In this document: positions 1 through 39,385 of the stretch, in pieces | Layout: every line of letters begins with the position of its first letter | How positions within the stretch are numbered: the first letter of the stretch is position 1 | Source: a virus | Taxonomy: Duplodnaviria > Heunggongvirae > Uroviricota > Caudoviricetes | Strand: one strand, 5' to 3' | IMG/VR virus record: IMGVR_UViG_2534681978_000021 | DNA length: 39,385 bases | Made by a program: the position numbers and the translations under genes | The notes under the pieces: generated by a model | The model's input: the letters and a program-made list of their open reading frames with translations, nothing else | The model's database searches: none | Told to the model about the DNA's origin: nothing

Positions 1-97
1 TGCCCGTGGTTATGTCCCCCTGAACGTTGGGATGAAGGGATCAACGCGCTATTACTGGGATATTCGTTTAGCGGGGCTAATATAGCGCGGCGATTTT

Positions 98-163
98 TTT
101 GATACCGATTTGCATTTCATTTGATACCGCTGAAAAACGCCGATACGCAACTTATTTGATACT
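98..163. repeat. attR-side putative transposase-binding repeats, three closely spaced copies (98-107, 120-129, 155-163)
   Basis: TTTGATACCG x2 and TTTGATACT; reverse complements recur at the other prophage end; tight spacing (22 and 35 bp) resembles Mu R1-R3. Confidence 0.6.
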
Positions 164-208
164 AAATCGGCGCTTTTCTTTTGGGTTTTAGAATGAGTTT
201 TTAAGCGC

Positions 209-946
209 TCATTCACTCTCTTTCAAACCAGTTTTAACTGTTTGGGGTTTTGGGTAAGGCTGGACTTTGAATAGCTTTATGTTGAGGCGTTTTCTGGCCC
301 TCTTGTTCAGAAACCGGATGTAACGAAACTGTCGGAACTTATGAACACTGGCTCTGTCGATATTAGCCCTCAGATGTTCACCTCGTTGTCCGCCTCGTTT
401 AATGGCATTCCTGCAAATCTCGTGATACCACTCGCCATCAAGTTCATAGAATGTTGATTCATGGCTGCCTACATAATCAAAATTGCTTGCCTGATACACG
501 ACACCAAGACAGCCACAACGCTCATCTGCAAACGACTGAACCCACTGTACCTGCGGATAAAGCTGTCTGATAAGTTTGAGTGCGTAACTGATGGCCCTTG
601 ATTCGGAGTTTCTCGGCATACAGTCATGCAGCCATAACCGGTTAAGCTCCATATATTCGCGGTTCTGCGTACCGGTTACGACGCGCGCTCCACTGTTTGG
701 ATTAAGGGCATAACCCCATTGCATTACGCCAACCAGCTCTCGTTCTGAAAATATACCCAGATGAAGGTAGGAGTTATTTACGAAACGGTGGCTGTAATGT
801 TTATTGACGATGACCAGTCGGGCCAGCCAGCAACTTATTGTCTCAACCCGTAACTCACGGGAGCCATAACCGACGATATTGTCGTTATAGAGAATAAGTT
901 CAGGCGTGCTGATGATACGGGATGTAACTTGTTTTCTGTTCCCCAC
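209..946 (-). CDS. mom: Mom-like DNA modification protein
   Basis: 245-aa ORF at the prophage end, start overlapped by the upstream com-like ORF exactly as in Mu. Confidence 0.85.
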
Positions 947-1100
947 GACAGGATTTCCTTGTGTATGTGGGGTGCTCTGTGGCGCTCGGAGATGTGATTT
1001 GATTGAGGGTTTTACAGCGCGGACATTTTACTTCCAGATAACTGAAACTGGCCCGTGCCAGTAACTTGTTGCAGTGTCGGCACCGTATGTTTCGATACAT
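900..1100 (-). CDS. com: Com-like zinc-finger translational activator of mom
   Basis: 66 aa with CxxC...CxxC (CRHC...CPRC); AGGAGG RBS; 3' end overlaps mom start. Confidence 0.8.
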
Positions 1101-1142
1101 GGCCGCATAACCTCCTGCTTTGTTGATGATATCTTTCTCGCC

Positions 1143-1172
1143 TAATCGATCGACAAAAACGATCGATTCGAT
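1143..1172. promoter_or_regulatory. GATC-containing dyad upstream of com-mom (candidate Dam-methylation-dependent control region)
   Basis: AATCGATCGA ... TCGATCGATT inverted repeat with GATC at 1148-1151 and 1161-1164, about 45-70 bp upstream of com ATG; two more GATC at 1272-1275 and 1283-1286. Confidence 0.45.
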
Positions 1173-1506
1173 GTGTTTAATTGATACAACAAATAGATTG
1201 AAAAGTCATCAACAATGATTCAGGGAGGTGATTATTTACTAAAAGAAAACGAAGACTTAGGGTGTGAAAACGATCATAAAATGATCATTTTATTGACTTT
1301 TTATCCAGTGAAGGTAGGATCGCGCGCATATGTAGTATGTTTCAAATCAACAGGATACTACATAAAAGGGAAACCCAGCATAGCTGGAACTATGCTGGGT
1401 CAATCTGTAAAAACTTGCATCAATGCTTTACTTCGAGCTCGTGGCGTATCCTATGATATTCCCCGGTCTCCTGTAAAGCAGAGATATATCTGTTCAGGCA
1501 GGAAAA

Positions 1507-1713
1507 ATGGATAAACTAACCACAGACCCAAAGTTACAGGCTGCGCGAATTGCAGCTGATATTACAATTGCAGCAATGACATCCACCAGGGGTAACTTTA
1601 CCTCTTTTCATACAGCAGGTGATTCATCCGCTATGCAGTTATGGAACGCGTGCTTTTCTGATGTAATTCGTGCAATCAGCGAGTCAGTTGACCTTCGCGA
1701 ACCGCAAAAATAG
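1507..1713 (+). CDS. hypothetical small protein (uncertain; only plus-strand ORF in the com-upstream spacer)
   Basis: 68-aa ORF with ordinary composition and weak AGGA RBS; overlaps 3' end of a convergent minus-strand ORF. Confidence 0.25.
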   Translation: MDKLTTDPKLQAARIAADITIAAMTSTRGNFTSFHTAGDSSAMQLWNACFSDVIRAISESVDLREPQK

Positions 1714-1876
1714 CGCATCTTGGGGTACACAGGATCTGCATAGCTATCCACATTGCGGTGGCGAAGTTTCGATCCTGTAATGTATCTTCATCAAGTCCTG
1801 AACGTAGCGCATTGATAATTTCCGCGCTTAATCTTTCTAGGCCTTTGGTATCAGGTTGCTTTTTATTCTTGTCCAT
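1676..1876 (-). CDS. hypothetical protein (accessory island)
   Basis: 66 aa from internal ATG at 1876 preceded by AGAGGA RBS. Confidence 0.45.
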   Translation of the reverse strand: MDKNKKQPDTKGLERLSAEIINALRSGLDEDTLQDRNFATAMWIAMQILCTPRCAIFAVREGQLTR

Positions 1877-1951
1877 GATTATTGTCCTCTGATTGGTATA
1901 TAAAGCGCCCATGAAAATAAAACCGACAGGAGAAACTGCCGGTTTGTATTG

Positions 1952-2206
1952 TTACATCATGGTGCTGTCAGTTCCGGGCTGAGCCGGTTCTGGTTGCTCT
2001 GGCTGCGCGTCGGTTTTCGGTTCATTATCAGCATCACTGGCCGCTGCTGCTGGCCCAATAAGTTTTTCCAGCACCTCATCAACGTAAGTGTCGATTTGTG
2101 CCTCAAAATCCTTGCGGACCTGCGCTTTCAGCAACTTATTTACTTCACCGGAATACAGTGCCTGTTTTACCAGGTCTTCAGTGACGGTGCCTTTAATTTC
2201 TGGCAT
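1952..2206 (-). CDS. hypothetical acidic protein with Pro/Glu/Gln-rich C-terminus (accessory island)
   Basis: 84-aa ORF, strong AAGGAGGA RBS. Confidence 0.5.
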   Translation of the reverse strand: MPEIKGTVTEDLVKQALYSGEVNKLLKAQVRKDFEAQIDTYVDEVLEKLIGPAAAASDADNEPKTDAQPEQPEPAQPGTDSTMM

Positions 2207-2241
2207 GTATATCCTCCTTATGCGGGAATAAAGCCCTGCAA

Positions 2242-2427
2242 TCAGGGCTGGGTCGGGTCTTTTGGGAGCGGAGTTGCCTGCGCTGTTTTACTGAGTTTTT
2301 CAGCTGCTGCGTCCTCAATTTTGCGGCGAACATAATTTCTGATGGCCTTATAACCACCACTCACCAGATATAACGCACATACTGCCGTGCAGAAATACAA
2401 TAAAATAAGCTGTAAAAATGTCATCAT
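2242..2427 (-). CDS. small membrane protein, single N-terminal TM helix (accessory island)
   Basis: hydrophobic N-terminus FLQLILLYFCTAVCALYLV; GGGAGGG RBS before ATGATG. Confidence 0.5.
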   Translation of the reverse strand: MMTFLQLILLYFCTAVCALYLVSGGYKAIRNYVRRKIEDAAAEKLSKTAQATPLPKDPTQP

Positions 2428-2520
2428 CCCTCCCAATTATTGACATGGTGTTGACACCGGTAATATCTGTTAGGTAAAAAGGTGCACTGCATTTTTTGCT
2501 TTGGATATAACGATCTTTTT

Positions 2521-2561
2521 GCCGCCGGTTTCTTGTTTTCCCTTACCGGCGGCATTTTTTT
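2521..2561 (+). terminator. GC-rich hairpin followed by T-tract (intrinsic-terminator-like on plus strand)
   Basis: GCCGCCGGT...ACCGGCGGC stem followed by ATTTTTTTA; on the minus strand the hairpin is followed by A-rich sequence, so it is not an obvious terminator for the esterase gene. Confidence 0.4.
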
Positions 2562-2568
2562 ATCCTGC

Positions 2569-4623
2569 TTACGCGTTATTCACTTCCACCACGATACTGT
2601 CAATCAGTACCGGGTAAGTCGCATTTTTAGTGATATCGGTCACGCGCAACTTGTCTGCCGTAAACGTGCCGACCGAAGACTGCGACAGCATGAATGGTGT
2701 CCCGTCCTTACCATCAATGACCGGCGTCACCTCAATACTGTTGTTACCGGCAAAACGGAAGCCCAGCGTATGCCATTCGTTATTAAATGCGCCGAATGAC
2801 CCCAACTTCGTGTTCTGCGCCGTGTTTCCTTTGTGATACATCACGTTAAGGTCTGTGGCATCGCTCTGTACGTAGAACGATGCCAGCAGGTTATGACCGG
2901 CATTTCCTTCCAGAGTAACCCCTTGCGGCAGGGCAGAAACCGGCCAGTACAGCGCCAGTGCGTACTGATTAGCCGTAAGCGCGCCATCGAGTTTAAAACG
3001 ACAACTGACAAGACCACCTTTACCCAGCAGGTCCGCACCATTACCAGCATCATGCTCAAGGTACCAGGGGGCTCTTCCTGTTTCCTTGGTCAGTTTCATT
3101 GCCTTACCCCCGCTGGCTCCGGCATCATCCACGATTTGAGCCTTGCCACCTCCGGCAGCCCAACCCTGTGGTGTCAACCGTCCTTCAGACTCAGATGCCC
3201 GGTAAGCAAATAGCGTACTCATCGTCGTGGTGTCTGCGGGTGGCGTGGACGGTTTTGATGGTGTATCAGGTGACGGCTTCTCATCCGGTGGTGTCACGGT
3301 CTGCCCGCGCATCAGTTCAGCCGTGCGCCCTGCATGGAGCATAATAGCTGAGGCCAGACGGTCTGAAATGACGCCCCTGCGTGCCCATGAGCTGAAATGG
3401 CTGTCACGCTGTGTCGAAACAAAACTGCCCTGGGTTCGGGATGCTGCACCGTAATACCCGACAGCCACAATATCCGGGTCTTCCGCCGGAGCATTCGTTG
3501 GCGTGCTCTGTCCATTCTCATCCGTCAGGAACGGTACAAAGAAAATTTTCTGTGCTTCCTTGCCTTTGTAGCCACCGTATACTGCCTCATATTTATCGGT
3601 GCCAGCGTTTTTCCAGTAATACGTGGTATCACCGCAAATCCACGGCACCGTGGTGGCATTTCCACTCACGCACTGCGCAGCAAGCGGAGCCAGGTCAGTT
3701 CTGAACTGCTGAACCATGGCCGTGAATAAACTATTATGCTGCTGGCTTCCTGAGGCAAGGTCTGCCTCTCCCTGCATCCAGACCACAGCCAGAAGTTTGT
3801 TTTTCGGGTTTTTCGCCAGCGCGACTTTGGTGCGGCTTACCAGGTCCTGATACAGAGGTTTACCGGCCCCCCAGCGTGAAGAATCAGCGGAAGCACCGCT
3901 GGCCTCACTGAATGAGCCGTCGGCTCCAGTGGTGAATGCTGACCCGCCACGACAACAGGGCACCAGAAGTATCCCGGCATTCTGTGGGATATAGGGAAGC
4001 AGTTTTTTGGCAATATGCAACCCCTGACCGACAGTCCCGTACTGGCCTTTTGCCAGATCAGCTTTCGGGTGGTTTATCCCGCTCATATCCTGAACATCAT
4101 GCAGGCAGTGGTCTGCCGGAATGATGTCGTTGTATGTACACGACGTACCGTTGGGCGTTACCGTACTGCGGCGTGCCAGTTGCTTAATGCGTGGGTCCGG
4201 GCGGTCAAACGAATCCGGTAACGGCAGCCCCTCGCCGTAGGCCATGCCATTTGACTGACCCGCGAGAATGACAACAAAGTAATATTCCGGCTCTGAACTG
4301 CTGCCATTCGTGCTACCGGAAGGCCCGGCGTTATCCGGTGCATTCCAGTCGGAGGGCGTGAGCGTTCCGGCCACGTCAGATGTGATTGGAATGATGCCAG
4401 TCACGCCTGAACTGGTGATTTCTGCACTGGGATTACCGGATACCGGCATTACCCATAATGGCTCTTTCGTGCTGAAGCGGATCACGCAGTCTGCGAAGGT
4501 GATCCCCCCTTTATTACCCGAAGGGCGGAAAGGGCTTTCAATAAATGCCACCGTGCCACCGGCAACCTTGACTGAAAACTCTCCGGGCATGGCGGAGAGC
4601 ATTTTCCACTTGGAGTCTGACAT
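2569..4623 (-). CDS. three-module SGNH/sialate-O-acetylesterase-family carbohydrate esterase (N-terminal ~110-aa domain, esterase core, Pro/Thr/Ser-rich linker, C-terminal ~230-aa domain)
   Basis: 684 aa; GQSNG motif at residues 122-126 and downstream WMQGEAD block typical of the SASA/SGNH esterase fold; PSPDTPSKPSTPPADTT linker. Confidence 0.7.
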   Translation of the reverse strand: MSDSKWKMLSAMPGEFSVKVAGGTVAFIESPFRPSGNKGGITFADCVIRFSTKEPLWVMPVSGNPSAEITSSGVTGIIPITSDVAGTLTPSDWNAPDNAGPSGSTNGSSSEPEYYFVVILAGQSNGMAYGEGLPLPDSFDRPDPRIKQLARRSTVTPNGTSCTYNDIIPADHCLHDVQDMSGINHPKADLAKGQYGTVGQGLHIAKKLLPYIPQNAGILLVPCCRGGSAFTTGADGSFSEASGASADSSRWGAGKPLYQDLVSRTKVALAKNPKNKLLAVVWMQGEADLASGSQQHNSLFTAMVQQFRTDLAPLAAQCVSGNATTVPWICGDTTYYWKNAGTDKYEAVYGGYKGKEAQKIFFVPFLTDENGQSTPTNAPAEDPDIVAVGYYGAASRTQGSFVSTQRDSHFSSWARRGVISDRLASAIMLHAGRTAELMRGQTVTPPDEKPSPDTPSKPSTPPADTTTMSTLFAYRASESEGRLTPQGWAAGGGKAQIVDDAGASGGKAMKLTKETGRAPWYLEHDAGNGADLLGKGGLVSCRFKLDGALTANQYALALYWPVSALPQGVTLEGNAGHNLLASFYVQSDATDLNVMYHKGNTAQNTKLGSFGAFNNEWHTLGFRFAGNNSIEVTPVIDGKDGTPFMLSQSSVGTFTADKLRVTDITKNATYPVLIDSIVVEVNNA

Positions 4624-4708
4624 CGTCTTTTCTGCCTGTTTCTGAATTAAACAGAGTCAGAATAGCGACCGCTGAAAAATATGTGTTTTGCGGAAATTCA
4701 AAAAAGCG

Positions 4709-5281
4709 TCACGGTACTTTTGGTGACGGAGCTGGTGAGGCAGGAAAATAACGATAAAGGGTGGAAAGGCCAATATCAAATATCAGTGCGATTTGTTTAC
4801 GGGACTCGCCATTAGCCAGCAAACGGGCGATTTGCTCCCGCTCTTTCTCTGTCAGTTTCTGAGGTCTGCCGCCATGACGCCCCTGAGCACGGGCAGCAGC
4901 AAGACCCGCGCGTGTACGTTCAATAATGAGTTCCCGCTCCATTTCCGCCAGCGCGCCCATTATATGGAAAAAGAAACGTCCCATGGGAGTGGATGTATCA
5001 ATATTGTCCGTAATGCTGCGGAAGTTAACGCCGCGTTGCCGGAGTTCTTCTGTTAAAAGGACAAGGTGCTGCATACTGCGTCCAAGGCGATCCAGTTTCC
5101 AGACCAGCAGGGTATCCCCTGGCCGGAGTCGCTTTAATGCGCGTTTAAGTCCGGGACGCTCCCTTGTCTTACCGCTTATTCTGTCTTCGAAAAACAGCTC
5201 ACATCCTGCACATTCCAGCGCATTTCTTTGTAGCGCCGTATTCTGGTCATTTGTTGACACCCTGATATACCCAATCAGCAT
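4709..5281 (-). CDS. gin: Gin-family serine DNA invertase
   Basis: 190 aa, N-terminus MLIGYIRVSTNDQNTALQRNA... and GRFFFHIMGALAEMERELIIERT nearly identical to Mu Gin. Confidence 0.95.
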   Translation of the reverse strand: MLIGYIRVSTNDQNTALQRNALECAGCELFFEDRISGKTRERPGLKRALKRLRPGDTLLVWKLDRLGRSMQHLVLLTEELRQRGVNFRSITDNIDTSTPMGRFFFHIMGALAEMERELIIERTRAGLAAARAQGRHGGRPQKLTEKEREQIARLLANGESRKQIALIFDIGLSTLYRYFPASPAPSPKVP

Positions 5282-5345
5282 ACGATTTCCTTATTATAAA
5301 AAGCCGGAATTGTCGCATGAGGAATAAAACAGAGTTAATCCTGGC

Positions 5346-5373
5346 TTTCCTGAAAACCTCGGTTTACGGGAAA
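5346..5373. other. gix-like inversion crossover site (gin-proximal)
   Basis: TTTCCTGAAAACCTCGGTTTACGGGAAA, close match to Mu gix core AAAACCTCGGTTTAC, as recalled. Confidence 0.65.
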
Positions 5374-5375
5374 CG

Positions 5376-5720
5376 GTGAATAAGGCGGCGAATGCTCTGC
5401 CATCGGACGGCACCGCCGTTGCCGCGAATAGACTCGCCACCCCAAGAAATATTAATGGGGTTCCCTTTGACGGGACGCAGGACATAAACATCACTTCTGG
5501 TATAACACAGCAGGATGCGGATTCCCGATATATCCAGGATATCAGGCTGGGAGCAGAGAACAGGCAGGTAATGTACGGTGGGGCATATTACTCTGCGTAC
5601 GGTAATGTTATGGCAGGCCTGCAGATTGACAGTAAAGTTGATGCTTCAAACGATTTTATAGCATTCAGACCCCTGCAAAAATTAGTCGGAGGTACATGGA
5701 TTACGGTATCTCAGTTATAA
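5376..5720 (+). CDS. alternative tail-fibre C-terminal variable module (silent in this orientation)
   Basis: frame opens at the gix site, shares the repeat-encoded peptide with the expressed fibre, then diverges; no start context of its own. Confidence 0.55.
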   Translation: MNKAANALPSDGTAVAANRLATPRNINGVPFDGTQDINITSGITQQDADSRYIQDIRLGAENRQVMYGGAYYSAYGNVMAGLQIDSKVDASNDFIAFRPLQKLVGGTWITVSQL

Positions 5721-5771
5721 ATAGTCAGTAAATAATATATTTTAAAACAGATTTATTTCCAGGAGGATTTT

Positions 5772-6293
5772 ATGGAACTAAAAAATATAACCCGTTATTA
5801 TCCTGAAAATATGCCATATGGTAATAATGTTCAGTATTTCCAGAGTGAAGATGGTAAGGATTTCTACGAATCCCTGCCATTATTCACCAAAAAATATAAA
5901 CTTTGCATAACACCTGACAGCGGCGTTATCTGCTCAATATCACAGGACGCCTCGGCGCTGTATCCTGCGGGGTTTTCTGTGGTTGAGGTCGATGAACTCC
6001 CTGAAGGCACGGATATTTCAGGAAACTGGAAGTTTGATAATGGCATAATCTCCCGTATTCCGGTTAACTACGCAAGAAAACTGGAAGCAATGCGCCAGTC
6101 ATATCTTAATCAGGCATATGAAAAAATTAATGACTGGAGAACGGAGCTACAACTGGGCACCATCAGCGATGAAGACAGAGCAGCACTTACCCAATGGATG
6201 GCATACATCAGTCAGGTGAAGAAAATGGAACTACCCGCCATTAAAACAGAAGCTGAATTTAACGCCATTAAATGGCCTGAGCAGCCACAGTAA
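5772..6293 (+). CDS. tail fibre assembly chaperone (Tfa/U-like)
   Basis: 173-aa ORF immediately downstream of the alternative fibre module inside the invertible segment. Confidence 0.75.
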   Translation: MELKNITRYYPENMPYGNNVQYFQSEDGKDFYESLPLFTKKYKLCITPDSGVICSISQDASALYPAGFSVVEVDELPEGTDISGNWKFDNGIISRIPVNYARKLEAMRQSYLNQAYEKINDWRTELQLGTISDEDRAALTQWMAYISQVKKMELPAIKTEAEFNAIKWPEQPQ

Positions 6294-6324
6294 TAAAGAA
6301 GGCCGGAAGGCCTTCTGAATATCA

Positions 6325-7206
6325 TTATATACTTGCAGCCGTCACCCATGCTCCATTTAACAGATACTGCAACGGCCGGTAATACACGCCGCCGACGTTA
6401 TCTGCCGTATTCTTACCGACATCCTGTACTTTAATTCCGGTAAGAACATTGCCGCCCCCCAGATTCAGATCCCAGCTTTCCCATGTTCCGGGCATATGTG
6501 CGGTCACCGACCCCAGTCTTATGGCGGTTACTGTTCCTGATGAGATAGTGATATCCTGCGTCCCGTCAAAGGGAACACCATTAATTGTGTGGGCATTTGC
6601 CAGCCTGTTCGCGGCAACGGCGGTGCCGTCCGATGGCAGGGCATTCGCCGCCCTGTTTACCGTTTCCCGTAAACCGACGTTATCGATAAAAGCCCCTTTA
6701 TCCGGAATGTCTGCGCCGTTCTGCTCCCTGCGCAGGTAACGGTTATCACCTTCGCTTTTGCTGTAAACATCCAGATTATTACGGGCGGTTCCCTTATTCT
6801 CCAGGTCGGCGAGATTCTGATCCTTCGCCAGGGCATTAACGTCACCGGGACCAAGACTGTTTTTTGTGGCAAGCGTCCCCAGACCAAGATAACCACGGGC
6901 CAGACGCTGGGCCTCCGCACCGGCATCAGCAATTTCTTTCAGGTTATTTTTCCGGGAAAAAGCATTCGCAGCGATAATGGCTTTAATGGACAGCGTAAGC
7001 TGGTTTAACTGCGCCTTATCCGGCTGAATACTGGCTTCAGCCAGAATATTCAGCAGTTCGGCCTGGAGAATATTCAGCCAGTCCTGACCAATCCAGCTGA
7101 TACCTTTTTGTCCGTCACCTTCAGTAAACCAGGTGGTGGTATTACTCTGCGCCGGTGCCAGCGCAGGCATATTCGCCACGCCGGAATTATTATCAACATG
7201 AAACAT
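6325..7206 (-). CDS. tail fibre protein (S-like; constant N-terminal part plus currently joined variable C-terminal part)
   Basis: 293 aa; C-terminal third lies inside the invertible segment. Confidence 0.8.
6662..6690. other. gix-like inversion crossover site (fibre-proximal)
   Basis: TTTCCCGTAAACCGACGTTATCGATAAA, inverted copy of the gin-proximal site. Confidence 0.6.
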
Positions 7207-7766
7207 TAAATAGTCTCCTCTTCATGGCTGTTTGCATACACGTAAATAAACGTCTGCCATGCAGGCTTATAACGGTTCAGAATACATTCCAGCGCACCGC
7301 CTTCATAAATACGCAGCGGCGTGAGAATATCATCCAGCACATTCATATTCCGGTAGCCGGTTTCACTGTTAATCGTGACAATACTGACCCACTGTGAATC
7401 CGGTGATGGCTGAATATCTATTTCATAACCAAACTCTGCCGCAAACCGGATATAAAATTCACGGTTAAGAGAGGGTTTCATCCGGTATTTATTCCCGGCA
7501 TAACGCTGACGCTCCTGAATGGTTGCGCCGGTCATATCACATTCCGGTAACCCCAGATAACGCTCCCAGTCTTCCAGCAGCAGACGGGATGAATCAGGAA
7601 AACGTTCTGCCAGCATCTGGTTACCGGTCCAGGAAACACGCTCCGTGGAATGACTGAGGCCCAGGCACAAAGCCGCAAGAACGGATGACGGCCGCTTATC
7701 CCATGCCAGCCCGTCAGGCAGCAACTGCAACAGGGCGCGCTGATGCGGGGTCAGGGTTACAGCCAT
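7206..7766 (-). CDS. tail/baseplate protein (Mu gp48 position)
   Basis: 186-aa ORF between baseplate J-like gene and fibre gene. Confidence 0.6.
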
Positions 7767-8839
7767 GTGATTTCTCCTACCGTCAGCAGCTCACTGTCTC
7801 CCGCCTGAACTGACGTCAGCGGACTGCGCACTTCAAAATCCTCCAGATTTTTCACCCCTGCCACCGCCCGCCAGAAAGACGACGGCAGAACCAGACCGCC
7901 GGGCCGGGATTCGTTATACAACAGGTCGGTCAGCGCCTGTTTTACGGCCGCCTGATTCTCCGGTGTTTTCGGGATGATCCTGATGCTGAAGGGCACCGGC
8001 TTATTGGTCAGTTTAAACACGGTCACCGTCGGCCCCAGAGGCTGTCCGACAGGCTGGCCGGTCGCCGGATCATCATGACTGCGGATATAATCCGCCACCC
8101 GCTGAACATCACCGTCACCGGGGAAAATGTCCGGGTTATTATCCTGAACAAACGTTACCCCCACGCTGCCCGCCTGCGGCCATTCCGGGCGGCACCATGC
8201 CCGCGTCACGCCCGGCACTTCACGCGCCCAGCGTTCAAAATCATACTGCGTGCCGCCGGACGGTGGATTCTGCACCCGGAAAACCAGACGGGAAAGCAGC
8301 TCCGGCACGGTTTCCACATCCGCACCACCGGTGATCCCCGTTCCGGTCACCGTGGCCGTCTGGTTGATCCCCGCCTGCGGTGTGATAAATGTCAGTTTTG
8401 TCCCTGCCGGGGCATTCCCCGCACGACCGGCACTTTCGGCTTCCACACTGACATTCAGCGTACCGGCCTTACCGGTCAGGGAGGTGGTGATACGGTAAAC
8501 CACACCATCACTTCGCTGGAGAAGCACACCTTCCTTGATCCCCGCATCCGTGGTCAGCATCAGCTGAACCGGCCCGTCCCCCCGAGAGGCAGGCTTACGC
8601 ATGACGCCCCAGAATGCACAGTGTTTCAGCAGTTCGGCTTCATCGGCTTCGGTCGGGATGATCTGACGCGCAATCCAGGCCAGATGCTCATGCTCCTGAG
8701 CAGATAACCCTGCCTGAGCGTAAGCAATGGCATTCAGGGTGGTTTCATTCACACCCGGCTGCGAGCCGGGCAGGCGCTGGCTGATATCCTGCTGTGTCTG
8801 CGTGATTAACTGTGCCAGCGGTAAAGGCTGATAAGGCAT
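7757..8839 (-). CDS. baseplate J-like protein (Mu gp47 position)
   Basis: 360 aa, synteny. Confidence 0.65.
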   Translation of the reverse strand: MPYQPLPLAQLITQTQQDISQRLPGSQPGVNETTLNAIAYAQAGLSAQEHEHLAWIARQIIPTEADEAELLKHCAFWGVMRKPASRGDGPVQLMLTTDAGIKEGVLLQRSDGVVYRITTSLTGKAGTLNVSVEAESAGRAGNAPAGTKLTFITPQAGINQTATVTGTGITGGADVETVPELLSRLVFRVQNPPSGGTQYDFERWAREVPGVTRAWCRPEWPQAGSVGVTFVQDNNPDIFPGDGDVQRVADYIRSHDDPATGQPVGQPLGPTVTVFKLTNKPVPFSIRIIPKTPENQAAVKQALTDLLYNESRPGGLVLPSSFWRAVAGVKNLEDFEVRSPLTSVQAGDSELLTVGEITWL

Positions 8840-9276
8840 TACTCCCCCTTAAGATCAGCATAAAAAATCATGGGCCTCACTGAACCATCAGGCAGGGTTA
8901 TGCGCACCGAAAGCGCCAGCCGCGCGTGTCCCACACGTTCTGCATGACAGACCACGGATGACGCCACGCCATCCTGACTGAGCCAGCCCAGCGCCTCATC
9001 CGCGTAAGCACGGGCACGGCTTATCACCGAGGCCAGCGTTTTTTCCCGGCGGAGAAGCCACAGACGGGAGCCAATGGGACGCGGGCGAAAACTGTCTCCC
9101 CACCATCCCCGGCGGTCACGCGTACCGTCAGGGATTTCATCCGATGCCAGCGCCCGGCGGTCAGTAAACAGCGAAATCAGAACGGCCGTCAGCAGACTGT
9201 CATCCGTCAGCAGGTCGGCACCGTTCAGTTGCAGCGAACCGCACCCCTGATCCCATACAATTGCAATATCAGCCAT
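8839..9276 (-). CDS. baseplate protein (Mu gp46 position)
   Basis: start taken at internal ATG (MADIAIVWDQG...) that overlaps the upstream gene stop as ATGGCTGA. Confidence 0.55.
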   Translation of the reverse strand: MADIAIVWDQGCGSLQLNGADLLTDDSLLTAVLISLFTDRRALASDEIPDGTRDRRGWWGDSFRPRPIGSRLWLLRREKTLASVISRARAYADEALGWLSQDGVASSVVCHAERVGHARLALSVRITLPDGSVRPMIFYADLKGE

Positions 9277-9883
9277 TCTCCGGCGCTCCTGTCTTACTGC
9301 CTTTGCCGTTATCCTGATGCACATGGCCGGAATAGGTGATCCCGGCAATAACGGCATCAGACATCGTGAACAGCCCGTCTGATTTACCTGTACCATCAAG
9401 CACGAAATTACCCTTAACATGCAGGTTTTTATCCACCGTCACATTGCCCGTAAAGGTGGCCTCCGGCGTATCCACCCGCATCCCCTCATCGGCGTAAATC
9501 TCCAGCATTTTGCATGTCACAATAATGCGACCATCCTTTGTTAACCGTATCCGGTGCCCCTCATGGTGATACACCCCCGTATCTCCGGCTGTGAGTCCGG
9601 TCGGGCGGCTGCGCCGGTCTTCCACCACAAGCACCACAGTCTGATCCCGCTGTCCGCCCAGACAGGCAAAAAAGGTTTCCGCACCCGGCAGGGGAACGCT
9701 GATCTGCCCGTACTGCTGGGGACGCTCCACATCATCAAAGGTTTCGCCGTCCATGCCGGTGAGCTGCACATTCTGCATTTTCAGTTCGTCATGTGTGCCG
9801 GTCAGAACGCCCCGGCCAAACAACAGGCGAATACCGCGCGTTACCGGGGCAATCAGGCGGCTGAACACTTCATCATTCATCAA
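9269..9883 (-). CDS. baseplate spike/V-like protein (Mu gp45 position)
   Basis: 204 aa, synteny. Confidence 0.55.
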   Translation of the reverse strand: MMNDEVFSRLIAPVTRGIRLLFGRGVLTGTHDELKMQNVQLTGMDGETFDDVERPQQYGQISVPLPGAETFFACLGGQRDQTVVLVVEDRRSRPTGLTAGDTGVYHHEGHRIRLTKDGRIIVTCKMLEIYADEGMRVDTPEATFTGNVTVDKNLHVKGNFVLDGTGKSDGLFTMSDAVIAGITYSGHVHQDNGKGSKTGAPENG

Positions 9884-10997
9884 AGCTGATCCCCTGTTTT
9901 TTCATCTGCTGGCGAATAAAGGCATCAACATCGTCACCGGAACCACCCCGGCCCTTACTGTCCGGCTCTGCCGGAACGATAAAGCCGTCACGCGGTGCCA
10001 GTACCAGCCGGGTGACTTCCCCGTTATGTTCATCAAGTAAAAACTCCACCTGACAGACCAGCAGTTCAGTCTGTTCTATACCGAAACGCAGGGCTGAAAC
10101 ACCGGTCAGCAGATTGACATCCCATAACCGGCCATCATCCCGGAACCAGCCACGCACGGTGGCAGAAAACCGTTCTGAACGGGCAATCGCACGGCGCATT
10201 TCACGCAGGGCACGCTGCCGTGCACCGGTGGTGTCTGTCTGTTGATCGGCGAGGATGATTTTCGGCCGGTAGCGGCCGATCTGCTCATCACTGATGACGC
10301 CCACAGGTGCTGCCAGACGGGCGGCGGATTCGCTGTCTCCCCGTTTGCCACCACCGCGCCCGTGTCCCCGGACACGGTATTCGCTGTATCGTCCTCGCCA
10401 GTCCGTGTTGTAATCGGCATCAAGCAGGTTATCTCCCAGCACCAGTCTGTCCGTCTGCTGGCTTCCTGCCTGGGTGAACACCAGATCGCCGTCAGCATTA
10501 CTGGTCACCAGCACCCCGCGATGCCGGGCAGCACGGGTCAGCGCATCCGCCACGGTTTCTGAGTTTTCCAGCGTAAAAGAGCTGAAGGGGCGTGCAGCCG
10601 TGTCGTCGTTAACCTGCCAGCGCACGGCTATCCCGAAGGGCGCACATAAATCTGCGGCAATCTGTGCCAGCGTCCGGTTGCGCCACTGGCTGCCGGGATG
10701 GATGGCGGCACAGTCCACCAGGTCGCCGGTTTTATCCCGACCGCTGATGCTGATCTGATGACGGGTTGCACTGATCCGCTGACTGACCTGATCCAGCCAG
10801 CCACTGATGACCGTCTGCCCGTTAATTCTGAGCGTCAGGGACTGACCGGTTCGCAGGGCTGAGGGGATGCGCTCACCGGGCAGCATCAGCCCCAGTTCAA
10901 ACGACCCGGCCAGATGCTCCAGCGAGCGACGGACGCTGACCGTCAGCCAGCCGGAAAAAATCTCACCGCCCAGATACAGTTCAACCCTGCTGCTCAC
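9873..10997 (-). CDS. baseplate hub protein (Mu gp44 position)
   Basis: 374 aa, synteny. Confidence 0.6.
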   Translation of the reverse strand: MSSRVELYLGGEIFSGWLTVSVRRSLEHLAGSFELGLMLPGERIPSALRTGQSLTLRINGQTVISGWLDQVSQRISATRHQISISGRDKTGDLVDCAAIHPGSQWRNRTLAQIAADLCAPFGIAVRWQVNDDTAARPFSSFTLENSETVADALTRAARHRGVLVTSNADGDLVFTQAGSQQTDRLVLGDNLLDADYNTDWRGRYSEYRVRGHGRGGGKRGDSESAARLAAPVGVISDEQIGRYRPKIILADQQTDTTGARQRALREMRRAIARSERFSATVRGWFRDDGRLWDVNLLTGVSALRFGIEQTELLVCQVEFLLDEHNGEVTRLVLAPRDGFIVPAEPDSKGRGGSGDDVDAFIRQQMKKQGISFDE

Positions 10998-12351
10998 TAA
11001 TCACCTCCACTGAATGGCCTCCGGGAATGAACAGCGGATCAACAATACCGTTACGGCGCACAAAACGTTGCCAGCCGGTACTGTTCCCGGTGGCACGGTA
11101 CAGGGTCACCAGTGCAGGCTCGGTGGTACGTACAGTCACTACTGTTGCACCGGGTAGCTGAACTCCCCGTGTATTCAGATCCTCTGTCAGTGCCAGTCTG
11201 GCATCACGAAGCGTCAGCGCCGTGGCGGTATACCCCTGCCCGGACAGTGTCATCACCTGCCGTTCGAGCGCTTCGCTTAAGTCACGGTTAATGCGCTGAA
11301 GATCAACTGAACTTTCCAGCCAGACAGGCCAGGTACGGTGGGCTGCGTCACTGTCCGGCAGGGTTTCCTGACTGAGAACCTGATCCAGCAGTTTTCCCAC
11401 GGTCTGTGCCTGGGCCACCACGGCAGCACTCTGCATTACCGCCCGTATCAGACGAATATTCTTTTGTGCTGCCGGTGTCAGACCGATGAGAGTCTGCGGA
11501 TTATCCTGCTCATCCAGCACGTAACGCAGGGAAGATAATGTCCTGTACAGTTGCGGCATTCCCTGAGAGACGGCGGATGTCGTCCGACCGATACTGCCTC
11601 CGGGCCGGGTATTCAGGCCTCCTGAAGACAGTGACGGCAGCGATGGCAGGGTGATCAGGGCACTGAAAAGCCCCGCAAAAGATGAGGCCATGCGGGAAGG
11701 TGCTGTCAGTAATGCCGTGGCATTCCCTTTCAGCGCCGTGAACGTGGCAGTAAAGGCACTGATATCCTGTACAATCCCCATGCCGGAAACGGCATTTTCC
11801 AGGGCGGACACCTTATCGCTGATGGTTTCGGTCATTGCCTGGACATCGTGCATTCCGTCAGAAATCACCGTCCAGCCCGCTTCCAGGGTTTCAAAAACCT
11901 TCCCGAGCGCGGTGGTACTCTTCTGCTCCAGAATGGCGGCCGTGTCCTGTGTGACAGCAGGTGCGGTATCATCACTTACCGGCGTGACATTAATGGTGAA
12001 CTCAACCACGCCCTGTTCAGCAGCGTTATAACGACTTTCAAAGCTGTTTATCAGCACATTTAACGTGCCGTAATCCGGGTGAAGCAGCTCCCCGGCACCG
12101 GGAGCACGAAGGGCATCACGCAGACGATTTCGCTGTGTCTGAACATCATCCCCCATCACAAGTACACTGAACGTAAATTCAGCCAGTTTAGGTCCCAGAT
12201 CGTCTGCACCACCGGTTTCCCGTAACGGATACTCCCGACGGACAATGTTTCGCCCGCCACGTTCGCGCTGCTCACGCCAGACGAGGAACGGCACACCACG
12301 GAACGCACCACGACCGTCACCAGAGGCCATAATTCCCTCCGTTCCAGACAT
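10981..12351 (-). CDS. DNA circulation protein-like (Mu gp43 position)
   Basis: 456 aa directly downstream of tape measure gene. Confidence 0.55.
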   Translation of the reverse strand: MSGTEGIMASGDGRGAFRGVPFLVWREQRERGGRNIVRREYPLRETGGADDLGPKLAEFTFSVLVMGDDVQTQRNRLRDALRAPGAGELLHPDYGTLNVLINSFESRYNAAEQGVVEFTINVTPVSDDTAPAVTQDTAAILEQKSTTALGKVFETLEAGWTVISDGMHDVQAMTETISDKVSALENAVSGMGIVQDISAFTATFTALKGNATALLTAPSRMASSFAGLFSALITLPSLPSLSSGGLNTRPGGSIGRTTSAVSQGMPQLYRTLSSLRYVLDEQDNPQTLIGLTPAAQKNIRLIRAVMQSAAVVAQAQTVGKLLDQVLSQETLPDSDAAHRTWPVWLESSVDLQRINRDLSEALERQVMTLSGQGYTATALTLRDARLALTEDLNTRGVQLPGATVVTVRTTEPALVTLYRATGNSTGWQRFVRRNGIVDPLFIPGGHSVEVISEQQG

Positions 12352-14392
12352 TCACATCCAGTCCGTGACCGGACGTGTCATCAATATCAATACTGCGAGC
12401 CTGCCACCCTTCCGGGGCAACCAGCTCCACACGGGCAGAGGCTTTTTGTACCGCCTGTCCACTGCTTTCATCATCACTGCCCCGTAATTTCTGCCAGGCT
12501 TCAGTCAGCCATCCCCCCAGATAGTTACCGAGATAGCTGCCCACCGTAGAACCAATGGCAATCCCCACAGGTCCGGCTGCCGCCCCCAGCGCACCACCGG
12601 CAATACTGCCTGCAAGAGAGCCGACCGCTTCTCCCTTGTCTGTGGCACTGGCGCTGCCATCCAGCAGAACCGGGGCTGCCATCGCGCCAGCCCACAGGGC
12701 ACCTCCACCCAGCCGGCCGGCCAGTCCACCGGCACTGCGGAAAAAGCCGGAGAAACGCCCCAGCCCCATGCGGCTACCGACAGACGAAAGTAACCCACCG
12801 GCGCGCCCCATCATGCGCCCCCAGAACCCTGCCCCACCAGAAGAGGGAGACGGTGGCACTGGGGACGGTGGCAGGGGGGGCGTGACCGGTCTTCCGCGCC
12901 CCGGTCCGCGTTTCCTGCGGCCCCGCCCCTGACGTCCGCCTGAGGATGTATCGGTCGCGCCGGTGCCGGACAGTCCTCCTGTGGGCCAGTTTGTTACAAG
13001 TACTGGCTGAACGGCTGCCGGATTTACCCCGGTAAGAAAGTTTATAAAACGTTGCCCTCGTCCCTGAGATGTGCCTGGTGGTGTTCCGGCCGGAGGAGAG
13101 CGCCGGAAAGGTGAGGTCAGGAAGGCCGCCGCTGATAATCCGTATCCCAGCAATGCAGCACCCGGACGTATAATCCCCGTTCCGACAGCTCGCGCCATTT
13201 TCAGGGCACGGGTGGCGAGATACATGTACAGCAGGTATTTCGCGGCGGTCTGTGCCCCCTGACCAATGCGATCCAGCGCATCACCATAGCCCGCATCCCG
13301 CAGAGCCTGAAGCGTGTCGCGTACCTTTCTGATCGCCTGATAAAACCCTGTCACTGCATCACGGGCATACTCAAAGCCCTGGTTCATGGCTGATGCCGTG
13401 CTTTCCGCCAGGGAATGGTAACTGCCATCAGATTTGGCACTGTCAACCCATGAAAGAAATCCCCTGAGATTACCCTTCAGTTTTTCAAATGGCCCACTGT
13501 CCATCACATCCCGGGCAAACTGGTCCCAGACGTCACCCATCATGGCCGTCAGGCCACTCCAGGAATTCATTGCGTCCTTTTGTGCTCCCCTGGCCTGTTC
13601 CGCCAGCGTCTGAAATAACAGGCGAATACTGTCCGGCCCAAGCAGCCCTTTTTCACCAAGTTTTCTGACCACTTTCTGGTCCACACCCAGACGATCAGCC
13701 AGCACGCGGTAGGCATTAATGCCGTAGGTGGCAAGAATATTTGCATCCGCCGCCTGAATACTGCCTCTTGCATACATCTGTTTCAGTTGCAGGGATGCCC
13801 CCTGTGCATCGGACAGTGACCAGCCGCCCACGGCACCCTGATCCTGAAGCATGGTGACAAAATTTCGGGCCTCCCTGTCACTCATACCAAAGCCCAGACT
13901 GGACGTATATTCCTGCATGACGCCAGCCAGCCCCCAGGTGGTTTCCTTCGCATTCTGTATTGCCCACCTGCGGACATCATCAGTTTTCGCCCGATCCCCT
14001 TTGTAAAGGGAGTTCAGGCGAATCATATAGGTTTCCATCTCCGCTGCCGGGCGAATAAATCCCCGGTTAAAGCCATATACAGCAGCACCACCGGCCAGCA
14101 TTCCGTAAAGATTGCTGATCCGCCCGATGGTGCCGGTAATACTGCCCTGAAGACGGTCAAAATCAGAAGTGACATGGCGGATACTGCCCCGCACCCCGGC
14201 CAGCGTGCGCTGCATCCTGCTTCCGAGTACATCTGTTTCCTGCCCGGCACGGCGGGCAGCATTTCCCAGGCCACCCAGCCCCGCCTGGCCGGAGCGTGAG
14301 AATGCCCCCAGCTCCTGTGACCACTGGCGGGATTTGGCTGAGATATTGCCGAGCAAATCAACTATCAGAGATGCTCTGAGATTTCGGGCCAT
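12317..14392 (-). CDS. tail tape measure protein
   Basis: 691 aa with long Gly/Ala/Pro-rich low-complexity C-terminal half; position after tube/chaperone genes. Confidence 0.7.
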   Translation of the reverse strand: MARNLRASLIVDLLGNISAKSRQWSQELGAFSRSGQAGLGGLGNAARRAGQETDVLGSRMQRTLAGVRGSIRHVTSDFDRLQGSITGTIGRISNLYGMLAGGAAVYGFNRGFIRPAAEMETYMIRLNSLYKGDRAKTDDVRRWAIQNAKETTWGLAGVMQEYTSSLGFGMSDREARNFVTMLQDQGAVGGWSLSDAQGASLQLKQMYARGSIQAADANILATYGINAYRVLADRLGVDQKVVRKLGEKGLLGPDSIRLLFQTLAEQARGAQKDAMNSWSGLTAMMGDVWDQFARDVMDSGPFEKLKGNLRGFLSWVDSAKSDGSYHSLAESTASAMNQGFEYARDAVTGFYQAIRKVRDTLQALRDAGYGDALDRIGQGAQTAAKYLLYMYLATRALKMARAVGTGIIRPGAALLGYGLSAAAFLTSPFRRSPPAGTPPGTSQGRGQRFINFLTGVNPAAVQPVLVTNWPTGGLSGTGATDTSSGGRQGRGRRKRGPGRGRPVTPPLPPSPVPPSPSSGGAGFWGRMMGRAGGLLSSVGSRMGLGRFSGFFRSAGGLAGRLGGGALWAGAMAAPVLLDGSASATDKGEAVGSLAGSIAGGALGAAAGPVGIAIGSTVGSYLGNYLGGWLTEAWQKLRGSDDESSGQAVQKASARVELVAPEGWQARSIDIDDTSGHGLDVNVWNGGNYGLW

Positions 14393-14518
14393 ACTTACTG
14401 CTTCGTTCTGATGATTTTTTCTGTCTGTCGGCAGTGCCGGTAAAGTTGCGACAGGGGGAGGTTAAGCGCCCATTCCGGACCGCTTTTTGTCACCATCCCT
14501 AGGATAATTGCCGCTTCT

Positions 14519-14995
14519 TCAATCTGATCCCGACACTGCGCCTGATCGCCCCCGGTCAGCTGCCAGCTTTCCGGCAAGCGCGGTATCCAGCAGGCTGACC
14601 GCTGCCATCAGGCGGGAGAGATCGCGCTCGCTTAACTGTCCAATCTGACGGGGTGACAACGGACCTTCAATGTCTCCCACTGCGGCAATCTGACGGCGCA
14701 GCAGTGCAACACCGCGTAACGACGGAGACGCTATCAGCATCGGGCCATTGTTTGTCTCCACCACGCGCTCGGCTTCTGCTTCTGCGTCAATACTGTCTTT
14801 CGCTGTCAGTTCCCGGAACGTGACACGATATTCACGGGTCTCACCAAACGGCAGACCATCAAGCAGATCCACATATCCCTTTGCCAGTTGCTCTGTCAGC
14901 CCGGCAGTGCGTGGATCAGCCCCCTCAAGTGCTTCCCGGATTGCCTCCATCACGGCTGCCTCGGAAACTGCCGTTTTTTTCTTACGTGTGGTCAT
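14519..14995 (-). CDS. tail assembly protein (Mu gp41 position)
   Basis: ORF between tube and tape measure; start chosen at ATG with AGGA RBS (MTTRKKK...). Confidence 0.5.
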   Translation of the reverse strand: MTTRKKKTAVSEAAVMEAIREALEGADPRTAGLTEQLAKGYVDLLDGLPFGETREYRVTFRELTAKDSIDAEAEAERVVETNNGPMLIASPSLRGVALLRRQIAAVGDIEGPLSPRQIGQLSERDLSRLMAAVSLLDTALAGKLAADRGRSGAVSGSD

Positions 14996-15009
14996 TTTAT
15001 TTTTCCTGA

Positions 15010-15375
15010 TCACTGAACACGGGTACTGGAGGCGCTGGCGAACTTCACGGAGATCTCCCCGCCACCGTCAAGCGAGGCCGGTTCACTGCTCCAGGCCTTC
15101 GTCATCATGTGGACTTCACCGGTATCGGCCACGAACTCAATCGTGACCGCAGTCCAGGTGTTGATTTCATCGGCAGCCGGTGAACCTTCTCCGCCAGCCG
15201 GAAATTTACAGTCCAGCGTCGCCTCACGGGGTTTCTCGCGATAGCCGTAGACTTTCGCGCCTTTCACCACTTCACGCTCAAAGCCGGACGGGGAGAACGT
15301 GGCTCCCTCAAGGGTGGCGTACTCCTGTCCGTTCACACGGATGGTGGCCGTGCCCTGATACTGTTTTCCGCTCAT
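15010..15375 (-). CDS. tail tube protein
   Basis: 121 aa immediately downstream of sheath gene; GAGGTAAGG RBS. Confidence 0.55.
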   Translation of the reverse strand: MSGKQYQGTATIRVNGQEYATLEGATFSPSGFEREVVKGAKVYGYREKPREATLDCKFPAGGEGSPAADEINTWTAVTIEFVADTGEVHMMTKAWSSEPASLDGGGEISVKFASASSTRVQ

Positions 15376-15383
15376 GCCTTACC

Positions 15384-16454
15384 TCACAAAATGAAACGGA
15401 TCTGCGCGGCCATGAAGCGGAACTGGTTAACCAGATCCGGTGTACACATCACATCCAGACGGTTACGGTCTTTTGTGTTGCGCTCCACGAGCAGATTCTT
15501 TTTAAAGGTGTCCAGATTTTCGACCAGTCCCAGATCCACCCATTCTTCCCCCAGTGCAATCAGCTGGAGCGTCATAATCTCCGGCGTCACGATATTCTGA
15601 CCGGGCCGGACGGGAGTACCGTTATCGGCCAGTTTGTGGCGCGGGAAACGCTGCGTGATAAAGGTGCGCAGAGAATAACGCAGATATGACAGGGTGTAGA
15701 TGGTTTCCACATCCAGATAGCTGGGATCGCTTTCGCCGTATGCATTCTGACGGTACATCGTCACCTGACGTTCAATCTGCACCACATCAGCGGCCGCGAC
15801 GGTCACCGTGGACATGCCGGTATAAAGCAGGCTGTTTCGTTCTTCCCGCGTCAGACGAGCCGGTGCTTCAGGTGCCATACGGGCAGGCAGCGCCAGTGTC
15901 TGTAATGGTCGGGCCGGATCCGTTGACAGGGAGGGCGCACAGACCGCACAAATGGAGGCCGCCCAGACATAATCCGGCTCTGGTGCTTTAGGAATAGAAG
16001 TGCAGGTAAACAGGAAGTCATTACGGGATTCACCAAAACTGGTTGCCGTACCGAAGGTGCCGGTATGCGCCATCCAGACCATACCGTCCGACATTTTTAC
16101 CGGTCCCCAGCGTTTCAGCAGTTCATCCGCCAGAATTTTGAGATTTGCCGCATCCTTATAGGGCATGACGATGTAGTTGTACTGACGATTCCCCATCCCT
16201 GAGACGCTACGGGTGATATCGGGGTTTGTTGCCTTCTGTGTTGGCGCGACGAGCTCCAGCGTAAGACCGGCCGGTGTAGTTTCACCGTCATAATAGTTCA
16301 CCCGTAAATCATGAGCTGAGCATTCACCGATAAAGCGGGCGTTAACCCCCATGCTGCCTTTAAGTCCTTCAGCATTATCACCACTGACTTCAGCTGCGAT
16401 AGCAGTGAATGGCGCATCAGTGTCAGCGTTAATGACCTTAACCAGCTCTTCCAC
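15384..16454 (-). CDS. tail sheath protein, C-terminal portion (gene interrupted by a frameshift)
   Basis: 356-aa ORF continuing the sheath gene after a frame change; listed start is GTG. Confidence 0.7.
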   Translation of the reverse strand: MEELVKVINADTDAPFTAIAAEVSGDNAEGLKGSMGVNARFIGECSAHDLRVNYYDGETTPAGLTLELVAPTQKATNPDITRSVSGMGNRQYNYIVMPYKDAANLKILADELLKRWGPVKMSDGMVWMAHTGTFGTATSFGESRNDFLFTCTSIPKAPEPDYVWAASICAVCAPSLSTDPARPLQTLALPARMAPEAPARLTREERNSLLYTGMSTVTVAAADVVQIERQVTMYRQNAYGESDPSYLDVETIYTLSYLRYSLRTFITQRFPRHKLADNGTPVRPGQNIVTPEIMTLQLIALGEEWVDLGLVENLDTFKKNLLVERNTKDRNRLDVMCTPDLVNQFRFMAAQIRFIL

Positions 16455-16885
16455 AAGCTCTTTACCTTTTTCCCCTTACTGACGGGCAGGAGGTAACGGC
16501 GACCGCCGATGTAAACACTTAATACCCCGTCTGCCAATGCTGTTCCAATGATATTCATCACGCATGCCCTGGACTGACCTGTTCCAGCCCCCTGTGCAAT
16601 GGCATATAACTCTGTGTCAGGGTTAATGGCGATAAATTCCTCTACCATCAGTGCAATCATGGAACCTCGCCCCCAGAGTTCTCTTGCTTGTGAAGCTCGG
16701 GTAATACGTACTGGTACATCAAGCTGACCGCGCCCCTGAATGGTAGTGTCTTTCATTGCAGCCTGACCAAACAACAGTACCGCCTGACGCTGTGGTGGAG
16801 TGCCGGTCACGGCCATTGAATTATTGATTTCAATCTGTACCAGCGGAATGCGATTGTTATCGCCGATATAATCAAAGTTAATCAT
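16298..16885 (-). CDS. tail sheath protein, N-terminal portion (frameshifted; residues after about 16470 are out of frame)
   Basis: 195-aa ORF with AAGGGGA RBS; together with 15384..16454 gives a sheath-sized protein of about 500 aa. Confidence 0.7.
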   Translation of the reverse strand: MINFDYIGDNNRIPLVQIEINNSMAVTGTPPQRQAVLLFGQAAMKDTTIQGRGQLDVPVRITRASQARELWGRGSMIALMVEEFIAINPDTELYAIAQGAGTGQSRACVMNIIGTALADGVLSVYIGGRRYLLPVSKGKKVKSLWKSWLRSLTLTLMRHSLLSQLKSVVIMLKDLKAAWGLTPALSVNAQLMIYG

Positions 16886-17163
16886 CAGGACGTCCCCTTA
16901 TCTGATGCTGCGGTTTTTTCAGCCACCGCCGCAGTTTTTTCTGCTACCGCTCCCGCTGGTTTTGCAGCCTCGCCGGTATTAGCAGTTGTGGCAGCCGGGG
17001 CAGGCTCCGCCGTTTTATCCACCACAATGACGTCGCCATCATTAAGACGGCGGCACCAGAACGGGGTGAAGGGTTTCTCTTCACCGTCCTGTGAGAGCGG
17101 AGTCATCGTGTCGGGATCGCGAATCAGGCATCCCGGCGCAGGTTTAATAAAAATGGTTGTCAT
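16885..17163 (-). CDS. small tail-region protein (Mu gp38 position)
   Basis: 92-aa ORF, synteny. Confidence 0.45.
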   Translation of the reverse strand: MTTIFIKPAPGCLIRDPDTMTPLSQDGEEKPFTPFWCRRLNDGDVIVVDKTAEPAPAATTANTGEAAKPAGAVAEKTAAVAEKTAASDKGTS

Positions 17164-17166
17164 CTG

Positions 17167-17730
17167 TTATTCCTCTGACGGTCCGGCGTTTTCACCGGCG
17201 GCAGTTGCACCAGGCAGACGGATGTGTGCCTTAAACTCCGGCGTGCCTTCCGGTTCGGTAAAGGTTTCGTAATGGCGCAGGAAATCATCCAGCGAGCTGA
17301 TATCCGTCAGCGGGTCGATCATTTCCTCGCATGAGAAATACAGGGCGTACATCACGGCACCGCTGCCTGCCTGCGTTTCGGTGTAACCGTTGACCGCCTT
17401 TTCAAAGTAAAGCGGTGAGGTTTTTTCTGCTCTGAAGCCGTCCAGCACGGTAATCAGGCGGGCCACAATCTGATAAAGCCCGGGACGGCTGACCTCACGG
17501 CCATTGAGCATGTCGCCGATGACGTAGAACACCCAGTGACTGACCAGACGCCCACGGGTACGCCCTTCACCGGCACCCAGCCAGGCAACATAGATAGCCG
17601 GGGCGTTAATCAGCATGGTGCGCAGTACGCTGTCGCTCCAGTCGCCGGGATGTGTGTCAACAGACACCAGTTCATTCCCGAAATACTCACGGATACGGGC
17701 GATGTACGCCTGCTCGGTTTCCGTAATCAT
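17167..17730 (-). CDS. head-tail joining/tail completion protein (Mu gp37 position)
   Basis: 187 aa, synteny. Confidence 0.5.
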   Translation of the reverse strand: MITETEQAYIARIREYFGNELVSVDTHPGDWSDSVLRTMLINAPAIYVAWLGAGEGRTRGRLVSHWVFYVIGDMLNGREVSRPGLYQIVARLITVLDGFRAEKTSPLYFEKAVNGYTETQAGSGAVMYALYFSCEEMIDPLTDISSLDDFLRHYETFTEPEGTPEFKAHIRLPGATAAGENAGPSEE

Positions 17731-18146
17731 ATAAAGCCCTTCTGGTTGCGCCCGAACACCGCCGCATCAGACTGCACCTGCGGTAAATCCCCGGATTCAG
17801 GGGCCGCACCGTCTGTATCCACGCCGACCGGCACGTTACCGTTCATGACATCTTTCAGCCAGGCCAGCGCCTCACGGTAACGGTCACGCGCCTGATCGGA
17901 TGCCCGCTGATCGCACAGGTAATAAAAGGCAATCGTGCAGCAATGCTGAACAAGGACCGCCGGAACCACCGCCAGCGGCAGCGTGTAACGGGAAGACAGA
18001 TAGCTGTCGATAAGGGCAGACGCGTCCGTCAGTGCCCGGTTCAGCTTGCGCGTGTCCGGTTCATCCGAACGGGGCACGGCCAGTAATGGCCTGAGCAAAT
18101 CCTCGCGGTAACGTGCCCGCATATCGGTTTCGGTGGCGTAATTCAT
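17727..18146 (-). CDS. head-tail connector protein (Mu gp36 position)
   Basis: 139 aa, synteny. Confidence 0.5.
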   Translation of the reverse strand: MNYATETDMRARYREDLLRPLLAVPRSDEPDTRKLNRALTDASALIDSYLSSRYTLPLAVVPAVLVQHCCTIAFYYLCDQRASDQARDRYREALAWLKDVMNGNVPVGVDTDGAAPESGDLPQVQSDAAVFGRNQKGFI

Positions 18147-18502
18147 GCGCGCGCCTTTTTCGCCTGTCTGGCGTTATTGCCGGTCTTTTTCCGGGGAGCA
18201 TCCTGTACGGTTTCGGCTTCGGCTAAATCTGCACCGGTCTCTGCATGAACCACACCCGCCACGGCTCCCGCATCATCACCAGGCGTCTGTAGTATTCGTA
18301 CAGTGAGGCATGGCTCCGCTTCCAGTCGGGCAAGCTGCTCCGGGGTGACGTCAACCTGCTGGCGTCCCCGCATGAACAGGAACCCCGCACGACGAAAATG
18401 CGTACGACTGCAACGCACTTCTGCCAGTACCGTGACAGGACTGTCACCACTGACCTGAAGGCCTGAATCATCTGTTGCTGCCACAGTGTGATGTTCATTC
18501 AT
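18143..18502 (-). CDS. head completion protein (Mu gp35 position)
   Basis: 119 aa, synteny. Confidence 0.45.
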   Translation of the reverse strand: MNEHHTVAATDDSGLQVSGDSPVTVLAEVRCSRTHFRRAGFLFMRGRQQVDVTPEQLARLEAEPCLTVRILQTPGDDAGAVAGVVHAETGADLAEAETVQDAPRKKTGNNARQAKKARA

Positions 18503-18545
18503 ATTTGCCCTCCGCAGGGGCCGGGCCGTAAGCCCGGCTCACCGT

Positions 18546-19289
18546 TTACAGATAATCCGCGACAACCAGCTCCAGCTTGCCCTTCATCTCGTTAGAGACT
18601 GTGGCGTTACCGTCTGCGAACAGCTCGCGCTCCAGCAGCTGCACCGCCTGTTTTTCCAGCGAGGTGGGGACAACAATATGGGTGGGTTTGATGCCGAGTT
18701 TGCGGCCACCGTCAGCCTTAAAGTCACGCATGGCTGACCAGCCGTGCCACAGCGCATCCAGCGTCAGCGGTGACTGCATCATGTAGGCCATCTGCCAGAA
18801 GCCGTAGCCCACATTGCGACGGGCGGAAGCACCGAACACAAACTCGTTATCAGTAAACGCACGGCCTTCATCGACTTTTGTCTGGGCAACCAGTTCGGCC
18901 TTGCGGCGATCCTGATAAATCAGCGGTTTTACCGCGCGGGAGCAGTCAAGCAGATACCAGGCCGGGCCGCTGTAATCCACCTGTGCACCGACAGAGCCGG
19001 TTTTTGCCACAAACATATTGCTGACCATCTGTGCATCACCGGAGCCATCCACTTTGGGGTAAACAGGGTGTTCGGTATCAAAGAAGTTCTGGCCGTCATA
19101 GCAGGCCGCATTCAGACCATCACGCAGTGCAGCAAAGACCAGTTCATCCGGTTGTGCCGCCGCAGCGCGCCCCATCTCCTGGAACAACGGGGAGTAGATG
19201 CCAAGATTGTCGTCTTCAAAGTCATCGCGGCTAATGGCAACGGTGCCTTCAAAGGTTTTGTTCACGATGGCGTAGCCATAGGCTTTCAT
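18546..19289 (-). CDS. major capsid protein, C-terminal portion (gene split by frameshift)
   Basis: 247-aa ORF; its frame is already open upstream of the listed start (…QFPQFREWIGSRVIEK-MKAYGY…). Confidence 0.65.
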   Translation of the reverse strand: MKAYGYAIVNKTFEGTVAISRDDFEDDNLGIYSPLFQEMGRAAAAQPDELVFAALRDGLNAACYDGQNFFDTEHPVYPKVDGSGDAQMVSNMFVAKTGSVGAQVDYSGPAWYLLDCSRAVKPLIYQDRRKAELVAQTKVDEGRAFTDNEFVFGASARRNVGYGFWQMAYMMQSPLTLDALWHGWSAMRDFKADGGRKLGIKPTHIVVPTSLEKQAVQLLERELFADGNATVSNEMKGKLELVVADYL

Positions 19290-19492
19290 CTTCTCGATGA
19301 CGCGGGAGCCGATCCACTCACGGAACTGCGGGAACTGCCCAGCCAGCCGTAGGTGTTGGATTTCGACGTGGACGGTACGGTCATCGCAATTTTCTGGTAC
19401 TGAGACGGAGCCATGGACATCCCGGCCTGAAAATCAGAACGGTAGCCCGTCATCAGGGCGGTGATCATCGCCGGTGTGATCGGGGTAGGCAT
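19286..19492 (-). CDS. major capsid protein, N-terminal portion (frameshifted)
   Basis: 68-aa ORF starting immediately after the protease/scaffold gene; C-terminal residues (SSRSSVSGSAPASSRR) look like out-of-frame translation. Confidence 0.6.
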   Translation of the reverse strand: MPTPITPAMITALMTGYRSDFQAGMSMAPSQYQKIAMTVPSTSKSNTYGWLGSSRSSVSGSAPASSRR

Positions 19493-20616
19493 TATTGCAT
19501 TTCCTCTTTCATTTTCAGGAACTCGGCTTCGGTTTTACCCAGCAGATGGGCGGCGGCGATATCTTCAGCCGACAGCGCAGCGGTGGCGGTCTTTTTATCC
19601 GGCACGGTTACGGTGTCGGTCTGAAGAGTGGTCAGAGCCGCAACCGGCTGGCGGGCGTCAAGCTGTGCAGAAAGTGCCGCAACACCAATCTGTTGTCCGA
19701 GTCCTTCCATGTATCCGCGTTCGCTTTTGAAAATGCGTCCTTCGGACTCGGCCTTATCCAGCAACTGCTCCAGCGTGGTGCTGCCGTGTTGTGCCGACAA
19801 CGCGACATATTCGGTACGCAGGGCGTTATACGTCTCAACGGGCACGTATTTCGTCAGATCAATAGTGCCGCCAGTTGGTGTGCCTTTTGCGGTTTCCAGC
19901 TCTGCCGACAGGCTGGCAACCTGCGTTTTCAGGGTGTCGTGCGCATCCGCACGGGTTTTGATCCCGGTAAGGGCAGACAGCGCCGCCGTGCCCAGTTCCG
20001 GTGTAAATTCGTCACCGTCGGCCACGGTCAGACCGAGCGCCGTCAGCAACTGGCGTAATTGCTCATTCATGGAGGTGTCCTTTAAAGGAGGGTTTAAGGC
20101 GTTATAAAGGTCATCCGCCGACAGTGCGGCGACAGGATTCATGCCAGTCAGACCGGGGTCACCGGTAATAGCCAGCATCCGAAGCTCAACAGGTTCACCG
20201 GTGATTTCGTCATAACCAATCACCGGGGAAAACCAGGGAAATTCGTTATTGCGCAGGTGTTCAATGGCCGGAGGGTTCCAGTCCGGACGCACTTCAAAAC
20301 CCCGCTCTTCACTGAAGCGGAAGTTTTCCGGTGAGGCCATGACAAAACCGGCAGCCGGTGCCGGATGCCCCTTAATCAGGGTCTGGTGGTTGTAGTCAAT
20401 TTTTACCGGCTGATTGAGCGCCACAACCCGGGATACCATGCGCTCAACGGCCGCATGGTTAATCAGCCAGCCTTCCGCCGGTTTTTCCGGGCGACCGTCA
20501 CGGGCCTTTACCCGACCGGCTGGCATGATCTGACACCAGTCACCGTCCCCGTCTGCGGACAGGCTGATGGCATTCAGAATGGCATAAGCAAGTTTGGGCG
20601 TGTTTTTCGTCTTCAT
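19492..20616 (-). CDS. head maturation protease/scaffold protein (Mu I-like)
   Basis: 374 aa, position between G-like gene and capsid gene. Confidence 0.7.
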   Translation of the reverse strand: MKTKNTPKLAYAILNAISLSADGDGDWCQIMPAGRVKARDGRPEKPAEGWLINHAAVERMVSRVVALNQPVKIDYNHQTLIKGHPAPAAGFVMASPENFRFSEERGFEVRPDWNPPAIEHLRNNEFPWFSPVIGYDEITGEPVELRMLAITGDPGLTGMNPVAALSADDLYNALNPPLKDTSMNEQLRQLLTALGLTVADGDEFTPELGTAALSALTGIKTRADAHDTLKTQVASLSAELETAKGTPTGGTIDLTKYVPVETYNALRTEYVALSAQHGSTTLEQLLDKAESEGRIFKSERGYMEGLGQQIGVAALSAQLDARQPVAALTTLQTDTVTVPDKKTATAALSAEDIAAAHLLGKTEAEFLKMKEEMQ

Positions 20617-20793
20617 TCCGGCAGCATAAGCCGGTGTTTTTCGGGGCCGGTTTTGCGGGACTTCAGAAAGTGCTGACAGGGGAAAAATGAGAAAGGCGCT
20701 TCACGCAGATTTTAAAGCCCGTTAAATACAGGTTAGAAAATCACGACACGCGCCTGAAGAGGGTAAGGCAATGCGTTTGTATACCTTAAACCA
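20617..20793 (-). promoter_or_regulatory. intergenic region upstream of the I-like gene; candidate late promoter
   Basis: 177-bp non-coding gap in an otherwise tightly packed operon, at the position of Mu late promoter P_I. Confidence 0.3.
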
Positions 20794-21267
20794 TTACGGC
20801 GTTTCTGTGGCCTTTTTAAAGCGTTTTCTGATTTCGTCCATGATCTCCTGTTCTGCCACCTGATCAAAGCCCATATACGGACGTGCGCCAATGGCCGCCG
20901 GTCCCGGTGGCATACCAGGCAGGCCACCCCACTGATGAATGGCCGCATAAGGTTCATTTGATCCAATCAGCGCCCAGGTATCGCCATAATCCGTGGTCAG
21001 GCGGCGGGCCAGATCGCCGTTCAGTGTCAGGATTTTGCCGGGCGTGTATCCCTTACGGGTACGCCACTTGCGGTAAGGATCTGACCAGTCATGCCAGCGT
21101 TCGCCGTCCGGCTCTTTTTCCTGTTCAAACGCCATTTCTGACGATGACAGAAGACTCTCCGCCACACTGCGGGCCAGGTCTTTTCCGCCGCCCACAAACT
21201 GAAGCCGGGCAAACACCCGCTGGAGACGCGTAACGTCAACAACGACAGCGGCATCAATGGATGACAT
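20794..21267 (-). CDS. virion morphogenesis protein (Mu G/gp31 position)
   Basis: 157 aa, synteny. Confidence 0.55.
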   Translation of the reverse strand: MSSIDAAVVVDVTRLQRVFARLQFVGGGKDLARSVAESLLSSSEMAFEQEKEPDGERWHDWSDPYRKWRTRKGYTPGKILTLNGDLARRLTTDYGDTWALIGSNEPYAAIHQWGGLPGMPPGPAAIGARPYMGFDQVAEQEIMDEIRKRFKKATETP

Positions 21268-21307
21268 ATTGCCTCCGCATAAAGGATGAATATAAAATAA
21301 ACAGGCG

Positions 21308-21387
21308 GTCAGTGTACGCTTAACTGGTAAAGTCGGTGCCTGCCTCCGGGTGGATCATGTATGCGGGTTCGACCCCCGCCACTGACC
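21308..21387 (+). other. tRNA-like sequence (7-bp acceptor stem plus canonical-looking T-arm; anticodon arm not canonical)
   Basis: GTCAGTG (21308-21314) pairs with CACTGAC (21380-21386); GCGGG-TTCGACC-CCCGC T-arm at 21363-21379; D-loop-like TAACTGGTAA. Confidence 0.25.
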
Positions 21388-21388
21388 G

Positions 21389-22720
21389 TTAATCAATTTG
21401 TCCTTCCAGCACCTCAAGCATTCCGCCCCGGATATCCGATTTCAGCTTATCCATATTGATAACCCGGTAAGCATTCACAATCACATCCAGTTTGTCGGGC
21501 TGACGTTTCAGACTGTACGGTGCATTAACGGCAATCTGCACACTGCCATCCTGATTTTCCACGATATACATCAGATTGTTGTGCCGTTTGTCCCACAGTA
21601 CCGCTTTTGGCCTTGCCAGCATTGCCGGTAAGCGCCCGAAGTCCTCCGGCGTCAGAGCGATGCCGTCATTCTGATGTTTCACACTGTCCGCATGGAGCAC
21701 ATTTTTACCGCTCATCGCCAGCAGGCGGGCCGGTGGCGTTCCCGTCCGGCTTTCCACTGCCTGCGCAATGCTTTCAGTCATAAAGCCCAGCGTGCGGATA
21801 TCGTTACCACCTCGCCGGGTCTGCATGATGTTTTTTGCCCAGATGCGGAACGCCAGCTGCCGCTCCGGGCTGTTGTTCATCTCCTGAACCACCATTTCCC
21901 GTAACGCCGGGCTTTTCACCTCGATCAGTTTGCGGATCAGCGCCTGGTCTGTGCCGAACGCTGCCGAGCCGGGGTTATATGACCAGCCCACATCCGGTGT
22001 CATGGTTCTGGTGCCATCTGAATATGTGGTCACCGGCATTTCTCTGACTTCTCCGGTCTGTTTATCCACGCCAGCCTCAACATTGCGGGTGGAGAGATGA
22101 TCCTCACCGGATGAAACGGATAACCCCATTGCATCCAGACGGGCCTGAGACAATGGCCGCACACGGCAGCGGCAGTTCCAGCCATTGGGCGGGTAGTGTG
22201 TTTTCCAGAACGGATCGTCATAGCGGAATACCAGACCGTTAAGGGCGGAATGCGACGGGCGGGTACGGCTGTCCATGACCGCCACATACTGCCAGAACGG
22301 ATGCGTGTCCGTGTTGTTCATCATCTGCGTGTAACGCCCGGCATTGTAAGCCACACGGGTGTTCACGTTGTAAATCAGCGCCAGACGACGGGGACTGCCC
22401 AGCTGCACTTCTTCCGCGTTACCGTCGCTGTCCACCACAATCTGCTTTCCCCACCATCCCAGCTTTTGCAGGCGTGGCGTCAGCGTGCGGATAAATTCTT
22501 TCTGTGAAATCCCCTCATCAATGGCCCGCTGCACTTCGGCCTGTAATGTGGTCACCACATCCAGCCGTGCCGTTTTTGCTGCCGTGAATGAGCGGGCATG
22601 AACATCCGCGGCTGTTTCGAACCAGTTCCAGCTGATATGCGCCCCTTTGGCGCGGAAGTATGCCACCGTCTCTTTTGAGGGAAGCGTGGCGGCATAACCT
22701 AAATCAATCTCCTGAGCCAT
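21389..22720 (-). CDS. head morphogenesis protein (Mu F-like)
   Basis: 443 aa directly downstream of portal gene. Confidence 0.7.
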   Translation of the reverse strand: MAQEIDLGYAATLPSKETVAYFRAKGAHISWNWFETAADVHARSFTAAKTARLDVVTTLQAEVQRAIDEGISQKEFIRTLTPRLQKLGWWGKQIVVDSDGNAEEVQLGSPRRLALIYNVNTRVAYNAGRYTQMMNNTDTHPFWQYVAVMDSRTRPSHSALNGLVFRYDDPFWKTHYPPNGWNCRCRVRPLSQARLDAMGLSVSSGEDHLSTRNVEAGVDKQTGEVREMPVTTYSDGTRTMTPDVGWSYNPGSAAFGTDQALIRKLIEVKSPALREMVVQEMNNSPERQLAFRIWAKNIMQTRRGGNDIRTLGFMTESIAQAVESRTGTPPARLLAMSGKNVLHADSVKHQNDGIALTPEDFGRLPAMLARPKAVLWDKRHNNLMYIVENQDGSVQIAVNAPYSLKRQPDKLDVIVNAYRVINMDKLKSDIRGGMLEVLEGQID

Positions 22721-23147
22721 CCAGCATCCCCTTCATTTCCGCAGCAAACATGGCATCACTGAGCAGCGTCATCAGGCGGGAATCATCCATTTCACGATAA
22801 AGGGCAGGCAGGTCTGCCAGCGCATCCGCCAGCCCCCGCGTTCTGATGGCATCAATGACCGGCTCCAGTACCGGGTCGATGGCCTCCTGTAAGCGGCGGG
22901 CAGGCACCGCGTCCCCCATATCATCCAGTTCATCACGCGGCGTGCTTTTCGCTTCCGGCAGTCTGGCTGACAGCGCCGTCTGCTCTGTTTTTTCCTGTTT
23001 TTCCGGTGGTGTTTCCCTGTCGGTCTGAGCCGGTTCATTGCCACTCTGACGGACACGGAATATGGCTTCACCGGGCGTGGGCTGCGGAATACCGGTCTGC
23101 TCACGTATCCAGGGATCAGAAATATCCATCCCCGTACTGAGCTGCAT
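22704..23147 (-). CDS. portal protein C-terminal acidic region, or separate translationally coupled small gene
   Basis: ATG at 23147 overlaps the upstream stop as TGATG; acidic sequence. Confidence 0.5.
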   Translation of the reverse strand: MQLSTGMDISDPWIREQTGIPQPTPGEAIFRVRQSGNEPAQTDRETPPEKQEKTEQTALSARLPEAKSTPRDELDDMGDAVPARRLQEAIDPVLEPVIDAIRTRGLADALADLPALYREMDDSRLMTLLSDAMFAAEMKGMLDGSGD

Positions 23148-23422
23148 CACCGCACTGGTGATTTGGTGATATCACCTGGTTCTTTTGTCTGGAAGCAGAT
23201 ACGTGGCAGACGGCGGATATCAATAGTGTGCGTGGTGTTCAGGGCGTACAGCGGATACACCAGATCGCGGTTCAGGGTTGCAGCCAGCTGTCGTAAATCA
23301 GAATCCCTGATTTCCCGGCGCACCTCGTTATGTACCTCACCCAGTGAGCGCGCGCCTTTGTCTCCGGCTTCCGTGGTCAGCGTGCCGCCGAGTATTGCTT
23401 TGGAGATGGAACGCTCCCCCAC
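23147..23422 (-). CDS. portal protein, middle fragment (frameshifted)
   Basis: frame continues the portal ORF if one G is added to the G5 run (plus-strand C5 at 23416-23420). Confidence 0.6.
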   Translation of the reverse strand: MGERSISKAILGGTLTTEAGDKGARSLGEVHNEVRREIRDSDLRQLAATLNRDLVYPLYALNTTHTIDIRRLPRICFQTKEPGDITKSPVR

Positions 23423-24291
23423 GAAATCATGGTTTCAAACGGATCGGCCTGACCGTTCGCTGCCGCCTGAAACTCCAGCGACATCCCGGCCGGGATGATC
23501 CCGCCTGTACGTCGCCCGATATCCATCACCGCCCGCATCAGGGCACTTTTCTGCTCCGGTGTTGCCCCGGACGGGTATTTCCCGACCTTCATCGGCAGGC
23601 CGTACACCTCCAGAAATTCCGCCAGATCGCGCACGGAATAGTTTTTGAAAATGAACGGCCAGATAAGCGTCCGGACAAGCCCGGTTGCACCACCGTAACC
23701 GGTGCGTGAACGCGACTGATGCACTATCCAGCCAAAGGGCTGAAACGCCACCCCGGAATGGCTGCCGTCACGCAGCCGCAGTTCGCTCAAATCATCCGGG
23801 TTAAGGCAGAAATGCCCGCTGTCACGCCAGCGGATGGCGCGGATGATGTGCATTTTACCGAGCATCCCGTGCTCAATTTCCATGCAGGAATAGCCCTTCA
23901 GGATGGCATCCGTGGCGTCAAACAGCATGGCATCAAACCAGTCTGCGGAATGCAGATATTCGTCGAGCATTTCCGCGTCCTTTTTCTCATTCGCGCTGGC
24001 GTTCGGTGGCGGCTCAATACTCCATGGCACCCCCTGAATGGCAAGACGTCGCTTGCCCAGCTCCGCAAAAAGGTGGGTGTCCTTTTCTTCAATATCAGCG
24101 GCCAGATCGGACTGGGCAATCAGATCGCCACGTTCAGCCCCGCGAAGGCACTGCGCCGCCCGGTTCGGGGTGATACCCGAAGCCGGATGTTCAATATAAC
24201 GGCTGGCAATCTGCGGAATATCCAGCGCGGCACTCTGCATCTCCGGGTCAAAGGAGAAAGGTTTTCCGTCAGTATCAATGATGCGTCCCAC
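23377..24291 (-). CDS. portal protein, N-terminal fragment
   Basis: 304 aa starting at the terminase stop; terminase-portal-F order. Confidence 0.65.
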   Translation of the reverse strand: MGRIIDTDGKPFSFDPEMQSAALDIPQIASRYIEHPASGITPNRAAQCLRGAERGDLIAQSDLAADIEEKDTHLFAELGKRRLAIQGVPWSIEPPPNASANEKKDAEMLDEYLHSADWFDAMLFDATDAILKGYSCMEIEHGMLGKMHIIRAIRWRDSGHFCLNPDDLSELRLRDGSHSGVAFQPFGWIVHQSRSRTGYGGATGLVRTLIWPFIFKNYSVRDLAEFLEVYGLPMKVGKYPSGATPEQKSALMRAVMDIGRRTGGIIPAGMSLEFQAAANGQADPFETMISWGSVPSPKQYSAAR

Positions 24292-25955
24292 TACCAGCCC
24301 CCCCGATCAAATTCATGATATGCCTCATCGTCATCACGATAACCGCCCTCCATTGCCCGCGACCGCTCCGGTAGCGCCTGACAGGCTGATTCATCCAGGA
24401 TGAAACCCTCCATGTATGACGCCCGGTTTGCCATACAGAGTGCCACGGCAAAATCACCATGGCGGCGGGCGTTCGCAGCCGTTGCGTTCTGGTCCTTCGT
24501 GCGCCCCTTGTCGATTTGCGGGATACCATTCACCACCTTCACATGGCGCAAATCATCAAGCGTGGTCTGATGGCGGGCGACGAGGATATTCTGATCTTCA
24601 AACTCGGCTTTCAGTTTTGGCATCCACTCGCCGTACCACTTCGGCGACAACATCACGCAGTCGATGATGTCCGGGCCAAAGGCCAGCAGTGCGGCCTCTG
24701 CCAGATAGCCGCCGTTACCGGTGGCGTCGAACGCCGCACCGACCAGCGCCGGAACGCGGGTCAGGATGTACATCATCACCTGTTCCTGCTGGGCATACGG
24801 CAGGTTGCGCAGCTCCACGCGAAACACCTCGCGCTTTGCCAGGAGTTCGGTGATTTCCAGCAGCACAAAGCAGGACAGGTCACCGGTGCGGGCAAAGTCT
24901 TCCCCGAAGCTGAAGCGGGAACGGGGATTTAATTTCTCTGTAAGCGGTTTTAAATGTTCTTCACACCAGGTTAAAACTTCCGATTCACGCAGCCATGCGG
25001 CACGGCTGATGAAGTCGTCCGGGGCTTCAAACGTCAGAATCGGGATGTCACGAATCATCGCCATTTCAATAAGCGCGTGAGGAATATAGGCACCGCCGGA
25101 TTTTTTCGGGATACAGCCGTATTCCTCGTCGGCATCCTCACGGGTCGGGGCGTTTTTGTAGAGATCATCACGCCATTTCTGCTCGCTTTCCGGTGACCAT
25201 TCCTGATCGGTGACGTAACAGATACGACGGTACAGCCCGTCCGCAATGGCATCATCCAGGGTTATGCGGTGGACGCTGTAATCCTTGCGCCCCTCGCGGG
25301 CTTCCTGAATGTACTGATTAAACAGATTATCGACGCCGTTATGCGTGGAAATAATGCGCACGCGTGCGCCCCACATGGTAAGCGCCATTGCCGCCTTGAG
25401 AAGCTCATCCAGTGACTCGTGGAACGCGGCTTCATCAATCACCACATCCCCCTGAAGACCGCGCAGGTTTGACGGACGGGAAGACAATGCCTGAATTTTG
25501 AATCCACTGTTCGGAAAGCGGATCATGTAGGTCAGAATTTCTTCTTTTTTATCCCGATCCCAGAATGTCTGCTCATACACATCAGCATCTGCCAGCTGGT
25601 TAAAGGCACGGGAGAACAGCGCGCAGGCAGAAATATATTCCAGCGCCATCTCCTGTTTTGACCCCACATAAAACACATTACGGCCACCACGACGCTTAGG
25701 CTTTGCGGCGGTAATGACGTTACGCCCGGCTTCCGCCCAGGTAAGCCCGGTGCGTCGGGATTTCTCCGCGATGCAGACCTGACTTTCATCTGCAAACCAG
25801 CGGGCCTGATAATCCAGAAACACCGGCATATCACCGGGCAAATCAAGGCTGTCCGGCACATCCACGCCCAGCAGGGCTTTTTCACCGGACAGATCAATTT
25901 TGCGGGGAGGTGTCATTTGTATCAGTGAAGGAGACTTTTCTTTGGCTTTGTTCAT
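24291..25955 (-). CDS. terminase large subunit
   Basis: 554 aa, position upstream of portal. Confidence 0.75.
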   Translation of the reverse strand: MNKAKEKSPSLIQMTPPRKIDLSGEKALLGVDVPDSLDLPGDMPVFLDYQARWFADESQVCIAEKSRRTGLTWAEAGRNVITAAKPKRRGGRNVFYVGSKQEMALEYISACALFSRAFNQLADADVYEQTFWDRDKKEEILTYMIRFPNSGFKIQALSSRPSNLRGLQGDVVIDEAAFHESLDELLKAAMALTMWGARVRIISTHNGVDNLFNQYIQEAREGRKDYSVHRITLDDAIADGLYRRICYVTDQEWSPESEQKWRDDLYKNAPTREDADEEYGCIPKKSGGAYIPHALIEMAMIRDIPILTFEAPDDFISRAAWLRESEVLTWCEEHLKPLTEKLNPRSRFSFGEDFARTGDLSCFVLLEITELLAKREVFRVELRNLPYAQQEQVMMYILTRVPALVGAAFDATGNGGYLAEAALLAFGPDIIDCVMLSPKWYGEWMPKLKAEFEDQNILVARHQTTLDDLRHVKVVNGIPQIDKGRTKDQNATAANARRHGDFAVALCMANRASYMEGFILDESACQALPERSRAMEGGYRDDDEAYHEFDRGGW

Positions 25956-26203
25956 CAGGCTTTACCTGTCAGAATGCTTTTGATTCGGAACTCAAGCTCT
26001 TCAGTCATCACGTCCACGCCACTCAACTCATCAGTGACAGCCCCTGCCAGCAGCGAATGCAGTTGTTCCAGGGATATTTCCCCGGCAATGCTGAGTTCAG
26101 TCAACTCACGACACGCTTTTATGGTTTCAGGAGGTAACTGTGTTGCAAGACTGAATGCCTTCTGATGAGCACTGCTCATCAGTGAGCGGTTATCTGTTAC
26201 CAC
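25955..26203 (-). CDS. small protein carrying a diverged copy of the small-terminase C-terminal tail
   Basis: 82 aa; C-terminus AVTDELSGVDVMTEELEFRIKSILTGKA parallels AVTDELRGVDGMSEQIEFRIRQMLLGKA of the upstream gene. Confidence 0.4.
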   Translation of the reverse strand: MVTDNRSLMSSAHQKAFSLATQLPPETIKACRELTELSIAGEISLEQLHSLLAGAVTDELSGVDVMTEELEFRIKSILTGKA

Positions 26204-26213
26204 GATTCACCTC

Positions 26214-26795
26214 CTACGCCTTACCAAGCAGCATCTGCCTGATACGGAATTCTATCTGCTCGCTCATGCCATCCACGCCGCGCAACTCGTCGGTGACGGC
26301 GTTCGCCATCTCTTCAGCAAATGCGGCCCGGATTTCTTTTTCACGCTTAATGCTGCGCTCGGCGGCACTTTCCGCACGCTGTGCCGACAGGAGGATGTCC
26401 TTAATAAGGCGCATATCCACATCGCTGTCGCTGTTCAGGGATTCGGTGGCGGCACGCAGACGGCGGTACATCAGGGCACGGGACATCTCCAGAATCAGTG
26501 CCGTGGTTTCACCGGTCGGCTTATCCCCCAGTTCGGCCATCATGGCTTTTGTCTGCTCGCGTAAATCACGCAGATTACGGGCAATCAGCTCATTACGGGA
26601 GGCTTCCCGGCTGATGGCCGCCGGTGAAAGCTGCTGCTCTTCCGGCAGGCCTGCCTCACGGATCAGACGGTTGATTTCCTCGCGGATCTGGACCTGCGTC
26701 AGGCGTTTTTCACGCAGCATTTCCAGCAGCGGCTTACGGATGCTGTCGGGGAGCAAATCCACCTTGCGTACACGGCCACGCGTCGGCTTATCCAT
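26214..26795 (-). CDS. terminase small subunit-like protein (Mu gp27 position)
   Basis: 193 aa, charged coiled-coil-like sequence upstream of large terminase. Confidence 0.55.
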   Translation of the reverse strand: MDKPTRGRVRKVDLLPDSIRKPLLEMLREKRLTQVQIREEINRLIREAGLPEEQQLSPAAISREASRNELIARNLRDLREQTKAMMAELGDKPTGETTALILEMSRALMYRRLRAATESLNSDSDVDMRLIKDILLSAQRAESAAERSIKREKEIRAAFAEEMANAVTDELRGVDGMSEQIEFRIRQMLLGKA

Positions 26796-26797
26796 CG

Positions 26798-27088
26798 TTA
26801 CCCCCTTGCGCGTGGTTTCTTCACACCCGGAACAGTGGCACGACCTTCCGCCACATCCTGACCCCGGCCGGTCAGTTCAGCGATGAAATAACCGTTAACA
26901 AGCGTGCGCTTACGCACCAGTCCCTGCTCAGCAAGCCAGGCAATGTGGGTGTGAACGGTGTCGCGGGACACGCGGTGGCCGTAATCATCCAGGCAGTCCT
27001 GAAGCACGGATTCGCCCAGTTCGCCGTTGTAATCCGCCAGCGACCGCAGAATGACAAGACGCTGATCTTCAGTAATGAAATCACTCAT
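26798..27088 (-). CDS. hypothetical protein (Mu gp26 position)
   Basis: 96 aa, synteny. Confidence 0.45.
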   Translation of the reverse strand: MSDFITEDQRLVILRSLADYNGELGESVLQDCLDDYGHRVSRDTVHTHIAWLAEQGLVRKRTLVNGYFIAELTGRGQDVAEGRATVPGVKKPRARG

Positions 27089-27392
27089 TGTGTTTTTTCC
27101 TTACAGCCTGCTCCAGCAGCAGTTCGTTCTGATGAGAGACGGATTTCAGGGTGGCGTTGGTGGCCTTTAGCTCACCGCGCAGGGTGGTGATTTCGATATT
27201 GAGTCTGTTCACCTCCTGCTGCGTGGGCAGGCCGGAAATCCGGCTCTCCACCCGCTCAACCCGATCGGAGAGTTTTTCAAAGGCCTCGCGGGGGACGAAG
27301 GTTTTGCGCATCAGCGCCATGAAGATCCCCCCGGCCGTGGCCGTTGCCGACAGGATCGGCACAACATAATCTTTAACGATGCTGACCCACAT
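27081..27392 (-). CDS. small membrane protein with coiled-coil C-terminus (Mu gp25 position; possible lysis accessory protein)
   Basis: N-terminal TM segment VVPILSATATAGGIFMALM, then heptad-like sequence. Confidence 0.5.
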   Translation of the reverse strand: MWVSIVKDYVVPILSATATAGGIFMALMRKTFVPREAFEKLSDRVERVESRISGLPTQQEVNRLNIEITTLRGELKATNATLKSVSHQNELLLEQAVRKKHNE

Positions 27393-27600
27393 GACCGGCC
27401 TCCATGATGTTCTGGCAGTTCACACAACGGATGGCATCCGGCACGGCAACCAGACGGGCAGCCGGAATATCACCCCCGCAGTCCGCGCATACACGCCTGC
27501 CCGGTGTCTCCGCCACCCGGCGCTTACGTGTCAGCCGGTCACAAAGGGCGCGTTCTGTTGCCCGCTCCATGACAGCCTGAGCACAATCTGAATCATCCAT
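27373..27600 (-). CDS. TraR/DksA-family C4 zinc-finger protein
   Basis: CADCGGDIP...CVNCQ; start chosen at MDDSD with AAGGAAAAAGG RBS. Confidence 0.65.
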   Translation of the reverse strand: MDDSDCAQAVMERATERALCDRLTRKRRVAETPGRRVCADCGGDIPAARLVAVPDAIRCVNCQNIMEAGHVGQHR

Positions 27601-27610
27601 ACCTTTTTCC

Positions 27611-27982
27611 TTACTTCGTCTTTCCTGCCGGAACAGCAGGCGTTCCGGCCATATCAGTAAATTCATGTTGTCGCCGCGCCTCCAGACGACGAATACTGGC
27701 CTTGTCCACGTTGCAGTTCTTGATCACCGCCAGCAGTTGCAGGTTGTAAGTGACCGATGCCCCAAACGTGAACGGCTCCGGCGCAGGAGGGACCAGGCAG
27801 TCAGCCAGCCATTCAGCGGGGATCGGAACCGGCTGCACAGGCACGTATTTCACAGACGGCCCGGCGCACCCGCTCAGCCACATCATCAGGCACAGGAACA
27901 GAGGCCGCAGGCACTGTTGCCAGCGACCGGCGGACAACGCTCTGCTGCTCCTCGCTGTGCTGAATGTTCTGTTGCTTTTCAT
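27611..27982 (-). CDS. outer-membrane spanin (lipoprotein), embedded in a second frame of the inner-spanin gene
   Basis: signal-peptide-like N-terminus ending in lipobox WLSGC, Pro-rich mature part. Confidence 0.5.
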   Translation of the reverse strand: MKSNRTFSTARSSRALSAGRWQQCLRPLFLCLMMWLSGCAGPSVKYVPVQPVPIPAEWLADCLVPPAPEPFTFGASVTYNLQLLAVIKNCNVDKASIRRLEARRQHEFTDMAGTPAVPAGKTK

Positions 27983-28334
27983 TCGTGGCCGCCTCACTGA
28001 TTTGTGAAATGAGGTGCAGGGTGTGCTGCTGATTTGCCAGCACCTGACGCACCTCATCCCGCTCACGCACAAGTACCTGATTATTGCCCTCAAGACGCTG
28101 CGTCTTCTGGTGCATTCCCCATATCGCGGCAACCAGTACGGCGATAATCCCCAGCGCCGCCATGCTCGCCCCGGCAATCAGGGCCGGTAAGGGATTGTTC
28201 ACCACAGCCACAGTGCCCCCCGCAGCGCCACAACGGCACATAACAGCGCAATCATGAGCGGTCGACAGAGCTGGTTCAGACTTTCGGCAAGTCGTAGCGA
28301 CATAACCATTCATCCGCCGAACGGCGGGCCTCAA
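27813..28334 (-). CDS. inner-membrane spanin (start uncertain, probably downstream of listed start)
   Basis: TM segment LPALIAGASMAALGIIAVLVAAIW followed by Gln/Glu-rich helical sequence; directly after endolysin. Confidence 0.5.
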   Translation of the reverse strand: MRPAVRRMNGYVATTCRKSEPALSTAHDCAVMCRCGAAGGTVAVVNNPLPALIAGASMAALGIIAVLVAAIWGMHQKTQRLEGNNQVLVRERDEVRQVLANQQHTLHLISQISEAATNEKQQNIQHSEEQQSVVRRSLATVPAASVPVPDDVAERVRRAVCEIRACAAGSDPR

Positions 28335-28776
28335 GGCCGGGGAGTTTCACCCCCTTTGAATAAATCCAGCGGATATACTGCTTACAGGACGCGGGCATCT
28401 GTCCGGCATTGATAAGGCGCAGAAGCGTGGAGTTGCGGAAGTTCGTTTCACCGGCCCAGAAGATCCACGAAGCCAGCGCCACCGTCTGACCACGGGTAAG
28501 TGGCACCTGAACACGCCGGTCAATGGCCGCAAAGGCCCATTTCATGTCCTTTTCCAGCAGTTCCAGACATTCTTCATCGGTTTTTGTCATACCCGGTTTC
28601 ACATCCGGGCCGGTATGGCCGTGGCAGATGGTGGGGGTGCCGGTGGGGTCGAGATACGTGGTGTTTTCTTTCCCTTCCCAGTAGCCGGTGTAGTGCGTGG
28701 CAATAGTGAACGTCCCGGCTCCGGCCAGAACAAGGGCAATCAGCTTTTTACGCAGTGGCGCGGGGAGTTTTGGCAT
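28276..28776 (-). CDS. lys: SAR endolysin (signal-anchor-release lysozyme)
   Basis: N-terminal weakly hydrophobic Gly/Ala-rich segment LIALVLAGAGTFTIA, then TICHGHTG and NFRNSTLLRLINAG motifs of P21 R/Mu Lys-type lysozymes. Confidence 0.85.
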   Translation of the reverse strand: MPKLPAPLRKKLIALVLAGAGTFTIATHYTGYWEGKENTTYLDPTGTPTICHGHTGPDVKPGMTKTDEECLELLEKDMKWAFAAIDRRVQVPLTRGQTVALASWIFWAGETNFRNSTLLRLINAGQMPASCKQYIRWIYSKGVKLPGLEARRSADEWLCRYDLPKV

Positions 28777-28847
28777 TGTTACGCTGTCTCATGGTGTTCT
28801 CTGAGCCAGCGTAACCGTGGAAAAAAGGGGGCAGGATTTGCGGAATA

Positions 28848-29270
28848 TCAGAAAAGCCGGGGCTGCGTGCGCTCCTGATGCAGGCGACGCTGGTTGCGGA
28901 TAACGGAGTAAATCTGCGTCTCTGACATCTGGTAATGGCGGCGCAGGGTTTCAATTTTTTCACCCTGGCTCCAGCGGGAAAAAATCTCATTATTGCGCAG
29001 TTCGGTGAAAAGGGATTCACCGACCGGGAGATAATAACCACGCCCGCCCATGTACCCGGCCTGTGCGGCCGCAACCTTACGGGCAAGCATTCCCGCCTGA
29101 GCAGATTCAATCCCCTGACGGTGCAGTTCAGCACTGATCACATCAACCAGGTCACGCAGCGTGCCGGGCCAGTTCTTTTTCAGCTCATCATCAGGAATAT
29201 CATCCAGACGGTCAATCAGCGCGTGCAGCTGTTCGCTGTCACCAAACATGCTCATCTGTGTTTCAGCCAT
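28848..29270 (-). CDS. Mor/C-family transcriptional activator
   Basis: 140 aa with C-terminal HTH (ETQIYSVIRNQRR), between gemA and lys. Confidence 0.7.
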   Translation of the reverse strand: MAETQMSMFGDSEQLHALIDRLDDIPDDELKKNWPGTLRDLVDVISAELHRQGIESAQAGMLARKVAAAQAGYMGGRGYYLPVGESLFTELRNNEIFSRWSQGEKIETLRRHYQMSETQIYSVIRNQRRLHQERTQPRLF

Positions 29271-29340
29271 ACCCGCCTCCGGTCATCATTACACAGGGCA
29301 AGTTTAAAATAAAAATCCCGCGCTGTGGCGGGATTTGGGG

Positions 29341-29850
29341 TTAAAAAGGGGAGGATTCTTCATACAGCCTGCAAACGCGCTCATAACTCATCACTGTACG
29401 CGCTGACATCCCCAGCACATCCAGCATCTTGCGACGGTGCCAGCGTTTGAGACGCTCCAGCACATCCGAGGCCAGTGCGGGGTGTTGCTCCAGCCACTGC
29501 CAGTTAGCCACACCTTCGCCACCGTTCTGCGCGGCCGTCTGCGACTTCACCCAGCGGTTAAGGGCCGTTTCCCCGCCATCAGCGATAAAGCCCTGCCGGT
29601 GCATTACCTTCCAGATGGCGCGAATTTTGGCGGTCACCGTACCCGGTTTTAAGGCCCGGTTAACCGGTTTCTGACGCACTTTAAAACCGCGTTTTTTGAA
29701 AACATCCAGCACGCGGGATAACTCATCCGGTGACATATCCCGGCAACTGGATTTGCCGGTGGCTGCCAGCAGAACGAATGTATAGGTTTCATCATCCAGG
29801 GCAAGCTCGCGCTTTGCCACATGAATGGCGGATATCAGTTTCCCTCTCAT
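29341..29850 (-). CDS. gemA: GemA-like protein (Mu gp16 family)
   Basis: 169 aa, N-terminus MRGKLISAIHVAKRELALDDETY; position upstream of Mor/C. Confidence 0.65.
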   Translation of the reverse strand: MRGKLISAIHVAKRELALDDETYTFVLLAATGKSSCRDMSPDELSRVLDVFKKRGFKVRQKPVNRALKPGTVTAKIRAIWKVMHRQGFIADGGETALNRWVKSQTAAQNGGEGVANWQWLEQHPALASDVLERLKRWHRRKMLDVLGMSARTVMSYERVCRLYEESSPF

Positions 29851-30143
29851 GCTGTATCAACACTCCTGCTGATATGATAGATATTATTTTCCCGATCGAG
29901 CTGAACCCGATACTCCGGAGGAATCACAAAAATATTAAAACCATCAACAGTTTTTATTCTTGAGTAGTATTCCCCCTTATGATATCTGGCAAGTGCATTA
30001 ATCAGAGAAGCCGCCGCCAGCCCAATCAGGTATTTTTTATGAAAAATACTGATAACTTTCCGGCACAGCCATCGTGTAATGACGAATGCACCGAAAAACG
30101 ATGTGATATATAAACACCAGAACAACTGCGAACTACTGTCCAT
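29847..30143 (-). CDS. small membrane protein (low-GC cassette), stop overlaps gemA start as ATGA
   Basis: 98 aa with two hydrophobic segments; AAGGAG RBS. Confidence 0.5.
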   Translation of the reverse strand: MDSSSQLFWCLYITSFFGAFVITRWLCRKVISIFHKKYLIGLAAASLINALARYHKGEYYSRIKTVDGFNIFVIPPEYRVQLDRENNIYHISRSVDTA

Positions 30144-30321
30144 TATCTTTCTCCTTATTCAGTCTTCTGCGGCATTCGGCACAGTCATCAGGCTTTCAAA
30201 TGTATCCGGCTCGCGATTATGAGCCAGATATAACCACCGCCCACATATACTGATATTTTCACCTGTTTTAAAAAAATGATGCTTCTTAGCCATCAATGGC
30301 CGCGCCCATCCAGCGGGTAGA

Positions 30322-30696
30322 CTATTCATTAGCTTTATCCTCCATGCTGGACAGAATCATATGTATTAATGTCGGGCGTGGAGATATACGCATTTCATTA
30401 AGCGTCTGAAGGGCAGCAACAGCAGCCATTTTATCGGTGCCTCTGGCAATTTCTGCAAGAGAATGCACAATCCATAACGGACTTAACGCTACGGCTGAAT
30501 CCAGAATCATGTCATCCATAATAATTTCTGGCACATCCCGTTTGTCACATTCTTTATCCATAAAAGAAACGATTTTTTCCGCATCTTCCGGTTTCATACC
30601 TCCGGCGATAAGAATTTTACGATATTCATAAGACGTTCTTAATTCAATGCTCATATTCATCTCCTGTAACTCTGACAAGGACGTGATTTTTCTCAT
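30322..30696 (-). CDS. hypothetical protein (low-GC cassette)
   Basis: 124-aa ORF, start overlaps upstream ORF stop (ATGA). Confidence 0.5.
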   Translation of the reverse strand: MRKITSLSELQEMNMSIELRTSYEYRKILIAGGMKPEDAEKIVSFMDKECDKRDVPEIIMDDMILDSAVALSPLWIVHSLAEIARGTDKMAAVAALQTLNEMRISPRPTLIHMILSSMEDKANE

Positions 30697-30878
30697 TTAC
30701 GCCTCCCGGAAATACGAATGTATATACCGATGAGAAAATCCATAATAAACAGGAAGAGCGACATCCTGATAAAGAACCAAATGTCAGGCATAATGGACAG
30801 GTTTCCTGTAATCGCAAATATAAAACCAGTCCCCCACACTGGAACGATAATTGCGAAAAATACAAGTCTCTTTATCAT
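30693..30878 (-). CDS. small hydrophobic membrane peptide, two predicted TM helices (low-GC cassette)
   Basis: 61 aa, mostly hydrophobic. Confidence 0.45.
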   Translation of the reverse strand: MIKRLVFFAIIVPVWGTGFIFAITGNLSIMPDIWFFIRMSLFLFIMDFLIGIYIRISGRRK

Positions 30879-31426
30879 GGCGTTAACTCCCGTAATACAG
30901 CGTCCTCGGCGGTCCGTCGACGGTAATAAACAGCGTGAGCAGAATGTTCAGATATGCCAAACTTTTCGCCAATTTCCCGGAATGACAGACGGCGAGGGTA
31001 ATCGGAATCCCGTAGTGCACGTATAAGACGAACATCCTCATCAGATATACGTGTGCCGGGGCGTAACTCACCGCACTTTGTTAATCCGGCACCAATCATT
31101 CCTGCGCGGCACCTGACAGAGTCTTTATTACGTCCGAGATAATCCCCCATTTGCTGGCAGGTCATTGTCCGGGCATTTTTTCGGATAAATTTATCTTCAT
31201 CAGGTGTAAATCGCGGTCGTTTATATTTCAGCAACTCCGGGTATGTACTGCGCAATACGCCAGTCCGGTTATATACGGCCCAGACACTTCTTTTTATTCT
31301 GGCGGCAATATCCTTAACCGGGGTGGAGGAATAAAGCGCAATCAGCAGCGCATCTTCTTCAGGTGTCCACGGGCGGACATGAGCAGGTGCACGACCTTTT
31401 CGCCCCATGGGTTGTAATTTCATCAT
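30875..31426 (-). CDS. hypothetical DNA-binding-like protein with three tandem repeats
   Basis: repeats WTPEEDALLIALY... / FTPDEDKFIRKNA... / ISDEDVRLIRALR... each followed by helix-turn-helix-like sequence. Confidence 0.5.
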   Translation of the reverse strand: MMKLQPMGRKGRAPAHVRPWTPEEDALLIALYSSTPVKDIAARIKRSVWAVYNRTGVLRSTYPELLKYKRPRFTPDEDKFIRKNARTMTCQQMGDYLGRNKDSVRCRAGMIGAGLTKCGELRPGTRISDEDVRLIRALRDSDYPRRLSFREIGEKFGISEHSAHAVYYRRRTAEDAVLRELTP

Positions 31427-31429
31427 GCA

Positions 31430-31945
31430 TCACCCCCTGACTCGCTTTTCAGCAGCATAAAACTCATCAGACAGAATTTCGGTCATTTTCTGATTTGCGG
31501 GTTTTACACCGCACTGAAGATAAATCACATCGTCAACGCAGAACCACTCCACAGGGCCATACAGGATTGCTGAGAAATCAATGCCCAGCCAGAACAACAG
31601 GGCATCGGTTCTGGCATACGTGACGGGCGAATATTCACGCCACAGACTGTTCAGTTCGTCAGAGGCAGTGCGCAGGGCTTTGGGAATGCGCGATGTGCGC
31701 GGCGTGCAGCTCCAGCCATTCGACGCAGTCGGTTTTCGCCATAAGTCGCGATGAAAAGGATATTTGTCCTCCGTAAAACGCAGTCCCTTAAAACAAAAAC
31801 CACTGATACTGAATTCAAATACCGACCGGCACGCAACATTCAGCACGGCCTCAAGGCGTTTCGCCTCATCCTTAACTTTCTGGCAGTCCTGCTGATATTT
31901 TTGCCACGCGGCCAGCGCGGAAGGGTTTGATGTTTTAAAGAACAT
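31430..31945 (-). CDS. hypothetical protein (early semi-essential region)
   Basis: 171-aa ORF in operon. Confidence 0.45.
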   Translation of the reverse strand: MFFKTSNPSALAAWQKYQQDCQKVKDEAKRLEAVLNVACRSVFEFSISGFCFKGLRFTEDKYPFHRDLWRKPTASNGWSCTPRTSRIPKALRTASDELNSLWREYSPVTYARTDALLFWLGIDFSAILYGPVEWFCVDDVIYLQCGVKPANQKMTEILSDEFYAAEKRVRG

Positions 31946-32478
31946 TACGCCACCTCCGCAGATATCCCGGCAGGCGCGGCCGTCCGGTCAACAATCAGGT
32001 AACGCAGAACGCGCGAGGTGATATTCCAGCCGCTTAAACCGCAGATAATGACACCCAGGCGTATGTCGATATACGCCATCACAAACCGGGGCACGCCTTC
32101 TTTCATGGCCTGCTCATCAACTTCAGCCACCACATAAACGGTTTCACAGGTCAGAACGCCCTGAGCAAATTCCCACGCCATTGACGGAATATCATGCCCC
32201 TCAATCCACGGCAGGGATTTTCTGAAGCTGCACCACTGAACATCATCAGCCGCACCTTCCTGGCTGCATTTGCGACGAACCGGCTGCACCGGGCGGGGAC
32301 GCGGAATATCATAAAAACCGTTACATTCCGTCAGCACCCCGGCATCGACCGCATCACGCAGAAAATAAACCATCGAGGATGGCGGCATATTCATTTTTTC
32401 AGCCAGAATGCCGCAGGTCAGACGCCCGTAAATACTCAGCCAGTTTTTAACCCCTTCAAGCACTTTTGCATCAATCAT
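31945..32478 (-). CDS. hypothetical protein (early semi-essential region)
   Basis: 177-aa ORF in operon. Confidence 0.45.
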   Translation of the reverse strand: MIDAKVLEGVKNWLSIYGRLTCGILAEKMNMPPSSMVYFLRDAVDAGVLTECNGFYDIPRPRPVQPVRRKCSQEGAADDVQWCSFRKSLPWIEGHDIPSMAWEFAQGVLTCETVYVVAEVDEQAMKEGVPRFVMAYIDIRLGVIICGLSGWNITSRVLRYLIVDRTAAPAGISAEVA

Positions 32479-32481
32479 GAA

Positions 32482-33024
32482 TTATTCCTCCGTCAGCGCC
32501 ACATATTCAGAATGTTTAATCTCCTGGCATTCTTCAGGAATACCCCCTTTTATTTCCCTGCCATAAGCGCCTACTTTAAACACCACGCACAGGGCATCAC
32601 GGGAGAGCGACGGGGTCCACCAGGAGTCCATGTTAAACATGGAGGGGATTCTCATTACCCCCAGCTTTTCACAGAGCCAGACAAGGAAATCAGGACGCTT
32701 TCTTAACTCGCGTTCAGCGGCTTCAATCATTGCGGCAATCGCCGGTCCTTCAGGGCATGACTCATCAGGTCTGGCAATAAAGCACGGTCCGTCCCCGATA
32801 AAAGCCACATCATCGCGCTTACGCCAGCCCGCAGGCAGAGCACCAGAAAAATAAAACTCACTGATTACGTCCATGGCAAACGGCTTTAAGCGCAATCCGG
32901 CAGCGCCTGTATTTTTCAGTAATGCCCGAAGAATACTGTTGCGTAGCGGTAAAACAGTCTGTTGATATTTGGTGAAATATTTATTTGTCTGCACACGGTC
33001 TAATTTGAAATAAAAATATGCCAT
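32482..33024 (-). CDS. hypothetical protein (early semi-essential region)
   Basis: 180-aa ORF in operon. Confidence 0.45.
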   Translation of the reverse strand: MAYFYFKLDRVQTNKYFTKYQQTVLPLRNSILRALLKNTGAAGLRLKPFAMDVISEFYFSGALPAGWRKRDDVAFIGDGPCFIARPDESCPEGPAIAAMIEAAERELRKRPDFLVWLCEKLGVMRIPSMFNMDSWWTPSLSRDALCVVFKVGAYGREIKGGIPEECQEIKHSEYVALTEE

Positions 33025-33121
33025 ATATCCTGTTCCTTATTTTCAGTTTACAGGCGCAGGCAGTCCCCTGACGCGAGCGCCATACTTAAAACGATGTGAT
33101 ATTTAAAGATTTAATGCGGTG

Positions 33122-33652
33122 TTATTTATTCAGTCCGGCGTCCTGTTCAAAAGGCTCGACATAAAAACTTTCAGCGCCTTTATTCACCTTAATACCGGCA
33201 ATGCCTTTCACTGCATCCGGCTCCGCCAGGACCGCTTCCTTGTTCACTTCCTCTTTCGTGCGGATGAATCGCTCAAGCCCCATACGGCGCAGCATTTCAA
33301 TCACACCTTCCACATCACGGCTGACGCTGCATGATGGATTTCCCAGCCGCCATGACACTGTTCCGGTGGTCAGATTGGCTGTTTTGGTTTTGCCGCCGTT
33401 CGTCAGCTCATCGCGGTTGGTTTTGCACCAGTCCTGAATCCCCTTAAAAAGCACTTTGATTTCTTTTTTAAGGTTTTCAATCTGCGGCGTATAACGGGCG
33501 GTGATTTCTGCCACTTCATCATTCATCGCCGTTTCCAGCCGCAGCGCCTCTCGCTGAATATCGCCCAGGGTACGGATATCGCGGCTGACTTCTTCGCGGG
33601 TCTGCGGTGCGGCCTCGGCTACAGCCTTTAATTTTGTAACGCGTTTTGCCAT
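33122..33652 (-). CDS. gam: Gam host-nuclease inhibitor (Ku-like DNA end-binding protein)
   Basis: 176 aa; LETAMNDEVAEIT, WCKTNRDELTNGGKTKTANL, FIRTKEEVNKEA blocks match Mu Gam as recalled. Confidence 0.9.
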   Translation of the reverse strand: MAKRVTKLKAVAEAAPQTREEVSRDIRTLGDIQREALRLETAMNDEVAEITARYTPQIENLKKEIKVLFKGIQDWCKTNRDELTNGGKTKTANLTTGTVSWRLGNPSCSVSRDVEGVIEMLRRMGLERFIRTKEEVNKEAVLAEPDAVKGIAGIKVNKGAESFYVEPFEQDAGLNK

Positions 33653-33663
33653 TTTGTTTTTCC

Positions 33664-33957
33664 TTATTGCAATGTATCTGGTGCGTTCTGCAAGGAGCGG
33701 CGCTCAATGCTGCTTTTCACCCCCAGAGCCTGCATGGAACCCTGAAGTTCATCTGTCAGAAACTGAATAATTGTGGGGCTGTGATATTTAAGAATTTGCG
33801 CATAAACATCACATGGGCCTGTCGGTCTGTTCTCCGTATCACGTTCGATTTTTACAGTGGCAGTAACCCCCTCCGTGATTTCCTGACTATCATTACCGGC
33901 TGGCTTTACTTCATGCATTACGTGGTTAAATTCAAAAATAACGCGTACTTTGCTCAT
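33664..33957 (-). CDS. hypothetical protein, paralog A of a tandem pair
   Basis: start at MSKVRVIFEF with GGGGG RBS. Confidence 0.5.
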   Translation of the reverse strand: MSKVRVIFEFNHVMHEVKPAGNDSQEITEGVTATVKIERDTENRPTGPCDVYAQILKYHSPTIIQFLTDELQGSMQALGVKSSIERRSLQNAPDTLQ

Positions 33958-34234
33958 GGAATTCCCCCTGCTGATTAAATTCATTACCGTTAATAACCCC
34001 GGAAGCCATGCCCCTGTCTTTCATGAATGCACTGGCTTTCATTGCCACAAGCTCTGCGAAGTTTCTGCTTTCCGCGAGCATAACCACCCCAAAAATCATG
34101 GCGGGTCCATCACCTTTCTGCTTTATCCCGGTTGAACGTATGTCCAGACTTACCCCCATGCGCACTGTTCCATCAGCGTTTTTATGGATAACGTGCTCCT
34201 TATATTCGAAAATAATGTGTACGACTTTACTCAT
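33932..34234 (-). CDS. hypothetical protein, paralog B of a tandem pair
   Basis: MSKVVHIIFEY...; GAGGA RBS. Confidence 0.5.
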   Translation of the reverse strand: MSKVVHIIFEYKEHVIHKNADGTVRMGVSLDIRSTGIKQKGDGPAMIFGVVMLAESRNFAELVAMKASAFMKDRGMASGVINGNEFNQQGEFHEQSTRYF

Positions 34235-34512
34235 CCTCTGGTCCTCGTTCTGTTTGGATAACTGACCCGGCGTCTGACCTCACGGCAGAACCGAATCATG
34301 GCATTAAAGGCTTCTTCCTCCGTCACCGCTTCCGGTATCCCCGGAACCAGTAACTGCTCCTGTTCATCACGTCCATGACGCGCCATAACCTCAATCACAT
34401 GCCGTACCGTGGCAGGCTTTCCGGCAACTATCGGCAATGCACCTTCCGGCAGGACGTAACCAAACTCAATAAGACCGCTCGACCACGCCCACGCAATCAG
34501 ATTTCGTTTCAT
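34231..34512 (-). CDS. hypothetical early protein
   Basis: 93-aa ORF, operon context. Confidence 0.4.
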   Translation of the reverse strand: MKRNLIAWAWSSGLIEFGYVLPEGALPIVAGKPATVRHVIEVMARHGRDEQEQLLVPGIPEAVTEEEAFNAMIRFCREVRRRVSYPNRTRTRG

Positions 34513-34513
34513 C

Positions 34514-34768
34514 TCACACCTCCCAGTAAACCGTGCAGCCGCTGATGCGGGTGGCCTTCACACGGCGGCGCAGGCCGTTGGTCTGTATGGTGATTTCAAT
34601 TTCACCGGTTCCCTGCACGTTGCCTACCGGCGGCGTGGTTTTCAGTGCAAAACGTTGCGGATAGCGCTTACTGCGTTCCAGTACCGCACCGGCAAGTTCG
34701 GTCAGACGGCGCGCGCTGTTCAGGGAGTCGAATAAATTCATTTTGTTACCGCAGGATTGCATATTCAT
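34514..34768 (-). CDS. hypothetical early protein
   Basis: 84-aa ORF. Confidence 0.4.
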   Translation of the reverse strand: MNMQSCGNKMNLFDSLNSARRLTELAGAVLERSKRYPQRFALKTTPPVGNVQGTGEIEITIQTNGLRRRVKATRISGCTVYWEV

Positions 34769-34780
34769 ATAACACCTCGT

Positions 34781-35008
34781 TTAGCTGATTCGTTTTGCAC
34801 CGATAAAACGACAAATATTGCTGTAAGCTTCTTTCGCACCTTCACGATCAAGTCCTGCCGATATTGCCATTCTGGTGCGATCATTAAATTCAAAAAGTAA
34901 ATCGCCACATTCTTCACTGTCAGACACGGAGACTGCTTTGACGTTATCGAAATTCACCAGGTGAAAGCGTCCGTAAATATCAGGAATATTAAATGCAATC
35001 ATAATCAC
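34781..35008 (-). CDS. small early protein immediately downstream of B (Kil position in Mu)
   Basis: 75 aa; position and size only. Confidence 0.4.
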   Translation of the reverse strand: MIMIAFNIPDIYGRFHLVNFDNVKAVSVSDSEECGDLLFEFNDRTRMAISAGLDREGAKEAYSNICRFIGAKRIS

Positions 35009-35937
35009 ACCTGTGAGAGTAATTCAGGGTTGGTATAAACCTCTTTAAAGGCCGCATTAATATGTTTTTCTGTCAGCGCCGCGCCTTCACCACTGGCGGT
35101 GATCCATGCCTGGTTAAGCGTATGTGTCAGAACACGTAATGCTCCCGGTTTTTCAGCGATAGCCTGCATGACAGCCAGCTCGGCCTCACCACTGATACCC
35201 CACGCCCTGGCAATAGCCAGCACATCCGCCTTTTTGGCCTTGCGAAGTTGTTTTGTACGGGCAAGACGGCTGAACAGGCGCGATAAATCATCAACGGCGC
35301 GGCGCCCCCCCTTAAACAGTCCGCGCGGGTTACCAATAAGCACCATCCCGATCCCCGTGGCGTCCTGGATTGCACGCAGTTGTTCCAGACCGTCAATACC
35401 AAGATGATCCGCCTCATCAACAATCACCAGTCCACGCGTTCCCATCAGGCGACGGCGGATGGCGCGGGATAATGCCCCTTTGTTCGCGCGGGTGTAATCA
35501 ATTCCCAGCTCCTCGGCCAGCTCCAGCAGACACTCCGTGACGCTGGAATGCGCGGGAGACAGGGTTATCATCCAGGTGTTCGGTTGCTCCTGACAGTAAT
35601 TACGGGCCGTGGCCGTTTTACCCACACCCGGTACGCCCACAATGACGTTAATACAGCCCATCAGGCGAACCGCCTGAAACAGCGCGCGCAGCTCCTGGAC
35701 TGTCTGCGTTTCCACAAACTGCGGCGGTTCCGGCAGTGCGCTTTGTTTATTCCAGTTCTCATACCAGGAACGCAGGGAAGCAGCCACAGCGACGTTATCG
35801 CCTTTATATTTCCCCTTGCGGAAAGCCGATAATGTACCGTCGGAAATTCCCGCCTCTCTGGCGATGGCATACTGCGTCAGTACGCCGCCATCAATAAGTT
35901 CATCAATGGTCTTGATTACATCGTTAATATCGGTCAT
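35005..35937 (-). CDS. B: MuB-like ATP-dependent target DNA activator (AAA+)
   Basis: Walker A GVPGVGKT, LVIVDEADHL, KADV..IA...I.GE and GALR blocks collinear with Mu B. Confidence 0.9.
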   Translation of the reverse strand: MTDINDVIKTIDELIDGGVLTQYAIAREAGISDGTLSAFRKGKYKGDNVAVAASLRSWYENWNKQSALPEPPQFVETQTVQELRALFQAVRLMGCINVIVGVPGVGKTATARNYCQEQPNTWMITLSPAHSSVTECLLELAEELGIDYTRANKGALSRAIRRRLMGTRGLVIVDEADHLGIDGLEQLRAIQDATGIGMVLIGNPRGLFKGGRRAVDDLSRLFSRLARTKQLRKAKKADVLAIARAWGISGEAELAVMQAIAEKPGALRVLTHTLNQAWITASGEGAALTEKHINAAFKEVYTNPELLSQV

Positions 35938-36008
35938 ATTATTAACCTCTCATTTGATACCTTGTTTAATCAAATAACCTGAGTCGCCGCTCGGGTTATT
36001 TTTTTATT

Positions 36009-38099
36009 TCAGGCCAGTGGATCACTTTCTTTTAATTTTGCTTCGAGCAGTTGCAATCCCCGCTGGAAATTACGCTCGTATTCTTCATCAGGTTCATCGT
36101 CAGCGACCGGTTGCTGAACGGTCACCGTATTACCCACAGGGCGGTATATGTTTTCCAGCCATGGCTCCTGCGGCTTGTGCTCCAGCACGTTGACAACCTC
36201 ATCCTCGGCATCACGGATTTTTTCCTCTGCGCGTTTACGCATACCTTTAAGGCGCTGTTGCTGTTTGTAGTATTCCGCGCTGACCGGGAAGGCTTCGCGT
36301 TTATTGCCGTCCCATACCGCCTCGCAAATCACGCTGCCATCCGGGCGACGAACGGTAATTCGTTCGGCATCATGAATGTCATAGCTGATAAGCACCTTGC
36401 GGCCATGCTCATCACGCAGCTCGGGCGCGTAGTAAATATTGTTCAGCCAGCGTATTTCACAGCGTCTTACAGGGCGCTCCACCATCGGCCGGAACATGTC
36501 CCGCAATTCCACATCGGACAGCCATTCAATTTCCGTATCCTCTTCTGCCAGGCGTTTTTTTCTGAACTCCGCCGGGCTGTAATGCTTGCCGTTCGGCTTC
36601 ACCGGTAATTCATCGTGCGGCCGGTTGTTGTACCACTCAACACCGTCACGAATGGCATCAATCAGTTCAGACCAGGACGGTAAATCACGCATCGCTGACT
36701 GCTGCCGGGCGTTCAGCCGTTTGCCCTGTTGCAGGGCAGTAAATGCCGAGCGTAAATCGCGGTTGGTTTTACGTAACGTCTCGCGATCTGCACCTTTCCC
36801 GAAATAGGTGCGGTATCTGCGGGCTATGCGCATCGGTAATGTGCGGTTAAGCCGTTCGATAATGCCCCGTCCCTGCGGGTTACCGGCAATTCCGGTCGGG
36901 TGATTAATCCCCAGTCGCGGCAGTATCCCCACAATCTCTTTATCCAGGATGTCGGCCGTTTCCCCGGAGCCGTTATCCGAGTAATACAGAAACGGTTTGC
37001 CGTGATGGCGAATACCGTGCTGTATGGCGCCGGCTACGGCGAAAACATTTTCAGCCAGGTCAAGGCTCCAGCCCACCACAAAGCGCGTGCCACCGTCGAT
37101 AACAAAGGTCACTTCCGGTGCAAATGGCCGCCCGTGAACCGGGTGCCTGCATTTCAGCTTCATGCCGTGACCGTCACCAATCCAGACATAATTAACCGGC
37201 ATTTTTGACCAGTCGCGGCGCGTGAATCCCTCAAGCTGGCGGTATTCACTGCCGGTCACCCGGCCTTTTTGTTTCACCACTTCCGGCAATTTTTTCATTG
37301 CGCGGCGAATAGTGTCATAAGAGGGCATGATATCGAGCATATAAGGCTCATCAGCGTGCCGGTGCTGCCATTCGGCGACAAAATCCTCGTAAGCCTCGGT
37401 CATTGGTCGGCCGTTTGACTGGCGATACTGCGCCAGAAATTCGGGCAGCCAGTTAATATCTTCGGCTTTTATTTCCTGGCGTTTACCCGGTGCCAGTAAA
37501 AGCAGGCGTTCAGCGGCGTTCTGTGCCTTGTTAAAGGCCGCAATCCAGCGTTTCAGCGTGATTTCACTCAACGCGCGGCGGTTTCCCTTTTTGGCGTTCG
37601 CTGTCTCAACCATTGCCACAATGCGCTCGTCCAGTTGTGAGCGTGACAGACGGTCAACAATAAACCGGATAGCTTTAGCGCAGCTGAAACCGGGTTGTTG
37701 CGCGAATTTCAGCACCTCGCTGACAATCGCGATTCGTGCATCAGCCACCTGGCGCTGGTTTTCAGTCAGGGCATTGAGGCGTTCGACCATCAGTTGTGGT
37801 GAACCGCGATATGCCTCCACCGCATCAACCACGTCAGGTGAGCGTCTGGCCTTTGTCACCACCGGAGCCGGTGATTCGTCGGCTTTTTGCGTCATCAGTT
37901 GCAGGGCGTAGCGTTCACGCAATGCCTGCTGCGTCACTTCAGGTAAACAGTCGATGCTGTATTCAGTTGCTTTAGAGCCTGAGCGACGACGGGAACAACA
38001 GCTTTTCCCTTGTGCGTAACGTTGTAATGCCTGGCGAATACCTTTTGTTGTAGCAGGCATTCCGGGCGCGCCAATCAGTTCTTTTGCAATGACATACAT
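36009..38099 (-). CDS. A: DDE transposase (MuA-like)
   Basis: 696 aa between ner and B; candidate DDE residues in VWIGDGHGM, YYSDNGSGE and downstream E; N-terminal DNA-binding domain. Confidence 0.85.
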   Translation of the reverse strand: MYVIAKELIGAPGMPATTKGIRQALQRYAQGKSCCSRRRSGSKATEYSIDCLPEVTQQALRERYALQLMTQKADESPAPVVTKARRSPDVVDAVEAYRGSPQLMVERLNALTENQRQVADARIAIVSEVLKFAQQPGFSCAKAIRFIVDRLSRSQLDERIVAMVETANAKKGNRRALSEITLKRWIAAFNKAQNAAERLLLLAPGKRQEIKAEDINWLPEFLAQYRQSNGRPMTEAYEDFVAEWQHRHADEPYMLDIMPSYDTIRRAMKKLPEVVKQKGRVTGSEYRQLEGFTRRDWSKMPVNYVWIGDGHGMKLKCRHPVHGRPFAPEVTFVIDGGTRFVVGWSLDLAENVFAVAGAIQHGIRHHGKPFLYYSDNGSGETADILDKEIVGILPRLGINHPTGIAGNPQGRGIIERLNRTLPMRIARRYRTYFGKGADRETLRKTNRDLRSAFTALQQGKRLNARQQSAMRDLPSWSELIDAIRDGVEWYNNRPHDELPVKPNGKHYSPAEFRKKRLAEEDTEIEWLSDVELRDMFRPMVERPVRRCEIRWLNNIYYAPELRDEHGRKVLISYDIHDAERITVRRPDGSVICEAVWDGNKREAFPVSAEYYKQQQRLKGMRKRAEEKIRDAEDEVVNVLEHKPQEPWLENIYRPVGNTVTVQQPVADDEPDEEYERNFQRGLQLLEAKLKESDPLA

Positions 38100-38100
38100 A

Positions 38101-38349
38101 TCATGACGCCTTTCTCATATAGCTCTTAACCTGGTATCTACTGGGCCAGATTTCTTCAGGCGATACCCCAAGAGCATCAGCAATTATTTGCTGATACGGG
38201 CGGCAAGGAGTACGTAATACGCTTTTCAGCGAGTCCCTGCTGTAACCAGCCTTTAAAGATAAAGAGCGCAGTGATAAGCCAGCCATGTGTAGGCGCGCCT
38301 TGATGATTTCTGGCGGCCAATCGTGATCTGAAACTTCTCTTCTACTCAT
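38101..38349 (-). CDS. ner: Ner-like DNA-binding protein
   Basis: 82 aa, C-terminal IIADALGVSPEEIWPSRYQ matches Mu Ner IIANALETKPEVIWPSRYQ as recalled. Confidence 0.85.
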   Translation of the reverse strand: MSRREVSDHDWPPEIIKARLHMAGLSLRSLSLKAGYSRDSLKSVLRTPCRPYQQIIADALGVSPEEIWPSRYQVKSYMRKAS

Positions 38350-38538
38350 ACTTCCTCTATCCTAAAAAGTTACCCGCGCGGATATTCGTACGGATATCTG
38401 TACGGGTAAATAATGCATCACTAAAAATACCAAATCAAGGTATTTTTGGTATTTTCCTTGTTTTTTCTTTTATCCTTATTTTTCAATTGGATACACAGAA
38501 AGAAACCTTTCATTAGAAAAGCACCAAGAGGTATCTTT
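38350..38538. promoter_or_regulatory. divergent early-promoter/operator region between ner and c
   Basis: AT-rich; dyads TTACCCG..CGGGTAA (38374-38416) and ATACCAAA..TTTGGTAT (38423-38450). Confidence 0.5.
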
Positions 38539-39069
38539 ATGTCGCAGGGAAAAGAACCTGTTATTGAACGTATTGGGATGCTTACAAAACGCTATCCTTC
38601 AAGAAGTGCAGCTGCCAGAGCGTGGGGAATTAATATCAACACATTAAACAGCTATTTCAAGGGAGGGCAAACACAACCAGCCCCAAGAGAAAGCATTCTT
38701 ATACGAATTTCTAAAAGTGAAGGTGTTAGTCTTGAGTGGCTTAAAGAGGGCAAGGGAGAATCACCAAAAGACATTGGTATTTCTGGTGATTTTGGTTGTT
38801 CTGGTGATAAGGGAGATCAGCTTACACAGATGCTTTCATTCCTCACGAAAGACGAACGAGAACAACTAACCAATCTCCTTGCTCGCAAAGGTGTAGAGAC
38901 TGTTCTGACACTACTGGATAAAGAAAACCAGGATTTATTACAACTAGAGGGCAGGAAGCGCCTGGCTGCTTTGATGATTGTGGATATGCCTGACGATAGT
39001 GTCAGAGAGATTTTGGAAAAAACCGAGACAAGTAGGCAATCAAATCCGGTAGAATCTAAAGCGGGTTAG
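38539..39069 (+). CDS. c: repressor c-like protein
   Basis: 176 aa from ATG with AAGAGG RBS; transcribed divergently from ner toward the prophage end as in Mu; the ORF-track start at 38446 runs into the AT-rich operator. Confidence 0.6.
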   Translation: MSQGKEPVIERIGMLTKRYPSRSAAARAWGININTLNSYFKGGQTQPAPRESILIRISKSEGVSLEWLKEGKGESPKDIGISGDFGCSGDKGDQLTQMLSFLTKDEREQLTNLLARKGVETVLTLLDKENQDLLQLEGRKRLAALMIVDMPDDSVREILEKTETSRQSNPVESKAG

Positions 39070-39147
39070 TTTGGCGAGACTGGCCCGTATTTTAGTTACC
39101 ATATAGATTTAATGAAGTTTTAAACGCTTTAAAAGGTTTAGATCACA

Positions 39148-39310
39148 GTATCAAAAGTTTTGCCGATTTTAGAATAAACGATTAATTATTGCACAATCGG
39201 TATCAAATAGACTTTTCGCGCCCAGATTGAAATCACCTGTTTTATTTCAGTATCTTACAGGTGATTTCACCTCCTTTCACTAAAACCCTTGTCGGTATCA
39301 AATGATTCAC
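39148..39310. repeat. attL-side putative transposase-binding repeats (39148-39156, 39198-39207, 39293-39302)
   Basis: CGGTATCAAA x2 and AGTATCAAA; outermost site read as reverse complement (TGAATCATTTGATACCGACAA) resembles Mu L1; wide L1-L2 gap as in Mu attL. Confidence 0.6.
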
Positions 39311-39385
39311 CTGGTTATACTAACAGTATTCATAGCAGCGCAGACAGTGATTCTGGCGACAGCTATTTTCTGAATTTAAACAGTG

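Follow-up and report, generated by a model that had tools for sequence, protein, structure and literature searches.

The E. coli sialate O-acetylesterase NanS (YjhS) consists of one domain and carries an export signal. Its phage-encoded relatives, the NanS-p proteins, have to our knowledge been studied almost only as companions of the Shiga toxin genes in lambdoid phages. In Stx and lambdoid phages, nanS-p is located between stx/Q and the holin gene and is read from pR', and genes for DUF1378 and DUF826 proteins follow it; p43 of 933W, between nanS-p and the holin gene S, is such a DUF826 gene. The proteins of 933W (L0105/z1466) and phi24B (vb_24B_21, gp84) carry a SASA/NanS core, a DUF6645 domain with four aromatic residues and P/T/S-rich linkers, and have no signal peptide. 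Their head domain is DUF1737, an alpha helix with a three-stranded sheet, which in phi24B docks the enzyme on the capsid; phi24B NanS-p is a capsid decoration protein (bioRxiv 10.64898/2026.04.10.717836). In Stx phages nanS-p is one of the late genes that are switched on when the prophage is induced (PMC10462455, PMC8065619), and every tested allele of EDL933 and O104:H4 is an active esterase (review PMC8065619).

We analysed a 39,385-nucleotide stretch of DNA from an E. coli prophage, a transposable Mu-like myovirus (hereafter the window), in which a gene of this family follows gin. In Mu (AF083977), 94 bp separate the gin stop from the com start, with Pmom inside, and the esterase cassette is absent; the gin-mom PCR product in the SfMu paper is 1.5 kb. 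The spacer in the window is 3608 bp (1101-4708), confirming that the ~3.5-kb insert relative to Mu proposed in the initial annotation is extra DNA.

The gin-com region is a NanS-p cassette

The flanking gin, com and mom genes and the mom-control GATC cluster are common to the window, Mu, D108 and SfMu. The elements of the region are as follows.

209-946, minus strand: mom
900-1100, minus strand: com
1144..1168, no strand: GATC cluster from the control region of mom, aligned to the Mu Pmom upstream region
1215..1514, plus strand: truncated remnant of a reverse-oriented 154-aa gene (phrog_26524; PGAP pseudogene)
1486..1914, no strand: variable segment of ~430 bp, outside the cassette
1507-1713, plus strand: conserved 68-aa ORF, convergent with the 66-aa gene, within the variable segment
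1676-1876, minus strand: 66-aa ORF (RBS AGAGGA)
1920..1945, minus strand: intrinsic-terminator-like hairpin and T-run closing the esterase-DUF1378-DUF826 unit (terminator scan)
1952-2206, minus strand: DUF826 acidic protein, 84 aa (PF05696, E 4e-15; phrog_311; RBS AGGAGG)
2242-2427, minus strand: DUF1378 single-TM protein, 61 aa, or 60 aa from the second ATG (PF07125, E 1e-32; phrog_494; RBS GGGAGGG)
2521..2553, plus strand: terminator with a 9-bp G+C-rich hairpin and T-run, facing the esterase 3' end (direct sequence reading)
2569..4623 including the stop codon, minus strand: NanS-p-family sialate O-acetylesterase, 684 aa (Pfam, PHROG and PDB matches)
4709-5281, minus strand: gin, 190 aa (Resolvase and HTH_7 matches)

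The region is a NanS-p cassette of esterase, DUF1378 and DUF826 genes in the form found in the E. coli Sp18-like clade of Mu-like phages. We found DUF1378 homologues in 309 phage records, of which nearly all are Stx or lambdoid, and the annotation of phage 434 includes a terminator on the reverse strand at the place equivalent to 2521..2553. The hairpin at 1920..1945 has 10 pairs and the tail TATTTTCATG, and homology to the Sp18-type cassette stops there. At the other end, the sequence ATCGATCG...GATCGATT is kept in the alignment of 1144..1168 with the Mu Pmom upstream region, and this GATC cluster marks the com-proximal boundary of the inserted DNA.

The three small genes do have the strong ribosome-binding sites that were noted earlier, and the DUF1378 and DUF826 genes belong to the island as proposed. 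The 66-aa gene does not, being located in a segment present in 17 of 5426 genomes; compared with locus L010, it has 12 synonymous and 3 non-synonymous codon differences. The 154-aa gene reduced to a remnant here is intact in Sp18-type prophages (compared: L008, 6422-6886).

The esterase has a NanS-like core and a lectin-like C-terminal domain

The protein is divided into five segments, all encoded on the minus strand.

4384..4623: N-terminal domain, aa 1-80, all-beta and weakly cupin-like (structure model)
4288..4383: disordered Ser/Gly/Pro/Thr-rich linker, aa 81-112 (pLDDT < 50 over aa 83-107)
3334..4287: NanS-like SGNH/SASA catalytic domain, aa 113-430 (phmmer to 3PT5)
3220..3333: Pro/Thr/Ser-rich inter-domain linker, aa 431-468 (direct sequence reading)
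2572..3219: lectin-like jelly-roll domain (DUF6645), aa 469-684, 216 aa (6YP6 match)

Pfam matched SASA (PF03629) at residues 117-312 (E 1.5e-13) and DUF6645 (PF20350) at 533-649 (E 4e-67), and the whole protein matched phrog_143 (E 2e-296). With phmmer, aa 110-428 matched E. coli NanS (PDB 3PT5, E 1.8e-117) and aa 469-683 the lectin-like C-terminal domain of NanS-p (PDB 6YP6, E 1e-96). These matches bear out the earlier reading that this is an SGNH/SASA enzyme with three modules, like NanS-p of prophages, and its GQSNG nucleophile motif and WMQGEAD block are both present, at residues 122-126 (Ser124) and 282-288. Ser124 and His409, the latter within RDSHF, fall in the Ser and His columns of NanS in the phmmer alignment, and the catalytic residues, including these two, did not vary across a 20-sequence allele alignment. 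Block IV reads RDSH here versus RSSH/RASH in PMC10462455. The aromatic residues Y554, Y559, Y584 and F654 are kept and correspond to Y510, Y515, Y540 and F611 of 933W/vb_24B_21, the four sugar-site residues listed in PMC10462455. As described earlier, the C-terminal domain follows a Pro/Thr/Ser-rich stretch (~aa 441-467, differing among alleles), but its size is 216 aa rather than ~230.

Homology with NanS covers the full length of its catalytic domain, including the GQSN serine and the SHF histidine, with ~65% identity to this dedicated 9-O-acetyl-Neu5Ac esterase; the phage protein differs in having extra N- and C-terminal modules and no signal peptide. It is also ~65% identical to 933W NanS-p from residue 94 onward, and its relatives are encoded in 349 phage records, mostly of Stx phages. 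From 65-90% identity to active alleles (PMC8065619), we infer that the enzyme would de-O-acetylate Neu5,9Ac2 and mucin sialic acids.

The N-terminal domain differs from that of lambdoid NanS-p

Homology to the lambdoid alleles, in both DNA and protein, starts only at about residue 95-110, and the N-terminal ~110 residues are unrelated to the lambdoid head, as the initial annotation had stated. The DUF1737 profile (PF08410) gave no match in the 684-aa protein at E <= 0.1, whereas it scored 4e-18 with 933W and 2e-15 with phage 434. The structure model was confident over aa 1-80, and the predicted fold is all-beta, not the helix and three-stranded sheet of DUF1737. A Foldseek search with this domain gave no match below E 1e-3. 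The domain was found solely as a fusion to this esterase in Mu-like prophages, its sole remote homologue being in a Salmonella Mu-like prophage, likewise downstream of gin. Purifying selection on the domain is very strong: its dN/dS is 0.017-0.05, whereas the catalytic domain has 0.09-0.12, and no other part of the protein is as constrained. The linker that follows (aa 81-112) is the least conserved segment between lineages, with 38% identity.

The cassette is clade-wide and recombines with lambdoid alleles

The order gin-esterase-DUF1378-DUF826-(variable)-com was seen in every inspected Mu-like prophage of the clade, including the Sp18-type prophage of O157:H7; the annotated loci come from eight unrelated strains with differing insertion sites, and 34 IMG/VR contigs all have Mu-type synteny. 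Among 5426 complete E. coli genomes, two N-domain alleles were found in 205 and 28 genomes, compared with 233 genomes with this com-mom. The cassette is thus present in essentially every prophage of the clade and is not a one-off insertion, contrary to the earlier view of a sporadic accessory island. Because of this clade-wide order and these counts, half of what the initial annotation had named as evidence against it, the same gene set at this junction of Mu-like phages with a structural role, was found: the gene set is there, but no structural role is known.

The O157:H7 Sp18-type prophage and Mu_JNE082796 have the identical gene order, a homologous N-domain and a conserved promoter box, but their entire block from gin to DUF826 is a second allele (57-81% protein identity, compared with 92-100% for the backbone) and they have a different variable segment before com; in Mu_JNE082796, a cytosine methyltransferase replaces mom. 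Over ~aa 95-684 the esterase shares 87-90% identity, including long stretches without any difference, with proteins of the DUF1737 type, and at two hybrid loci the Mu-type N-domain and SASA are joined to lambdoid p43-S-R. These observations indicate that homologous recombination continually swaps the catalytic and C-terminal parts with those of lambdoid prophage alleles while the N-domain stays with the Mu-like backbone. With two hybrid junctions observed, chromosomal rearrangements might arise through the shared catalytic region. The tie of the N-domain to the phage type could stem simply from its linkage to non-homologous flanking DNA.

A late-promoter-like element precedes the esterase gene

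One further element was detected by pattern match.

4659..4706, minus strand: element resembling a late promoter, in the 85 bp between gin and the esterase gene

We built the pattern TTTCTGANNTNCCGCAAANC from two sites, one upstream of lys (28835-28854) and one upstream of gene I (20650-20669). Elsewhere in the window it matches just once, with 1 mismatch, and this match is in the gin-esterase spacer (chance expectation 0.03). The box CTTTTTTGAATTTCCGCAAAAC at 4706-4685 is followed by a -10-like TATTCT at 4664-4659, and the spacing from the box to the TAnnCT hexamer is equal at the lys, gene I and esterase sites. The divergent lineage of Sp18 type has kept the element as well. The expected P (baseplate) and mom promoters gave no matching box, and no sigma-70-type promoter stands out upstream of the esterase, whose own RBS is weak. 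Because the 20-bp element is common to the lys and gene I sites, late expression of the esterase is suggested, and the cassette apparently has its own late promoter, judging from three sites in one genome and conservation in one other lineage; the lambdoid gene, in contrast, is read from pR'.

We therefore favour, at a probability of about 0.75, a late-expressed, lysis-released NanS-p cassette with catalytic and C-terminal parts swapped with lambdoid alleles and a backbone-bound N-domain. The cassette would be transcribed late in lytic growth from its own promoter with the 20-bp box of lys and the head gene, presumably activated by the phage C homologue (28848-29270), and the transcript would run to the terminator after DUF826. 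The esterase would leave the cell at phage lysis and remove 7/8/9-O-acetyl groups from mucin sialic acids, as experiments showed for lambdoid NanS-p alleles, either feeding surviving lysogens or helping particles deal with mucus.

It is possible, though doubtful, that the enzyme is instead lysogenic-conversion cargo, made in the lysogen or in a few spontaneously induced cells purely so that the host population can draw on O-acetylated sialic acids, with the N-domain as an oligomerisation or stability module that has no role in the virion. Lambdoid NanS-p was indeed reported to allow lysogen growth on Neu5,9Ac2. However, chromosomal NanS acts outside the cytoplasm and the phage esterase has no signal peptide; this absence, together with the late-promoter-like element found where no sigma-70-type promoter stands out, makes us disfavour lysogenic conversion, which the initial annotation had put forward. 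The late induction of the Stx-phage gene with the prophage (PMC10462455, PMC8065619) also argues against it, and an N-domain with so low a dN/dS should have a specific partner or function.

Discussion

What the N-domain does is a matter on which we can only speculate. By analogy, it may take the role of DUF1737 in phi24B and dock the enzyme on the virion, and the earlier alternative of a virion enzyme has become more plausible since the capsid-decoration finding (bioRxiv 10.64898/2026.04.10.717836). In its specific form, docking of the ~80-aa beta domain on a Mu-type virion, through hexons of the T-type major capsid protein or a tail component, is a tentative proposal that we consider rather unlikely; the likeness to phi24B gp84 is one of position in the protein only, as DUF1737 itself is absent here. 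Because phage 434, a lambda-like siphovirus, also has a DUF1737-type esterase, the head domain is not strictly matched to one capsid type.

Less probable still is that the N-domain is a second carbohydrate-binding module that gives the Mu-type enzyme a different glycan target, rather than a virion anchor. Its similarities are weak and generic, as seen with Foldseek, and it is near-invariant whereas the lectin-like C-terminal domain is variable and even swapped between alleles, a pattern more in keeping with a conserved protein partner than with a variable glycan.

We regard as improbable that the esterase, carried on virions or released, removes O-acetyl groups from O-antigen or from O-acetylated polysialic capsule of the K1 type, aiding adsorption or blocking superinfection much as esterase tailspikes do. 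This role was raised for NanS-p in PMC8065619, the gene adjoins the invertible tail-fibre region, and there are a weak PHROG "tail protein" match (phrog_25867, E 1e-6, aa 211-312 of the SASA fold) and a match to an Arthrobacter phage minor tail protein (29% identity). However, the catalytic domain resembles the dedicated esterase NanS, the enzyme and lectin domains are 87-90% identical in phages that use quite different receptors, the gene lies after gin and outside the baseplate/fibre operon, and neither a tail-adaptor nor a trimeric beta-helix module is present. An esterase-type tailspike or tail fibre, a likeness pointed out earlier, is unsupported on the same gene position and because Pfam and PHROGs gave no tail-adaptor family for the 684-aa protein, phrog_25867 being the sole "tail" match; anti-phage defence cargo was rejected because PADLOC gave no defence-family match for any of the six ORFs of the region (E <= 0.01).

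The esterase cassette itself is known from Shiga-toxin phages; new here are the unlike head domain and what appears to be a late promoter of its own. The same enzyme is encoded by a second phage type that is unrelated to the lambdoid phages, a transposable Mu-like myovirus found in ~4% of complete E. coli genomes, O157:H7 among them. Surveys of sialate-esterase gene dosage in pathogenic E. coli that rely on DUF1737 will overlook this allele. Through the catalytic region that they share, Mu-like and lambdoid prophages are bridged by recombination, and this phage type offers a second system in which capsid anchoring by the head domain, as found in phi24B, can be tested directly. If the docking proposal were true, the particles of Mu-like phages would bear a mucin sialate O-acetylesterase, much as those of the podovirus phi24B do via DUF1737, and one freely recombined enzymatic payload would be fitted to structurally different virions by an anchor swap alone. 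"Anchor-swapped" virion-displayed glycan enzymes would then be a general strategy of gut prophages.

The cassette lies between gin and com of a Mu-like prophage

The window (39,385 bp) is an entire Mu-like prophage running in reverse, and E. coli FORC_069, NCCP15648 and FORC_029 carry it in their chromosomes at 100% identity. From high coordinates downward, the transposase and repressor genes are followed by tail, baseplate and invertible fibre genes, next by gin, and last by com and mom. The major capsid protein, whose gene ends at 18546, shares 68% identity with Mu T; for the late activator homologue (28848-29270) and Mu C the figure is 40%. Judged from the host flanks, the prophage extends over ~81-39319 (roughly 39.2 kb), ~2.5 kb longer than the 36.7 kb of Mu, whose packaging is headful; many independent insertion sites show that the phage is mobile despite the extra length. 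The TTTGATACCGA-like motif repeats at both prophage ends are probably transposase-binding sites.

In Mu only 94 bp, the spacer forming the mom promoter, separate the gin stop from the com start, whereas the distance in the window is 3608 bp, confirming the extra DNA noted in the initial annotation. The mom control region keeps its GATC cluster at about 1144-1168, and therefore the extra DNA falls between gin and that region. The four reading frames first proposed here are all present on the minus strand, the 684-aa frame with its GQSNG (residues 122-126) and WMQGEAD (residues 282-288) motifs.

Features of the gin-com region and prophage ends
High-coordinate end of the window: transposase A and B genes and repressor gene
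4709-5281, minus: gin
2569-4623, minus: 684-aa ORF (esterase)
2242-2427, minus: 60/61-aa single-TM protein (DUF1378)
1952-2206, minus: 84-aa acidic protein (DUF826)
1945-1920: terminator-like hairpin and T-run after DUF826
1486-1914: 430-bp segment carrying the 66-aa gene (minus) and the 68-aa ORF (plus)
1676-1876, minus: 66-aa protein
1507-1713, plus: convergent 68-aa ORF, kept open
1215-1514, plus: remnant of a reverse-oriented 154-aa gene (phrog_26524 N-terminus)
900-1100, minus: com
209-946, minus: mom

A NanS-p-family esterase with its own N-terminal domain

Judged by sequence, the 684-aa protein is a NanS-p-family sialate O-acetylesterase, the main identification made at the outset, because its domains, structural homologues, active site, sugar site and phage relatives all match this family. 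Pfam detected SASA (E 1.5e-13) and DUF6645 (E 4e-67), and PHROGs assigned the protein to phrog_143 (E 2e-296). In comparisons with solved structures, E. coli NanS, a 9-O-acetyl-N-acetylneuraminate esterase (3PT5, E 1.8e-117), was matched by residues 110-428 and the NanS-p C-terminal domain (6YP6, E 1e-96) by residues 469-683. Ser124 (GQSN) and His409 (SHF block) align with their NanS counterparts and are invariant in 20 alleles; which NanS residues are catalytic we take from the alignment and the NanS literature. The four aromatics proposed as the sugar-binding site of the phi24B/933W C-terminal domain (PMC10462455) are retained as Y554, Y559, Y584 and F654. With tblastn, relatives were found in 349 phage records, mostly Stx-converting, at ~65% identity and only from residue ~94 on. 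The suggested likeness to tailspikes was not supported: the protein has no adaptor or spike module, and its sole "tail" match is weak and covers part of the SASA fold.

Some Mu-type alleles have a different C-terminal module. The 710-aa protein of STEC299 (L010 739-2871) shows only 34% identity in this region and has a poly-Ala end, and in four IMG/VR loci (L043-L046) nothing like DUF6645 could be detected, so the lectin-like domain can be swapped as well.

The lambdoid NanS-p proteins start with DUF1737 (E 4e-18 in 933W, 2e-15 in phage 434), whereas the window protein lacks it in the Pfam search and lambdoid identity starts only at ~residue 94, so that the N-terminal module is indeed distinct, as first described. 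A full HMMER search with residues 1-105 against 1.84 billion representatives returned, besides fragments of this protein itself, a single remote relative, a Salmonella protein (30% identity, E 5e-6). It is encoded downstream of gin in a divergent Mu-like prophage and runs on into a SASA domain. Near-identical fragments only were found by a word-indexed protein search, no match in GTDB species-representative genomes, and only E. coli-type alleles in IMG/VR. From a shallow alignment, AlphaFold2 predicted a confident all-beta fold for residues 1-80 (pLDDT 74-90) and a disordered linker at 83-107; Foldseek of this model against PDB and BFVD gave nothing below E 1e-3. The fold offers no hint of function. 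A metal-binding cupin was ruled out because residues 1-80 contain no histidine. No part of the protein is under stronger constraint than the N-domain (dN/dS 0.017-0.05 vs 0.09-0.12 for the catalytic domain). In the Salmonella prophage (L012 9426-9910), gin and the esterase gene are separated by two small ORFs, one of 58 aa with a hydrophobic C-terminus and one of 87 aa with a weak Xre-like antitoxin HTH match.

The cassette is essentially clade-wide

The region, first described as an accessory island, is not a sporadic one. When the gin-com junction was compared with that of other Mu-like genomes, the order gin-esterase-DUF1378-DUF826-variable-com was seen in every context examined. Insertion sites were a FimD/PapC-type fimbrial usher gene downstream of elfD, ydcF, flgL, dcuC, hofC, positions next to xdhB and near torY, and the inside of lambdoid prophages; Mu_JNE082796, which sits in an Stx2c phage, has the same order, as do all 34 IMG/VR contigs encoding the N-domain. 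Among 5426 complete genomes, 233 carry the window's com-mom, while the N-domain region is of the type of Sp18 (an O157:H7 Mu-like prophage) in 205 and of the window type in 28, so essentially every clade member carries the cassette. Backbone proteins differ little between the two alleles (92-100% identical), in contrast to the gin-to-DUF826 block (only 57-81%); by these identities both alleles are old forms of a single module and do not reflect a recent acquisition. In the literature searched we found no paper linking nanS-p with Mu-like phages.

Several lineages vary around the cassette. In strains M3 and CI5 (L003 5945-6250, L004 5933-6238), the esterase and tail-fibre assembly genes have no gin between them, which presumably leaves the fibre region fixed, and the esterase promoter box is kept. 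In Mu_JNE082796 (L005 7221-8472, LC727881.1), and also in H226 and H227, com is followed by a 350-aa DNA cytosine-C5 methyltransferase and not by mom, a swap of the DNA-modification gene under com control in some Mu-like prophages. The O157:H7 FRIK2069 copy (L008 7985-14586), in dcuC, adjoins the sialic-acid catabolic operon nanR-nanATEK-nanQ, so that the esterase gene is ~3 kb from the pathway using its product, probably by coincidence.

The enzyme body is exchanged with lambdoid prophages

Over residues ~95-684, lambdoid DUF1737-type proteins are 87-90% identical to the window protein, and the abundant lambdoid allele P0065 shares an identical stretch of >190 residues with it, whereas the other Mu-type allele is far more distant (66%). 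DNA homology to lambdoid prophages begins at about codon 105-120. In two IMG/VR contigs, a Mu-type backbone, the Mu-type N-domain and a catalytic domain (100% identical) continue into a lambdoid C-terminal domain and are joined to lambdoid p43, holin S and endolysin R (L013 754-5136, L018 3545-7746); at sequence level these hybrids imply recombination of Mu-like and lambdoid prophages inside nanS-p. In L018, com-mom is inverted and about 6 kb distant. Judged by the lambdoid identity and the hybrid contigs, phage types trade the enzyme body, and the head domain remains with its own backbone. Recombination near the esterase gene has also been put forward, independently, in a 2026 preprint about Pas sRNAs (10.64898/2026.05.13.724894).

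Small genes and the variable segment

Pfam identified the genes after the esterase as DUF1378 (E 1e-32) and DUF826 (E 4e-15). In Stx phages, both families are likewise found between nanS-p and the holin (PMC10462455); DUF826 is present in 933W p43, and 309 phage records, nearly all of Stx or lambdoid phages, contain DUF1378 homologues. Because these neighbours are shared, esterase-DUF1378-DUF826 is one cassette common to two phage types. Two of the three small genes originally grouped with the esterase thus belong with it, but the 66-aa gene lies in a separate segment (1486-1914) found in only 17/5426 complete genomes.

This segment takes the place of the 3' part of the reverse-oriented 154-aa gene of Sp18-type prophages, whose intact copy (L008 6422-6886) has a CxxC...CxxC C-terminus. 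Compared with a 92%-identical copy, the 66-aa gene has 12 synonymous and 3 non-synonymous codon changes; on this comparison it is a real gene under purifying selection. The 66-aa and 68-aa ORFs converge with overlapping 3' ends. Neither matches a family in Pfam, NCBIfam or PADLOC, and PHROGs gave only a weak match, of the 68-aa ORF to phrog_25148 (E 0.003). NCBIfam and PADLOC likewise returned nothing for the region's ORFs. Between DUF826 and the mom control region, different lineages carry different reverse-strand genes, for example an 86-100-aa ORF in loci L002-L004.

Just past the esterase stop codon, a G+C-rich hairpin and T-run lie opposite the esterase strand. Rfam gave only a sub-threshold Esr41 match at 2481-2563(+) (22 bits vs a gathering score of 102), which is absent from homologous loci and which we take as a terminator resemblance. 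Esr41 is encoded on SpLE1 (PMC5286369), and in lambdoid prophages the stretch from esterase to holin contains the genes for the sRNAs PasA and PasC (bioRxiv 10.64898/2026.05.13.724894).

A putative late promoter for the esterase

Late-region intergenic spacers were listed and compared for shared elements. The spacers upstream of lys and gene I, at the positions of Mu Plys and PI, have in common a 20-bp box, TTTCTGAnnTnCCGCAAAnC, with TACGCT or TATGCT 23 nt further on. Searching the whole window with this pattern, allowing up to two mismatches, gave one extra match (0.03 expected by chance) at 4685-4704(-), with one mismatch, in the 85-bp gin-esterase spacer, and TATTCT lies 22 nt further on. 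In the Sp18-type lineage the box and spacing are kept upstream of the esterase while the remaining spacer differs. We infer a late promoter for the esterase, dependent on a C-type activator; it stays putative because a position-weight scan for further boxes found no equivalent for the expected P and mom promoters.

The Mu C-box (TTAT-N6-ATAA) was not informative as a guide (17 matches vs 9.6 expected). Its one perfect copy, at 2218-2231, a TTATGCGGGAATAA dyad between DUF1378 and DUF826, resembles the Mu Pmom C-binding dyad (TTATGCCCCAATAA) and was rejected as a DUF826 promoter, since it abuts and overlaps the DUF826 RBS and is too close. Upstream of the Salmonella esterase (L012), ATTATTCCGTGCC resembles the Mu Plys box ATAATCCCGCACC.

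Proposed release at lysis and possible docking on the virion

The late-promoter box and the lack of a signal peptide point to an esterase that would be made during lytic growth and freed at lysis, as reported for Stx-phage nanS-p (PMC8065619, PMC10462455). In experiments, lambdoid alleles de-O-acetylated Neu5,9Ac2 and mucin glycans, and lysogens grew on Neu5,9Ac2 (PMC8065619). By cryo-EM, the NanS-p of phi24B, gp84, is an abundant virion protein whose DUF1737 forms a hexamer on capsid hexons, the enzyme being later clipped off (2026 preprint 10.64898/2026.04.10.717836). Beside phi24B, the lambda-like siphovirus phage 434 also has a DUF1737-type esterase, so the head domain is not tied strictly to one kind of capsid.

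By analogy, we tentatively propose, at odds of roughly three in ten, that the Mu-type N-domain may be an anchor equivalent to DUF1737 on Mu-type particles, because of its position, the flexible linker, its restriction to one phage backbone and its extreme conservation. Linkage to non-homologous flanks alone would also keep the head domain phage-type-specific. The same all-beta domain might alternatively be an oligomerisation module or a second carbohydrate-binding module.

A widespread clade of Mu-like prophages has the NanS-p cassette as part of its core, in a form with the N-domain replaced and a putative late promoter of its own. The surprise is moderate, since the enzyme family, the small genes and the sequences were already in public databases; the value lies in the testable prediction of an anchor swap and in a recombination bridge between prophage types.

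Follow-up and report, generated by a model that had tools for sequence, protein, structure and literature searches.

In the G segment of phage Mu and in the C segment of P1, the constant N-terminal part of a tail fibre is encoded outside an invertible DNA segment and alternative C-termini lie inside it on opposite strands, each tip being provided with a tfa chaperone gene of its own (U and U' in Mu); two chaperone genes are likewise present in e14. Tfa is usually seen as the dedicated partner of the preceding fibre gene, and annotation pipelines, fibre swapping, tailocin retargeting and the design of host range in phage therapy all rely on this fibre/Tfa pairing. Tfa proteins from different phages can replace one another. 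The Tfa protein of Mu binds the distal part of the fibre (PMC9608196). In the Sp18 prophage of Escherichia coli O157 Sakai, the genes of interest are ECs4989 (fibre), ECs4990 (tfa), ECs4991 (silent tip), ECs4992 (invertase) and ECs4993 (DUF6645 protein), and Sp18 DNA is packaged efficiently (PMC2669165). In the literature on Sp18, we found no discussion of the single chaperone or of its consequences.

The DNA analysed here (hereafter the window, i.e. the whole stretch of 39,385 nucleotides of the IMG/VR record IMGVR_UViG_2534681978_000021) is a complete Sp18-type Mu-like E. coli prophage. Pfam domain matches identify the MuA transposase, MuB, Mom and Mu-type baseplate genes, and the gene order of Mu is kept:

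209-946: Mom (PF25680)
7206-7766, minus strand: Mu gp48/YmfQ baseplate gene (PF10076, E 2e-22)
7757-8839, minus strand: baseplate J/gp47 gene (PF04865, E 2.8e-62)
35005-35937: MuB (PF09077)
36009-38099: MuA transposase (PF09299 and PF02316)

The upstream baseplate genes (7206-8839, minus strand) fix the direction in which late transcription enters the invertible segment. The element was detected in 238 of 5426 complete E. coli genomes (~4%), O157:H7 among them. In the phage collection, no Sp18-type phage isolated as a plaque former was found, so that infectivity is unproven for either orientation. The switch region itself comprises the following features:

4709-5281, minus strand: gin-type serine DNA invertase, 190 aa (PF00239 Resolvase, E 1.6e-51; PF02796 HTH_7, E 4.9e-15)
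5347-5372: gixL, the gin-proximal crossover site, TTCCTGAAAACCTCGGTTTACGGGAA, resembling the SfMu gix
5352-5437 and 5451-5500: the two arms of the left inverted repeat, from a repeat search
5355-5720, plus strand: silent alternative tip module B1, 121 codons in frame from gixL, without a fibre N-terminus in the window orientation
5359-6677: the invertible segment as verified, 1.3 kb, whose reverse complement reproduces NZ_CM167682.1
5772-6293, plus strand: tfa (Mu U-type, Caudo_TAP), 173 aa, the sole chaperone gene
6297-6316: hairpin rich in G+C, flanked by the stop codons of the convergent tfa and fibre genes, terminator-like on the minus strand (AGAAGGCCTTCCGGCCTTCT then TTATTACTGT)
6325-7206, minus strand: fibre ORF, 293 aa, ending convergent to tfa
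6325-6677, minus strand: A1, the tip module now expressed, covering that portion of the fibre ORF which lies in the segment, with the A-class signature
6536-6585 and 6599-6684: the two arms of the right inverted repeat, from the same type of search
6664-6689: gixR, the crossover site within the fibre gene, TTCCCGTAAACCGACGTTATCGATAA, resembling the SfMu gix
6678-7206, minus strand: constant part of the fibre (Sc); residues 1-191 of the whole fibre align with Mu S 1-184 (phrog_1833, E 4e-141)

The invertase possesses the catalytic Ser9 within MLIGYIRVS and, as in serine invertases, an N-terminal catalytic domain and a C-terminal HTH. It shares ~70% amino acid identity with the Gin of SfMu, and the first 240 nt of both genes, where a Fis-dependent recombinational enhancer would be expected, align without gaps at about three quarters identity, the Fis consensus being too degenerate for its sites to be mapped. 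The two gix sites are 26 bp long, are inverted with respect to each other, have TC as central dinucleotide when read in the same sense and closely match those of SfMu (TTATCTAAAACCTCGGTTTACAGGAA and TTCCTGTAAACCGACGTTTTGGATAA). Around them, the repeat arms 5352-5437/6599-6684 (86 nt, 90%) and 5451-5500/6536-6585 (50 nt, 84%) make up inverted repeats of ~155 bp that agree overall at 130 of 161 aligned positions and both encode the same peptide, beginning GLRETVN(K/R). The gix-like sites, the repeats coding for one peptide and the single tfa gene had been reported in the initial annotation, and all are found where it placed them.

As in the G segment of Mu and in SfMu, the serine invertase gene adjoins the segment, the gix sites being nearly identical to those of SfMu. 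Furthermore, as in Mu, the crossover lies inside the fibre gene past a constant part whose counterpart is Mu S 1-184, both tips have their homologue in that of Mu S and the chaperone in Mu U, and the whole resides in a transposable prophage with MuA, MuB, Mom and homologues of the baseplate proteins gp44-48. A constant N-terminus outside the segment and opposite-strand C-termini inside it are found here as in Mu G and P1 C; a tfa gene for each tip is not, and one chaperone gene stands here against the two of Mu, P1 and e14. With a single tfa instead of U and U', the fibre gene and tfa are convergent in one of the two orientations. The segment is also shorter (1.3 kb versus ~3 kb), as is the fibre (293-296 aa versus 504 aa), from which the ~230-residue middle part of S is missing. 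Beyond gin, the minus strand encodes a SASA-esterase/DUF6645 protein, DUF826 and then Mom; unlike in Mu, these genes and other small ORFs separate gin from mom. The prophage switch thus varies the classical design of Mu G and does not amount to a new kind of system.

Gin inversion of the fibre segment occurs naturally, as the initial annotation had proposed. Indeed, the genome of E. coli NCCP 13983 (NZ_CM167682.1) reproduces positions 3100-9300 of the window with 5359-6677 inverted and with 0 mismatches in 6201 bases. In that genome, a 296-aa fibre made of the constant part and the alternative tip is followed directly by tfa, which is the arrangement foreseen for the flipped state. Natural orientations first differ at position 5378, for which reason the crossover is placed inside gixL, and last differ at 6658. 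Besides this exact inversion, three more orientation pairs were found; the segments of L062 and L063 are 100% identical yet inverted between flanks that are 99.6-99.9% identical, and L038 and L039 form a similar pair of the O157 type. The initial annotation had looked to sequencing data for both orientations, and identical prophages in both orientations supply this evidence at the level of genomes.

The orientation of the window, hereafter orientation A, occurs in 18 of 20 near-identical E. coli genomes (2 of 20 being flipped to orientation B), in ~181 of 184 O157-type genomes (~181:3) and in 22 of the relatives in IMG/VR, versus 6 in orientation B (6 of 28 flipped). These counts suggest that inversion is slow, so that lysogens would retain the orientation of the infecting virion. 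If so, and judging from the parallel with Mu G(+), orientation A would predominate in E. coli as a consequence of infection of this host by A virions. The locus is best read as a host-range switch in which a Gin flip would fuse the constant fibre part to tip A, as in the window, or to tip B. Gin would recombine the two gix sites, the 1.3-kb segment would flip and the N-terminal part of the fibre would thereby join one tip or the other.

The fibre is of a shortened Mu-S type, with a constant N-terminal part of 176 residues; residues 1-191 of the fibre match the structures of Mu S (5yvq_A, E 1.4e-45; 8ju3_A, E 1.3e-46). A comparison of the two tip modules with known fibre tips, as suggested in the initial annotation, establishes that both are homologues of the distal tip domain of Mu S. 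With the A-class profile, matches were obtained to Mu S 440-503 (E 1.2e-7) and the short tail fibre of phiTE (E 6e-29), and the last ~66 aa of B1, the module which forms the C-terminus of the 296-aa fibre in the flipped genome L001, are homologous to the same tip (5yvq_A residues 435-502, domain i-E 1e-4). The two tips share only ~30% identity with each other. The chaperone is recognized by PF02413 (E 4.8e-19, 69.2 bits versus a cutoff of 22.1), Mu U (5yvq_B, E 4.2e-16) and phrog_136 (E 4.7e-56). In the current orientation, the fibre gene had been described as lacking a downstream chaperone, and this holds for co-directional genes: the ORF at 6325-7206 is convergent to tfa, and no chaperone-like ORF was found downstream of it on the minus strand. 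The antisense ORFs 5864-6046, 5294-5494 and 6212-6349 were considered as overlooked chaperones and discarded, none having a PHROG match and the longest not being conserved in the O157 variant. In the O157 and STEC299 variants, a hairpin occupies the same place with a different sequence.

The layout with one tfa is a conserved design of the family and not a local defect. It is shared by ~35 related loci, and the order Sc, tip, one tfa, tip, gin recurs without exception at Sp18-type loci, both those of E. coli genomes and those of IMG/VR. A six-frame HMM scan detected a single tfa at each Sp18-type locus, against two at the Mu/SfMu-type loci of the same search; the two relatives with long fibres (L013/L066 and L057) also have one. 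The scan of IMG/VR used an alignment of the constant part and returned far more loci than a query with the whole fibre, which retrieved only 8 loci from genome contigs, one of them (Citrobacter braakii) informative. Besides numerous lineages of E. coli, the layout is present in Citrobacter. In all ~35 loci, the tip convergent to tfa is of the A class, A1 and A2 being two allelic classes exchanged by recombination. On the other hand, the tip located upstream of tfa may be B1, B2 or B3 and combines freely with two Tfa types, so that Tfa and tip B do not co-vary. A strict co-variation of Tfa type with tip A or with tip B was considered and neither holds, because the modules are shuffled. Sakai Sp18 illustrates this diversity: family, layout and orientation are those of the window, but its tips are A2/B2 instead of A1/B1, its Tfa is 61% identical and its hairpin differs in sequence.

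Both tips and tfa are under purifying selection, which is long-term for tip A. For the latter, omega lies between 0.05 and 0.18 at dS 0.2-1.7 (0.07-0.15 for A1) and no copy has a disrupted ORF; omega amounts to 0.09-0.14 for tip B, in comparisons with sufficient divergence, and to 0.10-0.23 for tfa. Furthermore, a gin-deleted lineage with one common deletion junction has lost tip B and is frozen in orientation A, and tfa is full-length in 12 of the 12 copies seen. In this lineage, tfa is 89-96% identical versus 94-100% for the upstream flank, so that part of its divergence may have been imported by recombination, which weakens its omega as proof of function in orientation A. In copy L034, homology is lost from mid-tfa onward.

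Two selected tips are encoded with one chaperone gene, and tfa faces the fibre gene most of the time. Either one Tfa serves very different tips and is supplied outside the late operon, or a Mu-type tip folds by itself; both answers bear on the specificity of Tfa, and the gin-deleted lineage frozen in A is a natural control. The reading that we favour, with about even credence, is a single Tfa shared by the two tips, whose gene has a transcription of its own in orientation A. Two steps of this reading are inferred, namely the action of Tfa on tip A and its production in that orientation.

The first step draws on other phages. Behind the A-class tip, a tfa-like gene of the same direction is present in six of the six phages checked (POP15, CR8, Av-05, 19-1-2, SfMu gp52 and Rac-SA53), and the closest phage relative of the fibre-binding N-domain of Tfa is tail2 of Rac-SA53 (61% identity), which follows an A2-like tip. 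The Certrevirus pairs (POP15, CR8, phiTE), Rac-SA53 and SfMu gp52/gp51 share with the window the tip class (46-52% identity; SADNIGGVYY(K/R)P) and a Tfa N-domain with 38-61% identity; unlike in the window, their tfa lies immediately downstream in the same direction and nothing inverts. The clade of the Tfa N-domain also pairs with non-A tips (phage 186 and a Klebsiella ST405 phage), so that A-specificity does not follow, and the N-domain query matches Rac-like and P2-like elements as well. In the structure paper on phiTE the tip is unresolved and Tfa unmentioned, and the paper on the carotovoricin pangenome gives no description of how the chaperone is arranged.

Regarding the second step, tfa in orientation B lies directly behind the fibre gene and would be read as part of the late operon. 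In the other orientation, tfa is convergent to the fibre gene; the hairpin between the stop codons would separate the two transcripts, and tfa together with the silent tip-B fragment would be transcribed from the side of gin, without recourse to the late operon. The reference genome of O157 Sakai is in orientation A, and in a microarray study of this strain ECs4991 (silent tip) and ECs4990 (tfa) have near-identical 10-point profiles, upregulated at the transition to stationary phase, which differ from those of ECs4989 (fibre), ECs4986 and ECs4993, as read with 2007-era 70-mer probes on an uninduced culture and with possible cross-hybridisation to tfa genes of other prophages (PMC2241611). Indirectly, with the orientation taken from the reference genome, these profiles suggest that tfa and the silent tip fragment of Sakai behave as an independently regulated transcription unit; they are the sole expression evidence, for a Tfa that is only 61% identical to that of the window.

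No convincing promoter was found between gin and tfa on the strand of the latter: when the window, the gin-less M3 locus and the O157 locus were scanned with the sigma-70 consensus, sites were no more numerous than in shuffled sequence and none was persuasively placed; the gin-gix spacers, of two types, inspected by eye, offered no defensible promoter. The co-regulation of ECs4991 would place the start of the transcript upstream of the 3' half of tip B. Since that upstream region is deleted in the gin-less lineage, another promoter would be needed there, and the only candidate (TGGACA-17-CATATT, at the deletion junction) is no better than chance. It is possible, though somewhat short of probable, that tfa is rendered independent of orientation by two transcription sources, namely the late operon and a growth-phase-responsive promoter on the invertase side that also reads the silent tip. 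If true, the Mu-U-type chaperone would be a generalist for a conserved distal tip motif and the locus a compact template for engineered two-state host-range switches.

The initial annotation had suggested that the two orientations may differ in chaperone dependence. Tip A would then fold and trimerise without Tfa, and only tip B would need the adjacent one. Although tfa has the position of a downstream partner to tip B throughout the family and the scans yielded no promoter for tfa in orientation A, A-class tips have a tfa gene behind them in all six phages checked, and the domain of the Mu S tip to which they are homologous is chaperoned by U (PMC9608196). An autonomous tip A would account for its selection and for the frequency of orientation A with no extra assumption, but tfa would be useless in the lineage frozen in A and devoid of tip B, where it is intact, and the type of Tfa does not change along with tip B, even though B1, B2 and B3 are very different. 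With its own tfa behind A-class tips, the Rac-SA53 relative and the co-regulation in Sakai, a shared chaperone is the likelier reading; a toggled dependence is unlikely, while the convergent arrangement from which it started stands.

It is quite improbable that, in orientation A, the fibre is folded by the Tfa of other prophages and that its own tfa matters only in orientation B. E. coli hosts do carry many prophage tfa genes (e.g. those of Rac-like and P2-like relatives), but fibre function would then hang on co-resident prophages, yet the layout is conserved across E. coli lineages and Citrobacter. Moreover, both the retention of tfa in the A-frozen lineage without tip B and the independent co-regulation of ECs4990 and ECs4991 would go unexplained.

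That orientation A is an off state, as the initial annotation had also envisaged, giving fibreless or non-infective particles through bet-hedging or as a degenerate Mu G lacking U', is very unlikely: a second tfa is indeed absent compared with Mu, SfMu and the short-fibre element of E2348/69, a terminator-like hairpin lies directly 3' of the fibre gene and the phage collection is without an isolated Sp18-type phage, but this reading is at odds with the low omega of the always intact tip A over deep synonymous divergence, with the presence of an A-class tip at this position in all ~35 loci as two recombining allelic classes, with the majority held by orientation A, with the intact tfa of the A-frozen lineage, and with the spread of the element among E. 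coli genomes and the efficient packaging of Sp18 DNA.

The 'Mu' locus of EPEC E2348/69 resembles the window by a 249-aa fibre gene located after YmfQ and baseplate J in a tail module of Mu type and by an invertible region of ~1.9 kb, and sequencing reads reveal both orientations in single-colony cultures, 60 +/- 8% being forward (Goldberg et al. 2014, PMC4272514). It differs by two convergent tfa genes and an e14-type gix (AAACCTTGGTTTGGGAGAA); being a different element, it was set aside as direct evidence for that of the window. The Min system of p15B is a multi-site inversion system. In a P2-like prophage of E2348/69, three inverted repeats constitute a 'shufflon' leading to three C-termini (Goldberg et al. 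2014, PMC4272514). Unlike these multi-site systems, the window has two sites and two tips; in its C. braakii relative (L013/L066), three gix-like sites accompany three alternative tips.

The prophage in the window is complete, Mu-like and transposable, belongs to the family of Sp18 from O157:H7 Sakai and encodes the Mu baseplate genes; its region of interest is 100% identical in prophages of E. coli FORC_069, FORC_029, NCCP15648 and strain 102651. The distal part of its tail fibre gene lies in an invertible segment, whose parts and surroundings are as follows.

Features of the prophage and of its invertible segment
209-946, Mom
2569-4623, - strand, 684-aa SASA/DUF6645 protein (sialate O-acetylesterase PF03629 plus C-terminal DUF6645, phrog_143)
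4709-5281, gin-type serine invertase of 190 aa, just outside the segment (Resolvase + HTH_7, Ser9 present)
5347-5372, gix-type site
5355-5720, + strand, tip B1, silent alternative (similar to the Mu S tip at its end, domain i-E 1e-4)
5772-6293, + strand, tfa, sole copy (PF02413, E 4.8e-19; Mu U 5yvq_B, E 4e-16)
6297-6316, hairpin within the segment
6325-6677, - strand, tip A1, expressed, within the segment
6325-7206, - strand, fibre gene, 293 aa, late tail operon
6664-6689, gix-type site
7206-7766, - strand, gp48/YmfQ, late tail operon
7757-8839, - strand, baseplate J, late tail operon
35005-35937, MuB
36009-38099, MuA-type transposase

The two gix-type sites are inverted, have an identical central dinucleotide, closely resemble SfMu gix and form the outer ends of inverted repeats of ~155 bp (86 nt at 90% plus 50 nt at 84%; 130 of 161 positions matching overall) that code for a common peptide on both strands, while the invertase is ~70% identical to SfMu Gin. 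Fibre residues 1-191 align with residues 1-184 of the Mu tail fibre S (5yvq_A, E 1.4e-45) and the final ~70 residues are homologous to the distal Mu S tip, a profile built from seven class-A tips matching Mu S 440-503 (E 1.2e-7) as well as the phiTE short tail fibre (E 6e-29); the ~230 residues that separate these two parts in Mu S are missing from the window fibre. A search of the segment for a second tfa gave none, and downstream of the fibre gene no chaperone-like ORF was found on its own strand. Just 5' of tfa in the window's orientation, a GTG-initiated ORF of 114 aa (+ strand, 5376-5720) is a putative free-standing tip-B fragment, annotated by RefSeq as a pseudogene in this prophage and as a 67-aa 'tail fiber protein' in O157.

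Inversion of this segment has occurred in nature. E. coli NCCP 13983 has a chromosomal copy of window 3100-9300 in which exactly 5359-6677 is reverse-complemented, all else in the 6201 bases being identical; it encodes a 296-aa fibre with tip B1 at its end, and tfa follows directly. The outermost differences between the two orientations, at 5378 and 6658, locate the crossover within the gix sites. The initial annotation had described gix sites, repeats with a common peptide, an invertase and a single Tfa gene, with no Tfa after the expressed fibre, and had predicted an inversion joining the alternative tip to Tfa; its anatomy proves accurate, and the flipped product exists in NCCP 13983. FORC_043 gave a split match of the same pattern, known from the match pattern only. 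Three further pairs of opposite orientation were found: two contigs of IMG genome 2617271340 (L062/L063), with a 100% identical segment and flanks 99.6-99.9% identical, which may represent either two copies of a transposed prophage or alternative paths of the assembly; the O157-type IMG/VR pair L038/L039; and a third pair, L056/L061, also from IMG/VR. Furthermore, 9 of the ~40 family contigs in IMG/VR (L030, L036, L044, L047, L048, L050, L052, L053 and L054) stop within ~100 bp of the boundary between the constant and variable fibre parts, in the region of gixR and the inverted repeat, as expected from cultures containing both orientations, since reads of mixed orientation often cause assemblies to break at such points.

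Having a single chaperone is a design feature of the family. All E. coli variants fetched for this comparison (O157:H7, STEC2017-197, SCU-171 and STEC299) share the gene order fibre, one tfa, silent tip, invertase, DUF6645 protein. An unbiased IMG/VR search with an alignment of the constant fibre part, followed by HMM annotation of six-frame translations, recovered 28 Sp18-type loci with exactly one tfa each, 13 Mu/SfMu-type loci carrying a convergent pair of tfa genes, and several fibre-tfa pairs without inversion. The tip convergent to tfa belongs to class A (A1 or A2, signature xADN[IV][GA]GVY[YF]) in every Sp18-type locus, and upstream of tfa lies a tip of one of three quite different kinds, B1, B2 or the Mu-S-like B3. 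The pairings found (A1B1, A1B3, A2B2 and A2B3) and the occurrence of two Tfa types, with N-domains 84-100% or 70-74% identical to that of the window, indicate that modules are shuffled by recombination and that Tfa does not track the B tip. A single tfa also occurs in two long-fibre relatives, one of them Citrobacter braakii (ATCC 51113, L013 5001-8871; also IMG/VR L066), in which a 472-aa fibre, three alternative tips, three gix-like sites (5812-5837, 7839-7864 and 8205-8230 of L013) and one 229-aa tfa look like a multi-inversion, shufflon-like form of the same design. The system works like Mu G/Gin and has the serine invertase, the paired inverted crossover sites and the natural occurrence in both orientations that mark Gin-family inversion systems, whereas Mu G, P1 C and e14 P have a dedicated tfa behind each tip, a defining feature that it lacks; an otherwise similar short-fibre invertible element of EPEC E2348/69 keeps two tfa genes. 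The invertible host-specificity region of Sp18 was noted in 2009 to be unlike that of Mu (PMC2669165), and in the accessible literature we saw no comment on its single chaperone. The main interest of the system is that it constitutes a natural test of tail-fibre chaperone specificity.

The likeliest account, to which we give about an even chance, is that of a functional host-range switch with two states, whose one Mu-U-type chaperone would be common to both tips and would be supplied from a different promoter in each orientation. One published experiment, on the O157 relative, bears on how tfa may be expressed in orientation A, that of the window, with fibre gene and tfa convergent, which is also that of the O157 Sakai reference genome. 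In a growth-phase microarray (Bergholz et al. 2007, PMC2241611, main table and Additional file 2), the silent tip fragment ECs4991 and the tfa ECs4990 (Sakai locus L102, 2975-3779) have profiles that nearly coincide, ranging between about -1.0 and +1.3 log2, and are co-induced ~5-fold around entry into stationary phase, unlike their prophage neighbours, these values coming from an uninduced lysogen with possible cross-hybridisation, an unchecked culture orientation and an allele divergent from the window. The fibre gene ECs4989 is nearly steady (-0.45 to +0.46), ECs4986 declines and ECs4993 stays level (PMC2241611). Such profiles would be expected of one transcription unit that enters the segment on the invertase side, independently of the late operon; a promoter for this unit was not found. 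Between the convergent stop codons, all variants have a G+C-rich hairpin of differing sequence, with arms AGAAGGCC..GGCCTTCT alongside A1 tips and GGGTGC..GCACCC alongside A2 tips, terminator-like for the fibre strand in the window and for the tfa strand in the O157 variant, and plausibly it separates the two convergent transcripts.

That tip A might fold independently of any chaperone seems unlikely: in all six phages checked that carry class-A tips (Pectobacterium phage POP15, Cronobacter phage CR8, Escherichia phages Av-05 and 19-1-2, SfMu gp52 and Rac-SA53), a co-directional tfa-like gene immediately follows the tip. That Tfa proteins of other prophages help tip A appears quite improbable. 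Mu Tfa binds the distal fibre through its variable N-terminal domain, its conserved C-terminal helices driving trimerisation (PMC9608196). The nearest N-domain to that of the window Tfa among phage records is Rac-SA53 tail2 (61%), which follows an A2-like tip; identities are 38-44% to Certrevirus Tfas located after class-A tips and 33-39% to SfMu U and U'. This kinship is suggestive only, because the same clade also partners other tips, in phage 186 and a Klebsiella phage. After Rac-SA53, the closest phage match to the window N-domain is that of the phage 186 Tfa (56%), and the fibre gene K of this non-inverting phage contains, according to GenBank, a relic 'Mu-like inversion crossover site' (L021, 1909-1934).

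The initial annotation had also suggested that one orientation may be a non-functional off state. Over the last 70 codons, class-A tips have an omega of 0.05-0.18 across dS values of 0.2-1.7; omega is 0.09-0.14 for B tips where divergence is sufficient and 0.10-0.23 for tfa. Orientation A is the commoner state, in counts that are phylogenetically non-independent: 18 of 20 complete E. coli genomes at ≥95% identity, ~181 of 184 O157-type genomes (2014C-3050 being a visible flipped example, inferred from match coordinates) and 22 against 6 loci in IMG/VR. These counts and the near-identical flipped pairs are consistent with slow inversion, under which a lysogen retains the orientation of its founding virion; if inversion is slow, A virions would, by analogy with Mu G(+), infect E. 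coli. In one widespread lineage, a shared deletion has taken out gixL together with the greater part of gin and of tip B (E. coli M3, NZ_CP010183.1, L002 1524-1829, junction ...GGCCAATAYGATAACCGCATATTACCGGCTTATAATT...). Its members, the mouse strains M1, M3 and M18, the human strain CI5 and eight IMG/VR contigs (including L024-L026, L035, L043, L045 and L051), are stuck in orientation A with an A1 or A2 tip and a full-length tfa, which is supportive but not decisive, as tfa diversity may be partly imported by recombination. An off or decaying state is very improbable, given the low omega of A tips, the prevalence of orientation A in all three genome sets and the tfa retained by the frozen lineage. 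Separately, one orientation-A copy (L034) has a disrupted chaperone gene, its homology to the window ending in mid-tfa at ~7146 (window ~6062) with unrelated sequence beyond.

The SASA/DUF6645 gene lies directly after gin, a position conserved in all Sp18-type loci, and beyond it come DUF826 (1952-2206) and then Mom; its product could be a receptor-modifying tail enzyme or a lysogenic-conversion enzyme. Finally, Sp18-type Mu-like phages are annotated inside Stx phage genomes, the Stx2c-converting LC727881.1 and the Stx1a-converting LC727895.1, insertions that we take as evidence of a family that is actively transposing.

Follow-up and report, generated by a model that had tools for sequence, protein, structure and literature searches.

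Probable homopolymer under-calling behind the split portal, capsid and sheath genes of a Mu-like Escherichia coli prophage

The 39,385-nt stretch of viral DNA analyzed here (IMGVR_UViG_2534681978_000021; hereafter the window) raises a simple question: are its portal, major capsid and tail sheath genes, each of which reads as two or three open reading frames, broken in the phage itself or only in its sequence record? The earlier note on this DNA ascribed the splits to 1-nt indels in short homopolymers, with sequencing or assembly error and early prophage decay as the two possible causes. Comparison with near-identical genomes supports such indels and strongly favors error: we infer that the frame breaks very probably have a technical cause, namely homopolymer under-calling in this assembly.

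A Mu-like prophage in elfC

The prophage interrupts elfC, a host gene for a fimbrial usher, leaving host flanks at 1-80 and 39320-39385; the junctions were set by the empty site in NCTC11129. Where the junctions overlap, a 4-bp CTAA is the sole unambiguous part, as against the 5-bp target duplication of Mu-type transposition. Host elfC matches window positions 1-80 in 3,751 E. coli genomes. According to the annotation of E. coli FORC_069, which carries the identical element, the late genes are read from the minus strand, with transposase and repressor placed at the high-coordinate end. The RefSeq labels of that element (Mu transposase C-terminal domain protein, AAA ATPase, Gam, Mor family and Com family) suggest that the early and transposition functions typical of a Mu-like transposable phage (a MuA-type transposase, a MuB-type ATPase, Mor, Gam and Com) are all represented. 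The Mu-type late order was also found, running gp27, gp28, portal gp29, F, G, I protease and T, followed by L sheath, M tube and the tape measure protein, as traced by Pfam families along L005 (JH378063), the phage Mu map and collinear tblastn matches.

Escherichia phage Mu (NC_000929) shares this late-gene order and these Pfam families, and its proteins can be aligned over their entire length through the breaks in the window, at amino-acid identities of 66% (N-terminal part of the portal), 67% (T) and 53% (L). DNA similarity is confined to a stretch of ~600 nt. Judged on these alignments, the window prophage is a Mu-like lineage distinct from Mu. Neither ARAGORN nor Rfam detected an RNA in the window, which leaves the "tRNA-OTHER" annotated by PGAP in relatives unsupported here, and a literature search for a description of an O104-lineage Mu-like prophage returned nothing specific.

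Table 1. Features of the window discussed in the text (fragments are open reading frames on the minus strand)
Feature	Position	Strand	Details
Mu-like transposable prophage	81..39319	-	Based on the annotation of the identical FORC_069 element and the NCTC11129 empty site
Host elfC homopolymer deletion	16..20	.	C5; C6 in FORC_069 and in 3,731/3,751 E. coli genomes
Tail sheath gene	15384..16885	-	N-terminal fragment 16298-16885 (195 aa), C-terminal fragment 15384-16454 (356 aa; frame open up to 16475); 500 aa with one base added
Sheath frame break	16467..16471	.	T5 run, then C4 at 16472-16475; T6 in complete genomes and viral contigs
Major head subunit gene (Mu-like gpT)	18546..19492	-	Fragments 19286-19492 (68 aa) and 18546-19289 (247 aa); 315 aa with one base added
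Capsid frame break	19338..19340	.	C3 run; C4 in all relatives (FORC_069 alignment)
Portal gene (Portal_Mu / DUF935)	22704..24291	-	Fragments 23377-24291 (304 aa), 23147-23422 (91 aa) and 22704-23150 (148 aa); 529 aa with two bases added
First portal frame break	23416..23420	.	C5 run; C6 in all relatives (FORC_069 alignment)
Second portal frame break	23162..23164	.	T3 run; T4 in all relatives (FORC_069 alignment)
Small early-region ORF	30133..30329	-	65 aa in FORC_069 (WP_001086885.1); frame-shifted after residue 46

Four frame breaks and their counterparts in relatives

Profile matches run across the splits: the Pfam Portal_Mu profile falls on consecutive portal fragments (profile positions 2-228, then 231-310) and the Mu-like_gpT profile on the two capsid fragments (2-44, then 60-289), while Phage_sheath_1 and Phage_sheath_1C both fall in the C-terminal sheath fragment. 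By tblastn, phage Mu gp29, T and L are collinear with the window, with frame switches at 23416-23419, 23162-23165, 19340 and 16454-16475. All four 1-nt breaks were confirmed at the places given in the earlier note. The portal gene is, as that note had it, one base short at a C5 run, which is C6 in the FORC_069 alignment; a second portal break, suspected near 23147, is real and could be placed at a nearby T run (T4 to T3). For the capsid gene, the downstream frame had been described as already open upstream of the split, and it is indeed open up to 19433, with the break at a C4 shortened to C3. The sheath split had been put across the T5/C4 tract at 16467-16475; this too was borne out, the missing base being one of the T run (T6 to T5). 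With two bases restored in the portal gene and one each in the capsid and sheath genes, the predicted proteins become identical to the FORC_069 CDS products WP_000532599.1, WP_001142988.1 and WP_000606778.1, respectively.

All 39,385 nt of the window align with FORC_069 (39,391 nt), collinearly and without larger deletions, IS insertions or rearrangements. The two differ by one substitution and six 1-nt gaps, and every gap is a deletion in the window that cuts by one base a homopolymer of true length 3-6. Since the single substitution (26621) is also found in L005, the window has 0 private substitutions as against 5-6 private indels. Runs of at least 3 hold 17.7% of the bases, yet all 6 of the 6 indels lie in them, a placement that is not due to chance. 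FORC_069, aligned here over the full 39.4 kb, is one of six independent complete genomes (with NCCP15648, FORC_029, FORC_043, NCCP 13905 and NCCP 13983) that are otherwise identical to the window over 15000-25000: each has 4 extra bases there, and the portal, gpT and sheath genes are single intact CDSs. FORC_069 and NCCP15648 belong to the O104:H4 / ST678 lineage (PMC9423916). The elfC prophage of these lineage members, as seen in FORC_069, has the insertion site and gene order of the window, but at the four structural sites the six genomes carry the long alleles and the window the short ones.

Wider searches point the same way. A search of 5,426 complete E. coli genomes, together with 22 viral and metagenome contigs of independent origin, returned no copy of any of the four short structural alleles. 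Among those complete genomes, no exact match to the portal allele was found in any of 230 matching records (the best, at 99.4%, spans 323 nt for a 321-nt query), nor to the capsid allele in any of 229 (best match 98.5%, over a 66-nt span). The C6 at 23416 was found in all 12 metagenome contigs, the T4 at 23162 in 11 of 11, and the capsid C4 in 7 of 7 viral and metagenome contigs. A scan of species-representative genomes for either portal allele found nothing, and the portal and capsid fragment proteins have no entry in a set of ~15 billion proteins, which draws among other sources on assemblies of public read sets.

Two of the six deletions lie outside these genes. A small early ORF, in our tally the fifth broken prophage gene, is shifted by a G3 that reads as G2 at 30191-30192, and the host elfC sequence itself is one base short. 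The elfC C5 call is shared by 20 "complete" genomes of scattered distribution, among them NCTC11129, in which elfC is annotated as frameshifted and the essential gene mukB, within 20 kb, is marked as frameshifted as well; on these grounds the site is marked as a likely error hotspot. Because one deletion falls in host DNA and another in an unrelated small early gene, the process responsible is not specific to structural genes.

Probable sequencing or assembly error and its rivals

We suggest that six homopolymer runs were each recorded one base short, through either the sequencing chemistry or the consensus caller, and that four of these errors, two in the portal gene and one each in the capsid and sheath genes, would make each gene read as two or three ORFs. 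The true DNA would then most likely read T6, C4, T4 and C6 at these sites, encoding intact proteins of 500, 315 and 529 aa. Data from 454, Ion Torrent, early PacBio and unpolished nanopore sequencing typically show under-counting of this kind. Consensus errors on the 454, Ion Torrent, PacBio and nanopore platforms resemble the window in their single-base run deletions, their excess of indels over substitutions and the artificial pseudogenes that result, although the runs affected here are short (true lengths 3-6). Among long-read assembly errors, false deletions at homopolymers predominate (PMC12007338). Four features to be expected of an artefact are present: indels confined to homopolymers, indels far outnumbering substitutions, a spread beyond one class of gene or one element, and alleles that are not reproduced elsewhere. 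The exception is the sheath T5, which turned up in other assemblies of 2010-2012 but in no others; of these assemblies, two have further under-calls in this prophage.

The pattern alone is not unique to sequencing error, since slipped-strand mutation in vivo is also targeted to homopolymers and biased toward deletion. The deletions could instead be real, the portal (twice), capsid, sheath and small early genes having been hit by slippage in a prophage that would now be cryptic and non-inducible; this might have happened in a transiently mismatch-repair-deficient background. The sequence leaves no doubt about the frame breaks themselves, and a decaying prophage would look like this, with several structural genes knocked out: broken essential morphogenesis genes are common to the window, as read, and to cryptic or defective E. 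coli prophages. Real decay of such prophages, however, also leaves its mark in substitutions, larger deletions and IS insertions, and related isolates inherit it. None of these accompaniments is found in the collinear window, and no relative shares its lesions. Homopolymers are natural slippage targets, and mutS-deficient lines do gain single-nucleotide indels in runs (PMC5854121), but the runs here are merely 3-6 nt, one deletion is in host DNA, and the short alleles are absent from all independent complete genomes and metagenome contigs examined. In mutation accumulation experiments, wild-type indels amount to about one fifth of base substitutions, and even in mutS-deficient lines they make up at most ~21% of events (PMC5854121); at a 21% share, 6 indels without a single substitution would have a probability of ~1e-4. 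The lack of any substitution private to the window thus makes real early decay unlikely, and we regard it as highly improbable. A sharper version, to which we give very little credence, would have an O104:H4-related strain silence its prophage very recently by a burst of slippage, for example in a transient mutator phase, with the CCTTTTTTCCCC sheath patch a natural recurrent hotspot across E. coli and Shigella prophages; portal, capsid and sheath would then have been lost before any substitution had built up.

The sheath site deserves separate treatment, because most of the breaks could be assembly errors while the one in the CCTTTTTTCCCC patch is a real allele that recurs in E. coli and Shigella. 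Apart from the window, the T5 allele was found only in L006, L007 and L008, drafts of 2010-2012 that comprise the S. sonnei 53G draft, DEC6D and a Logan assembly of SRR041667. The 195-aa N-terminal fragment occurs in prophage variants 94-96% identical to the window (L006, L008), and L008, a read-based Logan reassembly, keeps T5 though it corrects another run of the matching draft. L005, which we had at first taken to share the T5, proved on direct comparison to lack one base of the neighboring CC (CC to C), a separate deletion that happens to yield the same peptide. Because T5 recurs across assemblies, one of them built from reads, it could be a real recurrent allele instead of a systematic chemistry error. 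Against this, the carriers all come from 2010-2012 projects, and the draft assemblies L006 and L007 each have further homopolymer under-calls of their own in this prophage. T5 is found in none of 19 matching complete genomes (5,426 searched) and none of 10 IMG/VR contigs (all T6), and recurrence across unrelated prophage lineages would fit a context-specific chemistry error equally well. A real sheath allele among otherwise false breaks seems to us very unlikely.

Programmed recoding, by ribosomal frameshifting or transcriptional slippage at the runs, would restore full-length portal, capsid and sheath proteins from the sequence as it stands. The runs are homopolymeric, and programmed frameshifts are used in phage structural modules, for example in tail assembly chaperones. 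Selection, however, could not have set up four such sites with zero accompanying substitutions, and the split is not conserved: the genes are in a single frame in every relative, from the near-identical strains to phage Mu. We consider recoding barely conceivable. Nor did we find any homolog with a naturally split portal, capsid or sheath gene, an observation the earlier note had said would count against its reading; all relatives have single intact genes. A phase-variable contingency locus, in which a simple sequence repeat acts as a switch, was rejected as well, since the tracts are 3-6 nt and showed a single length throughout the complete genomes and the viral and metagenome contigs.

Consequences for the prophage and its source assembly

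Homopolymer under-calling is an ordinary artefact and involves no new biology, but it matters for how this record is used. Six false deletions in 39 kb imply that the source assembly probably contains hundreds of similar artificial pseudogenes, and it needs polishing before any analysis of pseudogenes or of prophage integrity. Taken at face value, the frameshifts would have the prophage labeled defective. Judged against its near-identical relatives it is probably intact, and FORC_069 differs from it by only 6 bases and one substitution; on that reading, the repaired prophage would be structurally complete and potentially inducible, a complete transposable phage carried by an E. coli host related to O104:H4.

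Frame breaks in the late genes

Positions 15384-24291, on the minus strand, are part of the late-gene module of the Mu-like prophage. Pieces of its genes map to successive stretches of single Pfam profiles: the portal pieces match Portal_Mu positions 2-228 and then 231-310, the capsid pieces match Mu-like_gpT positions 2-44 and then 60-289, and the C-terminal sheath piece carries Phage_sheath_1 and Phage_sheath_1C. Mu gp29, T and L (NC_000929) can be aligned to the window over their whole length, with frame switches at 23416-23419, 23162-23165, 19340 and 16454-16475. Because the Pfam pieces are consecutive and the Mu proteins switch frame at the break points, the earlier note was correct that the portal, capsid and sheath frames in the ORF list are broken; the second portal break that it had raised tentatively is borne out by the gp29 switch at 23162-23165 and the T4 to T3 deletion there.

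ORF layout of the late-gene module and single-base deletions in the window
Feature	Position	Strand	Remark	Source
Terminase-size ORF	24291-25955	-		ORF list
Portal, three consecutive pieces	23377-24291, 23147-23422, 22704-23150	-		ORF list
Mu F-like gene	21389-22720	-	next: G-like gene, protease	ORF list
Capsid, two pieces	19286-19492, 18546-19289	-		ORF list
Four small head and neck genes		-	between capsid and sheath pieces in list	ORF list
Sheath, two pieces	16298-16885, 15384-16454	-		ORF list
Sheath break	16467-16471		T6 to T5	global alignment to FORC_069
Capsid break	19338-19340		C4 to C3	global alignment to FORC_069
Portal break	23162-23164		T4 to T3	global alignment to FORC_069
Portal break	23416-23420		C6 to C5	global alignment to FORC_069
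Extra deletion, host DNA	16-20		C6 to C5	full-length alignment to FORC_069
Extra deletion	30191-30192		G3 to G2	full-length alignment to FORC_069

Six complete E. coli genomes (FORC_069, NCCP15648, FORC_043, FORC_029, NCCP 13905 and NCCP 13983) are 100.0% identical to the window over 15000-25000 by megablast, with a span of 10,005 nt against the 10,001-nt query. In a global alignment of 14000-26000 to FORC_069, no base is substituted and the only differences are four gaps of 1 nt. Each of the three genes is a single intact CDS in FORC_069, TOE17 and JE86-ST05 (sheath, 1,503 nt; gpT, 948 nt; DUF935 portal, 1,590 nt). Once the four bases are restored in silico, the window's genes encode 500-, 315- and 529-aa proteins, respectively, which have no internal stops and are identical to the FORC_069 translations.

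Over the full length of the window, we found one substitution relative to FORC_069 (26621) and six single-base gaps, all of them deletions on the window side. Runs of at least 3 hold only 17.7% of bases, yet all six indels fall inside such homopolymers. As the substitution is common to another strain (scaffold JH378063), the window has no private substitutions and five to six private indels. Judged against an elfC locus that lacks it, the prophage spans ~81-39319, and the deletion at 16-20 therefore lies in host DNA. That at 30191-30192 truncates a 65-aa early-region ORF (30133-30329, minus strand; WP_001086885.1 in FORC_069). This fifth frame-shifted prophage gene has two Cys pairs, the second of which is deleted by the shift.

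Short alleles in other genomes and assemblies

The short alleles were looked for in 5,426 complete E. coli genomes, with short queries spanning each break. There, the sheath 65-mer had no exact match among the 19 genomes matched (best 98.5%, 66-nt span), none of 229 records matched by the capsid 65-mer reached 99%, and the best of 230 records for the 321-nt portal query (99.4%, 323-nt span) had both bases present. Scans of viral and metagenome contigs with patterns tolerant of either allele found sheath T6 in 10/10 IMG/VR contigs, portal C6 in 12/12 metagenome contigs and, on these same contigs, capsid C4 in 7/7 and portal T4 in 11/11. A collection of ~15 billion proteins contains neither the portal nor the capsid fragment proteins.

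The N-terminal sheath fragment (195 aa) is recorded from four sources only: the Shigella sonnei 53G draft (ADUU01), E. coli DEC6D (AIFY01), scaffold JH378063 and the Logan assembly of SRR041667; DEC6B and S. sonnei 3226-85 yield a close variant. Two draft assemblies with the sheath T5 allele both contain further homopolymer under-calls inside this prophage (L006: C6 to C5 twice, T6 to T5 and T7 to T6; L007: G7 to G6, T7 to T6 and T6 to T5), and in JH378063 the deletion is another one (CC to C, next to the T6 run), which leaves the peptide unchanged through a synonymous codon. Given these other under-calls and the adjacent deletion, we regard the CCTTTTTTCCCC patch as a site of repeated miscalls in assemblies from 2010-2012, in preference to a real recurrent allele.

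Cause of the breaks

Single-base indels are much rarer than substitutions in natural mutation. Mutation-accumulation experiments on two Vibrio species gave indels at about one fifth of the number of substitutions in wild type, and an indel share of 8-21% of events when mutS was deficient (PMC5854121). Real early decay of the prophage, the other cause that the earlier note had offered, would thus have to produce six indels and zero private substitutions where even mutS deficiency gives an indel share of at most 21%, at which the probability is ~1e-4; we consider it very unlikely. Slightly less so, although still improbable, is a mixed case in which the sheath allele alone is real: the 195-aa fragment is on record in other assemblies, but L006 and L007, sources of sheath T5, show other under-calls in this prophage. 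Programmed recoding is contradicted by homologs that are in frame in every case, and can practically be dismissed.

Most consensus errors of long-read and flow-based sequencing consist of bases falsely deleted in homopolymers (PMC12007338). This error profile, the absence of the short alleles elsewhere and the hit in host DNA favor under-calling of homopolymers in the source assembly, which would have produced the portal, capsid and sheath frame breaks. On this comparative evidence such a technical cause is very probably the best explanation, and of the two causes first proposed, sequencing or assembly error is favored over decay by the indel excess, the alleles absent elsewhere and the host-DNA deletion. 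The C5 form of elfC is also carried by scattered, unrelated strains, 20 of the 3,751 complete E. coli genomes, and in one of these, NCTC11129, both elfC and the essential gene mukB, at most 20 kb away, are annotated as frameshifted; the C6 to C5 change thus looks like a recurrent technical error hotspot in public "complete" genomes.

The restored prophage and its relatives

The prophage ends are TATAGCGCGG... and ...CCTGGTTATA; at the junctions in elfC (77-80 and 39320-39323) only a 4-bp overlap, CTAA, is unambiguous, 1 bp short of a clean target duplication of Mu type. The element is related to phage Mu but distinct from it: amino-acid identity is 53-67% for the portal, T and sheath proteins. 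Inverted repeats at 5343-5485 and 6554-6694 (~85% identity) adjoin a recombinase gene (~4710-5282), tail-fibre assembly genes and partial tail-fibre genes, and this region resembles an invertible host-range region of the Mu G-segment type. By the FORC_069 annotation, the late end also holds accessory cargo: a 695-aa DUF6645 protein (2569-4656, minus strand) and, at 209-1027 (minus strand), a Com-family regulator with a downstream ~245-aa gene in the mom position. RefSeq annotates a "tRNA-OTHER" between the G-like and F-like genes (21308-21387, plus strand) in FORC_069, TOE17 and JE86-ST05; ARAGORN and Rfam (gathering thresholds) found no RNA gene in the window, this site included.

Other public assemblies also contain frame-broken copies of this prophage family, with the breaks at other positions. 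In the 99% relative from JE86-ST05 (NZ_AP022815.1), the tape measure, G-like and F-like genes are themselves "frameshifted"; the breaks lie in short repeats (a C4 run cut to C3, and a 2-nt GA unit) at loci matching window positions 20927 and 22092-22093 and the tape measure gene.

FORC_069 belongs, with NCCP15648, to an O104:H4-related lineage (PMC9423916). Its prophage is annotated with a full Mu-type gene set: a repressor-region gene, transposase, ATPase, Gam, Mor and lysis genes; a terminase-size gene, portal, F, G, protease and T; and sheath, tube, tape measure, baseplate, tail fibre with invertase, and Com. Restoring the bases makes the window element equal to this prophage, and it should be treated as a Mu-like prophage that is probably intact.

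Follow-up and report, generated by a model that had tools for sequence, protein, structure and literature searches.

Why would a phage carry, between the genes for its two terminase subunits, a small open reading frame that ends like the small subunit? The question is raised by the window, the whole stretch of 39,385 nucleotides of Caudoviricetes DNA analysed here (IMG/VR record IMGVR_UViG_2534681978_000021). Its packaging-gene pair and the 82-residue frame between them (ORF82) belong to a Mu-like prophage of E. coli. A sequence-only reading had taken the end of ORF82 for an old copy of the small-terminase tail and had offered two explanations, a free-standing mimic that modulates packaging or a recombination scar. 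The explanation favoured here, with a probability of roughly 60%, is that recombination produced ORF82 in a slot already known for accessory genes, and that ORF82 stays translated since it bears the coupled start of the large terminase gene (TerL).

Organization of the locus

Every gene at the terS-terL locus lies on the minus strand, and the gene calls agree with the earlier placement of an 82-residue frame between a small-terminase-like gene and the large terminase gene (Table 1). The upstream gene encodes a gp27-type small terminase: its match to PF11985 spans the full length, phrog_426 is labelled 'terminase small subunit', and the product is 57% identical to Mu gp27/D, itself annotated as terminase small subunit. 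TerL shares 76.7% nucleotide identity, across a portion of its length, with annotated large terminases of Pseudomonas Mu-like phages. The slot between gp27 and TerL measures 259 nt (spacer plus ORF82) and is filled by ORF82, whose Shine-Dalgarno sequence begins on the final base of the gp27 stop codon. RefSeq lists the product as a hypothetical protein in E. coli genomes.

Table 1. Features of the terS-terL locus in the window, in the direction of transcription
Feature	Coordinates	Strand	Basis
gp27-type small terminase gene, 193 aa	26214..26795	-	PF11985 E 3.1e-33; phrog_426 E 8.6e-55
Resident gp27 tail (T1), codons 163-193, MANAVTDELRGVDGMSEQIEFRIRQMLLGKA	26217..26309	-	BLASTP and profile-profile alignment to ORF82 tail
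Shine-Dalgarno GGAGGTGA for ORF82	26207..26214	-	Read from sequence
ORF82, apparently chimeric accessory gene, 82 aa, GTG start	25955..26203	-	phrog_30922 E 7.6e-57
ORF82 N-terminal module, codons 1-51	26051..26203	-	Common to tail-less slot genes ORF67 and ORF65
Copied tail (T2), codons 52-82, LAGAVTDELSGVDVMTEELEFRIKSILTGKA	25958..26050	-	BLASTP and profile-profile alignment to gp27 tail
TGATG, ORF82 stop overlapping TerL start codon	25953..25957	-	Read from sequence
Hypervariable first ~24 TerL codons, right-hand part of mosaic block	25884..25955	-	Locus comparison
Large terminase (TerL), 554 aa	24291..25955	-	phrog_2 E 5.5e-43

The ORF82 tail and the gp27 C-terminus

Both peptide strings quoted in the sequence-only reading are exact, and under proper alignment their resemblance exceeds chance. 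BLASTP pairs ORF82 residues 52-82 with gp27 residues 163-193 without gaps (20/31 identical, 26/31 positive, E 1e-12), and profile-profile alignment (hhalign) pairs residues 50-82 with 161-193 at a probability of 96.4% and E 1e-9. Upstream of ORF82 residue 50, hhalign detects no protein-level similarity to gp27. Unlike gp27, ORF82 lacks residues 1-160, the N-terminal and central regions that by analogy would hold the DNA-binding and oligomerisation parts; neither BLASTP nor hhalign finds them there. ORF82 also stays below the gathering score for full-length membership of PF11985 and has no Pfam match at E <= 1; gp27 next door reaches 116 bits, with the cut-off at 28. What it shares with gp27 (D) of PF11985/phrog_426 is the C-terminus: it follows the conserved tail pattern AVTDELRG.DGMSE.LE.RI..LLGKA, ends in the same GKA and keeps 11 of the 14 gp27-invariant positions, with R172, G176 and S178 replaced. 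The likeness extends to place: T2 immediately precedes the TerL start and overlaps with it.

The copy is old. T2 and the resident T1, each 93 nt long, are identical at 61 positions and saturated at synonymous sites (pS 0.79), in line with the earlier judgement that nucleotide similarity is only moderate and the event not recent. T2 lies closer to the gp27 tail of Sp18-type prophages than to its own neighbour (71/93 nt; 22/31 against 20/31 residues), with a dN/dS of 0.31 for that comparison. Even so it is an outlier, the best match among 44 distinct gp27 tails reaching 22/31 identical residues. No closer donor appeared among those tails or in 5,426 E. coli genomes; these fall into two sharply separated classes, one of at least 92% identity and one of 74-76%.

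A family of slot genes

The N-terminal two thirds of ORF82 has relatives of its own. Mu-like prophages of Salmonella, Citrobacter and E. coli carry tail-less versions of 65-67 aa: ORF67 (P0132, locus L021) matches phrog_30922 at positions 2-55 (E 2.6e-14), and ORF65 of Citrobacter and Salmonella is identical to ORF82 at 15 of 43 positions (E 2e-7). A profile search recovers 42 members, and none outside the ORF82 group has a gp27-like tail. These genes constitute a previously unannotated small-gene family at the terS-terL junction of enterobacterial Mu-like prophages. Their position in the slot, and a ribosome-binding site on the gp27 stop or adjoining it, are common to the window, L021, L025, L051 and L062-L065. 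The stop codon overlaps the TerL start both in ORF82 (TGATG) and in ORF65 (GTATGAG); in ORF67, by contrast, a 120-nt spacer intervenes. Purifying selection acts on the ORF65 family (pN/pS 0.29 at pS 0.39).

Because its N-terminal two thirds belongs to this conserved family, ORF82 is not simply a gp27 leftover. To judge from the alignments, it is a chimera of a slot-family small protein (residues 1 to ~55) and a diverged gp27 3' end (52-82). ORF82 matches phrog_30922 end to end (positions 1-82 of 82), and positions 51-82 of that profile are also matched by the gp27 tail alone (E 6e-8); the entry is without annotation and records neither the chimeric make-up nor the tail-less relatives. At the protein level, a derivation of the N-module from gp27 was discarded; the resemblance by eye of 'REVFTRAALA' to 'REKEIRAAFA' is not significant. 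ORF65 and ORF87 of Citrobacter and Salmonella likewise bear no similarity to their own gp27. A gp27-alignment scan of genome contigs yielded two loci, one of them informative (Citrobacter braakii).

Beyond this family, an exhaustive HMM search of 1.84 billion representatives for remote homologues of ORF82 returned its own family, ORF67 and two eukaryotic repeat proteins that are spurious matches. No match came from defence-system, NCBIfam or Pfam libraries. The ORF82 model (pLDDT 70) has four helices, and a fold search against the PDB produced nothing below E 1, ribosomal helices being the best hits.

Distribution and the mosaic block

The ORF82 cassette occurs in 25 of 230 E. coli genomes carrying this prophage type (it is missing in ~89%) and is absent from Mu, D108, SfMu, JBD25 and the Shewanella Mu-like phage MuM16-1. 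Ten distinct intact alleles are spread across 17 loci; all ten keep the ribosome-binding site, slightly degraded in two, and most start with ATG rather than the GTG of the window. Two N-terminal allele types differ at most of codons 2-16 in the same frame. Over 25900-26850, strains AST198 and FORC_029 match the window identically or almost so. Truncated, frameshifted and fused copies exist too (P0008-P0011), as do in-frame deletions of the tail. At locus L031 ORF82 is deleted; what remains is the ribosome-binding site, the ATG and a leader of 9 codons whose end lies 4 nt past the TerL ATG.

ORF82 lies within a mosaic block bounded by gp27 codon 181 and, approximately, TerL codon 24; the block is ~75% identical to the corresponding block of other prophages, against ~93% in the flanks. 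The last 13 gp27 codons (IEFRIRQMLLGKA) are found in ORF82-bearing loci and in L021 and L031, two loci that keep part or a remnant of the cassette, and these codons co-vary with cassette presence together with the first ~24 of TerL. The TerL start region reads MNKAKEKSPSLIQMTPPRKIDLSG in ORF82-bearing loci, MNNAEELSPLLTNTVSTRKIDLAG in Sp18-type prophages and MSKRTGEEKIKPDTGLIKLSPPRKIDLSG in L021 and L031. The junction GGTAAAGCCTGATGAA is identical where ORF82 meets TerL here and where gp27 meets TerL in Sp18-type prophages without ORF82. A slot module joined to a gp27 3' end inside such a block supports the 'recombination scar' of the earlier reading. Its probable origin is unequal or illegitimate recombination between Mu-like prophages at a mosaic hot-spot, which would have fused a slot gene in frame to the 3' end of gp27. 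The event is a reconstruction, since the searches turned up no gp27 whose tail lies closer to T2.

Translation across the slot

In the late operon, ORF82 would be translated from its own strong ribosome-binding site abutting the gp27 stop, and ribosomes ending at its TGA would restart at the overlapping TerL ATG. If they do, ORF82 has taken over the stop/start coupling that gp27 itself provides in cassette-free prophages. We infer this coupling of ORF82 to TerL from two features, the overlapping stop and start and the weak TerL ribosome-binding site. The copied tail would then be mostly an inherited passenger, held in frame by the coupling arrangement, and the resident gp27 tail would stay the strongly constrained copy.

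Searches for other signals were negative. RNA structure around the TerL start is nothing unusual (z about 0), and the slot has no Rfam match at E <= 1. Between 25700 and 27000 no promoter-like site appears on either strand, and terminator-like matches stay at background level. Programmed frameshifting or read-through from gp27 into ORF82 was rejected: ORF82 lies in the +1 frame, with an in-frame TGA two codons before its start (GGAGGTGAAT). Antisense frames across ORF82 are open in two frames in all alleles, which suggests a composition effect; they match no family and no PHROG.

Selective constraint and alternative explanations

The copied tail evolves under relaxed constraint. Among alleles, pN/pS is 0.39 for T2 and 0.50 for the whole of ORF82, compared with 0.06 for TerL and, measured among ORF82-bearing loci, 0.02 for gp27 and its resident tail T1; constraint on T2 is thus ~20 times weaker than on the resident tail. 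Codons 18-51 give a ratio of about 1 on very few changes, and a polymorphism test of ORF82 against neutrality is borderline and not significant (p = 0.053). ORF82 is a genuine gene, though one under loose constraint. Some selection may still act on the tail peptide, as pN/pS of 0.4-0.5 lies below 1 and 11 of the 14 invariant residues survive synonymous saturation.

One alternative is that the tail binds TerL, either competing with gp27 and so tuning or delaying packaging, or tethering the N-module to the terminase. In lambda and P22 the C-terminus of the small terminase binds the N-terminal region of the large subunit, in P22 through TerS residues 140-162 and TerL residues 1-58 (PMC9611059), and this precedent makes the copied tail a candidate TerL ligand. 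Consistent with it are the retained invariant residues, the low dN/dS against the Sp18 tail, the ten intact alleles, a ribosome-binding site strong enough to predict high expression, and a shared predicted helix-loop-helix (ORF82 helices 45-60 and 68-79; gp27 helices 128-171 and 179-189). The small terminases of lambda and P22, however, belong to families unrelated to Mu gp27, and binding of TerL by the gp27 tail is itself an analogy. No solved structure is related to gp27 by sequence, and the gp27 model is of low confidence (pLDDT 55), too poor for a fold search. Relaxed constraint on T2, the loss of three of 14 invariant residues, absence from Mu and its relatives and from most sister prophages, and the natural deletion at L031 all weaken the mimic reading, and sister slot genes without a tail and the in-frame tail deletions and frameshifted copies also count against it. 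One and the same gp27 tail occurs in these prophages alongside two very dissimilar TerL N-termini, which means that its specificity cannot be set by the variable first ~20 residues of TerL. On balance, binding of TerL by the ORF82 tail seems unlikely; a role for ORF82 as a phage-encoded decoy or adaptor that docks on TerL, timing or limiting packaging or delivering the N-module to the motor, is more doubtful again.

It is similarly doubtful that the whole 259-nt insert arose long ago as a tandem duplicate of the final 259 nt of gp27, with the N-module as overprinted, frame-changed gp27. When the 163-nt stretches preceding T2 and the gp27 tail are aligned colinearly, they beat 98-99% of dinucleotide shuffles, with 4-12 of 500 shuffles scoring as high. 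None, or only one, of 28-41 other real segments of gp27 and TerL scores as well, and the alignment includes the short matches CCTCCTG, AGCGTG, GA.C.CAGCATT and GCATT.GCT. Against this, the significance, reached after several tests, is marginal, the protein-level signal stops at residue 50, and the slot genes ORF65 and ORF87 are unlike the gp27 beside them. T2, moreover, is nearer to another gp27 lineage than to the adjacent gene, so exchange between phages fits better than local duplication.

The least probable reading makes ORF82 a decaying junk frame whose peptide has no function, so that only translation across the slot, or nothing, matters: the ratio of about 1 in codons 18-51, the non-significant neutrality test, the broken copies, the leader standing in at L031 and a small family limited to E. 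coli would suit it, but the N-module has homologues across three genera under purifying selection, all ten alleles are intact with start codon and ribosome-binding site, and the frame is held between two allele types that differ at most of their first codons.

Comparison with known systems

In Mu-like phages of Pseudomonas the terS-terL junction is a documented accessory-gene slot (PMC10884400). The position of the N-module recalls that of accessory or counter-defence genes in late operons, anti-Tab of Pseudomonas phage JBD26 among them. Like ORF82, anti-Tab occupies this slot in a Mu-like transposable phage as a small (83 aa) forward-strand gene that begins where the small terminase gene ends; it is co-expressed in the late operon, optional and missing in close relatives. 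The likeness does not extend to sequence: anti-Tab and Tab (JBD26 gp30/gp31) give no BLASTP alignment with ORF82, ORF65, ORF67 or ORF87 better than E about 1, and their PHROGs (anti-Tab 13614, Tab 14530) differ from that of ORF82 (30922). Unlike JBD26, the slot here has no Tab-like partner; ORF82 is alone in it, the antisense frames match nothing, and no opposite-strand defence gene with its own promoter was found. Anti-Tab in turn lacks the terminase-like tail of ORF82.

For the decoy reading a functional analogy exists in SaPI Ppi and PICI Rpp, small satellite-encoded proteins that interfere with terminase subunit interactions. Their target is the helper phage's small subunit, and neither is a copied terminase tail. 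PMC10884400 refers in general terms to satellite proteins directed against the helper small terminase.

If T2 does bind TerL, ORF82 would be a natural tool to probe subunit recognition in Mu-type terminases, and a decoy or adaptor would represent a new form of terminase regulation, born of exon-shuffling-like recombination inside a prophage. On the preferred recombination reading, the locus illustrates that a chimeric protein can newly arise where two essential phage genes meet in a mosaic joint: an accessory gene would have gained its neighbour's presumed partner-binding tail while the translational coupling of the downstream motor gene was kept, in the same slot that in Pseudomonas relatives houses a defence/counter-defence pair.

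The best-supported reading of the 82-aa ORF between the gp27-type small terminase gene and the large terminase gene TerL (ORF82) is that of an optional, translated, fast-evolving accessory gene in a known accessory-gene slot, which would have acquired the 3' end of a small-terminase gene through recombination. By that gain it would take the place of gp27, whose stop overlaps the TerL start in prophages free of the ORF82-carrying insert (the cassette), and the ORF82/TerL overlap would couple TerL translation.

Gene layout and the duplicated tail

The genes around ORF82 follow the Mu late-operon order, every one on the same strand. The gp27 of the window shares 57% identity with Mu gp27/D, itself annotated as small terminase subunit. 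Window positions 25900-26850 are identical to E. coli strain AST198 and are assigned to the Sp18 type, a kind of Mu-like prophage known in O157:H7 Sakai.

Genes of the terminase region, with family matches
Feature	Coordinates	Strand	Match
DUF2730 gene	27081-27392	minus	
gp26-like winged-helix gene	26798-27088	minus	NCBIfam VpaChn25_0724
gp27-type small terminase, 193 aa	26214-26795	minus	PF11985, E 3e-33; phrog_426
ORF82, 82 aa	25955-26203	minus	phrog_30922
Large terminase TerL, 554 aa	24291-25955	minus	phrog_2

The sequence-only reading had described the end of ORF82 as a diverged copy of the gp27 C-terminus, and the resemblance is real and well above chance: ORF82 residues 52-82 (the copied tail) align without gaps to gp27 residues 163-193 (the resident tail), with 20 of 31 positions identical and 26 similar (E 1e-12). 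Profile-profile comparison pairs ORF82 50-82 with gp27 161-193 (probability 96.4%, E 1e-9) and finds no match between the two proteins upstream of residues 50 and 161. The same reading held the duplication not to be recent; it is indeed old, as only 61 of 93 bases are common to the two tails and synonymous sites are saturated. Compared with 44 distinct gp27 tails, which are far more alike mutually, the copied tail is identical to any one of them at 22 of 31 residues at most, and three of the 14 positions invariant in gp27 tails (R172, G176, S178) are replaced.

An AlphaFold2 model of ORF82 has four helices (pLDDT 70), and the copied tail supplies the last part of helix 3, a loop of low confidence (ELSGVD) and a short helix at the C-terminus; the ORF82 fold has no match in the PDB. 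The gp27 model repeats this C-terminal layout at low confidence (pLDDT 55), and a sequence search found no solved relative of gp27. Separately, one protein from an E. coli-type Logan contig (P0013, 291 aa) joins the gp26-like protein (VpaChn25_0724) and gp27 in frame, the intervening stop being lost.

ORF82 as an optional gene

ORF82 looks like a translated gene in its sequence features. The element GGAGGTGA starts on the final base of the gp27 stop codon and stops 3 nt ahead of the ORF82 start, which is GTG in the window and ATG in most other alleles, and its stop codon overlaps the start of TerL (TGATG). Across 17 loci in genomes, IMG/VR and metagenomes there are ten distinct alleles, none of them disrupted. 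The full length matches phrog_30922 (function unknown; E 7.6e-57), and RefSeq annotates a hypothetical protein. A gp27-ORF82 frameshift fusion is ruled out by an in-frame TGA two codons ahead of the ORF82 start.

The N-terminal alleles are of two very different types, MVTDNRSLMSSAHQKAF and MEKNIRALIIRARREAF (window 26156-26200, codons 2-16; loci L010, L012, L013). Over the 17 N-terminal codons where these types differ pS is 0.38, and the next 34 codons are nearly invariant (pS 0.024, five times below the flanking genes), a pattern that points to recombination within the small ORF or to a recent sweep of its middle part. On the plus strand, antisense ORFs (26155-26886 and 25910-26165) include one of 243 aa across gp27. 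Those across ORF82 (75 and 63 aa) neither match a family nor have a promoter-like site; two antisense frames are open in all ten alleles, most likely an effect of codon composition.

The gene is present in only 25 of the 230 E. coli genomes that carry this prophage region, out of 5,426 complete genomes searched. In the remaining genomes, among them Sakai Sp18 and two Stx phages that carry a Mu-like phage insertion, gp27 stop and TerL start overlap directly via the same GGTAAAGCCTGATGAA junction. One related locus (L031; IMGVR_UViG_2654587996_000001, 4083-4120) has lost the cassette by deletion from the slot, the gp27/TerL junction, and kept the ribosome-binding site, the ATG and four slot-gene codons as a nine-codon leader, MATDWFSYE*, ending 4 nt past the TerL ATG. 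This suggests that what is kept is translation into the TerL start.

Slot-gene relatives and chimeric make-up

The slot holds several mosaic small genes. Locus L021 has a 67-aa ORF whose first ~34 codons are common with ORF82 at high nucleotide identity and which matches phrog_30922 as far as position 55 (E 2.6e-14). This ORF lacks a terminase-like tail; behind it come a 120-nt spacer and then a TerL whose N-terminus differs again. In Citrobacter braakii and in many Mu-like prophages of Salmonella enterica the slot is occupied by a 65-aa ORF, a homologue of the N-terminal module of ORF82 (15 of 43 identical, E 2e-7), which has its ribosome-binding site on the gp27 stop and a stop of its own that overlaps the ATG of TerL. 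The 65-aa ORF is under purifying selection (pN/pS 0.29 at pS 0.39; 0.10 for gp27 and 0.08 for TerL at the same loci). One 65-aa protein (P0135) weakly matches phrog_220, 'minor head protein and DNA pilot' (positions 917-974, E 2.9e-5), which may be a lead to function or chance. An 87-aa type from Salmonella (L050 4090-4353; P0136, P0137, P0139) has only its first nine residues, MQQKYDWYE, in common with the 65-aa type, is unrelated thereafter, and terminates in ..VGKTS, again with a stop codon that overlaps the TerL ATG.

Mu-like relatives offer an equivalent ORF in part: homologous slot genes exist at L021, in Citrobacter and in Salmonella, but the gp27-like tail is absent from all relatives found (67-, 65- and 87-aa types), and Mu, Shewanella phage MuM16-1 and Pseudomonas phage JBD25 have no ORF between their adjacent terminase genes. 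Nor was a gp27 with an ORF82-like region before its tail found among 1.84 billion representative proteins in an exhaustive profile search. Given tail-less relatives and no such gp27, ORF82 is a chimera of a slot-family module (residues 1 to ~55) and a gp27 tail (~52-82), joined at a short A-x-A stretch common to both parents.

Constraint on the copied tail

Among ORF82-bearing loci, pN/pS is 0.02 for gp27, both over the whole gene and in its resident tail, 0.06 for TerL, 0.50 for ORF82 and 0.39 for its copied tail. A site-count test of ORF82 against neutrality is borderline (34 non-synonymous and 18 synonymous changes, p = 0.053), and a few database copies are frameshifted, fused or have lost part of the tail in frame. 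Probably the copied tail is carried along as a tolerated passenger. Between it and the Sp18 tail dN/dS is 0.31, and some selection on the peptide is conceivable. Small terminases of lambda and P22 use their C-terminus to bind the large subunit in its N-terminal part (PMC9611059), which makes a copied tail worth considering; by this analogy ORF82 might be a TerL-binding decoy or adaptor, an unlikely role. The same gp27 tail occurs alongside two TerL N-termini that are very unlike each other, so its specificity is not set by the variable first ~20 residues of TerL.

Mosaic block and source of the tail

At all 17 ORF82-bearing loci gp27 ends in IEFRIRQMLLGKA and TerL begins with MNKAKEKSPSLIQMTPP, with minor variants. 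L021 and L031 have the same gp27 end and a different TerL N-terminus; loci without any cassette trace carry LESRIKGILLGKA and MNNAEELSPLLTNTVST, respectively. Because gp27 ends and TerL beginnings differ by prophage type, the two types share only ~75% identity over a stretch that starts at gp27 codon 181 and runs to about TerL codon 24, against ~93% in its flanks, the signature of cassette exchange by recombination in conserved flanks.

The first ~15-24 TerL residues are hypervariable among otherwise close prophages (window 25884-25955, codons 1-24; L018, L021, L031, L025, L047). At least five unrelated N-termini (MNKAKEKSP.., MNNAEELSP.., MSKRTGEEK.., MSDEQKRLV.., MARKKEPTL..) precede a conserved motif, PPRKIDL, STRKIDL or EPRLIDL; the mosaic joint is therefore located within the coding sequence of TerL.

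The copied tail and TerL start match the Sp18-type gp27/TerL junction at 71 of 93 nt, the junction sequence being identical, and are less close to the resident tail 259 nt upstream (61 of 93). No closer donor was found in the 5,426 E. coli genomes or among the 44 distinct gp27 tails. The first 18 codons of the Sp18 tail resemble the resident tail (47 of 54 nt, no amino-acid change) and the last 13 are nearer the ORF82 tail (30 of 39) than the resident one (26 of 39), as expected if a crossover between directly repeated tails relates both arrangements; an event of this kind would remove or add exactly the cassette. Some E. coli genomes hold up to four copies of this prophage region, and co-resident copies are the substrate that such recombination requires.

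A weaker alternative, that the whole 259-nt insert is an ancient tandem copy of the gp27 end, draws on the 163 nt before the copied tail, which are colinear with the 163 nt before the gp27 tail in an alignment that beats 98-99% of shuffles and outscores nearly all real-sequence controls. Against it count the several tests applied, the lack of protein-level signal upstream of the tail in profile-profile comparison, and slot genes in Salmonella and Citrobacter that are unlike gp27.

Comparison with known systems

ORF82 illustrates gene chimerism at a phage mosaic joint in clean form and draws attention to a slot-gene family without annotation; it does not amount to evidence for a new mechanism. 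In JBD26, a Mu-like phage of Pseudomonas, the defence gene tab lies in this slot between the terminase genes together with anti-Tab, a small late-operon gene that begins where the small terminase gene ends (PMC10884400). In position, ORF82 and the related slot genes are analogous to JBD26 anti-Tab, with no sequence similarity to it and, unlike JBD26, no Tab-like partner in the slot.

Follow-up and report, generated by a model that had tools for sequence, protein, structure and literature searches.

A probable accessory slot of four small genes in the early operon of a Mu-like Escherichia coli prophage

Phage Mu carries, in the semi-essential early region that separates gp12 from gemA and at the same early-operon position as the locus described here, the small ORFs gp13, gp14 and gp15 (formerly E14, E15), whose GC content is below that of their flanks. 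Mu gp13 is a Cys-rich soluble protein of 60 aa and gp14 a soluble protein of 100 aa, and a gap and the reverse ORF gp15 lie before gemA. In SfMu, gp14 (YP_009152200) is encoded just upstream of gemA and is followed by a Mu gp14-like gene, and the Yersinia phages vB_YpM_3, 5, 6 and 23 have ORFs equivalent to SfMu gp14. Morons of temperate phages, a term defined on lambdoid phages, are extra genes of deviant GC content that lie between conserved genes; a classical moron brings a promoter and a terminator with it and is active in the prophage state. Superinfection-exclusion activity has been shown for small early-region genes of Fc02, a Mu-like phage of Pseudomonas (PMC9936078). GemA itself is still uncharacterised at the molecular level according to a 2025 preprint (PMC12407980).

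The DNA analysed here (IMG/VR record IMGVR_UViG_2534681978_000021; 39,385 nucleotides, hereafter the window) is essentially one complete Mu-like E. coli prophage, whose genes run along the minus strand. We drew its layout from the ORF list and from the way RefSeq annotates the near-identical FORC_069 locus of E. coli. In window order, the late genes are placed after Mom and the Gin-type invertase and before lysozyme, and the early region extends beyond Gam through the B and A transposition genes up to the repressor end near 39 kb. The AT-rich kilobase before gemA holds four small genes, one more than the three noted in an initial annotation of this DNA. The ORFs of that annotation are borne out at their coordinates, on the minus strand; its gene count is not, since a fourth gene, of 65 aa, was overlooked. 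The features to which we refer are the following.

209-946, Mom
4709-5281, Gin-type invertase
28276-28776, lysozyme (endolysin)
28848-29270, mor
29313-29336, minus strand, terminator-like hairpin with a 9-bp stem and then a T-run, immediately past gemA
29341-29850, minus strand, gemA (gp16 family)
29847-30143, minus strand, gene for a 98-aa protein with a probable N-terminal TM helix and a beta domain (phrog_17269)
30133-30329, minus strand, gene for a putative zinc-binding protein of 65 aa (phrog_2358), frameshifted in the window
30322-30654, minus strand, gene for an acidic, all-alpha protein of 110 aa (phrog_1988); the ORF is open to 30696 (124 aa)
30693-30878, minus strand, gene for a 61-aa two-TM hairpin peptide, from its ORF and hydropathy
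30875-31426, minus strand, gene for a 183-aa SANT/Myb- and HTH-like protein, the upstream neighbour of the 61-aa gene
33122-33652, Gam, in the early region

The slot formed by these four genes is bounded by conserved genes, gp11, gp12 and the SANT-like gene on one side and gemA on the other. It sits between gp12 and gemA, in the variable part of the Mu-type early region, as assigned earlier. The downstream anchor is a clear gemA gene (Pfam GemA PF06252, E = 1.2e-29; ‘gp16 family protein’ in RefSeq), and of the coding-strand sites downstream of the slot, the hairpin beyond it most clearly resembles a terminator. The 183-aa protein at the upstream edge has weak Pfam matches to Myb_DNA-binding and HTH_AsnC and belongs with phrog_323, ‘transcriptional regulator, D5-like’ (E = 2.5e-53); its stop overlaps the start of the 61-aa gene as ATGA.

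The approximately 1 kb before gemA had been described as AT-richer than the flanking phage DNA, and this survives a windowed GC check. Positions 29851-30874 have a GC content of 41.0%, where the mean over the prophage body is 55.2% (sd 4.0), a deviation of z = -3.55. Of the 1-kb windows in that body, only 0.2% reach so low a value, and the stretch can fairly be called compositionally foreign. GC3 of the four slot genes lies at 0.38-0.47, below the 0.55-0.66 of gemA, mor and lysozyme. Mu (45-47% GC) and SfMu (44-47%) likewise have an AT-rich slot between flanks of 53-55%; low GC is thus a property of the position, rather than the mark of a recent event here. The region is one nucleotide shorter in the window (2201 bases) than in all near-identical E. 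coli genomes (2202 bases).

All four ORFs behave as genes. Measured against the copy in an O157:H7 prophage, with the 65-aa gene represented by its intact FORC_069 sequence, each is under purifying selection (dN/dS 0.06-0.26), and synonymous change exceeds non-synonymous change in every case (Fisher p 0.005 to 9e-10). Hundreds of genomes already have the four genes annotated, as hypothetical proteins, and three of the products belong to PHROG families (1988, 2358 and 17269), all of unknown function. Nothing significant came of scanning the four proteins against Pfam, NCBIfam and PADLOC. The homology search and structure prediction that had been proposed as a check matched PHROG families and gave no Pfam, NCBIfam, PADLOC or structural lead to function. 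The description of the products as small membrane proteins fits two of the four, which look membrane-associated, and does not fit the other two.

The 61-aa gene, first of the four on the coding strand, encodes a peptide with hydrophobic segments at residues 5-23 and 36-54, with Kyte-Doolittle 19-mer maxima of 2.38 and 2.02, in agreement with the two TM segments assigned to it earlier. The N-terminus is basic, the C-terminus ends in a basic tail (RISGRRK), and R38 and D47 lie inside TM2. Because both termini are basic, the positive-inside rule suggests a hairpin with both ends in the cytoplasm (N-in/C-in). The gene is under purifying selection (dN/dS 0.26, p = 0.005, against the O157:H7 prophage copy), and it is a facultative member of the slot: it occurs in 109 of 5426 complete E. 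coli genomes, 232 of which hold the region. In some prophages of the same lineage it is replaced by genes of 103 and 116 aa, and in others it is accompanied by genes of 75, 103 and 116 aa. The peptide has no match in Pfam, PHROG, NCBIfam or PADLOC, and its sole match in the phage collection is in the Mu-like insert of LC727881, an Stx phage record. We considered and rejected two identities for it. Mu gp13 is of similar length (60 aa), but it is Cys-rich, soluble and unrelated. With class II holins and pinholins the peptide has in common its pair of TM segments, short N-terminus and basic C-terminal tail; unlike a holin gene, however, its gene lies in the early operon, does not adjoin the endolysin gene but is about 2 kb upstream of it, and is missing in half of the relatives. 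A comparison with the holin families of Pfam and PHROGs likewise gave no match.

The next ORF can be read as 124 aa, and the initial annotation took it to be translationally coupled to the 61-aa gene. The ATGA overlap of the two ORFs is present, but the protein most likely starts at Met15 (ATG at 30654) and has 110 aa, which makes coupling doubtful. AGGAG stands 6 nt before the Met15 ATG, PGAP and every homologue use the equivalent start (MSIEL), and where the upstream 61-aa gene is missing the corresponding ORF is just 111 aa long. The phrog_1988 HMM matches the 124-aa ORF with E = 1.9e-43, and the alignment pairs residues 15-123 with profile positions 1-105 of 106. The gene has a dN/dS of 0.16 against the O157:H7 prophage copy. 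A profile search found 63 clusters, all from E. coli, Shigella, Salmonella or Citrobacter and all labelled hypothetical except for one RefSeq record, ‘HEAT repeat domain-containing’. The homologues in SfMu (gp14) and in the Yersinia Mu-like phage ORFs are 33-36% identical. An AF2 model from a 29-sequence alignment has seven helices and is all-alpha, at low confidence (pLDDT 63). A Foldseek comparison of this low-confidence model with the PDB gave nothing below E = 4.9, and the best hit in a PDB sequence search with the family profile had an E of 0.07, which is not meaningful.

The 178-bp ‘gap’ that seems to separate the 124-aa and 98-aa ORFs is where the 65-aa gene lies. PGAP annotates this Cys/His protein in all near-identical E. 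coli genomes. The window has a 1-nt deletion in a C-run at 30191-30192 (CC, compared with CCC in FORC_069), and the frameshift leaves a 56-aa ORF (30159-30329) from which the C-terminal CxxC motif is lost. The window copy has thus suffered either a true frameshift inactivation or a homopolymer sequencing error. When repaired, the sequence matches phrog_2358 with E = 4.7e-34, a value that applies to the 65-aa form and not to the frameshifted window copy without CxxC. Homologues found by tblastn occur in 332 phage records, 289 of them Pseudomonas (e.g. members of Pbunavirus), and also in Klebsiella and Pantoea phages. The conserved positions are the equivalents of H18, C29, C49 and C52, and the family pattern GW.RP..K.H[FY]F...S[IL]C..W...DC..C suggests a small zinc-binding fold. 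The intact FORC_069 copy has a dN/dS of 0.06.

The 98-aa gene has AAGGAG 7 nt before its ATG, and its stop overlaps the gemA start as ATGA, as had been reported. The phrog_17269 HMM covers the protein from end to end (E = 8.5e-66, residues 1-98 with profile positions 1-98). It was previously described as a membrane protein; one N-terminal TM helix is probable, but the protein has no overall hydrophobic character, and its hydropathy is borderline, with a 19-mer maximum of 1.45 in the window allele and 1.82 in the O157 allele. The AF2 model, again of low confidence (pLDDT 69), has a helix at residues 3-55 and four short strands within residues 61-93. The protein thus probably starts with a single TM helix, continues in a juxtamembrane helix and ends in a small four-stranded beta domain; we predict an N-out/C-in topology for it. 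Fold searches with the two low-confidence models (pLDDT 63 and 69) were uninformative. The family is very narrow: among 5.8 billion proteins we found 6 clusters, for which every named source is E. coli, and a HMMER scan of 1.84 billion representatives added one further credible remote relative, P0022. This Salmonella protein has 101 aa, is 41% identical to the 98-aa protein over 70 residues and matches phrog_17269 at 6e-11. Synteny then located a 95-aa Salmonella member, which is 62% identical to P0022.

Among 216 E. coli genomes with the 98-aa gene, about 64 carry the window-type allele and about 146 the O157-type allele. These alleles are deeply separated, with 51% aa identity and a dS near 2, at which synonymous sites are saturated. 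The gene as a whole has a dN/dS of 0.16 against the O157:H7 prophage copy, and constraint is uneven along it, with 0.02 over codons 1-30, the part that specifies the membrane helix, and 0.23 in the rest. Diversifying selection on the C-terminal domain was considered as the cause of the split and rejected, since dS is near 2 gene-wide and dN/dS of that part is 0.23. Because dS is saturated along the whole gene and dN/dS in its less constrained part is still only 0.23, the allelic split is, on the pattern of substitutions, an ancient divergence that was moved by recombination.

The surroundings of the 98-aa gene point the same way. Nucleotide identity between the window and the O157:H7 prophage is 92-100% across most of the early region. 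It dips to 48-68% exactly over the 98-aa gene, with flanks at 92-98%, and identity is 58-80% over segments of the SANT-like gene, mor and the gemA 3' end. The window-type 98-aa allele is found with the 61-aa gene and, in one prophage (L007), without it, so the parts assort independently. These comparisons show slot genes being exchanged one by one, through recombination, between related prophages. A repeat search of 29.3-31.5 kb gave short chance matches and no flanking repeats that would mark an insertion.

The initial annotation regarded the kilobase as a horizontally acquired cassette. A single, recent acquisition does not fit the distribution of its genes: the region is present in 232 of the 5426 complete E. 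coli genomes, the trio of 110-, 65- and 98-aa genes is at the same position in every inspected prophage of the lineage, and the 61-aa gene is found in 109 of the 232. The slot has other occupants elsewhere, namely the genes of 75, 103 and 116 aa in E. coli, a dATP/dGTP pyrophosphohydrolase gene and genes of 55, 88 and 108 aa in Salmonella, and, in Mu and SfMu, Mu gp13/gp14. The prophages that encode P0022 are Mu-like, and the 110-family proteins encoded alongside it are named Salmonella in databases. Their gene order is gp12, SANT-like, 108 aa, (55 aa), dATP/dGTP pyrophosphohydrolase, 106 aa (the 110-aa homologue), 101 aa (the 98-aa homologue), 88 aa and GemA. In a third lineage, the order is 108 aa (110-family), 95 aa (98-family) and GemA. 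A 110-aa gene followed by a 98-family gene near gemA is thus seen in the E. coli Sp18-type, Salmonella L009-type and L024-type prophages, with the 65-aa gene between the two in the E. coli type only. In other Mu-like prophages, what comes after the 110-aa homologue is either a Mu gp14-like gene or a DUF2513-like gene of 136-138 aa on the reverse strand.

Set beside Mu, the slot corresponds in position, small gene size and low GC, and not in content. The four window proteins had no tblastn match in Mu, whose gp13, gp14 and gp15 are unrelated to them, and where Mu has a gap and the reverse gp15 before gemA, the window has the overlap of the 98-aa stop with the gemA start. SfMu gp14, a homologue of the 110-aa protein, is in the same PHROG and 33% identical over 83% of the query. 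Downstream of these homologues the two phages diverge, SfMu with its Mu gp14-like gene and the window with the 65- and 98-aa genes. Of the four proteins, the 110-aa one alone has counterparts in SfMu and in the Mu-like phages of Yersinia. The four genes are not core early genes of Mu-like phages. Conservation as core genes of related Mu-like phages had been named as the outcome that would speak against accessory cargo, and the comparison splits: the genes are conserved within their lineage, yet they are not core. Their accessory character stands, as none of the four is in phage Mu.

With morons, the slot genes share low GC, a position between conserved genes, facultative presence and small, accessory-type products. 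They are unlike classical morons in that no promoter-terminator pair was found flanking them and their starts and stops overlap those of their neighbours. A crude consensus scan counted 5 promoter-like sites in the slot, against 7.2 expected from shuffles, no internal terminator signal rose above the shuffled expectation, and an Rfam scan of 27-39.4 kb gave nothing credible. So crude a scan could overlook an internal promoter that is weak or not of the sigma-70 type, from which the lysogen might express the genes. Past the slot, the first clear terminator is the one that follows gemA. All four genes are on the same strand as the early operon, and they overlap or nearly abut one another and both neighbours. 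Since they overlap their neighbours and show no promoter or terminator of their own, transcription from the early promoter seems likely. The slot genes are probably made from the early lytic operon and silent in the repressed lysogen.

The reading we favour, with somewhat better than even confidence, is that the AT-rich kilobase is an accessory slot of the early operon, with four independent, exchangeable genes for dispensable early factors that act on the host. As an accessory-gene slot of an Sp18-type Mu-like prophage, it would hold four independent small genes: the facultative 61-aa gene, the 110-aa gene, the putative zinc-binding 65-aa gene and the 98-aa gene with its presumed membrane anchor. 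Upon induction or infection, these would be transcribed from the early promoter along with the transposase, Gam and GemA. The four products may then serve as dispensable early factors acting on the host, which we consider the weakest step of the proposal. The 61- and 98-aa proteins would be at the inner membrane, where they might disturb a host membrane protein or block the entry of competing phage DNA during lytic growth, and the soluble 110- and 65-aa proteins could bind host targets in the cytoplasm.

The initial annotation had suggested superinfection exclusion, abortive infection or a toxin/immunity-like module. Taken as protection of the lysogen, such a module would be expressed from the prophage in defence of the host cell. 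Prophage exclusion genes typically have a low GC content and encode small hydrophobic products, and the 61-aa hairpin, with its charged TM2 and basic tail, resembles small membrane-active peptides. The exclusion activity reported for small genes close to the immunity region and the early region in a Mu-like phage of Pseudomonas offers a precedent (PMC9936078). The Fc02 genes and the slot genes are alike in being small and lying inside or beside the early lytic operon of a transposable phage, but the Fc02 exclusion genes sit by ner and the repressor, unlike the slot, and exclusion by slot genes is conjecture. Against lysogen protection, neither the four proteins nor the SANT-like neighbour matched any PADLOC-DB v2 family at E <= 1, promoter sites are not enriched, no terminator isolates the genes, and they overlap the repressor-controlled early operon on the same strand. 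Expression after induction, to which this tight packing points, weakens the lysogen-protection readings; exclusion during lytic growth is compatible with it. An obligate toxin-antitoxin or immunity pair is contradicted by the occurrence of the 61-aa gene (109 genomes, against 232 with the region), which is found with and without its neighbours and so forms no obligate pair with the 110-aa gene; 110-aa homologues found without 98-family genes also argue against obligate pairing. The 65-aa member, moreover, is broken in the window with no visible consequence. A literature search by RefSeq protein accessions found no papers. The roles put forward earlier thus lack the family matches, regulatory signals and co-occurrence looked for here, and we consider lysogen protection unlikely.

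To the same degree improbable, in our estimate, is that the 110- and 98-aa proteins are partners of GemA, a lineage-specific extension of the gem operon that might, for example, tether GemA to the membrane or modulate it. This idea draws on gene order: a 110-aa gene, a 98-family gene and gemA come in that order in three diverged lineages, gemA is the immediate neighbour of the 98-family gene in L024 as in the window (with the ATGA overlap in the window), and 110-aa homologues are always two genes or fewer from gemA (SfMu, L013-L016, L022-L023). The strong constraint on the N-terminal helix of the 98-aa protein (dN/dS 0.02 at dS near 2) would also suit a partner. However, Mu carries GemA with neither protein, many prophages have a 110-aa homologue without a 98-family gene, and L009 has the 88-aa gene between its 101-aa gene and gemA. 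Both 98-aa alleles pair with nearly identical GemA N-terminal halves, and adjacency to gemA may merely reflect the position of the slot.

A bolder form of these ideas, which we hold to be slightly less probable still, is that the 110- and 98-aa proteins form a conserved module of two proteins, specific to Mu-like phages, that works together with GemA, for instance by bringing GemA or some host target to the inner membrane, or that the 61-aa peptide is a new membrane-active factor, produced early, by which competing phages are excluded in lytic growth. A functional link between the pair and GemA is possible given how little is settled about GemA at the molecular level (PMC12407980). That the ORFs are chance frames or decayed remnants in AT-rich spacer DNA, to which the frameshifted 65-aa gene and the want of a curated family match for any of the four might lend colour, is refuted for practical purposes by the significant purifying selection on all four; the length-conserved homologues in hundreds of genomes, the PHROG families and the properly spaced Shine-Dalgarno motifs before the 110- and 98-aa starts also speak against it.

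The slot is real yet ordinary, and nothing in it should surprise a phage specialist. If the accessory-slot reading is true, it adds one more AT-rich accessory slot to the early operons of transposable phages, mainly as a catalogue entry, and it would be a defined place in which to seek new small factors that target the host or competing phages. It is relevant to Mu-like prophages of E. coli, O157:H7 included, and of Salmonella. The 98-aa gene, with its two ancient alleles and near-invariant membrane helix, makes a compact test case for gene-by-gene mosaic exchange. The recurrent 110-aa/98-aa pair before gemA may offer a handle on GemA, and it is the one feature here that we think worth an experiment.

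Within the AT-rich accessory slot upstream of gemA, the 65-aa gene of the phrog_2358 family is out of frame, because a run of cytosines reads CC in the window versus CCC elsewhere:

30133-30329, minus strand: 65-aa phrog_2358 gene, with a 1-nt deletion in the C-run at 30191-30192

The extra C was checked directly in one genome, that of E. coli FORC_069, which carries a near-identical prophage; in other near-identical complete E. coli genomes the matching spans are 2202 bases long against 2201 in the query, implying that they too have the extra base. The frameshifted gene is either a recent pseudogene or the product of a homopolymer sequencing error.

The slot has other occupants in related prophages. 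A reverse-oriented gene for a DUF2513-like protein of 136-138 aa (phrog_585) replaces the 98-aa gene in other Mu-like prophages of E. coli and Salmonella, and the slot of a Salmonella-type Mu-like prophage (L009) holds a nucleotide pyrophosphohydrolase gene:

L013-L015, 3274-3690, reverse: DUF2513-like gene (phrog_585)
L022-L023, 2777-3187, reverse: DUF2513-like gene (phrog_585)
L009, 4735-5682: dATP/dGTP pyrophosphohydrolase gene (PF04447)

The DUF2513-like gene shares its reverse orientation with gp15 of Mu and needs its own promoter, which makes it more likely than the 98-aa gene to be expressed in the lysogen. P0061, a 130-aa homologue of the window's 110-aa protein, has the C-terminus ...AEVSDGEARED, with which the 101-aa member of the 98-aa family also ends. 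It looks like a fusion of these two proteins, left by the loss of the 98-family gene through an in-frame deletion.

Further mosaic patches appear when the window is compared with an O157:H7 prophage (L008). Nucleotide identity is 58-82% across 28822-29478 (mor and the 3' end of gemA) and 30918-31157 (the middle of the SANT-like gene), versus 92-100% in the rest of the early region. About 70 nt (29271-29340) separate gemA and mor in the window lineage, whereas the two genes overlap in Mu and SfMu, and the gap contains a hairpin:

29313-29336: strong terminator-like hairpin

This spacing and the hairpin suggest that mor expression is controlled differently in the window lineage.

Other features lie elsewhere in the window:

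about 21306-21385 (L002 7-86), plus strand: 'tRNA-OTHER' (RefSeq, FORC_069)
2569-4623, minus strand: gene for a 684-aa protein; domains SASA (sialate O-acetylesterase-like) and DUF6645
38001-39000: low-GC island (39-46%), repressor end
5501-6000: low-GC island (39-46%), invertible tail-fibre segment
1-2500: low-GC island (39-46%), between mom and the esterase gene

In FORC_069, whose prophage is identical, the 'tRNA-OTHER' annotation adjoins the gene for head morphogenesis; scanning the whole window with ARAGORN yielded no tRNA. A second gene of accessory cargo, the 684-aa SASA/DUF6645 gene, lies at the prophage's right end, between the genes for Gin invertase (4709-5281) and Mom (209-946), where GC content is low (40-50%). 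The window has three further low-GC islands, so that the slot preceding gemA is one of roughly four areas of the prophage that are AT-rich and accessory or variable.

Follow-up and report, generated by a model that had tools for sequence, protein, structure and literature searches.

Among the few early phage DNA-binding proteins that are backed by genetics is D5 of the virulent phage T5 (T5.118, YP_006946.1, 255 aa), where it is essential. RefSeq describes it as a DNA-binding protein which is required for replication and late transcription and is involved in shut-off, and it is regarded as a transcription factor that is implicated both in replication and in suppressing early genes (PMC12630848). 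According to a 2026 preprint, D5 is a helix-turn-helix (HTH) protein that binds DNA and is toxic by itself, and its binding to the msDNA of a type IX retron triggers that defence (PMC13405049). In the PHROGs database D5 falls into family 323, "transcriptional regulator, D5-like" (phrog_323, E 1.2e-71), as does gp9 of the transposable phage Mu (E8, Mup09, 99 aa; E 5.2e-29), a protein encoded in the early region.

Further points of comparison come from outside phages. In c-Myb (R2R3) and the Myb/SANT family (PF00249), tandem repeats of ~50 aa open with W-T-x-E-E-D, adopt a three-helix fold and carry a G-R turn before helix 3. The archaeal proteins Cbp1 and Cbp2 are small and basic and consist of three and two, respectively, imperfect homeodomain-like HTH repeats joined by linkers; both are chromosomal proteins that bind CRISPR repeats (PMC3597662). 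The repeat features of Myb and Cbp proteins recur in the 183-aa protein described here, which is encoded in a 39,385-nt stretch of DNA that was analysed as a whole (the window). By homology, the protein is a shortened relative of T5 D5 and an ordinary member of a known phage family. It links a very common prophage gene of E. coli and Salmonella with the Mu early protein gp9 and with D5.

Genomic context and selection

The window is an E. coli Mu-like prophage with its phage genes on the minus strand. Over 12.4 kb it is 100% identical to strain FORC_069 and to five other chromosomes, and several thousand E. coli genomes carry related prophage copies. The genes and signals that are relevant here are the following.

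36009-38099, minus strand: transposase gene A
35005-35937, minus strand: transposase gene B
33122-33652, minus strand: gam
31432..31438, minus strand: Shine-Dalgarno-like GGGGG(T), read from the sequence ~6 nt upstream of the ATG of the D5-like gene; putative ribosome-binding site
30875..31426, minus strand: ORF of the D5-like three-HTH protein, 183 aa plus stop, with an ATG start and the stop codon at 30875-30877
30693-30878, minus strand: ORF of a 61-aa hydrophobic, membrane-type protein, overlapping the stop codon of the D5-like gene
29341-29850, minus strand: gemA homologue
29313-29336, minus strand: terminator-like hairpin right after gemA, AAATCCCGC-CACAGC-GCGGGATTT then TTATTTT
28848-29270, minus strand: Mor/C-family gene, an ORF separate from the D5-like gene
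209-946, minus strand: mom, a DNA-modification gene of the Mom family (259.6 bits with Pfam Mom), located at the prophage's right end

The gene starts 3 nt downstream of the stop codon of the gp12 homologue (31430-31432), its Shine-Dalgarno-like run lies within the 3' end of gp12, and its stop codon overlaps the start of the next ORF as ATGA. This arrangement indicates that the gene is translationally coupled and internal to the early operon. No convincing promoter or terminator adjoining it was found in the window sequence, and a search of the window for a second copy of the gene gave none. The next ORF, encoding the 61-aa membrane-type protein, had no PHROG or Pfam match and is not kept beside the gene in other phage contexts. 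The earlier note on this DNA had placed the gene where Mu-like phages carry variable genes, and this location is correct: it occupies the semi-essential early region from gam to gemA, directly after gp12, a place where phage Mu has only small unrelated ORFs and no gene of this type.

The protein is identical to RefSeq WP_000977064.1, which in the identical prophage carries the name "SANT/Myb-like DNA-binding domain-containing protein". Its dN/dS against diverged alleles was 0.05-0.28. Two E. coli allele groups are ~73% identical, and the synonymous divergence of the gene is 0.5-0.7, compared with 0-0.3 in its flanks. In one E. coli Mu-like group (loci L031-L051), gp11, gp12 and gam are 89-100% identical to the window and the D5-like protein is 72-75% identical. 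Because the synonymous divergence of the gene exceeds that of the flanks, this pattern points to mosaic exchange and not to relaxed constraint. The gene is real and is under purifying selection. Two opposite-strand ORFs (30718-31026 and 31151-31417, both on the plus strand) were considered spurious, since both the selection signature and the homologues belong to the minus-strand frame.

Modular structure of the protein

The earlier note had proposed that the protein is built of three collinear repeats, each with an HTH-like stretch, and that together these resemble a triplicated SANT/Myb module. The repeat motifs start at W20, F73 and I127, with spacings of 53 and 54 residues, and divide the protein as follows.

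31370..31426, minus strand: N-terminal arm, residues 1-19, consensus MxLxPMGxPGxCPAHVRxW; conserved (mean entropy 1.72) and predicted to be disordered
31247..31369, minus strand: R1, residues 20-60, predicted Myb/SANT-like three-helix HTH with invariant W20 (Pfam, AlphaFold2, hhalign and c-Myb alignment)
31091..31210, minus strand: R2, residues 73-112, second predicted Myb-like three-helix HTH, turn motif LGR-x3-[SV]
31049..31090, minus strand: R2-R3 linker, residues 113-126, motif K-C-G-[DE]...P.T[KR]; mean entropy 1.63
30878..31048, minus strand: R3 and C-terminal helix, residues 127-183, predicted four-helix HTH resembling sigma-70 region 4, AsnC and Xre

When the protein was aligned with itself as a single sequence, only the R1-R2 pair scored marginally better than chance (z 3.3, p ~0.006 against shuffles), and the R1-R3 and R2-R3 alignments did not differ significantly from shuffles. 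As single-sequence self-alignment was too weak to decide on the repeats, we adopted profile comparisons with column-shuffled controls. With profiles of 11 homologues the R1-R2 pair reached a probability of 97.6% (E 3e-12, 42 columns), and the probabilities for R2-R3 and R1-R3 were 69% and 20%, respectively. With 31 more diverse homologues, hhalign related R1 to R2 at 98.8% (E 4e-17, z 28.7), R2 to R3 at 92.3% (E 5.5e-7, z 10.7, 36 columns in register) and R1 to R3 at 86.5% (E 4.6e-6, z 8.8, 20 columns over the HTH core). In this larger set every observed score was above the maximum of the control, which comprised 60 column-shuffled profiles. Self-alignment of the single sequence was therefore weak and confined to R1-R2, but the family profiles were clear for all three pairs. 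Judged from these comparisons, R1 and R2 are closely related to each other, and R3 is an HTH further removed from both.

AlphaFold2 predicted three successive three-helix bundles and a tenth, C-terminal helix (mean pLDDT 84.6, pTM 0.55), i.e., an HTH bundle in each unit, as the earlier note had supposed. In the numbering of the model, which lacks the first Met (ORF residue = model number + 1), the helices span residues 21-31, 36-43 and 47-58 in R1, 74-83, 89-96 and 100-110 in R2, and 128-139, 148-155 and 159-168 in R3, followed by 172-180. Residues 1-14 at the N-terminus are modelled as disordered (pLDDT <50). The N-terminal peptide of residues 1-19 could serve either as an arm reaching into the DNA minor groove or as a short motif for docking to a protein. 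With a pTM of only 0.55 the inter-domain arrangement is undefined, and the outcome of a whole-chain Foldseek search of the PDB, in which no match was significant and 2lvs was the best, is what such a model would be expected to give.

The assignment of the modules to the Myb type held for two of the three. R1 scored 23.6 bits with the Pfam Myb_DNA-binding model PF00249 (cutoff 24.4) and 17.4 bits with PF13921 (cutoff 22.9); both matches were confined to R1, and the protein does not reach the Myb/SANT gathering threshold. The model shows the characteristic three-helix bundle, in which helices 2 and 3 form an HTH. Of the three regularly spaced tryptophans or aromatic residues of Myb repeats, only the first position is kept (W20, and F73 in R2), the others being aliphatic or variable. 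In a sequence search of the PDB with the family profile, R1-R2 aligned with R2R3 of c-Myb, i.e., with two Myb repeats (E 2.6e-4), and the second-best match was the CRISPR-repeat-binding protein of PDB 2lvs (E 6.4e-4). Residues 74-108 also matched phrog_14101. In R3, the Pfam matches (HTH_AsnC-type, HTH_10, HTH_38 and Sigma70_r4) were all below threshold. The only NCBIfam match of the protein, to sigma-70, was also below threshold. A profile of R3 alone retrieved designed HTH proteins, Xre-type regulators, CENP-B and region 4 of sigma-E from the PDB. R1 and R2 are therefore best described, on sequence grounds, as Myb/SANT/GcrA-like, and R3 as a generic HTH resembling sigma region 4 and AsnC. 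As R1 falls just under the Pfam cutoff and R3 with the C-terminal helix is a generic HTH, "triplicated Myb" overstates the case. The protein thus differs from Myb/SANT proteins in being just sub-threshold, in having only the first canonical tryptophan, in being phage-borne and in its non-Myb third module. The fold, the assignment to PHROG 323 and the Myb-like idea are already in public databases, the latter in the RefSeq SANT/Myb name and the PHROGs label "transcriptional regulator, D5-like".

Many homologues are named "AsnC family protein". With HTH_AsnC-type, R3 scored 19.7 bits against a cutoff of 27, and the model is all-helical, with no RAM/ACT-like alpha-beta effector domain. Given the absence of the effector domain these names are misleading, and the annotation "D5-like HTH DNA-binding protein" would be better. 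A search with the PADLOC anti-phage defence models gave 0 families at E up to 1.

Relationship to T5 D5 and Mu gp9

The protein matched PHROG 323 at E 2.5e-53, with residues 2-182 aligned to positions 80-256 of the 319 in the profile. In hhalign the family profile aligned with T5 D5 at a probability of 97.2% (E 2.9e-11, 164 columns), residues 16-182 corresponding to D5 residues 71-252; hmmsearch with the family gave 2e-13 for T5 D5, and BLASTP between the single sequences gave 9e-8 over R1-R2. Structural matches in BFVD included a "D5 protein" of a Vibrio phage. Mu gp9 is homologous to R2-R3 (hhalign 98.3%, E 1.6e-14, 93 columns). Remote homology searches thus supplied the informative relatives that were absent from the earlier note, T5 D5 for all three modules and Mu gp9 for R2-R3.

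D5 has three HTH modules in the same order (PWTPEQEAEL..., FTPDEETDF..., then a third HTH), and like D5 the prophage protein would be an early gene product, its timing being predicted from the operon position. However, their identity is only ~25%, and D5 has ~70 extra N-terminal residues, so that the prophage protein starts at about D5 residue 71. D5 also lacks the conserved KCG[DE] linker and the N-terminal PAHVR arm of the prophage protein, and it is nearly neutral (pI 6.3), whereas the prophage protein has a pI of 10.1 and its family is uniformly basic (pI 9.2-10.3). Mu gp9 likewise comes from the early region of a transposable phage, but it has two modules only, without R1, and its gene lies upstream of gam, whereas the D5-like gene of the window lies downstream of gp12. 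Each of the Mu-like loci examined has exactly one D5-like ORF, either of the type found in the window or of the gp9 type, and never both; Mu itself has the gp9 type only.

The protein is conserved, has a three-HTH architecture, counts T5 D5 and Mu gp9 among its homologues, and occurs in the early operons of two temperate lineages. From homology, fold, charge and gene position we infer that it binds DNA and what its biological role may be. The reading that we prefer, with a probability of roughly 0.55, is that it is an early DNA-binding modulator of transcription and/or replication which acts after induction through its three tandem HTH modules. The strongly basic protein (pI 10.1) would be expressed from the early lytic operon of the Mu-like prophage and would bind double-stranded DNA as a monomer, its modules strung out like beads on a string and placing their third helices in successive major grooves. 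Binding of this kind would let it modulate transcription and/or replication at an early stage after induction. The monomeric contact with several grooves and the regulatory or host-takeover role are likewise what we infer, the latter being modelled on the record of D5, i.e., early-gene shut-off and the support of replication and late transcription. The earlier note's suggestion of a regulator or an anti-host DNA-binding factor does not conflict with the record of D5.

The biochemistry of the two proteins may differ, since D5 has a pI of 6.3 and the family of the prophage protein is basic. Moreover, as T5 is virulent and has a different transcription programme, the function of D5 is carried over to temperate Mu-like and P2-like prophages by analogy. 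If the temperate versions behave like D5, they would become candidates for early shut-off or host takeover in phages of the Mu-like and P2-like groups, and likewise candidate triggers of defence systems. A literature search on Myb-like proteins in Mu-like prophages, on "D5-like" regulators and on the semi-essential region of Mu yielded nothing relevant.

Conservation of the modules among orthologues

Among 31 orthologues helix 3 was the most variable helix of each module, with entropies of 2.25, 2.66 and 2.51 in R1, R2 and R3, respectively, compared with 1.63, 1.86 and 1.02 for helix 1. The most conserved parts were the R2-R3 linker and helices 1 and 2 of R3 (entropy 1.0-1.6; 1.02 and 1.15 for the two R3 helices). 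In the linker, K117 and G119 are invariant (ORF numbering; K116 and G118 in the alignment). R3 is the most conserved part of the family, with the motif DxDVxLIRxLRD...LTFREIGEKF. The variability of helix 3 fits a base specificity that is low or rapidly shifting.

Since the conserved surface is formed by the linker and by helices 1 and 2 of R3 and not by the putative recognition helices, a protein-protein interface is possible as the key function. In its extreme form this would make the protein a SANT-like scaffold that does not bind DNA and docks onto a host protein, for example RNA polymerase or one of the nucleoid proteins, by way of the invariant linker together with helices 1 and 2 of R3. 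The conservation of these parts and of the disordered N-terminal peptide, and the resemblance of R3 to sigma region 4, would suit such a scaffold. We nevertheless regard it as very improbable, given the high positive charge of the family, the homology to the known DNA-binding protein D5, and the retention in every module of the turn and helix-3 signature (LGR-x3-S/V) that is characteristic of Myb repeats in contact with DNA.

The Mor/C-family gene and a possible sequence-specific role

Mu encodes Mor as well as C. The window has a single Mor/C-family gene, an orthologue of C (identity of 40% to Mu C and of 27% to Mor), and no Mor orthologue was found in the window phage or in any Mu-like locus that carries the D5-like gene. 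In addition, the Mor profile (Pfam PF08765) did not match the D5-like protein. The strong terminator-like hairpin at 29313-29336 lies ~40 nt before the Mor/C-family gene.

This arrangement, in which Mu-like loci with the D5-like gene have only a C-like activator behind a terminator-like hairpin, bears on the possibility that the protein acts as a transcription factor with sequence specificity, in the manner of Myb R2R3 or Cbp1. Its three HTHs would then read one asymmetric site of ~12-18 bp at phage or host promoters, and the promoter of the phage's only Mor/C-family gene would be one candidate for such a site, with the protein replacing the missing Mor. The alignment of R1-R2 with c-Myb R2R3 (E 2.6e-4) and with Cbp2 (PDB 2lvs, E 6.4e-4) is in line with this possibility, as are the binding of a specific repeat by Cbp1 with its three imperfect HTH repeats (PMC3597662) and the need for D5 in T5 late transcription. 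The similarity to Cbp proteins is marginal (E 6e-4), and nothing in our analysis links the prophage protein to CRISPR. Across orthologues, moreover, it is the recognition helices that are least conserved, no candidate binding site was identified, and the same cassette occurs in P2-like prophages, whose late-gene control differs. The absence of Mor together with the presence of the D5-like gene comes from essentially one clade, and the correlation is weak because these loci are not independent. Sequence-specific action of this kind is thus a tentative alternative, clearly less probable than the preferred role as an early DNA-binding modulator.

A bolder extension, to which we attach little probability, would make the protein the missing link of the Mor-less cascade, one that switches on the C-type late activator and so echoes the need for D5 in T5 late transcription. 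By analogy with D5, D5-like HTH arrays of temperate phages might be sensed by type IX retrons, and prophage induction might trip this defence.

Distribution of homologues

A scan of viral contigs for relatives of the protein yielded 63 IMG/VR loci, of which 42 were Mu-like and 21 P2-like; the scan of genome contigs gave no confirmed locus. The Mu-like loci share the order gp11-gp12-D5-like gene-...-gemA-Mor/C, and in the P2-like loci the homologue lies between cox and replication gene A. More distant representatives were found in the same two contexts and in one other prophage, in which the homologue is third in an operon diverging from a repressor-like gene. Judged by gene position, the homologues are always in early lytic operons. 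We looked for a conserved partner gene across the Mu-like and P2-like contexts, and the neighbours differ on both sides. The gene is thus a mobile accessory cassette of the early lytic operons of Mu-like and P2-like prophages, and its three-module architecture is kept at full length down to 35% identity in these two phage lineages.

In some P2-like prophages (loci L002-L004, L006, L054-L058), a packed cassette with overlapping codons lies just upstream of replication gene A and comprises a Dam-like D12 methyltransferase, the D5-like protein and, in some, a PAPS-reductase-like protein. A Dam-like D12 methyltransferase directly precedes the homologue, with overlapping codons, in 5/21 P2-like loci. 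A functional tie to DNA methyltransferases was considered and judged to be mostly coincidental, because the adjacency is confined to a minority of loci and because in mycobacteriophages the matching case is an endonuclease inserted in a methylase gene. The annotation of the mycobacteriophage ORFs in question varies from phage to phage between HNH endonuclease and DNA methylase; we read them as an endonuclease inserted into a methyltransferase gene, with the repeat unit serving as the DNA-binding module of the endonuclease.

The methyltransferase neighbours are relevant to the idea of a GcrA-like methylation reader, which would recognise adenine sites (Dam GATC) in the methylated or hemimethylated state and there either recruit RNA polymerase or block it. 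Some repeat relatives of the protein match Pfam GcrA. The protein itself had no match with the GcrA profile (Pfam PF07750) at E up to 10. GcrA (PDB 5yiu) has one DNA-binding domain, with which the prophage modules share the fold only, and a C-terminal sigma-70-interacting domain which they lack. As an adjacent methyltransferase is lacking in all Mu-like loci and in most of the P2-like ones, and the mycobacteriophage association reflects an endonuclease insertion with no functional link, a methylation reader of this type is most unlikely.

The presence of the R1-R2 unit within HNH endonuclease ORFs that interrupt mycobacteriophage methyltransferase genes raises another possibility, namely that the protein derives from a phage homing endonuclease whose nuclease domain has been lost and of which the DNA-binding module persists, domesticated or left over; it would then have either no function of its own or an anti-homing function in site protection. 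Weak matches to HNH PHROGs (phrog_1891 and phrog_6156 for the prophage protein, phrog_8446 for Mu gp9) and a BcepSauron "Endonuclease" among the BFVD matches agree with such an origin. Unlike the homing endonucleases, however, the protein has no nuclease domain, and no nuclease remnant adjoins it. Its three full-length modules are maintained to 35% identity in two lineages with dN/dS well <1, its operon position is fixed with translational coupling to its neighbours, and T5 D5, of the same architecture, is an essential functional protein. We consider a remnant quite improbable, and the role of an early DNA-binding modulator remains the reading that we prefer.

With a cutoff of E 1e-3, an exhaustive profile search returned 9859 cluster representatives. 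The best 150 of these included about two dozen full-length three-module proteins (169-216 aa), and many others were long, with 4-10 matched stretches of the R1-R2 unit. The long multi-repeat relatives pass the Pfam Myb threshold easily (140 bits for P0022), some of them matching GcrA in addition.

Proteins that contain the Myb/GcrA-like R1-R2 unit number in the thousands among metagenomic and bacterial sequences. Long relatives (P0022, P0026, P0029, P0031, P0073; loci L081-L083), many of them of 300-1340 aa, consist almost wholly of ~50-aa tandem repeats with the consensus WTxEEDxxLxxxYxxxxxxEIAxxLGRSxxSVxxRAxxLGL. P0029 lies in an ordinary chromosomal neighbourhood, where it adjoins DXP synthase. 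A prophage that is neither Mu-like nor P2-like (L079) encodes two D5-like paralogues (5842-6648 and 7184-7624), with one gene between them and a Tad2-like gene near. In P0022 the repeat array is fused to an SF2 helicase, and the T5.108 "replication origin binding" protein (L084, 15546-18332), with its SANT/Myb and helicase InterPro domains, resembles this fusion; T5 may thus use the R1-R2 repeat unit in a second protein.
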